31,664 nt of DNA, from contig JBCCQY010000106.1 of NCBI GenBank assembly GCA_039208735.1, positions 1 to 31,664 of the forward strand, read 5' to 3'. The notes beneath the pieces are model-generated. The model was not told the origin of the DNA, did no database searches, and saw only the letters and a program-made list of their open reading frames with translations. Position 1 is the stretch's first letter, and each line of letters begins with the position of its first letter. The stretch comes from Myxococcota bacterium (lineage in GTDB: Bacteria; Myxococcota_A; UBA796; GCA-2862545). This document shows, piece after piece, positions 1 to 31,664 of this stretch. Position numbers and translations under genes: made by a program.

Positions 1-246
1 CGCCGGGCTCGCCAAGGGCACGACAACGCCGTTCAGAACCTCGTGGTGTTTGGCATCTTGGTGCTTGCAGCACAAGGGTTGGACCAGGGGGGCGACCCGA
101 TGTTGGTGCTCGCTGCACAAGTCTACTTCTGGGCTCGGGCCTTACACTTTCCCGCGATTGCGCTTGGCGTGCCGTTCGTGCGGACGGTGGCCTTCTTGAC
201 GGGATTTGTGGCCCAGATCATGGCGGCGGTCGTCATCTTTTCCTGA
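1..246 (+). CDS. MAPEG family membrane protein (5'-truncated by window edge)
   Basis: Frame 1 is open from base 1: RRARQGHDNAVQNLVVF...AAQVYFWARALH...GVPFVRTVAF. This matches the MAPEG pattern RAxxxHxNxxEN...YxxARxxH, with hydrophobic helices. Confidence 0.8.
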   Translation, partial: RRARQGHDNAVQNLVVFGILVLAAQGLDQGGDPMLVLAAQVYFWARALHFPAIALGVPFVRTVAFLTGFVAQIMAAVVIFS

Positions 247-309
247 GCCAACTTTCGCCACCAGCCCACGGTTGGAATAAGGTTCGCGCGCGGGGAGCGA
301 GAGGTCATC

Positions 310-711
310 GTGCGCGTGCAGTGGCTGGGTTGGATCTGCCTCATTGGGCTGGGCGGGCTGGGCTGCGAAGAAGCGGAAGAGCCCGAGCCCCTTGGTGAAG
401 TGGCCCCTCCTCCGCAGACGTTCCCCAACATCGACACCGGGTTCGTCCCCGACAAGAGCACCGCGTTGCCCACCGGCAACGGCGGCTATGACGACTGCAA
501 GTTCGGCACCGAGGTCGTGTGCTTCTGCCAGAGTTGCGACACGAAGGACCGTCGAGGCACCTTCGATCGCTACCTCAACAGTTGCCTCGAAAAAGGTGAT
601 TTGAGGGACTTCGTACTCTGCTACACGGACCAGGTGGAGCCCTACGGCAACGGTCAGTACGGCATCGATTGTCCCTCGGCCTGGAAGTCGTGTCGCGACC
701 TACTCCCTTAG
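310..711 (+). CDS. Hypothetical Cys-rich lipoprotein
   Basis: GAGG RBS before GTG; signal peptide ending LGGLG-C; acidic/Pro linker followed by 8 Cys. Confidence 0.65.
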   Translation: MRVQWLGWICLIGLGGLGCEEAEEPEPLGEVAPPPQTFPNIDTGFVPDKSTALPTGNGGYDDCKFGTEVVCFCQSCDTKDRRGTFDRYLNSCLEKGDLRDFVLCYTDQVEPYGNGQYGIDCPSAWKSCRDLLP

Positions 712-1793
712 GGATGAAGGACGCATCCTCCCACGTGCTGGCTTGACCACTTGGCTCGCAGGGCGTCGTTGAAGTCTCCCAAAGCGTAGCCGGGCCCCGC
801 GTGGGGGCGGAGTGTCCCGTTGCGGACCTGATCCCAAATCCAGGCGAGCCGATGTGGCCGAAGGGATGGGTCGTGCAGGGTGGCGATGACCGCCGGACAG
901 CCAAGCACGTCGATGCCCTTCATTTGAACCAGGTTTGTGGGAAGCTGATTGGCATTGGGGGCGCCACGCTGGCCTTTGCCACGAGCCACGAACGGGGTGG
1001 CCGCCCAGCCCACGATGCAGAACCGTCCGCCGAACCGAAGGGCGCGCAGGGCGTGGATCGAGATCGGGCCTCCCACACCATCCCAGACCACATCTGCGCC
1101 TTGCCCACCGGTGATGTCGCGCACGGCATCACGCAACCATCGTTCGCCTTCGCCTGGCGTCAGCACATGGTCGGCGCCGAGTTCGGCGACTCGATCGAGC
1201 TTGGTCTGCGTCCGTCCGACCGCGATCACGGTTGCGCCGAGTTGCTTGGCGAGTCGCACTCCGGCCAGGCCCGTCGAGCCCGAAGCGCCCAACACGATCA
1301 CGGTTTCGCCGGGCTGCAGTTGCCCCCGCGCCCTCAGCACATGGTAGGCCGTTTCGTAGTTTCCCAGAAGGTTGACCGCTTGATCGAACGACAGGGTGTC
1401 GGGCAAGGGAAAGGCCGCGTCAGCCCGGAGCACGGACCAGGTGGCGAATCCCCCCCAACGCTGATGAGGCCCGTCCGACCGGGGGCCGGTACGAAAGCCA
1501 TCGGCCAGCACGCGGTCTCCAACGCGATGGTCCGTCACGGCAGCCCCGATCGCAGCCACCTCTCCGGCGAACTCAATGCCTGGCGTATAGGGCGGTTGAA
1601 CCTGATGTTGGTACTGGCCGCTCATCATGATGAGGTCGACCCAGCCGACCGCGCAGCTTCGCACCCGCAAGAGGATCTCGTCGGGCTCGAGGGACGTCGG
1701 GCGGGCCATCGTTTGCAGGTTGACGTGGTCTTTGAGGGTCTGGAGAGGGGTTTCGCCCCATTGGCGCACCATCACGCGTTGGCCAGTCGTCAT
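708..1793 (-). CDS. NADPH:quinone oxidoreductase family (MDR/QOR, zinc-free)
   Basis: PYTPGIEFAGEV, GDRV, Rossmann VLGASGSTG, GADVVWDGVGG, GRFCIVGWA. Confidence 0.88.
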   Translation of the reverse strand: MTTGQRVMVRQWGETPLQTLKDHVNLQTMARPTSLEPDEILLRVRSCAVGWVDLIMMSGQYQHQVQPPYTPGIEFAGEVAAIGAAVTDHRVGDRVLADGFRTGPRSDGPHQRWGGFATWSVLRADAAFPLPDTLSFDQAVNLLGNYETAYHVLRARGQLQPGETVIVLGASGSTGLAGVRLAKQLGATVIAVGRTQTKLDRVAELGADHVLTPGEGERWLRDAVRDITGGQGADVVWDGVGGPISIHALRALRFGGRFCIVGWAATPFVARGKGQRGAPNANQLPTNLVQMKGIDVLGCPAVIATLHDPSLRPHRLAWIWDQVRNGTLRPHAGPGYALGDFNDALRAKWSSQHVGGCVLHP

Positions 1794-1814
1794 GAAGGAC
1801 CGCCTATCGCGTCG

Positions 1815-3341
1815 TCATTCGGAATAGGGTGACTCAAATGCATCGTTCGCCAACACCTGAACCGTACGGAGTCCATCCTTTCCCTCCGCGGTCACGCGAA
1901 AGGGGGGCGCCTGGTTGACGACTTCGGAAAGATCGAGGTCTTCGATGGGTTCACCGTCGATCGCAACGACGTAGTCTCCCACCGATAGACCGGCTTCGGC
2001 GGTCGGGCTTTCAGGTTCGATTTCCGAGATTCGCCAGCGCTCTCCATAGAGGTCCCACCCCGCTGGGGGTAACGGTGGCATCACCAATACCACTTCAGAG
2101 GGGAGCACCCCATCCAAGTTCACCGGCACCTTGGAGGACCTCATGGTCCGGCTGCCGAACGTTCGGCTCGCAGAGAACTCGCAGGTCAATCCGTCCTCAT
2201 ACCGAAACAGTTTGAACTCGAACGTGCCATCATCTTCGACAAACGGATGACCGTATACGGACTGGCAGCCCTCCGGCCTGACGTACATCGCTTCGGTGAT
2301 GGGGCCTTCCACACGTCCCGATAGGGTGATGATGGGGCTGGGAGTCAATTCGACGAACTCGAGGCAAGCGCCTGCACCCCAGGCAATGGGCAACGTCTCG
2401 AAACGGTACGTGATGAGCCAGCCAAGCCCGAGCGGATGACGAGGCTGAAACGTAAGCCAGTTGTCGACGGGGATCGCTTTCAAGGGGCCGAGATGCCTCT
2501 CGGTTTCGGGATGAAGTTCGAGGATCTTGGCGTTTGTCGTTAGTTGATGCGACAGCTCACATTGGACGTCGGGCGTCTCGGGCATGCCGATGTAGGTGGG
2601 AACGGGTTCGTCGGGGACCACTGGCGACGCCGCCTGCACCATCGGAGGGGTTGCGACCGGGTCGTCAACGCGATTCACGGCGTCACTCGTACCGGCGAGC
2701 AGACCGATGACGAAAAGCCCAAATGCAATCAAGGTCAACGCCACCGGAGTGGCGGCTCGTGCGGTTGAAGCGCTTCCCCCCATAATGGCAAGGGCGATGG
2801 CACCCGCGGGTCGCGACGGTTTTACCCAGGACCGCAGTTGGTCCTGGTAGGCGATGGACAGCGCCTCTCGTGCCCGAGAAAGCCGTTTACGGACCGCGCC
2901 GTCGGTGAGGCCGAACTCCTCAGCAATCGTTCGAGACGATGCATCGTCGAGATGAAAGCGGATGAGCAATGCCCGCTGCTCCTCCGACAACTGTGCCAAG
3001 GCCTCTCCCATCGCGACGTGGGGAGTCGTCTCGGGGGGAGGACGGACGCCTGCCGCGTGGACCGCGGCATCCTGATGCAGTCGCCGTCGTCGTTCTTGGC
3101 GTCGTTTGAGGTCGATCGATTGGCGCTTGGCCACTTGGCGCAGCCAGGCGCGGGTCTGGCGTGCCTCCCTGATGGTGTGGCGGCGCTGCCAGAGGGTGAC
3201 GAAGACCTCTTGGACCGCCTCATCGGCAAGGTCCCGGTCACCTAGGATCGCTAAGCAAATCGTCCAAACGAGCTGATGGTGTGCTTCGACGAGCGAGGCA
3301 AAGGCGGGCTCGGCATCGCGGCGGGGAGCGGGCAACATCAT
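1815..3341 (-). CDS. ECF sigma-70 factor with TM helix and C-terminal extension ending in a PDZ domain
   Basis: Region 2 AFASLVEAHHQLVW...LADEAVQEVF...AWLRQVAKRQSID; region 4 LSEEQR...IAEEFGLTDGAVRKRLSRAREAL; TM VALTLIAFGLFVIGLLAG; PDZ ISEIEPESPTAEAGLSVGDYVVAIDG. Start moved to ATG 3341/3338, downstream of GAGGAGG (3344-3350). Confidence 0.85.
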   Translation of the reverse strand: MMLPAPRRDAEPAFASLVEAHHQLVWTICLAILGDRDLADEAVQEVFVTLWQRRHTIREARQTRAWLRQVAKRQSIDLKRRQERRRRLHQDAAVHAAGVRPPPETTPHVAMGEALAQLSEEQRALLIRFHLDDASSRTIAEEFGLTDGAVRKRLSRAREALSIAYQDQLRSWVKPSRPAGAIALAIMGGSASTARAATPVALTLIAFGLFVIGLLAGTSDAVNRVDDPVATPPMVQAASPVVPDEPVPTYIGMPETPDVQCELSHQLTTNAKILELHPETERHLGPLKAIPVDNWLTFQPRHPLGLGWLITYRFETLPIAWGAGACLEFVELTPSPIITLSGRVEGPITEAMYVRPEGCQSVYGHPFVEDDGTFEFKLFRYEDGLTCEFSASRTFGSRTMRSSKVPVNLDGVLPSEVVLVMPPLPPAGWDLYGERWRISEIEPESPTAEAGLSVGDYVVAIDGEPIEDLDLSEVVNQAPPFRVTAEGKDGLRTVQVLANDAFESPYSE

Positions 3342-3358
3342 GACCTCCTCGCCCCCCC

Positions 3359-3385
3359 GACGCCTGTCGGGGCTCGGATGTGACA
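3359..3385 (-). promoter_or_regulatory. Candidate ECF-type promoter TGTCACA-N16-CGTC upstream of the ECF gene
   Basis: Minus strand reads TGTCACA tccgagccccgacagg CGTC immediately before the RBS; identical to the ECF41-type consensus as I recall it. Confidence 0.6.
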
Positions 3386-3396
3386 GCACGTAGCGT

Positions 3397-3436
3397 GGTG
3401 CGCGCATACCGCGCATGTCGCGCATGCCGCGCACCA
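3397..3436. repeat. 4 x 9-bp tandem repeat (CGCGCAYNN) with flanking inverted repeat
   Basis: cgcgcatac/cgcgcatgt/cgcgcatgc/cgcgcacca at 3401-3436; tggtgcgcg (3397-3405) is the reverse complement of cgcgcacca (3428-3436). Confidence 0.65.
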
Positions 3437-3516
3437 TCGAAGCCCATCACCACGGGATCGTGACTTGGCCCCGAGCTTGCTCTGACCTCAAGAGCCTCGC
3501 ATGACAAGGAGCCTGC

Positions 3517-5913
3517 ATGTTCCCGTTTCGTACGTTTGCCATCCCGGCTGCGCTGTGGCTCGGGGTGGGCTGTCAGTCCGCCTCCGATCCCCAAGCGAGT
3601 TTCGAAGTCGACGCGTCCATCGCTCCCCGGGTCGCCATGATCGATGGTGTCAACCCGGGGGAGACCCCCCGACCGGTGGGATCGATCCTCACGGAAGATG
3701 GGGTCCAAAGTGACTTCGTTCAGGACGAAATCTCCATTGTGGCTGCGTCTGCGGCCGAAATCCAGCCCCTCCTTGAACGGTACAACGGCACGATCGTGGG
3801 GCAGGTCGAAATCCGGTCTCAGGGATTGTTTAGTTTCCTGGTCCGTATCGACCCCAGTATTCCGGATCCCAGCACCGTCGCTCAGGACTTGGCCTCGACC
3901 AATCCCGACGAACAGCGCAGCTTTGCCGTCGATAGTGACGACAGCCTGGGCCTGCTTGCGGCGGTCGCCCACGAAGCCCGCGAGTTCGGCAACGCCGTTG
4001 ATGTAAACTGGATTCTCGAAGATGCCGATATCGCGAGTGGTTCAACCGCCGAGGCTCCGTCGGGCACGGGCAGTTGGGACGAAGACGCGTTTACCTGGAC
4101 CTACTTTGAAGATGGCGGTAACCAGGACTTTGGCGTCACCGCGGCCTGGGAGCTGTTGCTCGCGGCAGGTCGACTCGACGCGGATGTGCCGATCCTTGTG
4201 GTTGACAACGGGTTCATCGAAAACGATGACTATCCCTTGGATAGCGTGGTTTCCAACCTCAGCGACTGGGATGCGCCAAACAGCGGTGCGTCGACCCACG
4301 GAGCCCACGTGGTGGTCGCGGCCATGGGACGGTTGGACAATGGCTACGGTGCGGCGGGCCCGGCGGCCCCGGTGGGCAGCCTCATCGCCACCCAGCGAGG
4401 GGGCGACGTCTGGTCGACCACCCAACGCATGCGCACAGCGATCGACACCTTCGAGCCACGTATTGCGACGATGAGCCATACCTTCAGCGTGGCTGTCGAC
4501 TGGGTGCCGTTCGGACCGGGCTTCTTGCCCGAACTCGATGCCAGCACGGCGTTGTACTACGACTTCGCCGCCGAAGGCATCGCGATGTTCGGGGCGGCGG
4601 GTAACGATTCGGCTGAGCTATCGAGCGCGTTTGGCACCACCTCGTGGCGTGCTCCGTGCCAGGTTGGCGTGGTGATGTGCGTGGGCGGGCTTGGCTGGAA
4701 CAGCACCAATCGCGCGGGCGGGTCAAACTTCTCGGACGTACCCGATAGAAATCTGGTTGAGTTGTGGGGACCGTTCACGGTGTGGTCGGTGGCAGATGCG
4801 ACTCAGCCCAACTTGAACCAAGCCGACACCGTGAGTGGGACGAGCTTTGCCACGCCGTTTGTGGCCGGCGTCGCGGCCCTCGTGATGGCGGCCGATCCCG
4901 CGTTGAGCAGCGATGCGGTGCGGAGTCTGTTGACTGAAACCGCACAGCCCGCGGGGGCCGGTGCCGATCCGCGAGTGGATGCGCAAGCTGCGGTGGCGTT
5001 TGCCCTCGATCTACCCACGGTGGAGATTCTGGAGCCGAACGATGGGTTGAGCGTGCCCTTGGGGACCGAAATCGTATTTGAGGCGCGCGCCGAAGGGCAG
5101 GCCGACGTCGATTACCAGGTGGTTTGGGACCTGGCGGGGGAACTCGAGCTGACCAATGAAGGGGGCTTTGGCACCCACACGTTGTTCTATGACGAGCTTC
5201 CGCCAGGGACGCACACCATTACCGCCAGCGTTCAGGAGAATGGAACCACAGTGTCGGACTCCATCGAAGTGACCATCGAATACGACGGATTCGACCTGTT
5301 CATCTTGAGCCCCAACAACAATGCCGTCGCATTCTCGAACGAAGTGTTGCCGTTGGTTGGTCATAGTTCGGCCAATCCGTTCATGTTGCCCGACAGTAAT
5401 GTGGTTTGGCGCATGGTCCGGGACGGGGTTTCGGTGTTTACCGATACGGGCCACACTACCGAGGTACCGGCGCACATTGTGGACGAAGGCACCTACCTCA
5501 TCGAGTTCTCGGGCAGCGATGACGTCACTGCATTCACCCGTGACATCGTCCTCAACGTCATCGACAAGCCCGACAACTTCCCCACCGCCACCATTACCCT
5601 TCCGAACAACGGCAACTCGTGGATTGGCCCTGAAATCGTAGAATTCCAGGGCTTTGCTTCGGATCCGGACGACGGCGTGGTGGGCAGTGAGCGACTCCGG
5701 TGGACCGCCATTTGGAGCGGGGGCCAAATTGACCTGTGTACGGGCTTTGCGTGGCCGGGTGGGTCGGGAACCTGTGGGTTTTTCGAAGCCGAACTGCGGG
5801 ATCTCGCGGCCGGTGGCACGACCTACACCATCCTGATGGAAGCGATGGACGACGATGGCAACGTCGACACCGATCAGGTCGGGGTCACGATCGACTTTGC
5901 GCCGGTGCCGTAA
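3517..5913 (+). CDS. S8 (subtilisin-family) serine peptidase lipoprotein with C-terminal Ig-like beta domains
   Basis: AAGGAG RBS; lipobox LGVG-C; catalytic triad VVDNG / HGAHV / SGTSFATPFVAG; oxyanion AAGND; three C-terminal 'I..P.N' Big/PKD-like repeats. Confidence 0.9.
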   Translation: MFPFRTFAIPAALWLGVGCQSASDPQASFEVDASIAPRVAMIDGVNPGETPRPVGSILTEDGVQSDFVQDEISIVAASAAEIQPLLERYNGTIVGQVEIRSQGLFSFLVRIDPSIPDPSTVAQDLASTNPDEQRSFAVDSDDSLGLLAAVAHEAREFGNAVDVNWILEDADIASGSTAEAPSGTGSWDEDAFTWTYFEDGGNQDFGVTAAWELLLAAGRLDADVPILVVDNGFIENDDYPLDSVVSNLSDWDAPNSGASTHGAHVVVAAMGRLDNGYGAAGPAAPVGSLIATQRGGDVWSTTQRMRTAIDTFEPRIATMSHTFSVAVDWVPFGPGFLPELDASTALYYDFAAEGIAMFGAAGNDSAELSSAFGTTSWRAPCQVGVVMCVGGLGWNSTNRAGGSNFSDVPDRNLVELWGPFTVWSVADATQPNLNQADTVSGTSFATPFVAGVAALVMAADPALSSDAVRSLLTETAQPAGAGADPRVDAQAAVAFALDLPTVEILEPNDGLSVPLGTEIVFEARAEGQADVDYQVVWDLAGELELTNEGGFGTHTLFYDELPPGTHTITASVQENGTTVSDSIEVTIEYDGFDLFILSPNNNAVAFSNEVLPLVGHSSANPFMLPDSNVVWRMVRDGVSVFTDTGHTTEVPAHIVDEGTYLIEFSGSDDVTAFTRDIVLNVIDKPDNFPTATITLPNNGNSWIGPEIVEFQGFASDPDDGVVGSERLRWTAIWSGGQIDLCTGFAWPGGSGTCGFFEAELRDLAAGGTTYTILMEAMDDDGNVDTDQVGVTIDFAPVP

Positions 5914-8900
5914 GCACTTCGTGCAGGCGGCGTGCCCGGGTCTCCATGCCCAACTTCCGAAGCCGCTCGATGGCGGCTTGTACCGCATCGGGACTTGAGG
6001 AAGGGCCGCCACGCTCTCGTTCGATGAGGGCGCGAAGCCCGCTCGCGTGGGCCCGGAGTCCCCGGAGCGCGTGGGGACTGGTGGCCAACAGGGTATTGAG
6101 GGTGGTTGCCGCGTTGTCGAGGTCACCCCGGTCCCATTCCAGATCCGCACGACGCATCGCCACGTAAGCAGCAAGCCAGCGGTCACTGGATGAGGTGGCC
6201 AGCGCCTCCGCTTGGGCGAAGTGCTCCTGTGCGGCGACTTGATTTCCCTCCGACGACCATGCGCGAGCGGCCTCCACATGGGCCCACGCACTCAACATGG
6301 GCAACTTCGTGCCTTCCCCGACCGCTTGAAGGGCTTTCGCCTTGGCCTGGTCGGGTTCGCCAAGCGTGTGGTGGGCATTGGATTCGATGATGGATGCAAA
6401 CACCCGAACGGGACGTTGCATGGGCCCCAGGGCTTCGATGGCCGGGCGCGTGGCCTCTACGCGAGCAAGGGCCTCGTGAGGACGGTCGCGTTCCAGATCA
6501 AGCTGAGCGAGGTTCAGCTCGGCCATGGGGTGCTGCCATGGCTTGCCTGCTGCGGCCAACAAGTCGAGCGACTTCGTGAAGGCCTCGACGGCCGCGTTGA
6601 CCTCGCCCATCTGCCAGCGGACCTCGGCGAGGTTGAGGACCACGAACGACACCCCCTCTTGGTAGTGGATCTCCTCGGCGATGGTCAGCGCCATCTCGAG
6701 TTGTTCGCGGGCCGACAGGTAGTCGCCCTGCTGCATGTCCAAGCGCGCCAGTGCAGTTCGCGTCACGTTCTCCCGTCGGCGCATGCCCAATCGCCGGTAC
6801 ACCTTGAGGGCTGCTTCGACGTGCGTCCGCGCCGCCGACGGCTCTTCGGTCGTTTCGCCGAGTGACCGGTAGGCTTCGGCCAACGCGATGGGCATGCCCT
6901 GGCCGGCTTCGATCGCTTGTTCAAGCTGCCGCTGAGCCCGGGCTTGTTCGTCCACGACGATGCTCAAGCGACCCAAGCTGACCAGTGCAAGCACGGTCAT
7001 CTCACGGTGCTGAGTCAGTCGTCCCACGCTCAACGCGTAGCCGAGCAGGCCCCGAGCCGCGGTGTCGTGTTCGATGAGCAGGCGACCCAGCATGAGGGCT
7101 GACCACCCCTCCATCCCTGGATCACCCAGCACATAGGCTAGGTCTCGCGCCTCTTCGCACCGAAGCCGTCCTTCTTCCTTGCGGCCGAGGTGGGTGAGGA
7201 TGAGGCCCAGGGTCAGGCGAGCGAGAACGTTCTCTCGAGCGTCCGATCCGATGCGGACCGCGTCTTCTGCCCAGCCCAACGCCCGGGGGTCGTCGGTGCG
7301 GTGGGCCAATCGCGCGGCGGTCTCGAGGAGCGCGGCATGGCCGTCGGCAAGCGTGAGCACCCGCTCGACCAAATCGAGTCCACGCCGGGCCGGTCCTCGG
7401 TCGTGCAACACGCGTCCGGCGGCCACCGCACAACCTGCCGCCGCCGTGAGATCGTCGAACTCGATGCCCGCGTCGATGCCGGCGATGAAATTCTCGAGAT
7501 CGGCGGCTTGGCGTTCGCGGAGTGGATCTTGAGGAGGCGTCAGGCCATTTACGGCGCTGCCCACGCGGGCGAACCAACGCGCGTGCCGAAGTGCGAGGGG
7601 TTTGGGATCATTCAACTGCTTTGATGCAAACTGCCGAACCGACTCAAAAAGGCGGAATCGCGGTTGGCGAAACGTGGGCTGTCGAACCATCAACATCGAT
7701 CGGTTCAACAGCCGCTCGACGAGGTCGGTGACCCACGTGCCTTCGGGCGTGCGCTGGACGATGCGTTCGGCATCTTCGATGGTGAACCCACCCCGAAACA
7801 CCGACAGCTGCCCCAACCCCCGCTGCTCCTCCGTCGAAAGCTGGGCCCAGGACGTTCGCACGACGCGTTCGAGAGGATCGGGAGGCCCATCGGCCATCCT
7901 CGCCATCACCTCATCGGGCGTGTGGGTACCTGCATGGGTCGCGGCAAGTTCGAGAGCCAGCGGCAGGCCGTCGAGTTGCTCGGCGAGCTCGACGAGCTTG
8001 ATTTCCGCGGCGGCGTCCGTCCAGGCCTCATTCGCGCCGGCTCGAAGGGCGCGATCGCGCAGTAGGCCCACCGCCTCTGCGGTCGCAAGGGGTTCGAGCC
8101 GCATCCGTCGGGCCCCTTCGAGTTGCAGCGTCGATCGGGAGGCCACCACAAAACGCGCCTCTTGGGCGATCGCTTGCCAGACCCAAAGCACCTCTCGAAC
8201 CGCGTCGAGTGCTTCGTCGGCGTGATCCAGCACGACCAGCGTGGATCCGAGGGCACGGAGCTGATGGCCGATTTGGCTGACCACACTCGCCTTCGACCCA
8301 GGGCCCAGGGGCAATCCCAACGTCGTCGCCATGGCCACGCAAACCGCAGGCACCTCCTGGACGGCTTCAAGGTCGCACACCCAGGTCCCGCCGGAGTACT
8401 GCCGGGCCGTCCGTGCCGCGTGGTGGAGCACCAGCTTCGATTTACCCACCCCGCCTGGACCCTGCACTGCGACCACCATCGCACCCTGAAGCGCATCATC
8501 GAGGCGCTCGAGGTCAGCGCGTCGGCCTACCACGGGTTCGCGGCCTGATGACCGGGAGGGACGGCGCTGGCTCGACGAAACGAGCGCCTCCGATTCAGCT
8601 TCCGGTTCCTCGGTCGCCCACTCCACCAATGAGGAGCCGGTGGCCGGAAGCTCGGCCAACGCTTCGCCAAGGGCGATACACGTGGCGAATCGGTCGTCGG
8701 GGGTGGGCTGCAGACACCGCTCCACCACCGCTCCCAGTCCCCCGAAGGCCTCGTCGATGCGTTGTTGCAGGTCGCCTTGCGCAAGCGCTTCGTAGAGTCG
8801 CTCGTGGCGACGGAGGACGTCGTCGCCGGGTTCGGACCTCACCAGGCGCTGTCCAAGCGTCATCTCCGCGAGCAGAACGCCCAGAGCGAACTGATCTGTG

Positions 8901-9502
8901 CGGGGGTCGACCGGGCCGTGGGCTTCGACCTGTTCGGGGGCCATGTAGCCGGGCGTTCCTCCCGACTCATCGGGGGCGGTTCCGGCGAGCACCGCGAGTC
9001 CCAGATCGGCGAGCTTCACCACGGCACCGGGGGTCAACAGCACGTTGCTCGGCTTGAGATCGCGATGCACGATGGGATGCGGCCGTCCCTCAACCTCGAG
9101 TTCGTGAGCGTGGGACAGGGCACTGGTGAGCTGGGCTCCCACCTGTTGGACGGCGCGACCGGGCATCGCGCCGCGGCGTTGAAGGAGCGACAGTAAGGTC
9201 GACCCTTGGACCCACTCCATGGCGATCAGCCACCAGGGCGCTTCGTAGGCCAGATCGTAGACTTCCACAAGGTTGGGGTGGTCGAGCAGTGCGCCAAGGC
9301 GGGCCTCCGAGACCAGTTTGCTCGATGGCCCACCAGGGATCAATTTGACGGCCAACCGTTTCCGAAAACCGGCTGGACCATGGAGGGTGGCCCGGTAGAC
9401 GACGCCCATTGCGCCGCTTCCCACTTGTTCCTCCAAGGTGTACCGACCAAGTGAGGTGGGCAACGACGCAGGCGGGGTCGCGGCGGGCGAAAAGTTCGAC
9501 AT
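5885..9502 (-). CDS. Ser/Thr protein kinase fused to a STAND-type ATPase and TPR repeats
   Basis: Kinase GSGAMGVVY, AVK, HRDLKPSN, DLG, GTPGYMAPEQ; Walker A GPGGVGKS; Walker B VVLD; LDGLPLALELAA; LSVFRGGF; RFRLFESVRQFA; helical TPR-like C-terminus. Confidence 0.9.
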   Translation of the reverse strand: MSNFSPAATPPASLPTSLGRYTLEEQVGSGAMGVVYRATLHGPAGFRKRLAVKLIPGGPSSKLVSEARLGALLDHPNLVEVYDLAYEAPWWLIAMEWVQGSTLLSLLQRRGAMPGRAVQQVGAQLTSALSHAHELEVEGRPHPIVHRDLKPSNVLLTPGAVVKLADLGLAVLAGTAPDESGGTPGYMAPEQVEAHGPVDPRTDQFALGVLLAEMTLGQRLVRSEPGDDVLRRHERLYEALAQGDLQQRIDEAFGGLGAVVERCLQPTPDDRFATCIALGEALAELPATGSSLVEWATEEPEAESEALVSSSQRRPSRSSGREPVVGRRADLERLDDALQGAMVVAVQGPGGVGKSKLVLHHAARTARQYSGGTWVCDLEAVQEVPAVCVAMATTLGLPLGPGSKASVVSQIGHQLRALGSTLVVLDHADEALDAVREVLWVWQAIAQEARFVVASRSTLQLEGARRMRLEPLATAEAVGLLRDRALRAGANEAWTDAAAEIKLVELAEQLDGLPLALELAATHAGTHTPDEVMARMADGPPDPLERVVRTSWAQLSTEEQRGLGQLSVFRGGFTIEDAERIVQRTPEGTWVTDLVERLLNRSMLMVRQPTFRQPRFRLFESVRQFASKQLNDPKPLALRHARWFARVGSAVNGLTPPQDPLRERQAADLENFIAGIDAGIEFDDLTAAAGCAVAAGRVLHDRGPARRGLDLVERVLTLADGHAALLETAARLAHRTDDPRALGWAEDAVRIGSDARENVLARLTLGLILTHLGRKEEGRLRCEEARDLAYVLGDPGMEGWSALMLGRLLIEHDTAARGLLGYALSVGRLTQHREMTVLALVSLGRLSIVVDEQARAQRQLEQAIEAGQGMPIALAEAYRSLGETTEEPSAARTHVEAALKVYRRLGMRRRENVTRTALARLDMQQGDYLSAREQLEMALTIAEEIHYQEGVSFVVLNLAEVRWQMGEVNAAVEAFTKSLDLLAAAGKPWQHPMAELNLAQLDLERDRPHEALARVEATRPAIEALGPMQRPVRVFASIIESNAHHTLGEPDQAKAKALQAVGEGTKLPMLSAWAHVEAARAWSSEGNQVAAQEHFAQAEALATSSSDRWLAAYVAMRRADLEWDRGDLDNAATTLNTLLATSPHALRGLRAHASGLRALIERERGGPSSSPDAVQAAIERLRKLGMETRARRLHEVLTAPAQSRS

Positions 9503-9650
9503 CGAGGGGAGTGTACCAATCCTTGCCTCGAACCGCGGTCGTTCGGCGTACTCGCAGGATCCGAGGGTTCTGGGTTGGCGTCAGCGTCCCTCTTGCCAAG
9601 AGCGCTACGATGGCGGGCCGGGTGCGCGGGGCCCGCCCTGGGAGGTCGAT

Positions 9651-10064
9651 GTGCGATTCGAGGGAAGTTGCCAGTGCGGTGCCGTTCGGTACGCGTTCGA
9701 GGCGGAACGACTGCTGGGCTACCTGTGCCACTGCCGCGAGTGCCAGCACCAATCCTCGAGTGCCTTTGGCATGACGGTGCCCATGCTGGCCGATCGTCTG
9801 GAGTGGGAGGGAATCCCTCCCCACCGCTGGGTGCGACCGGCGCATAGTGGGCGTACCACCGCCTGCCTCTTTTGTCCGCAGTGCGGCAGTCGTTTGATCC
9901 ACCAGGACGCGTTGACGCCGACGTACTGCTCAGTCAAAGCCGGCGGGCTGGACCGGGCGGCCGATGTCGAGATTGTGGGTCACCTTTGGGCGAAGCGCCG
10001 CATTGCCGGTTTGGGGTTCGTTGATCAGCTTGCAGGAGCGAAGCGACGAAAGCTGACCGCGTAG
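9651..10064 (+). CDS. GFA / CENP-V family zinc-binding protein
   Basis: GGAGG RBS then GTG 9651; EGSCQCGAVRY, CHCRECQ, FCPQCGS, HLW. Confidence 0.88.
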   Translation: MRFEGSCQCGAVRYAFEAERLLGYLCHCRECQHQSSSAFGMTVPMLADRLEWEGIPPHRWVRPAHSGRTTACLFCPQCGSRLIHQDALTPTYCSVKAGGLDRAADVEIVGHLWAKRRIAGLGFVDQLAGAKRRKLTA

Positions 10065-10166
10065 TGCCTGCAGGCGCGTAGCGCCGAAGGCCAGCGGTGA
10101 TCAGACTCGCGCAAGCTTTGCTTGCGGCTGTTCTGATTTCGCGCAAGCTTCGCTTGCCGCTGATCA
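10022..10166. repeat. Cluster of four REP-like hairpins between convergent genes
   Basis: Two units on + (GCAGGAGCGAAGCGACGA and GCAGGCGCGTAGCGCCGA, each inside an outer stem). Two direct repeats TCGCGCAAGCTTYGCTTGCSGCTG at 10107 and 10139. TGATCA at 10022, 10098 and 10161. Confidence 0.7.
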
Positions 10167-10454
10167 GGGAAACCCGGGCTGGCAGAAGCCAAAGCAGAAT
10201 GGCGGAATTGAGTTTGTACAGGCGATGGGGAGGCACACCTCATCGTCTTCGCAACCCGAGGTCACCCCGTCGAAGGTCGTGCAGCGCGCGCCAGAGCCTC
10301 CACCAAAGCCGCCGCCGCTAAGGCGAGCCGCTTCCGCATCTTCGTCCAGCCAGGTTTGTTCGATCTGCTCCGCCTCGCCTTGGTCAACCTCACACCCCGT
10401 GAACACCACGGCCATCGCGATACCCACGGCGCCTACGATGCGCTTTGCCTGCAT
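10164..10454 (-). CDS. Small lipoprotein (96 aa) with a 6-Cys C-terminal domain containing a Bowman-Birk-like loop CTNSIPPFC
   Basis: GAGGAGG RBS before ATG 10454; signal MQAKRIVGAVGIAMAVVFTG-C; acidic spacer; Gly linker; Cys-rich tail. Confidence 0.75.
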   Translation of the reverse strand: MQAKRIVGAVGIAMAVVFTGCEVDQGEAEQIEQTWLDEDAEAARLSGGGFGGGSGARCTTFDGVTSGCEDDEVCLPIACTNSIPPFCFGFCQPGFP

Positions 10455-10806
10455 GGATCCTCCTCGGAATTGCCTGGGGAGCATACCAGATCGTTCGATT
10501 TTGACGAAGGCTCTGGTTGGGGAAACAGAACTTCTATGGAGCCCCGTCTGATTTGCGCCGATCCGAGATCGCCCTGGATGATCGCGCGACTTTCGACGTT
10601 CGCATCGTGACGAACCGGTGACACGCGCCAGGCCTACGATGCCGGCAGACGACGGCCATGCCCAAGCCAAACCGCGCTATGTTGGGGAAAGTGTGCCATA
10701 AACCATGGGAATTCGGCGCATGTAAAATGTCACGCAAAAAATTCGCGACGTGGGCTTTCGTCCTCGTAGGCACCTCCTCTACCGTAGAAGAAACACGGAG
10801 GCAGAG

Positions 10807-12843
10807 ATGAGGACGATGTGGCTCGCCGTCATGGTGGGTGGCGGCATGATCGCCTGTACCGGTGACGATCCGAAGGACGACACCGGGCTCGAGGCGGATG
10901 CCGATACGGACGCGGACAGTGATGCGGATTCGGACGCGGACACCGATGCGGATTCCGATGCCGATACGGACGCAGACACCGACGCGGATACCGATACGGA
11001 CCCCATGTTGGCCATGTGCCCGCACGACATGATTCCAGGTGTCGGCGTCTACACGGTGAACATCACGAACCACGCGAATGAGCTGAACCCGAGCTGTGGC
11101 GGAGGTTCGTCGCTGCAGGAAGCCAGCTGGGAATTCACTCCCGCCGCCGACGGCATCTTCTCCTTCAGCACCGCAGGCACGGGCTTCAACACCGTGCTCT
11201 CCGTACTGGATGGATGCCAGGGATCGGAACTTGCCTGCAATGATGACGCTGACGCTTCGACGACGGATTCGGAAGTCGTGATTCCGCTCACGGGCGGCGT
11301 CACCTACATCGTGTCGGTCGACACCTTCGACGACCAGGTGGACATCGGCAAGGGCGATGTGACGCTCGAAGTCGCGGATTTCCTGGGTGAGTTCTGCGAC
11401 GACGGGATCGACAACGACGCGAACAAGCTGGTCGACTGTCTCGACACCGTGGGCTGCGAAGCCGCTCCGGCGTGTTGTCCCGTGAACGTCGCGAATGGGC
11501 CAGGCCTGTACTACGCCACCGTCACCCCCGATTCCAACGCTAGCGAGCCCCAGGCCTGTGGCGGGTCGGGTGGTTTCGATACGAACTGGGAATTCACCCC
11601 GGCCATGGACGCCACTTACATCATCAACACGAACGGAAGCGTGTTCGATACCGTTCTCACGGTCGATGAGGGCTGTGGTGGCGCGGAGCTTGCGTGTGAC
11701 GATGATGATGGCATCGGCACTCAGTCCGAGTTGCTTGTCGAGCTGACGGGCGGCGTCACCTACATCCTCAATGTGGATGCCTTCGACGACGGTACCGACC
11801 TTGATACGGGCGACGTGACGCTCGAGATCATCGAGCTGCTTCCGGAAGTCTGCGACGACGGCGTCGACAATAGCGGCAATGGCGATGTCGATTGTCTCGA
11901 CTTCGGCGGCTGCGCCCAGGATGCCGCTTGCTGCCCGAGCAGCGGTGCGGCGGCGCTTGGCGTCACTCAGGCCGTGATGGGGGTCGATTCCAATGTCAAC
12001 GAGCCTTCGTGTGGGGGGACGGGCGGGTTCGACTTGAGCTTCGAGTTCACCCCGGCCGCCGATGGCGACTACCTCATGAGCACGGTGGGCTCGGTGTTTG
12101 ACACCGTGCTTTCGGTTAGCGACAGCTGTGGCGGTCTGGAACTCGCGTGTGACGATGATTCGCAGGCGCCGCAGTCCGAGTTTATCGTCTCGCTCACCGG
12201 CGGTGTGACCTACATTGTCTATGTGGACGGGTTCAGCAGCGGCACGCCGCTTGGCACGGGCGATGTCACGCTCGACATTGCGCTATTGGCCCCTGAGATC
12301 TGCGACGATGGTATCGATAACAGCGGCAACGGTGACATTGACTGTGCAGATCCTTCAGGCTGTGGCGCCGACCCGATTTGCTGCCCCCTCAATGCGACGG
12401 CTGGCGTCGGTACCTACAACGTCATCATGGACGCCAACTCCAACGCCAACGAGCCTCAGGCCTGTGGTGGTTCGGAGGGCTCCGATACGAGCTTCGAGTT
12501 CACCGCGCCCAACACCGCCGACTACGTCATGAGCACCGCGGGCACCGCGTTCGACACCGTGCTGACGGTTCGCGACGCCTGCGGTGGAACCGAACTGGAG
12601 TGTGACGATGACGGTGGACCGAGCACCCAGTCCGAACTCGTGATCAGCCTGACCGCCGGCACCACCTACATCATCCAGGTGGATGCATTCAGTGACTACA
12701 CGAATATTGGTAACGGCGACGTCACGCTGACTGTGGCGGAAGTTGCGGCCACGGAAGTGGACTGCTTCAACGAGATCGATGACGACGCGGACGGCGACGT
12801 CGATTGTGACGACGCAGATTGCTACGGCGTTTCGGGCTGCTGA
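10807..12843 (+). CDS. Surface lipoprotein with a DADTD low-complexity stalk and four ~150-aa Cys/Asp-rich (PPC-like) repeats
   Basis: GGAGG RBS, ATG 10807; lipobox MIA-C; repeats FT(P)...ST.G..FDTVL.V...C.G.EL.CDDD...SE....LTGGVTY...VD.F, joined by CDDG.DN....DC.D..C linkers. Confidence 0.85.
   Translation: MRTMWLAVMVGGGMIACTGDDPKDDTGLEADADTDADSDADSDADTDADSDADTDADTDADTDTDPMLAMCPHDMIPGVGVYTVNITNHANELNPSCGGGSSLQEASWEFTPAADGIFSFSTAGTGFNTVLSVLDGCQGSELACNDDADASTTDSEVVIPLTGGVTYIVSVDTFDDQVDIGKGDVTLEVADFLGEFCDDGIDNDANKLVDCLDTVGCEAAPACCPVNVANGPGLYYATVTPDSNASEPQACGGSGGFDTNWEFTPAMDATYIINTNGSVFDTVLTVDEGCGGAELACDDDDGIGTQSELLVELTGGVTYILNVDAFDDGTDLDTGDVTLEIIELLPEVCDDGVDNSGNGDVDCLDFGGCAQDAACCPSSGAAALGVTQAVMGVDSNVNEPSCGGTGGFDLSFEFTPAADGDYLMSTVGSVFDTVLSVSDSCGGLELACDDDSQAPQSEFIVSLTGGVTYIVYVDGFSSGTPLGTGDVTLDIALLAPEICDDGIDNSGNGDIDCADPSGCGADPICCPLNATAGVGTYNVIMDANSNANEPQACGGSEGSDTSFEFTAPNTADYVMSTAGTAFDTVLTVRDACGGTELECDDDGGPSTQSELVISLTAGTTYIIQVDAFSDYTNIGNGDVTLTVAEVAATEVDCFNEIDDDADGDVDCDDADCYGVSGC
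10897..11001 (+). repeat. Coding low-complexity repeat (DAD[T/S])n
   Basis: DADTDADSDADSDADTDADSDADTDADTDADTDTD encoded by degenerate 12-nt units. Confidence 0.85.
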
Positions 12844-12869
12844 TCCGCTGACCGCGGAAGGCCCTCCTC

Positions 12870-12901
12870 CGCCCCGGTGACTTCGGTCACGGGGGCGTTT
12901 T
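12870..12901 (+). terminator. Intrinsic terminator after the repeat lipoprotein
   Basis: cgccccggtgac-TTCG-gtcacgggggcg stem with a C(UUCG)G loop followed by TTTT; overlaps the stop of the convergent gene. Confidence 0.75.
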
Positions 12902-13696
12902 GCGTTTGGACACACCAATCTGAAGTCCAAACGCAACGTCTCCGTGCGGTAGCACCGTCACCTCTGGCTTGGCGATAGCGCTTTCGACACAGGCGAAGGC
13001 ATGCTCGTCGCCAGGAGCAAGGTCGGAGACGCTCGCCCCGCCAGGGTTCCAGACGACCACGTCATGGTGGTGATGGCCTTCGATGAGGAGGCTCCGATCT
13101 CCTTCTTCGACGGTCACCGAGCCTCGATGTGGCACGACCAGATCTTGAGGACCCATCAGAGGCAACGGATCCGTGACGGCTACCGAGCGGTTCTGGAGTT
13201 TATCCCAGCCTGAGGAGGGGAGGCCTCGCACTGAGGCTTGAGTCGGGTCGAGCTGAAGGTAGGTGTGTAGCGCACCTCCCACGATGCACGCTCGCCCCGA
13301 GCGGTCCTGATGGGTGAGGGCCACGCTCAGGCGGTGTCCCGCCTCGATGCGGATGTTTAAGGAAAAATGCCAGTTGTCGTCGCGGTGCTCGACCTCCCAT
13401 TCCGCCCAAGCGGCCCCTTCGTCGGTGCCTTGGTCGAGGAGATTCCAACGCCGCTTGCGAACCAGTCCGTGGGCTGGGGTGCCGCTGTCGGCAAACCAGG
13501 GCCAGCACACAGGGATTCCGCCGCGAATCGCGCGACCCTCGACGAACTGGGCGCCCGGGGCCACCCACAGCACATCGCGGTCGCCGTGAGGGGCCCACGA
13601 CAACACGGTGGCGCCGATTGGGTGGACGACGGCTCGGGAGTGGGCTCCCTCGAGAACTACGGCTTCAGCCTGGGCTAATGTCGGCAATTCCTGCAC
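12887..13696 (-). CDS. D-hexose-6-phosphate mutarotase (aldose 1-epimerase / YeaD-like)
   Basis: GATVLSW, AIRGGIPVCWPWF, HGLVR, ALHTY, VVVWNPG, FACVE; start GTG 13696 after GAGGA. Confidence 0.88.
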   Translation of the reverse strand: MQELPTLAQAEAVVLEGAHSRAVVHPIGATVLSWAPHGDRDVLWVAPGAQFVEGRAIRGGIPVCWPWFADSGTPAHGLVRKRRWNLLDQGTDEGAAWAEWEVEHRDDNWHFSLNIRIEAGHRLSVALTHQDRSGRACIVGGALHTYLQLDPTQASVRGLPSSGWDKLQNRSVAVTDPLPLMGPQDLVVPHRGSVTVEEGDRSLLIEGHHHHDVVVWNPGGASVSDLAPGDEHAFACVESAIAKPEVTVLPHGDVAFGLQIGVSKRKTPP

Positions 13697-13823
13697 GGTA
13701 TCCTCGCGGGGAGGGGTAGTGAGGCGATAACGCAGTGACGGTTTCGGGTTGGCGCGCAGGGAGGGTTCTGTTGTACCCGGCCCACCTCGGTGATCGTGTC
13801 CGATGGAGTTTCGATGGTGTAGG

Positions 13824-14879
13824 TCAGGCAGTACGGAACGGCGTTCTTCCGTTGGTGATGCGGAGTTGATCAAAGGAGCGGGATCGCAAGGCTTGGACCG
13901 CAGCGGTACCCACATGGCAGTGTTCAAGCAGAACGCGGCGCAGATTTGGAAACACCGATCGTTTCGAAAACACTTGAGTTGCATCGCCCACACGGTTGTT
14001 GAGCAAATGGACTTCGATGAGGGCGGGCCGGGGTTGTGATGCGAGGGCGTCAAGCGCGTCGGGCCCAAGGCCGCTCGGTCCGACGCGTAGGTGTTGAACC
14101 GTGTGGAGGAGCGCACTTCCAAAGAGGCGTGAGCCTCCGGATTCCATCAGCCCCACGCGACCCAGCTTCAGTCGTTCCAATCTCCAAGGAGCGCGAAGCA
14201 AGGCGGAAACAGTATCGTCCGGCCACGGCGCAGGGGGATCGGTCCTTGGCGTGATGGAAAGGTAGCGCGGATGGGTTTGGTAAACGGCGGCCGGAGGAAA
14301 GAGCGAGAGTTCGCGCAGGGGTAGGCGAGCAAGCACCTCAAACAGCGCCGGGTCAAGCGTCACGGGTCCCTGTAGGAAGACGCGCCACAGACTTCGGAGG
14401 GGCGGTGCAGCGAGCAGCGCCGTGGCGGAGGCGGGGAACTCGTGGCCCGCGACAAGCTTCAGCGAGGTGATGCGATGGAGCCAGGGCTCGTCGGCCAACG
14501 CCTCGAGGTAGGAGAGGCTGTTCTGGCCCATCGTCAGCGCTAGATTGTACAACGCGCCGGCGTCAGGTCGATCGAAGCATGTCGCAAGGTCCTTCAAGGC
14601 TAGATTTCGAACAGAACCGCGAATACCAGTAAGAAAGCCGTGCGTGAACGAGGGGCTGACGCACTTGGGCAGCGGAGCCGTTGGCAACGCACGAGCGAGC
14701 AGACGTTGCCTCCGGCGGATGCGCCGATCGACACCTTTGGGATCGATCAGGAGTAGCTGCAGCAGTTCACCTCGTGGGTCGCCTCGGCTGATCAGTGCGT
14801 CGGCCAGAACGTGCCAGGATGCTGGATTGTCTGGAGTGTCCCGAATGGCGCGGTAGAGCGGATCGAACGACGTCACCAT
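13824..14879 (-). CDS. TIGR02996-like N-terminal domain plus leucine-rich repeats
   Basis: LYRAIRDTPDN...VLADALISRGDPRGELLQL, F.HGF, then LxxLxL repeats (LRELSL, LERLKL, LIEVHLLNNRVGD, LRRVLLEHCHVG). Confidence 0.75.
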   Translation of the reverse strand: MVTSFDPLYRAIRDTPDNPASWHVLADALISRGDPRGELLQLLLIDPKGVDRRIRRRQRLLARALPTAPLPKCVSPSFTHGFLTGIRGSVRNLALKDLATCFDRPDAGALYNLALTMGQNSLSYLEALADEPWLHRITSLKLVAGHEFPASATALLAAPPLRSLWRVFLQGPVTLDPALFEVLARLPLRELSLFPPAAVYQTHPRYLSITPRTDPPAPWPDDTVSALLRAPWRLERLKLGRVGLMESGGSRLFGSALLHTVQHLRVGPSGLGPDALDALASQPRPALIEVHLLNNRVGDATQVFSKRSVFPNLRRVLLEHCHVGTAAVQALRSRSFDQLRITNGRTPFRTA

Positions 14880-15049
14880 GCTGCGAAGGTTAGCCCGGTA
14901 GTCGCTCGCTTTGGAAGGCCGACCGTTCGCGATCGGCCGAAGGATCCAGGGGGACCATCGGCGTGTGGAGATTCTGTGGAGGTGCCTCGCACCGGCGTCT
15001 AGCGGCAGCCGTGCTTCGCCGAAGCCTGAATCGACCATTGGAGGTCCAT

Positions 15050-15403
15050 GTGATTCAGGGAATCGGGAACGGCGCCATGCTGCCGCAGATGATGCAAGCC
15101 TCGAAGGGCAACGGCGGTCCGTTCGCCAAGGTGGCGGCTCAATTCACCAACGAGGCCGGACAGAGCCTTAGCGACATTCGCAACGAGCTTCGCGACACCG
15201 TTCAGACGACCCTTCAGGACGGGGGCGGCAAAGACGCTGTTCAATCCGCCGTACGCGACGTGCTAGAGGCGAACGGCTTCGATGCGGATGGCGTGATGTC
15301 GGCCATTGACGCCATGCGGCCTCGGCGAGGCCCTCCGGGTTTCGGAGCGTCGGGTGGCCGCCTGAATCTGCCCGCAGGTTCGATCCTTTCGACTCGGGCC
15401 TAA
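15050..15403 (+). CDS. Hypothetical protein
   Basis: GGAGG RBS before GTG 15050; plausible helical protein with GC3-biased codons. Confidence 0.6.
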   Translation: MIQGIGNGAMLPQMMQASKGNGGPFAKVAAQFTNEAGQSLSDIRNELRDTVQTTLQDGGGKDAVQSAVRDVLEANGFDADGVMSAIDAMRPRRGPPGFGASGGRLNLPAGSILSTRA

Positions 15404-15459
15404 CCGAGGGCTGTCGCCGTTGACGGCGAAGGTCGAGTGCTGGATGCTACGCTGCCGAC

Positions 15460-15897
15460 ATGGCACTGTTGTCCTGGCTCTTCGTCTTCCTCTTCGCTTC
15501 GGCCCAGGCTCACCCGAACCGAGGTCAAACCTCGGTCATCGTCGTGATGAAGATGGCGAGGTGCCCGGTGTGCATGACGCAGCTGCAGACCCTTGGGGGA
15601 GCTAAGCTCGGCGCCCCGGTGGTGGGGGTGACGCACGATCCGGTGCCCGCGGCGGTCGCGGTCACACACACCACCGGCGTGCGCACCTACAGCCACCCCA
15701 ACGGCATCAAAGCCCTTGGGTTGTGGCGGGCGGACCTTGGCCTTGCCCAGCCTGCGGTCGTCGTGTTCGACCGCTGCGGTGGGGAGACCGGGCGCATCGT
15801 GGGTCGTGAGCCGGGGGTGGATGTGACCGAAAAGGTGCGTGCGCTTGTAAAGCAGGCCGATGCTGTAACAAGCTGCGACGGCCCGCCTGTGTCGTAG
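15460..15897 (+). CDS. Exported thioredoxin-fold / peroxiredoxin-like (AhpC/TSA-like) protein
   Basis: Signal peptide ending AQA; VIVV...CPVC; VVGVTHD; LGLW...AQPAVVVFD. Confidence 0.65.
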   Translation: MALLSWLFVFLFASAQAHPNRGQTSVIVVMKMARCPVCMTQLQTLGGAKLGAPVVGVTHDPVPAAVAVTHTTGVRTYSHPNGIKALGLWRADLGLAQPAVVVFDRCGGETGRIVGREPGVDVTEKVRALVKQADAVTSCDGPPVS

Positions 15898-15965
15898 CCG
15901 TTGGACGTCTTCGTGTTGTGGGCAGCGTCTCTTACCGATGAGCAGTTGGTGCGGTATCTACATCC

Positions 15966-17681
15966 GTGACTCCAGAACATCCTCATCTTGCCGCCCTTCA
16001 CGAAGCCCTCATCGGGGAGGAGCGAGCCACTGCGGCGGAATACCGGCGACTTGCCGACCTGGACCTCGAAGCGCAGGTCGCGGCGGGGTTTGCCTGGCCG
16101 CCGTTGCGTCAGATCAGCACGGAGCGGATGGGACGACGTGAGCGCCTGACCCTTCGCACCCTTGGCGGTGAGATGCTGCATACGGGCATTGGTCCTGGTG
16201 AGCCCGTGTGGGTGGCCGGTGCCCCCGGCCATTGTGATGGTGTGGAGCGTGCCGTCGCCGAGGTTGTGGTGGAGCGTGCGCCGCCGCCCGGGCGGCCTGT
16301 CGAGGTGACACGACGCCATGATCCGTCCACCTTCATCCGCTATCGCCAGGGCCTTGAGGCCGCCGATCGGCACGCCTCTCCGTTGCGGGAAGCGTTGCTC
16401 ACCGCCGAGCGAACGCCCGAAGTCCAAGCGGATGCGATGGCCCATGCGCTGGAGGCGTCGACCCTGGCTGTGATCCATGGGCCGCCCGGGACCGGTAAAA
16501 CGTGGACTCTCGCACGAGTGTTGCGCGCGCTCGTCGATCGAGGCGAGCAGCCATGGGCCTTGGCCGACAGCAATGCCGCCGTCGATCACCTCGCCTTGCA
16601 AGCATCGACCGCGGGTGTCGATGTGGTGCGGGTGGGGCATGCGAACCGCATCGGTTCAGCCGCTGCCGCGCTGTCGCTGGAAGCGCGGATGGCCCGCTCC
16701 CCGCTGGGCCCCGCCTTGGCTGCGTTGCAGCGCGACCTAAGCCGAGCCTGGGGCACGCCTCAAGCCAGGGGACTCCTGGCTGAACTCCGGACGCTGAACG
16801 ATCAAGCCCGAGAGCATGCGCTGTCGACGGCGCAGTGCATTGCCGCCACGTTTGGGACGTTGGCCCGACGGGCTCCGGAGTGGCCAAAGGCGGTCACCGC
16901 GGTGGTGGACGAGGCCACCCAGGCCTCGGAGCCCGCCGTGTGGGGGGCCGTGCCCTTCATCGAGCGGTTGGTGCTTGTCGGAGACCCTGAGCAGCTCGGC
17001 CCCATCAGCATCGTACCCCATAGTCCACTCGCCACTTCACTTTTGCAGCGGCTGATCGTGCACGAAAGCCGTCCCGCTCCCATGCTCGAAGTGCAACACC
17101 GCATGGCCACCCCCATTCGAGAACTCGTCGCCGACGTGTATGGGCCGACCTACCGCGATCATCCACGGGTGGCGGACCAACGTTTGCTCGATCTTCCGCC
17201 CATTACGTGGGTCGATACCGCCGGAGCGGGGTTTGCCGAAGCGCGAGATCCGGCCACCCAATCCCTCTACAACGAAGGCGAGGTCGCGCTCCTCGCCATG
17301 GCGGTGGGCGAACTGCGCGACCGCGGCGTGGAGCCCGAACGTATCGGCGTGATCGCACCGTACAGTGCCCAGGTGGGTCGGTTGGCGGCCCATCCCGCAC
17401 TGGCCGGAATTGAGGTGGCCACCATCAATGCGTTCCAGGGTCGAGAGAAGGACGCCATCGCGGTCAGTTGGGTACGCAGCAACGATCTCGGCGAACTCGG
17501 CTTTGTAGCGGATCCTCGACGTTTGACCGTCGCATTGACCCGGGCACGGTGTTGGCTGTGGCAAGTGGGCGATGCGGCCACCCTGTCGCGTCATCCACGG
17601 TTCGCGCACCTTCTCGCCCACCACGAAGACCACGGTGCGCTCCGCAGTGTTTGGGAACCGCCATGGTCCGACGCGGTGTAG
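15966..17681 (+). CDS. Superfamily 1 Upf1/IGHMBP2-like helicase (AAA_11/AAA_12)
   Basis: HGPPGTGKT, SNAAVD, VVDEATQ, VGDPEQLGP, QHRM, GVIAPYSAQV, TINAFQGREKD, RRLTVALTRAR. Confidence 0.92.
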   Translation: MTPEHPHLAALHEALIGEERATAAEYRRLADLDLEAQVAAGFAWPPLRQISTERMGRRERLTLRTLGGEMLHTGIGPGEPVWVAGAPGHCDGVERAVAEVVVERAPPPGRPVEVTRRHDPSTFIRYRQGLEAADRHASPLREALLTAERTPEVQADAMAHALEASTLAVIHGPPGTGKTWTLARVLRALVDRGEQPWALADSNAAVDHLALQASTAGVDVVRVGHANRIGSAAAALSLEARMARSPLGPALAALQRDLSRAWGTPQARGLLAELRTLNDQAREHALSTAQCIAATFGTLARRAPEWPKAVTAVVDEATQASEPAVWGAVPFIERLVLVGDPEQLGPISIVPHSPLATSLLQRLIVHESRPAPMLEVQHRMATPIRELVADVYGPTYRDHPRVADQRLLDLPPITWVDTAGAGFAEARDPATQSLYNEGEVALLAMAVGELRDRGVEPERIGVIAPYSAQVGRLAAHPALAGIEVATINAFQGREKDAIAVSWVRSNDLGELGFVADPRRLTVALTRARCWLWQVGDAATLSRHPRFAHLLAHHEDHGALRSVWEPPWSDAV

Positions 17682-17684
17682 GTC

Positions 17685-18824
17685 TTACGCCCCCGAACGG
17701 CTTGGGTCGACCAGGTACTTTTGTCCGGTCGATTTGCGATCGTAGGCCCGTGCGATGTCGGGATCGATCATGTCCTCGAGACTGATCGTCTGCGTGTACT
17801 GGCTCGCGAAGATGCCGTTGCGCTCTTCGACTGCGAATCGTCGCATCGCCATGGTGCGTTCCGGTCCTGCGCTGGCCAACCGAGGCGTGAGTAGCCACCC
17901 GCCCACGCCCCAATACATGCCGTAGCTGGCGGTGAGCGTCTGGGGGCTTGGGTCGAGCCGGCCATAGATGTAGACCTGCTTGTGCGCGGTGGTGCCGTAC
18001 ACGCTGTAGGGAGCTCCGCGTTTCGCTTGGGCTTGCTCCATCGCGATGAGGATGTCGTTCGCCATGCGTCCTCCGCCGATCGCGTCAAACGCGAGCGTGG
18101 CGCCGGTGGTCGTGATGGCGCCGATGAGGTCGGACATGAACCCGTCGGTCGAGGAGTCGACAACGTGGGTGAGGCCAAGCTTTGTCAGGGTTTCGCGTTG
18201 GGCCGCAGACCGAACGATGGCGACCAGGGGCACATCTTTGGCCACGCAAAGCCGCGCCAGCATTTGCCCCAGATTCGACGCGGCCGCCGTGTGCACGAGC
18301 GCCGTGTGCCCCTCTTGCTCCATGGTGTCCAGGAAGGCCTGCACGGTCATGGGATTGACGAAAAGCGAAGCGCCTTCATGAGGGGCTGCGCCTTCGGGCA
18401 ACGGCACTACGTTGCGGGCCTTCATCACCCGGTGGCTCCGGTACATGTTGCCGCCTACGATCGTGACGACGCGCCCCATCAGAGCCTGAGCTGCCTCTGA
18501 GGCCCCTGCGGCCACGACGGTGCCCGCCCCTTCGTTGCCGGCCGATAACTTCTGCCCGGTGCGGGCTGCGAAATAGCGTTTGGCCGCGGGTGCGACATCG
18601 GCCACGAGCGCGGGATGCCCATCGACGGTTTCGCGACGCGCCGTCGACAGATCGGCTGGGGCCACCAACAACCCAAGGTCACTGGGGTTGATGGGAACCG
18701 CTTGCATCGCCACCACCACTTCGTCGTCCGCCGGATCGGGAACCTCGAGCGGTTCGACGGACAACACGAGCCGTCCGTCCTCGGTGACCAGGGTGAACAA
18801 TTGTCGTGCAGGTTGATCGGGCAT
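17685..18824 (-). CDS. MDR-family oxidoreductase (enoyl-reductase-like)
   Basis: PINPSDLG, GNEGAGTVV, FVNPMT, VHTAAASNLGQML, AFDAIGGG, QVYIYG.LD. Confidence 0.88.
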   Translation of the reverse strand: MPDQPARQLFTLVTEDGRLVLSVEPLEVPDPADDEVVVAMQAVPINPSDLGLLVAPADLSTARRETVDGHPALVADVAPAAKRYFAARTGQKLSAGNEGAGTVVAAGASEAAQALMGRVVTIVGGNMYRSHRVMKARNVVPLPEGAAPHEGASLFVNPMTVQAFLDTMEQEGHTALVHTAAASNLGQMLARLCVAKDVPLVAIVRSAAQRETLTKLGLTHVVDSSTDGFMSDLIGAITTTGATLAFDAIGGGRMANDILIAMEQAQAKRGAPYSVYGTTAHKQVYIYGRLDPSPQTLTASYGMYWGVGGWLLTPRLASAGPERTMAMRRFAVEERNGIFASQYTQTISLEDMIDPDIARAYDRKSTGQKYLVDPSRSGA

Positions 18825-18872
18825 CGCAGGCCTCCTCGGCTGGTCTTGAGGATGTACCGTGCGACGCGACGG

Positions 18873-19748
18873 TCATTGCGGTTCGCAGCGTCGTTCAGAT
18901 TCGGGTCCGTCCAGTTCCTCCTCGGGGATCCGCGAGCTGACCTGTTCGACATGCACGAACGCAAAGCGATCGATGCGGTGACCTTCCGATCGCTCCTTGA
19001 GGGAAAGCTCGTAGGTGCCTGGGTTCTCGAAGTAGGCGTAGACGATGTAGCCGTGGTTGTCGATGGTACGCCCGTGCCACTCATTGGGGCCGTTTCCGCT
19101 TCGGTACAACTTGAAATAGCCGTTGCGACCCGGATTCTCTTCACCAAAATCCGGTCGATCGAGCGCATTGCCGCCGGGGTAGTAAATCGCTGGCGTGTTG
19201 GCCTTCCCATCGCGAAGGGCTTCGAACGCTGCGGTTGAATCGAGACGGCCGTCCGATGCGAAATAGTGGACGTCGTCGGCGTTCTCGAGTCTGAACCAGG
19301 AGTCGTTCCGGTCGGTGCTGCTATTGCCCGTAAACACCGACTTCATGTGGAAGCGGTACAAGCCTGGGGTCGCGATGGCGAGCTCAAACAGGCGTTCGTC
19401 GCCGTTGGTGTTGCCCAGGTGGTCGTTCTGGGCTTCGAGGTAGGTCACGCCATCGGCGTCCACATCGTGCCACCCATTGCCGATCGCGGTGGAGTTCTCC
19501 GCTTCAATGAGCAGGAGGCCGTCGACCTCTTCGAATGCACCGAGGGCTTCGCCAGGGGGGCACGGGCCTTTGGGCGCACCGGTGTCGTCGTTGGCGGTGT
19601 CTGTGGTGACTCCAGGGGGCGTGGTTCGGTCCTCGGTGTCGTCCGGCGTCACCTCGTCGGCCTGCGTATCCCCGGTTGAAGCAGGTGAAACCCTGGCTTC
19701 ACAACTCACTACGAGTGGCCATGCAATCAGCCAACGAAATGGTCCCAT
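18873..19748 (-). CDS. Hypothetical lipoprotein, possible carbohydrate-binding beta-sandwich
   Basis: Lipobox VVS-C, Thr/Asp linker, FEEVDGLLLIEAE...PGLYRF...NDSWF...GTYELSLKERSEGHRIDRF. Confidence 0.65.
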   Translation of the reverse strand: MGPFRWLIAWPLVVSCEARVSPASTGDTQADEVTPDDTEDRTTPPGVTTDTANDDTGAPKGPCPPGEALGAFEEVDGLLLIEAENSTAIGNGWHDVDADGVTYLEAQNDHLGNTNGDERLFELAIATPGLYRFHMKSVFTGNSSTDRNDSWFRLENADDVHYFASDGRLDSTAAFEALRDGKANTPAIYYPGGNALDRPDFGEENPGRNGYFKLYRSGNGPNEWHGRTIDNHGYIVYAYFENPGTYELSLKERSEGHRIDRFAFVHVEQVSSRIPEEELDGPESERRCEPQ

Positions 19749-19836
19749 CGTTCCCCCATGTGTTGCCGGTGCCCTTTACCCCAACAGGTCATGGCGTGGG
19801 GGCGGAGAACCGGAGAGGGGACGGTCAGGAGGCACG

Positions 19837-20262
19837 ATGACGGTTCGCCATTACGTACGCTGGCTGCAGTTTGCGGCAGTCCTCACCATCGCGACGGGTC
19901 TCGTGGCCGCTTTGGCGAGCCATCCGGCGACTGCGGAACCCTGGCGGTGGCTCTTCGATGTGCTCACCTGGCCCGTCGACGGGTCGCCGGCGGGGTTCGA
20001 TCGGCTGAGCTACCAGGTCAATGCGGTGCTCGGCGGCGTCATGGTGGGGTGGGGATGCACGATCCTGTTGTTCACCCTCGACCGACAGGCCGATCCCCAC
20101 GCCATCGCGCGGCCCATCCTCGGGGGCCTGGTGGCGTGGTTTGTCATCGACAGCAGTGGCTCGCTCGTGGCGGAAATTCCTGGCAACGTTGTGTTGAACC
20201 TTGGATTTCTCGTGCTGTTTGTCGTTCCGTTGGTGGGGATCTTAAGGTCCCCATCCGGGTGA
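19837..20262 (+). CDS. Hypothetical 4-TM membrane protein
   Basis: AGGAGG RBS before ATG 19837; four hydrophobic segments; WFVIDS.GS...GNV..N motif. Confidence 0.7.
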   Translation: MTVRHYVRWLQFAAVLTIATGLVAALASHPATAEPWRWLFDVLTWPVDGSPAGFDRLSYQVNAVLGGVMVGWGCTILLFTLDRQADPHAIARPILGGLVAWFVIDSSGSLVAEIPGNVVLNLGFLVLFVVPLVGILRSPSG

Positions 20263-20269
20263 GTTTCCG

Positions 20270-21730
20270 TCAGGCCACTTCGGGTTCCGACGCCGACTCG
20301 GACTCCGTCGCCATGCGTCGGGTGACCCACATGATGCCGATGAGGGCGCCGACCACGAGCATGGTGCCGGTGAGGAGGCTGTAGTCCTCGGAGCGCAGCA
20401 TCGCGTACAGCGCCAGGTACAGCAGCGAGAGGCTGCCAAAGACGGTCGCGCTGGCTCCAATCGCGCGTGTCGCGACGAACGTGTAGCCGCTGATCAGGCT
20501 GACCGTTACCGCGGCGGCGCCCGAATACGCCAGGTGGAATCCGCTGTGTTCGGAGGCCGCCAGCAAAATGAGGTAGAAGACCACGAGCGCGAGGCCGTTC
20601 ACCAGCCACTGCACCGGGTGCAACTCGAGTTTCATCCCTCGCTCGAGGACCAGGAACGTCAGCAGGCACAATCCAATGACGAGCATGCCGTAAGTGATGG
20701 CGCGCTCGGCGGATGCGTAGGGGCTGGCCGGTTCGACTAAGGTGACGCCGACGTGGTGGGTACGGAGGGGCTGCAGGGCCGTACCTTCGAGTTCGATGAC
20801 TTGGGGGGTCGGTCGGGCGACCCCAGGGATGGACCATTGGCCGACGAAGCGGTCCTCGGCCACGTCTCGGTCCGCGGGCAGTGTGAATCCGCCGAAGCTT
20901 GGCGAGGGCCACGCCCCTGCCATTTCGATGTTCGAGGTTTCGCCTAGGGCCGTCGCGTAGATCGAGCCCATGCCGCGCAGCTTGAGCCTGACCGTAGCCG
21001 AGGCTTCGTCCTCGTCGAAGGCTTCGATGCGCCCGGAGATGCCGAAGTATTCGCCTTGTTCGGCCAACGAGCCTGAGTTTGGCCGTAGGTGTTCGCCGTT
21101 CCAGACCAGCTCGTCGACGCCCGACACTGCCGAGAGGTCGGAGAGGCCGATGAACAGTTTGGCTTCGTCCCACTGCGGGTGTCGCGTGCGTCCTGCGGGG
21201 GCGGGAAACTCAGGTCGTCTGAAGGTCGTTTGGAGCGTCACCGTGGCGTCGTAGACCAGCACGTCGTATAGACCGCGGCTTAGTGAACGCGGGTCGATCT
21301 GCGTCTTTAGGTCCAGGTGTTCGGGGAGTACGGCGAAGATGTGGCGGACTTCCCGGGGGGACTCTGTGACCACTGTTTTGCCTGCGTCGTCCGTTTTCTG
21401 AACGCGTTCGGTCCAGCGTTCCATCACCGGGACCCACAGCACCGGTCCTGTCACCGTTTGGGCCCGTCCCCATTGCTCTCCGATTTCGGACTGCACTTCC
21501 GCCAGGCGGTAGCCTCGTTCGCGGCGCAGCTCATCGACCATTTCCAGCGGGACCAGCAGCACCATACCTGTCAGCATCACCAGCGAGAGTCGGCCCAGTA
21601 CGCTTCGGGTGAGCGTGCGCCAGCCTTGGCTGAGTCGAGCTTTGGTCTCTGGTGAGGCCATCGCCATGACCGCACCTGCGACCGCTGCCACAATCCAAGC
21701 TCCGACCACCAGAACGATCAGAAGTCCCAT
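20270..21730 (-). CDS. creD: Cell envelope integrity inner-membrane protein CreD
   Basis: WGRAQTVTGPVL.VP, RGLYDVLVY, WPSPSFGGFTLP, ERAITYG, LHPVQW...GLAL..FY..LLA.SEH.GF, LRSEDYSLL.G, MWVTR. Confidence 0.92.
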   Translation of the reverse strand: MGLLIVLVVGAWIVAAVAGAVMAMASPETKARLSQGWRTLTRSVLGRLSLVMLTGMVLLVPLEMVDELRRERGYRLAEVQSEIGEQWGRAQTVTGPVLWVPVMERWTERVQKTDDAGKTVVTESPREVRHIFAVLPEHLDLKTQIDPRSLSRGLYDVLVYDATVTLQTTFRRPEFPAPAGRTRHPQWDEAKLFIGLSDLSAVSGVDELVWNGEHLRPNSGSLAEQGEYFGISGRIEAFDEDEASATVRLKLRGMGSIYATALGETSNIEMAGAWPSPSFGGFTLPADRDVAEDRFVGQWSIPGVARPTPQVIELEGTALQPLRTHHVGVTLVEPASPYASAERAITYGMLVIGLCLLTFLVLERGMKLELHPVQWLVNGLALVVFYLILLAASEHSGFHLAYSGAAAVTVSLISGYTFVATRAIGASATVFGSLSLLYLALYAMLRSEDYSLLTGTMLVVGALIGIMWVTRRMATESESASEPEVA

Positions 21731-21786
21731 TCAACCTCCACGCGTCACTGGTAAGCGACGCATCGAGCGGCAACTGCGGCGGCGCC

Positions 21787-21802
21787 GTGCAGATTCTGTG
21801 CA
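21787..21802 (-). promoter_or_regulatory. cre-tag-like direct repeat TGCAC-N6-TGCAC upstream of creD
   Basis: Minus strand TGCAC agaatc TGCAC, about 57 nt before the creD ATG; the E. coli CreB site is TTCAC-N6-TTCAC. Confidence 0.5.
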
Positions 21803-21913
21803 GTCACCCATCCGCGTCACCTGTCACCGATCCACGACATCACCAGCCGAGCATGCTCGGCCTAAGGCTTACGGCATGGGGTGTGCATAGGAGGTGAGCC
21901 TTGGAGGCCCTAT

Positions 21914-22405
21914 ATGATCCGTGTCTTGCCCATCGCGCTTCTTTCGGTTGGGTGCTTCGACGACTGTTTTTCCCTCAATAGTGACGACAAGCTTGTGTTG
22001 TTCGTCCAAAGCCAGCCCGATCCTGTGAACGTGCAGGAGGGGGTCAGCGAGTTTCAGGTCGTGGGGCAGTTGCCCGAGATCGACGAAGCGGAGCCGCGCT
22101 ACGTCACCCGCATCGTGTACGAAGGGGCCGCGGTCTTCGAGCACGTGGATTGTGATTCGGGCGACGTGATCGCATCGAACGGAGGGGGGGATGTGGAGGG
22201 GTCCTTCCTCGTCGAGGACCTCGTGGAATGCGGGGGGCTCGCTTGTGACGTGGAGCTGTGTGTGAACGTCGACAATCGGACGGGGAGGGCAAAAGACATC
22301 TTCCTCGCCGGGGTGACGGAAGTGAGCACGCCACGCGAGTGTGGTGAGGAGGACGTCACGAGGCTGCCGCCATCGTTTCTGTACGAACTTGAGCTACGCC
22401 GGTAA
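21914..22405 (+). CDS. Hypothetical lipoprotein
   Basis: GGAGG RBS, ATG 21914, MIRVLPIALLSVG-C lipobox; several Cys. Confidence 0.65.
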   Translation: MIRVLPIALLSVGCFDDCFSLNSDDKLVLFVQSQPDPVNVQEGVSEFQVVGQLPEIDEAEPRYVTRIVYEGAAVFEHVDCDSGDVIASNGGGDVEGSFLVEDLVECGGLACDVELCVNVDNRTGRAKDIFLAGVTEVSTPRECGEEDVTRLPPSFLYELELRR

Positions 22406-22409
22406 GCGC

Positions 22410-22727
22410 TTAAGGCAGGACTTCATACTTGAACAGGGGCGTTGCCTCCGACACGCTCGGATTGAAGAACTGGTTTCGCACCGCCTGATACGCGGGGTTC
22501 GAGAAGAACGCGGTCATCGCTTCTTCATCGGGAAATCGAAGCGTAAAGAGGCGGTTGAACTTGGCATTGCCGGGGGCGAGCAACACTTCCGAGACCCGCA
22601 CGTCCGTCGTGAATTCGCCTCCGTGCTGCTTGAGGATCGGCAGCATGCCCTCCCGATACGCCTGATAGCCAGCTTCATCGGTCACGTTCACGCCCACGAG
22701 TCGTTCGATGGCCATGGTCTGCTCCAT
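22410..22727 (-). CDS. DUF1330 family protein
   Basis: VTDEAGYQAY...ILKQHGGEF...LRFPDEEAMTAFFSNPAYQAVR; the start may be one of the internal ATGs. Confidence 0.82.
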   Translation of the reverse strand: MEQTMAIERLVGVNVTDEAGYQAYREGMLPILKQHGGEFTTDVRVSEVLLAPGNAKFNRLFTLRFPDEEAMTAFFSNPAYQAVRNQFFNPSVSEATPLFKYEVLP

Positions 22728-22946
22728 TGGGTGTGTTGGCCCATACCATCGCGTGTACGTACCAGTCGTTACAGAGTCGATCCGCGCTTCGAACGGACCG
22801 CATGAACCACTTTGTGATGATTCAAGTAAGCCTTTCGTTGCAGCGACAAAATGCCATGCTCATCGGGGAGCATCGAATCGTGAAGCCGGTGTCCGTTCTT
22901 CCGACATGCGGCGAGGCCACGTTTCTCGTCGCTCGATGGAGGATCG

Positions 22947-24410
22947 ATGAGAACAACCCTCGCATGGGTGAGCCTGCCCGTCGTGGCGGTCGCCCTGCTG
23001 GCGCGTTCGGGCGTCGCGCAGCCCCCGGGCCCGGCCCGGTTCTGTGAGCATTACCCGGAGGCTCCGGTGTGTTCGGCGGGTGAGGCATCCTGCGCCACCT
23101 GCCACGTTGCGCCCCCCCAGCTCAATGCCTACGGCAGCGACATCGCGGTGGCCTTGGTTCCCAACGAATCGCGGCCGTTGCACGCCGATGTGTTTTCGTC
23201 GAACCTGGTGGATGCCTTGGTCGCCGTCGAACCCTTGGACTCGGACGGGGACGGCTCGTCGAACCTCGACGAAATCCAATTCGGCTCCGATCCTGCGGAT
23301 GCCGAAAGCACGCCGGCGGTCCGTGATTGTACGGATGCAGATCCGAAGGATGCGTGGGATCTATGTGGCTATGACGTCGACTTCGCCTTTAAGCGTGTGA
23401 TGGTCGATTTCTGCGGTCGTTCGCCGACGTTTGAAGAGCGTGAGGCATTCCTCGACGACAAGGATCCCGTCACCGCACTGCACGACCAGCTCGACCGCTG
23501 CTTCGAGACCGAAGCGTGGCGGGGCATTGGTGGGCGGGTTTGGAACCTGGCCAACCGCAAGATCGCCCCCACCCAGGCGGTAAAGTCCGGGCGGGACTCT
23601 GGGCCGATTCCGCTTGGCGATTACGATGACGATTACGCTTACTTCGTATGGACCCAGACGGAAGATCGGGATGCGCGCTTGGTGCTGACTGGGCAGTCGT
23701 TTGTGGAAGCCAAGCGAATGGGTGGCCGGACCGAGTACCAGGTTTGGGACCGCGACGCCGAAGAAGACTACGAGGCCCGAGGCTACGATCGGGCGCAGTT
23801 CGTGCCTCGCGATCGACGGGCCGGCATGTTGACCCACCGGTGGTTCCTCGTCGTCAATACGATGTTTACCGCCGTTCCTCGAACGACCGCAGCTCAGGCC
23901 TACCGGGCCTACCTTGGCTACGACCTTGCGAGGCTGGAAGGGCTTTTCCCAGTGCCGGGAGAGCCCGTGGACTACGACGTAAAGGGCGTGACGGAACCTG
24001 GGTGCGCGGCGTGCCACTCGACCCTCGATCCGCTGTCGTATCCGTTCAGTCGCTACGAAGGCATCGGTGGAGGAGACCCCAACAGCCTGTCCTACACCTA
24101 CGACGCAGATCGCATGCCGTTCTACGTCGATACCGACGGCCCGCTCGTGGCCGATACCCCTGAAGCCGGGGTGCTCTTCGGGGAGCCGGTCGCTGACCTT
24201 GTGGAGTGGGCGACGGTCGCCGCCAATAGTGAAGCCTTCCGGCGTGCGACGGTGCTCGATTACTGGCGGATGCTTTTGAGGGAAGACCCCCGGGCATCCG
24301 AGCAGGATGCCTTTGGCAAGCTCGTGCAGGCTTTCGGGACCGAGCACGACTACCGCGTGCAGTCGATGCTGCACGATCTCATCGACACGGAGGCCTACGG
24401 TGCGCCTTGA
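22947..24410 (+). CDS. Exported protein with two c-type heme motifs (CATCH, CAACH), a DSDGDG Ca-binding loop and a DUF1588-like region
   Basis: GGAGG RBS; Sec signal; SCATCH...LNAYG...DSDGDGSSNLDEI; RAGMLT; CAACHSTLDPLSYPF. Confidence 0.75.
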   Translation: MRTTLAWVSLPVVAVALLARSGVAQPPGPARFCEHYPEAPVCSAGEASCATCHVAPPQLNAYGSDIAVALVPNESRPLHADVFSSNLVDALVAVEPLDSDGDGSSNLDEIQFGSDPADAESTPAVRDCTDADPKDAWDLCGYDVDFAFKRVMVDFCGRSPTFEEREAFLDDKDPVTALHDQLDRCFETEAWRGIGGRVWNLANRKIAPTQAVKSGRDSGPIPLGDYDDDYAYFVWTQTEDRDARLVLTGQSFVEAKRMGGRTEYQVWDRDAEEDYEARGYDRAQFVPRDRRAGMLTHRWFLVVNTMFTAVPRTTAAQAYRAYLGYDLARLEGLFPVPGEPVDYDVKGVTEPGCAACHSTLDPLSYPFSRYEGIGGGDPNSLSYTYDADRMPFYVDTDGPLVADTPEAGVLFGEPVADLVEWATVAANSEAFRRATVLDYWRMLLREDPRASEQDAFGKLVQAFGTEHDYRVQSMLHDLIDTEAYGAP

Positions 24411-24993
24411 TGCTATGCGATTGCTTTTGGTCGGGGGCGCCACCTTGTGGTTGGTCGCGTGTGGTCGCACGCCCGAAGAGGCGAGAACCACCAGCGCGGC
24501 GGGTCGTATTCTGCCCAAGTCGGGGGAGGTATGGTCACGCGACCTCGCCGATGGCCTCGACTTGCATACCTGGGAACTGTGTCGGGAACTTGGTGAGGTG
24601 GATTGTGTCACCGAGGCCCACCTCATCACCCTTGGCGGCGTTGAACCGACGCGGCTCGGCATCGACGAACCGCTCGCCGAGCCCTCGATCAGCGCGCCGA
24701 TTGCGTTCGATCGCGTGGCCATGGCCGCCTGTGCCGAGCGCTACACGCGCGACGTGGCCGGACCTGCAGTGGTGTTTGGCTCGGTGATCGACAAAGACGG
24801 AACGCGGGCCCGGCGGGAGGTGACGACGCGCCTTGTGCAACGCCTGCTCGGACGCAATCCGACGCGCGACGAGACCGATGCCCTGCTCGCCCTAGGGCCC
24901 GAACTCGAAGCCATCTCCTCGGACCCGGTGCGAGATTGGTCCATTGGCGCATGCGTCATCGTGGCCACCTCCCTCGAAGCCCTCTTTTACTGA
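24400..24993 (+). CDS. Hypothetical lipoprotein (DUF1595-like helical C-terminus)
   Basis: Start GTG 24400 (GGAGG upstream) or ATG 24415; lipobox LVA-C; LC.ELG..DC...H...LGG; RLLGRNPT..E; C......E..FY. Confidence 0.7.
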   Translation: MRLDAMRLLLVGGATLWLVACGRTPEEARTTSAAGRILPKSGEVWSRDLADGLDLHTWELCRELGEVDCVTEAHLITLGGVEPTRLGIDEPLAEPSISAPIAFDRVAMAACAERYTRDVAGPAVVFGSVIDKDGTRARREVTTRLVQRLLGRNPTRDETDALLALGPELEAISSDPVRDWSIGACVIVATSLEALFY

Positions 24994-25003
24994 AGGAGCC
25001 GAC

Positions 25004-26521
25004 ATGTCTTCTCATCGAATCGCAGGCGTTCCTTCAAGGCGCTCGTTTCTGCGGGGATTGGCTGCATTTTCCGGAACGTTGGCCGGCTCGTCTGCATTGC
25101 TGAATGCAACCGCGTTGGGGCAGCAGGCGGCCGACCCCCGGTTCCTCATTGTGCTCACGGCCAGTGGCGGGGGCTCGATCATCGACGGACCGCTCGCCAT
25201 CCGGGCGAGTGAATCGACCGCTCCGGACGAACTCAACACCTTCCCCGATTCGCTGGTCGTGGGCTGGGAGGACTCCCCGTTCCGGGCCGTGGACTTTTCC
25301 GGCCCGGCGATCGGGCAGATTCCCGCTGCCTTCCGCGTGGCTCCTTCTGAGGTGGTGGCCCGTCATCGGGAAGCGATGATGGTGGCTACGTGGACCCGCA
25401 GCAGCGTCAACCATCAGGTCGGGCAGCGACGCGCCGTGACCGGCAACGAAGCGTGGCGAGGCCGCACCATGCAGGAGATGGTGGCTTGGCAGTACGGGTC
25501 GGAGGCCCCGATTCCCAACGTCCACCTGACGGCCGGCTTTGGCTACAATGAGCCCGGTACGGACGGCACGATTCCTCCATGGGCCCGCGGTCAGATCGTC
25601 GCGAATCCCGCCGTGTGGCCGTTGTCGCTCGATGGCAGTCGTGGTCAGCCTGGCGTATCCCCCGAGGTGTTGGCCGCGGTTCGTCGTCACCGCAATGACG
25701 TGTTCGAGCCTGCTACCCGGTTTGATCAGGTGTTTGGGGCGTCGCCACGCGCGGTGACCTGGAAGGACCTCCGAGGTACGCCTCAACAACGCATCGAAGG
25801 CCTCGACCTGATCACCAAGCTCATGGTCAACGCCTCGGGAGGCTCGCTTGAGCCGTTCGGTCTGGAGCGTTCGCCAGCCGCCGACCTCGTGTTGTCGGCC
25901 TTCCCGAACGTAGCCGCGGATCCCATCGAGGCCAAGGCGGCACTTGCGTTTCTGCTACTGAAGTATCGCGTCAGCGTGTCGGTCACGCTCGGGCCCGATT
26001 TTGGGTTCGTCTACGGTGAGGGCGAGGGCGATGCGGGGACCGATCTGCCCCTGAATAGCGTGCTCAACCCGCCGCTGGCCTTTGATGTGAGCCACCAGGG
26101 CCATCGCTCGGGGCAAGCCGTCATGTGGTCGCGTCTGTATCGGATCCTCGATGGGCTGATCGGCCTGCTCCGCGCCGAGGACTACGGCGATGGCACGAGC
26201 CTGTGGGATCGCACCATGATCTACGTCGCGAGCGACTTTGGCCGGACGAAGAACCGACCCACGGGAGCGGAGGATTGGGGGAGTGGCCACGACCTGAACA
26301 ATGGCATCCTCGTGGCTTCGCCGCTGGTGCCTGGCAACACCTTGCGGGGCGGTGTCGATCCGAACACCGCACTGACCTATGGGTTCGATCCGCAAACCGG
26401 CGCCCCGAGCCCCGGTCGTCAGATGTCGGAAGCCGAGATCTTCTCTGGGCTCCTCGGAGCCCTTGCCATCGACACGAGCGGGAGCGGCTTGCCCGATGTC
26501 CCCGCGATGCGGAGGTCGTGA
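25004..26521 (+). CDS. Tat-exported DUF1501-like protein
   Basis: AAGGAG RBS, ATG 25004; SRRSFL twin-arginine motif; FLIVL..SGG; FDVSH; LWDRTMIYVASDFGRT; GSGH; GGVD. Confidence 0.8.
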   Translation: MSSHRIAGVPSRRSFLRGLAAFSGTLAGSSALLNATALGQQAADPRFLIVLTASGGGSIIDGPLAIRASESTAPDELNTFPDSLVVGWEDSPFRAVDFSGPAIGQIPAAFRVAPSEVVARHREAMMVATWTRSSVNHQVGQRRAVTGNEAWRGRTMQEMVAWQYGSEAPIPNVHLTAGFGYNEPGTDGTIPPWARGQIVANPAVWPLSLDGSRGQPGVSPEVLAAVRRHRNDVFEPATRFDQVFGASPRAVTWKDLRGTPQQRIEGLDLITKLMVNASGGSLEPFGLERSPAADLVLSAFPNVAADPIEAKAALAFLLLKYRVSVSVTLGPDFGFVYGEGEGDAGTDLPLNSVLNPPLAFDVSHQGHRSGQAVMWSRLYRILDGLIGLLRAEDYGDGTSLWDRTMIYVASDFGRTKNRPTGAEDWGSGHDLNNGILVASPLVPGNTLRGGVDPNTALTYGFDPQTGAPSPGRQMSEAEIFSGLLGALAIDTSGSGLPDVPAMRRS

Positions 26522-26522
26522 C

Positions 26523-27059
26523 ATGCTTCGTGGCATCTGGTTGCTTGGACAGTTGGCCTGTGCCCCCGATCGCGACGGAGACGGGGTTGTGCGGAGCGAA
26601 GACTGCAACGATGACGATCCATCGATCTACCCCGGAGCCCGGGAGACCGAGGGAGACGGCATTGACTCGAATTGCGATGGGGAGGACCCCGGATTTGCCT
26701 TCGTCGGCGATTGGGCCCTGACCGACGTAAGCGTCTCGATCGCGGGCTACCTCATCGAAGGCCTCGACATCGCAGGCCAATTCACGGTGGCGACCGACCT
26801 GACCGCGACCACCGATCTGGCGGTCACCGCGAAGGGCCTTGCCCTTCCGCTGGACTTGGTTGGTGCGGCAAGCCCCATCCCAGGGGAGGGACTGTTTTGG
26901 CTCGACATGGAAGGGACGCTTGGCGAAGGCTCCCTCATGAGCCGGTCCGTGGCGCTGTGGGACTGTGAGTGGAGCGACGGCGCGATCGAGTGCGTGGGCA
27001 CGTTGCTGGTGTTTGGCGACAACTACAACGTCTGGGCGGTCTTCGAAGCGGTGCCCTGA
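26523..27059 (+). CDS. Lipoprotein with a myxobacterial putative metal-binding (MopE-like) motif
   Basis: LA-C lipobox; DRDGDG....DCNDDDPSIYPGARE..GDGIDSNCDG; beta-rich C-terminus. Confidence 0.8.
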   Translation: MLRGIWLLGQLACAPDRDGDGVVRSEDCNDDDPSIYPGARETEGDGIDSNCDGEDPGFAFVGDWALTDVSVSIAGYLIEGLDIAGQFTVATDLTATTDLAVTAKGLALPLDLVGAASPIPGEGLFWLDMEGTLGEGSLMSRSVALWDCEWSDGAIECVGTLLVFGDNYNVWAVFEAVP

Positions 27060-27142
27060 CCTTCGCTGAAGATCGCTGACCCAACTCCTGCGGTCCGCCA
27101 TTCCTCCCCCTCGTACCTTGATGCATACGCGGAGGGAGCGAC

Positions 27143-27877
27143 ATGCGCGGACTTGGACTGGTAATTCTGCTTGCGGCGGCGTGCGACGACGTTGGTTCGA
27201 ATGTCGATAGCGGATCGCTGCTGTTCGGCGGTGCGTTTGACGCATTTTCCGAGAACGTCGTCATCTACCTGGACGGCGATGAAGTGGTCTTCGAAACCAA
27301 CGGGTTGCCTGACCACGAGTCGCCTTACTGGGGAGTGGGCCACGAGTTGTATGTCGCACCCACGGTAACGACCGAAGAACAGATGGCGCCCGGCAACATC
27401 GATCGGTTTCAGGGCACCTTTACGCTTCGAGTGCCCGCCGCGCCCACCTTGGCCAGCCAGTCGAGCGCTACAGGCCTCGGTCCCATCGGCATCGCAGTCA
27501 GTGGGGCAGTGATTTACAACGACCAGGAAGGGCCCAACGTACCCCTCGATAACGCAGTGGGCTCGCTCGACTTCACCGGTGCTCATACCGGCCCACAGTC
27601 GTACCACTACCACCTGGAACCGTTGGCGTGGTCCGAGGACGACGATGTGCTCATCGGCATTATGGCCGATGGGTTCTACCTGTATGGCCGGCGAGAGCCC
27701 GCATCCGAAGGGGGCGACTACCCGAGCGACTTGGACACCTCCGGCGGTCACACCGGACCGACCCTCTACAGTGACACGCCAGAGTACCACTACCACATTC
27801 AAAACGAAGCCTATTTGGGTCAGTACTACCTGTTGTTCCCCGGTGATTACCAGGGCACGCCGAGCACGATCCGGTGA
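27143..27877 (+). CDS. YHYH family lipoprotein
   Basis: LAAA-C lipobox; TNGLPDH, LGPIGIAVSG, GAHTGP.SYHYH, IGIMADGF.LYG, LD.SGGHTG...EYHYH. Confidence 0.9.
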   Translation: MRGLGLVILLAAACDDVGSNVDSGSLLFGGAFDAFSENVVIYLDGDEVVFETNGLPDHESPYWGVGHELYVAPTVTTEEQMAPGNIDRFQGTFTLRVPAAPTLASQSSATGLGPIGIAVSGAVIYNDQEGPNVPLDNAVGSLDFTGAHTGPQSYHYHLEPLAWSEDDDVLIGIMADGFYLYGRREPASEGGDYPSDLDTSGGHTGPTLYSDTPEYHYHIQNEAYLGQYYLLFPGDYQGTPSTIR

Positions 27878-28464
27878 TGGTGCTTTGGCTGTTGGCCTGT
27901 GGCGTTGACTCGGAACTCGAACCTCTCGTCGGGCTAGATGATCTTGAACTGGTCCGGGGAACCGGCGTGTGGATCCTCGATGGTGCGCCGTACACCGGGG
28001 TGGCAGAGCAGGTCGCACCCGGCGGGATGGTGTTTGAGCGGGTGACGTTTCGAGAGGGGCGTCGCCACGGTCGACGCGAGCAGTTCCACCCCGATGGCAC
28101 CCTGCGGTTGCAAGCCGACTATGTCGATGGGCGGCGTGACGGAATGGTTCGAACCTGGTGGTCCAACGGGCACCTGCGGGCCGAGGCCGAACTCGAGGAT
28201 GGGGTTGCGCACGGCGTTCAGCGGCAGTGGTACGAAAGCGGCGCCTTGTTCAAGGAGCTGCACTACGACCACGGCGCTGAACAAGGGCTGCAACGAGCTT
28301 GGCGCGAGAATGGGGTGCTCTACGCCAACTACGAAGCCCGCAATGGCCGAATCTACGGCCTGAAGCGTTCAAAGCTATGTTTTCAGCTTGATGATGAGGA
28401 GGTCGTGCGTGGTGACGTTCGCCTGGATGTGGCTGGGGTGTTCGACCCCAACGACCAACCCTGA
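27877..28464 (+). CDS. MORN-variant repeat (YwqK-like) lipoprotein
   Basis: TGATG overlap with YHYH; LLA-C; repeats G.RHG....FHPDG / GRRDG..RTWWSNG / G.AHG..RQWYESG / G.EQG..RAWRENG; tail YGLKRSKLC. Confidence 0.85.
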   Translation: MVLWLLACGVDSELEPLVGLDDLELVRGTGVWILDGAPYTGVAEQVAPGGMVFERVTFREGRRHGRREQFHPDGTLRLQADYVDGRRDGMVRTWWSNGHLRAEAELEDGVAHGVQRQWYESGALFKELHYDHGAEQGLQRAWRENGVLYANYEARNGRIYGLKRSKLCFQLDDEEVVRGDVRLDVAGVFDPNDQP

Positions 28465-29029
28465 GCCGCTGCCTTACTATGCATCGCGGGACTTCACGCC
28501 CCACTGGTTTACGCCGGACACGGTGCCGGAGGGGTTTCACGCCATCCCGGCGTTTTCACTCACCGACCAACACGGGGCGACGGTGACCGACGCCGATCTT
28601 GACGGGAATGTCTCGATCGTGAGCTTTTTCTTCACCCGCTGTGGTGGCATCTGCCCAAGCTTGACGGCTTCGCTGCACGGCGTGGCAACTGAGTTTGCGG
28701 GCCGGGATGACGTGCAGCTGCTCGGCCACTCCGTAATGCCGACGGATGACACGGTCCCGGTCCTGAAGGCGTTTGCCGACAAGCACGGGATTACCTCGCC
28801 ACAGTGGCACCTGCTGACCGGACCCCGACCCGAGATCTATGCCCTTGGGCGCGAGGCTTACTTCGTCGAAGAAGATCTAGGGGAGCCGGTCGACCCCGAC
28901 GCGTTCCTGCACACCGAGAACGTTGTGATGGTGGACGGCACACGGCGGATTCGCGGCATCTACAATGGGCTCAATGCCAGCGCGATGCGCCAGCTCGTGG
29001 CCGACGTGAAGACGGTCCTCGCGGAGTAG
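28391..29029 (+). CDS. SCO1/SenC family copper chaperone
   Basis: FSLTDQHG, FFFTRCGGICP (CxxxC), WHLLTG, FLHTEN (His ligand), IRGIYNG; lipobox WLG-C. True start may be GTG 28409 after AGGAGG. Confidence 0.92.
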   Translation: MMRRSCVVTFAWMWLGCSTPTTNPEPLPYYASRDFTPHWFTPDTVPEGFHAIPAFSLTDQHGATVTDADLDGNVSIVSFFFTRCGGICPSLTASLHGVATEFAGRDDVQLLGHSVMPTDDTVPVLKAFADKHGITSPQWHLLTGPRPEIYALGREAYFVEEDLGEPVDPDAFLHTENVVMVDGTRRIRGIYNGLNASAMRQLVADVKTVLAE

Positions 29030-29035
29030 GGCGCG

Positions 29036-30235
29036 TCATTCAGAGCGGGAAATGTGAAACCCCGCGTCGGTGATGGACTGCTGGAGTCGGGACAAGGCGG
29101 CGTTCCCCGAAATGACGGCGGTGTTCGCGTCGAGGTTGATCACGGCGGACTGCACCCCATCGGTGGCCAGAAGCGCCCGCTGCACTTTGTTCGCGCACCC
29201 TTCGCAGGTCATGCCTTGCACTTCGATGGTCAAGGCACGCTCATCATCGGAGACGGCGGTGCGGTTCGCGAACCACAACATCGCATCGTCATAGGCGAAT
29301 CGAGCGAGGAGGCCCAGCAGGACGACCGCACTTGCGATGCTCCACCACGTCGTGTGGGCATGGGCGGCCGCCACCGTTGCGGTGAGACTGCCAAATACCT
29401 GCTCGTAGAGCAATCCGAATCCGATGCTTCCCGCGAGAATGGTGGCGAGGTACACGCCAAGCACGTTGCGCCCAAAGGTGCGGTACACCGTGCCAAGGGT
29501 TGCCACGTTGGTCGCAGGCCCTGCCATGAGGAACACGAGCGCGGCGCCGGTGGGCATGCCGGCGGCGACCAAGGCCGCCGCGATGGGAACGGACGCAGTG
29601 GCGCAGACATAAAGCGGCAACGAGATGCCGAGTACGGCCCCAAAGGCCAGGGCCGTAGCTCCTCCGGTGAGACCGGCAAACGCGTCGACGGGGAGCGCCG
29701 TCGTCAAGGCCGCAGAGAACAACACCCCAAATGCCAACCAGCCCCATACCTCACGGATCACATCGATCGCGTGGTGCAACGCGTCGGAAAGGGTGTGAAC
29801 GTGCTCGTGAGCGTCGTCGGCCTCGATCTTCGAGACGCCCCTTGGGGTGATTGCGTCGGTCGTCCAGCCTGCCACCAGGCCGGTGACCAGTGCCGCGCCC
29901 ACCTTCCACAACGCAAACGGCCATCCGAGCATGCCGGCCGAGACGAGGACCGAATCCACCCCTGTTTGGGGCGTGGCGACCAAGAACCCCACGCTGGCTC
30001 CATCGCTCGCCCCATTCCGCTTGAGCCCGATTCCCGCTGGGATCACGCCACAGGAGCACAGCGGGAGGGGCACGCCAAGGACCACGGCCTTGGCCACCCC
30101 CCAGCCGCCCGACAGCTGGCTCTTTATAAACCCCGAGGGCACGAGGTAGTGCAGCGCACCGCTGACGGCGGCACCCAGCAACAGCCATGGGGAAAGCTCT
30201 AGAAGAACGTCCCAAACGTTTACGAGGAAGGTCAT
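29036..30235 (-). CDS. SO_0444-like (DUF318/ArsP-type) metal permease with a C-terminal HMA domain
   Basis: PLPLCSCGVIP, FLVATPQTGVDS, PLYVCATASVP, FLMAGPATN; His patches HEHVH and HAH; HMA GMTCEGC. Confidence 0.9.
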   Translation of the reverse strand: MTFLVNVWDVLLELSPWLLLGAAVSGALHYLVPSGFIKSQLSGGWGVAKAVVLGVPLPLCSCGVIPAGIGLKRNGASDGASVGFLVATPQTGVDSVLVSAGMLGWPFALWKVGAALVTGLVAGWTTDAITPRGVSKIEADDAHEHVHTLSDALHHAIDVIREVWGWLAFGVLFSAALTTALPVDAFAGLTGGATALAFGAVLGISLPLYVCATASVPIAAALVAAGMPTGAALVFLMAGPATNVATLGTVYRTFGRNVLGVYLATILAGSIGFGLLYEQVFGSLTATVAAAHAHTTWWSIASAVVLLGLLARFAYDDAMLWFANRTAVSDDERALTIEVQGMTCEGCANKVQRALLATDGVQSAVINLDANTAVISGNAALSRLQQSITDAGFHISRSE

Positions 30236-30525
30236 CGGCTTGCGACTCCGGCGTAGCGCGCGAACACATCCATCAGGTCATCGATTCGAGCCACCTGCTC
30301 ATCTTCGTCGTCACCATTAAGGGCGTCCGCCACACAGGTTTCGACATGGTTGCGCAAGACAAGCTGGCCGACGCGGGCTAACGCGCCGCGGACCGCCTGT
30401 AGCTGCAACAGGATGTCGACACAGTCGCCGTTGTCTTCGATCATGCGACGAACCCCCGTGAGCTGGCCCTCGACCCGCTTGAGACGTGCCACCAGCTTCT
30501 TGTGTTCGCCGGAGTCCATATGCAT
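30232..30525 (-). CDS. csoR: CsoR-family copper-sensing transcriptional repressor
   Basis: RLKRVEGQL.GV.RM...DCVDIL.Q..AVRGAL......NHVETC (x-C-H-C fingerprint); GGAG RBS before ATG 30525; ATGA overlap with the permease. Confidence 0.85.
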   Translation of the reverse strand: MHMDSGEHKKLVARLKRVEGQLTGVRRMIEDNGDCVDILLQLQAVRGALARVGQLVLRNHVETCVADALNGDDEDEQVARIDDLMDVFARYAGVASR

Positions 30526-30535
30526 GACTGCTCCA

Positions 30536-30575
30536 ATACCCCCGGGGGGCATTGGTGTATACCCCCGGGGGGTAC
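30536..30575. promoter_or_regulatory. Tandem CsoR-type operators
   Basis: ATACCCCCGGGGGGCAT (30536-30552) and TATACCCCCGGGGGGTAC (30558-30575). The distal site lies in the spacer of a candidate TTGTTG-N17-TATACA promoter on the minus strand. Confidence 0.85.
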
Positions 30576-30595
30576 GAGCAACAAGTCATGAACGT

Positions 30596-31402
30596 CTAAG
30601 GCAAGAGGTACTGGGCCACGCTGAAGGTGTAGACGCCGACCAGGAAGTAGTGCCCGTCAGGCAGTGAGTTGCCCCCCAAAATGATGTCTTCGTAGGGGAG
30701 AGGCACGGCAGGCCAGCCGTCTTCGTCGAGCTGAAGTTCACCTTCGGCCGAAAGCAATCCGGCAACCACCATGTGGGAGGCCCACGTCGACGGTTCCCAG
30801 ATATCGGAGACCCACGAGCCACCAGCCAATTGCGCTTCGCCATGTGCTTCGGCCCAAAAGGTGTCGGCGAGGGCGCTCTTCTTGTCTTCCAGCAGGCCTT
30901 GCACGTCGCTCCGCAGGGTGCCCACGCCGACGCCCCACAGTTTCGAGGCGATGAGGCCGCCTGGGTCGGGCATGTAGTCGGGATCGACGTCTTCACACCC
31001 ATTGGTGGTTACGCGGGCCTGAGCCGGGACCGTGAAGCCTACGTGGGTCATCAGGGTGCTTTCGATGTCTTCGGTGGCGTCCTCAAAGACCCAGCTCTCG
31101 AGCGAGACACTCGCCGCATCGTCCATGATGAGGTTCACCCGGCACTCGAGGTCTCCTGAGGCATCAAACATTCGGATGGCCACCAGCGGGGCGAGTTCTG
31201 TGCCATTGTCGAAAAAGGTGCGGAGCGTGGCGGCCTCCCGATCCACCGCGAAGGAGGCTTGCACCGTAAAGCTCGTCGGAGCCCAGCCCCGAGGTTGCGG
31301 CGTTCCCGAGTCGATCGAGGGCAACACCGGGGGATCTTCCGTCTCGACGACCTCGCTCGTGCAGCCGCCAAGCCCCAACCACAACCATCCTGCAGCAACC
31401 AT
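30596..31402 (-). CDS. Hypothetical lipoprotein
   Basis: GGAGG RBS; LGLGG-C lipobox; acidic beta-rich body. Confidence 0.65.
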   Translation of the reverse strand: MVAAGWLWLGLGGCTSEVVETEDPPVLPSIDSGTPQPRGWAPTSFTVQASFAVDREAATLRTFFDNGTELAPLVAIRMFDASGDLECRVNLIMDDAASVSLESWVFEDATEDIESTLMTHVGFTVPAQARVTTNGCEDVDPDYMPDPGGLIASKLWGVGVGTLRSDVQGLLEDKKSALADTFWAEAHGEAQLAGGSWVSDIWEPSTWASHMVVAGLLSAEGELQLDEDGWPAVPLPYEDIILGGNSLPDGHYFLVGVYTFSVAQYLLP

Positions 31403-31429
31403 CGATTCAACCCCTCCGAAGTGCTGATG

Positions 31430-31664
31430 CTACCGCACTTCTGCAACGAGTGCGGAGCGAACGGCTGCGTACACGTCATCTGCGATGGCGCGCACTTCGT
31501 CGTCCGTTCGATCCTGAATGGGGTGAGGGACGTAGACCACCGCGGGGTCTACGCCGAGGGCATCGGCTTGGCCATCCGCGCCATCTCGGAACGCGTCCGA
31601 AGCCACAAAGGCGGAGGGAATGCCGCGGCGCTCGAGGTCGGCGGTGTCGTGCACACTGCACGAC
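31430..31664 (-). CDS. UGSC-family (seleno)protein, C-terminal part (5'-truncated)
   Basis: Frame open to the window edge: SCSVHDTADLERRGIPS.FVAS..F.......ALG.....VYVPHPIQDRTDDE. This matches, from memory, the segment following the U/C-GSCT motif in this family. Confidence 0.75.
   Translation of the reverse strand, partial: SCSVHDTADLERRGIPSAFVASDAFRDGADGQADALGVDPAVVYVPHPIQDRTDDEVRAIADDVYAAVRSALVAEVR

Follow-up and report, generated by a model that had tools for sequence, protein, structure and literature searches.

Re-reading the open reading frames of a 31,664-nucleotide stretch of a Myxococcota genome (assembly GCA_039208735.1, contig JBCCQY010000106.1; hereafter the window), we found seven forward-strand ORFs, A to G, tiled over positions 22947–29029. 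This agrees with a first-pass annotation that had described seven co-directional, tightly spaced genes, with gaps of 4 nt (A–B), 10 nt (B–C), 1 nt (C–D) and 83 nt (D–E) followed by overlaps of 4 nt (E/F) and 56 nt (F/G). It also described the run as abutting a csoR–permease operon; the G stop does lie 6 nt from the stop of the permease gene, H, but the operon is on the opposite strand and converges on A–G. All seven proteins appear to carry Sec, Tat or lipoprotein signals, as had been proposed (signal peptides and lipoboxes were called by eye, without a predictor), and the reported metal-ligand motifs are present: CATCH and CAACH in A, an Asp/Cys repeat in D, two YHYH motifs in E and CxxxC plus His in G. 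No cytochrome oxidase is encoded in the window, again as first described, and oxidase operons lie elsewhere in the genome. The D–E junction and the G–permease junction are each crossed by a contig (~97% identity) from a run of a different study, and the layout is therefore no misassembly. A promoter and terminator scan of the region gave results at chance level.

We divided the region into block 1 (A–D, 22947–27059), block 2 (E–G, 27143–29029) and block 3 (csoR–permease), which are alike in GC3 (0.70–0.80). The nine adjoining genes are three unrelated, independently assorting blocks.

The flanking blocks

A (22947–24410, + strand) is a predicted Sec-exported diheme-motif protein, weakly PSCyt2/PSCyt3-like by motifs and Pfam. 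Its heme-motif residues (C49/C52/H53 and C353/C356/H357) do not vary in any of the 17 aligned homologs; 14 of these match PSCyt3 and 12 match PSCyt2, every one below cut-off. B (24415–24993, +) is a putative lipoprotein outside any named family; Pfam gave no convincing match, and homolog comparison shows four of its Cys to be invariant. C (25004–26521, +) is predicted to be Tat-exported (SRRSFL) and is remotely DUF1501-like by profiles. Its assignment to DUF1501 in the first-pass annotation did not hold up, as C has no Pfam match to PF07394 at E<0.01; among 70 homologs, 33 match DUF1501 weakly (best E 3.4e-4) and 40 match TAT_signal. The model of C (pLDDT 87.5) aligns with Xac NPP (7mw8) at Z 16.1 and rmsd 4.1 over 241 aligned positions, placing C by prediction in the alkaline phosphatase (AP) superfamily with an AP/NPP/sulfatase core fold, and a search of PDB sequences with the C profile returned no match. 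D (26523–27059, +) is a putative lipoprotein with one MopE-type Asp/Cys repeat (PF11617, Pfam), and at 12 of 13 close loci it comes immediately after C, the contig of the 13th stopping within C.

The MopE motif had been read as a metal signal. We rejected it as evidence for copper: the source genome holds at least 150 scored copies, which makes it no specific copper marker. A lies next to C in 17 of 20 block-1 loci, the DUF1501–PSCyt arrangement of a Tat protein with a CxxCH protein, and the source genome has 12 other DUF1501 loci above cut-off. Block 1 probably forms a DUF1501–PSCyt-type module of exported diheme and hydrolase-fold proteins. Like the DUF1501–PSCyt/PSD modules of PVC bacteria (PMC3542564), it pairs a remote-DUF1501 Tat protein with a remote-PSCyt2/3 CxxCH protein; unlike them, it comprises four genes, two of them for lipoproteins, and all of its matches are below cut-off.

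On the reverse strand, H (29036–30235) is an SO_0444-like permease with ArsP_1 and HMA domains (Pfam, NCBIfam), scoring 278.7 bits against NF033936, just under the cut-off of 300. I (30232–30525) is a 97-aa repressor with C35/H60/C64 that falls below the cut-offs of the RicR, FrmR and RcnR models. A motif scan found two tandem TAC-X9-GTA pseudopalindromes with G/C tracts at 30537–30551 and 30560–30574, CsoR-type operators of a motif type given in the available part of PMC3902906. These two are the only matches with 0–1 mismatch, the others having three mismatches and being at chance level; none upstream of A or E rises above chance, and the operator precedes csoR in 17 of 17 relatives that have csoR. 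PF02583, the Cys-His-Cys set and TAC-X9-GTA together assign I, by sequence, to the CsoR/RcnR family, and block 3 probably works as a metal-efflux operon that represses itself. It shares Cys-His-Cys, tandem TAC-X9-GTA and an HMA permease with the CsoR/RcnR plus SO_0444-type Cu/Zn efflux systems of PMC3219624 and of the accessible text of PMC3902906, differing in that H sits slightly below the NCBIfam cut-off.

A conserved YHYH–MORN–SCO cassette

E (27143–27877, +) is a 244-aa YHYH-domain putative lipoprotein (Cys14; Pfam, conservation and model), which scores 37.3 bits against PF14240 (Pfam cut-off 25) and carries the His/Asp set of the family. Repeat 1 reads D143-x4-H148..Y154HYH157 and repeat 2 D198-x4-H203..Y215HYH218; the eight Asp/His residues of the resulting two Asp/3-His sets are kept in 98–115 of 119 rows, distant homologs included. 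Mature E of the window has no Cys. Identity across phyla is 56–72%, and E groups with 10 YHYH copies belonging to the same order (SH-aLRT 98), within a family made up mostly of Bacteroidota. A horizontal acquisition of the trio by the source genome alone was considered and set aside; the blocks are similar in GC3, and no donor is claimed. Four distant YHYH paralogs in the order have neither MORN nor SCO close by, and the stand-alone paralogs carry four Cys (4 of 4 examined) that E lacks. With a model pLDDT of 71.5, E matched nothing in the PDB by Foldseek at E<=0.001 and no chain at Z>=2 among 48,161 in a wide VIA-align search; at that pLDDT, such no-match searches of a predicted structure are no proof of a new fold. 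Phage records searched with the E YHYH gave no match.

F (27874–28464, +) is a 196-aa MORN_2-repeat putative lipoprotein (PF07661, 47.5 bits, Pfam cut-off 29.6). Its single C-terminal Cys, Cys169, is conserved in 74 of 75 homologs, and in 21 of 21 of a divergent clade. The first-pass annotation had suggested modeling complexes of the components, and for the E–F pair binding is predicted, with a median ipSAE of 0.73 over three runs (best of three controls, 0.00) at a mark that 116 out of 157 solved complexes pass, against 2 out of 215 mismatched pairs. Runs share at least 71% of their contacts, with partner pLDDT of at least 81, and recall of the complex by the predictor is unlikely because no solved YHYH-like structure was found. 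In the model, the MORN groove holds a loop of E (P151, Q152) between H148 and H155. Conservation at the interface is not higher than elsewhere in YHYH (0.75 versus 0.79) and is 0.68 versus 0.60 in MORN. E and F are thus predicted to form a heterodimer. The nearest Atlas cluster to F (0.95) is automatically labeled 'YwqK family antitoxin', a label that is probably wrong for the trio MORN proteins.

G (28409–29029, +) is a 206-aa SCO1/SenC putative lipoprotein with C78-x3-C82 and H168, starting at a GTG behind a GAGGAGG ribosome-binding site. It scores 75.3 bits against PF02630 (Pfam cut-off 22.8), its profile matches Bacillus-type Sco1/YpmQ structures (E 2e-31 to 4e-30), and the CxxxC plus distal His ligands are present in 65 of 65 homologs. 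G is not a cox-operon SCO: those form a separate tree branch (96/92), and no cox family is among the frequent neighbors of 80 YHYH loci. A FeoB-adjacent SCO of three flavobacterial genomes is nested within the trio-SCO clade (100/99), so the lineage also occurs without YHYH. Among five named Bacteroidota genomes, another SCO lies in a coxIII–DUF420 operon in three, where the trio SCO is additional, and a further SCO lies beside a NirK-like multicopper protein in two; SCO paralogs there therefore adjoin copper clients. The source genome carries a PCuAC, a cbb3-type operon and a CuA-motif aa3-type operon that has no SCO next to it.

In 80 YHYH-seeded loci, spread over at least eight named phyla, MORN follows YHYH in 78 and SCO is present in 73. 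Conversely, 80 MORN-seeded loci contain YHYH in 75 (the five misses are contig ends) and SCO in 68, and in a divergent clade, 20 of 20 have all three genes in unchanged order. Where the trio locus lacks SCO, all five tested genomes hold a 48–51% identical SCO elsewhere. Nine of the 10 genomes in the order with the SCO ortholog also hold the YHYH ortholog (0.65 expected). Across 251 Flavobacteriaceae genomes, an identical set of 32 has top-tier YHYH and MORN and 33 have top-tier SCO, the tiers being score gaps set after the scores were viewed; at most 55 have a MORN match, most sampled genomes lack the trio, and 241 hold a related SCO. There are exceptions: one genome (G147) has MORN–SCO with no YHYH found, and another (G143) has a YHYH fragment with neither MORN nor SCO after it. 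A lipobox regex matched 65 of 92 YHYH, 37 of 78 MORN and 56 of 73 SCO homolog ORFs, a crude count with start codons unrefined that lends weak support to a lipoprotein nature of the trio homologs.

Around the 80 YHYH loci, an ECF sigma gene occurs in 29 and a Spy/CpxP/CnrX-like gene in 20; relatives' loci combine ECF sigma, small anti-sigma-like and Metal_resist/LTXXQ-like genes (Spy E 2.7e-4, NccX E 0.043). The frequent neighbors include no transporter, secretion or polymorphic-toxin genes, and five of five trio-bearing Bacteroidota genomes gave no PCuAC family match. The records with the trio are mostly marine. By its gene order across genomes, the trio is a widely conserved cassette and the core of the region. 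The open literature, outside of which lie most subscription journals and supplementary neighborhood tables, yielded no description of it.

Three blocks rather than one system

The first-pass annotation had joined all of these genes in one copper/heme system under CsoR control. The tight spacing of the nine genes fits such a system, as does the 83-nt gap, where no terminator-like site was found, so that transcription of block 1 could run on into the trio. In one of 20 block-1 loci, a distant YHYH (26%) lies 2.6 kb off on the opposite strand, and six other genomes in the order hold YHYH and permease orthologs, where 3.8 are expected. Yet in none of those six do the two genes share a contig, the csoR–permease operon is convergent with A–G and CsoR-type operators lie before csoR only. 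The DUF1501-like block and the csoR–permease pair are each found in 0 of the 80 YHYH-seeded loci and likewise in 0 of the 80 MORN-seeded loci, and no SCO was found beside the permease in 29 relatives, amounting to zero linkage in 80 + 80 + 29 loci. Close orthologs of C and YHYH occur together in no other genome among 153 in the order (1.1 expected by chance). Conservation of the gene neighborhood had been named as one check, with a failure of the three blocks to co-occur as the genomic half of a refutation, and they do not co-occur. The one-system reading is already largely refuted, and we regard it as extremely improbable; blocks 1 and 3 adjoin the trio by chance, and the nine-gene system should be dropped. 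The accompanying idea that the YHYH protein or the heme/DUF1501 complex is a copper-loaded surface enzyme or copper-acquisition module survives, and is strengthened, in its first half, YHYH being a tightly linked partner of SCO, but the heme/DUF1501 complex is not linked.

Discussion

Our tentative reading, which we hold at somewhat less than even confidence, is that the conserved cassette works as a unit in which SCO delivers copper to the His/Asp sites of the YHYH–MORN heterodimer. The three proteins would be exported as lipoproteins, and SCO would load copper into the YHYH–MORN envelope metalloprotein or keep it reduced, possibly by way of the single conserved Cys of MORN (Cys169) and on to the YHYH sites. 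SCO alone points to copper as the YHYH metal, and both the direction from SCO to YHYH and a role for Cys169 are conjectural; the loaded protein may have a catalytic or stress-protective job. Characterized SCO clients, in the accessible portions of PMC7558416 and PMC6696091, comprise CuA sites, which are Cys-bridged, and the CuB site of cbb3. Counting against copper loading are this client range set beside a Cys-free mature E, and the zinc predictions in print for YHYH: the available text of PMC7824862 predicts phage-tail YHYH domains to be hydrolases with a Zn2+ site, and that of a 2026 preprint predicts a three-His zinc site. The SCO lineage without YHYH, the stand-alone YHYH paralogs, genomes G147 and G143 and the interface conservation also count against it.

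These zinc and hydrolase predictions favor another account, in which YHYH would be an envelope hydrolase using zinc or some metal other than copper, MORN would regulate or inhibit it, and SCO, as a thiol-disulfide reductase, would reduce the MORN Cys, a redox switch for envelope stress. MORN is predicted to cover the loop adjoining site 1 of YHYH, its one conserved Cys offers a natural thiol target, some SCOs are thiol reductases (PMC7558416 and PMC6696091, in the parts available), and ECF sigma and Spy/CpxP/CnrX-like genes recur at the loci (29 and 20 of 80). We consider this account unlikely: the trio SCO keeps, in 65 of 65, the extra His that separates copper-binding SCOs from thioredoxins (a distinction made in the accessible text of PMC6696091), and no phage record matches the YHYH of E. 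Copper might instead flow in reverse, with YHYH–MORN scavenging it at the surface in a PCuAC-like manner and passing it through SCO to oxidases or nitrite reductase elsewhere. The His-rich YHYH sites, the mostly marine records, the lack of a PCuAC match in the five Bacteroidota genomes and the absence of an SCO next to the CuA-type operon of the source genome suit this rather improbable route, but the source genome does have a PCuAC, no transporter is a frequent neighbor, and most sampled Flavobacteriaceae lack the trio (MORN match in at most 55 of 251) though 241 hold a related SCO. A toxin–immunity pair with an incidental SCO, to which the antitoxin label and the adjacency and predicted complex of YHYH and MORN might point, seems very improbable, as YHYH is 56–72% identical across phyla, both proteins are lipoprotein-like, SCO is retained alongside them and secretion or polymorphic-toxin genes are absent among the frequent neighbors.

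Under the copper-loading reading, the trio resembles known SCO-plus-client cassettes (sco with cox, SenC2/PCuAC with NosZ, sco beside nirK-like genes) in placing an exported CxxxC-plus-His SCO by a presumed metalloprotein, and its SCO is likewise additional to an oxidase-operon SCO. It differs in its client, a His/Asp protein that lacks CuA cysteines and matches no solved fold, in adding an obligate-looking one-Cys MORN subunit and in having no PCuAC in the cassette. With the PF14240 family in the available text of PMC7824862, E shares the domain and the His/Asp set, but E is a cellular putative lipoprotein tied to MORN and SCO rather than a phage-tail protein. Many relatives' loci share ECF sigma, anti-sigma-like and Metal_resist/LTXXQ-like genes with CnrYXH/NccYXH and Spy/CpxP systems; these genes are absent from the window, and the weak likeness fails to separate metal sensing from envelope stress.

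To our knowledge, SCO paralogs without a known target are common in bacteria. The trio joins such target-less paralogs with PF14240, a family without metal or enzyme characterization in the accessible part of 10.64898/2026.10.18.759936, in a small and soluble system of three proteins in which individual residues can be named for mutation, and so makes two questions testable: the job of extra SCOs and the metal of YHYH domains. It is present in the cultured strains Aquimarina litoralis, Joostella atrarenae and Roseivirga ehrenbergii (names as on the sequence records). A bolder and more doubtful proposal is that this YHYH subfamily is a new copper-protein family, with a PDB-absent fold, two Asp/3-His sites, a MORN heterodimer partner and dedicated SCO loading via the MORN Cys. 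If true, this would be an SCO client without CuA or CuB in marine bacteria from eight or more phyla. Overall, we see YHYH, a histidine-rich surface protein likely served by SCO, as a candidate new copper protein.

Results

The first-pass annotation read nine genes as a single candidate copper/heme system. Its seven plus-strand genes (A–G, 22947–29029) are all present with the motifs and spacing described, and contigs from a run of another study cover the D–E and G–H junctions, each at ~97% identity, so the gene arrangement is real. Pfam bears out the families noted for D (MopE repeat), E (YHYH), F (MORN_2), G (SCO), H (ArsP_1 plus HMA; 29036–30235, minus strand) and I (CsoR-type repressor; 30232–30525, minus strand), but returns nothing for C and only sub-threshold PSCyt2/3 matches for A. 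The 6-nt contact with the csoR–permease pair also stands, although that pair lies on the minus strand and the contact is stop to stop. The single system does not hold: block 1 (A–D), block 2 (the E–F–G trio, 27143–29029) and block 3 (I, H) assort independently in linkage counts and order-wide profiles.

Among the best 80 of 261 related genome loci seeded with E, F follows E in 78 and G in 73. The neighbourhood conservation offered as a check went against the nine-gene system, as not one of the 80 contains A, B, C, H or I (at least 4.2 kb upstream is present in 60); D appears once, as a bare motif. The loci come from 59 Bacteroidota, 7 Balneolota, 4 Rhodothermota, 3 Gemmatimonadota, 2 Calditrichota, 2 Pseudomonadota, 1 Myxococcota, 1 Verrucomicrobiota and 1 unassigned genome. 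When metagenomes were seeded with F (best 80 of 232 loci), YHYH was recovered in 75 and SCO in 68, and the five loci without YHYH all break off at a contig end; A, B, C, H and I were again absent. SCO is likewise found in 0 of 29 permease loci (1.5-kb flanks). We reject the nine-gene system. Where a trio locus lacked SCO, an ortholog lay elsewhere in all five genomes checked, with neither YHYH nor MORN beside it. Two genomes depart from the pattern: G147 (MORN–SCO, YHYH not found) and G143 (a YHYH fragment not followed by MORN or SCO).

Across 153 other genomes of the same order, a C ortholog (>60% identity) was found in 17, close YHYH in 10, an SCO ortholog in 10 and the permease in 58. C and YHYH co-occur in 0 genomes (1.1 expected), YHYH and SCO in 9 (0.65 expected), and YHYH and permease in 6 (3.8 expected), always on different contigs; these counts are descriptive, given the relatedness of the genomes and the incompleteness of many of them. 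In 251 genomes from the family of Aquimarina, with tiers cut at visible score gaps, top-scoring YHYH and MORN mark the identical 32 genomes, and SCO adds one, its match at a contig start. Of 22 second-tier MORN matches, 20 loci were followed; all keep the YHYH–MORN–SCO order and the terminal MORN cysteine, with a divergent YHYH.

Cysteine content varies among trio-type YHYH proteins: about half of the main group carry one at the A187 position, and the divergent group has none (20/20). Four stand-alone paralogs (L161–L164, in genomes G091, G109, G090 and G033) have four cysteines, two of them in D-x-C-x-x-H motifs, and lack MORN and SCO in their vicinity; three share a downstream gene family. 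Fusions of YHYH also occur, the partner being thrombospondin type 3 repeats, a MopE-type repeat or fn3 (L013:3522-5486; L018:5310-6740; L035:6360-7880).

The trio alignments comprised 76 of 80 main YHYH plus 8 paralogs, 74 of 78 MORN and 64 of 73 SCO sequences, near-duplicates and truncated copies having been dropped. Within E lie two repeats (D143/H148/H155/H157 and D198/H203/H216/H218), whose Asp/His residues are retained in 98–115 of 119 rows (E plus 118 of 150 distant matches, each at least 200 aa); its model is moderate (pLDDT 71.5). The single C-terminal cysteine of F is retained in 74/75, and the CxxxC plus His of G in 65/65. An E–F complex prediction, fed with alignments built here, scored 0.73 (ipSAE) versus 0.00 for the best control, a value that expresses model confidence rather than measurement; the mark is reached by 116 of 157 solved complexes and 2 of 215 mismatched pairs. 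Contacts agree in at least 71%, with partner pLDDT at least 81. In the predicted interface, E 40–45 joins F 26–31 as strands and E P151/Q152 sits in a groove of F; Cys169 of F is not among the listed contacts. The prediction supports binding between E and F.

Block 1 keeps its own company. Around C in 20 widened loci (13 close, 7 distant), A occurs in 17 and B in 19, and full-length D immediately follows C in 12 of the 13 close loci; MORN and SCO occur in none, and YHYH once, as a distant copy. Both CxxCH motifs of A are kept in 17/17 homologs. The confident model of C (pLDDT 87.5) resembles the alkaline-phosphatase superfamily (Z 16.1 to Xac NPP; Foldseek leads to sulfatases, best E 9.5e-4), and DUF1501 similarity is remote, seen in 33 of 70 homologs. 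Two named homologs of C come from a Myxococcota bacterium and Haliangium, which points to a related host for the window. The layout is like the DUF1501–PSCyt modules of PMC3542564, to which the available text of that paper assigns no function. The window's genome has 12 DUF1501 loci above cut-off and at least 150 MopE-type repeats. Nothing supports a link of block 1 to copper.

Two TAC-X9-GTA pseudopalindromes lie 12–50 nt upstream of csoR and fit the CsoR operator as the accessible part of PMC3902906 describes it. The strict form occurs nowhere else in the genome and no comparable operator precedes A or E, which argues against CsoR control of A–G. csoR adjoins the permease in 17 of 29 loci, the operator being present in all 17. 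H is similar to Shewanella SO_0444, which available passages of PMC3219624 report as required for growth under Zn or Cu stress. Block 3 reads as an ordinary self-regulated efflux operon with a putative metal substrate. Just upstream of the operators is a 268-aa lipoprotein-like ORF (30596-31402, minus strand) with no Pfam or NCBIfam match, absent from the related loci examined; a similar ORF start, alike by look rather than alignment, lies 4.4 kb from SCO in locus L295. Elsewhere the window encodes an ECF sigma–PDZ domain fusion (1815-3437, minus), an S8 peptidase with an Ig domain (3517-5913, plus) and a 1205-aa Ser/Thr kinase–NB-ARC/STAND–TPR fusion (5885-9502, minus).

Five named Bacteroidota genomes each encode several full-length SCOs, the trio SCO among them; others lie in a coxIII–DUF420 operon (3), beside NirK-like genes (2), beside feoB (3) or in a second trio (1). 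In a tree of 42 proteins, trio SCOs stand apart from cox and nirK SCOs, but feoB-adjacent SCOs fall within, so the exclusivity of this lineage to the trio is weakened. Those feoB-near SCOs (loci L278, L281 and L284, genomes G154–G156) nest with support 100/99, and an RseP-type protease gene adjoins them in L278 and L281; 241 of the 251 genomes sampled have similarly scoring SCOs. Loci L282 and L285 hold a NirK-like multicopper–cytochrome c fusion, then an FGE-sulfatase-domain gene and their own SCO.

Near the trio, relatives carry an ECF sigma (29/80) and a Spy/CpxP/CnrX-like gene (20/80), both absent there in the window. Loci including L003, L012, L030, L298 and L305 combine the sigma with a small anti-sigma-like protein and a membrane-anchored Spy/CpxP/CnrX-like protein in which two His are invariant. 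Genes of the EF-hand, CotH-kinase and sulfatase kinds are often found there as well.

Discussion

SCOs are described, in the accessible portions of reviews PMC7558416 and PMC6696091, as copper chaperones or thiol reductases. For YHYH, the literature searched offered, in the text available, only three views: PMC7824862 predicts a Zn hydrolase in phage tails, PMC7029224 puts forward a putative domain for host recognition, and 10.64898/2026.10.18.759936 treats the family as uncharacterised. No description of the trio was found there. YHYH could be a zinc hydrolase under redox control, which we consider rather unlikely, or YHYH–MORN could scavenge copper for SCO, which we hold somewhat less probable again; both stay close to dedicated metallation of a YHYH–MORN heterodimer by SCO. 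Besides a PCuAC and two more SCO-like genes, the window's genome has a cbb3 operon and a CuA-motif oxidase operon with no adjacent SCO, so SCO service in trans is possible. The CuA-motif operon, of aa3 type (G000:C50:30815-39126), encodes a diheme cytochrome together with its CuA-motif subunit II.

For a ligand-complete SCO that is regularly encoded beside a His/Asp protein and its Cys-bearing partner, dedicated metallation is tentatively the simplest account. The YHYH–MORN–SCO trio is real, undescribed in the literature searched and testable, and its copper-ligand-complete SCO may serve to metallate the E–F heterodimer.
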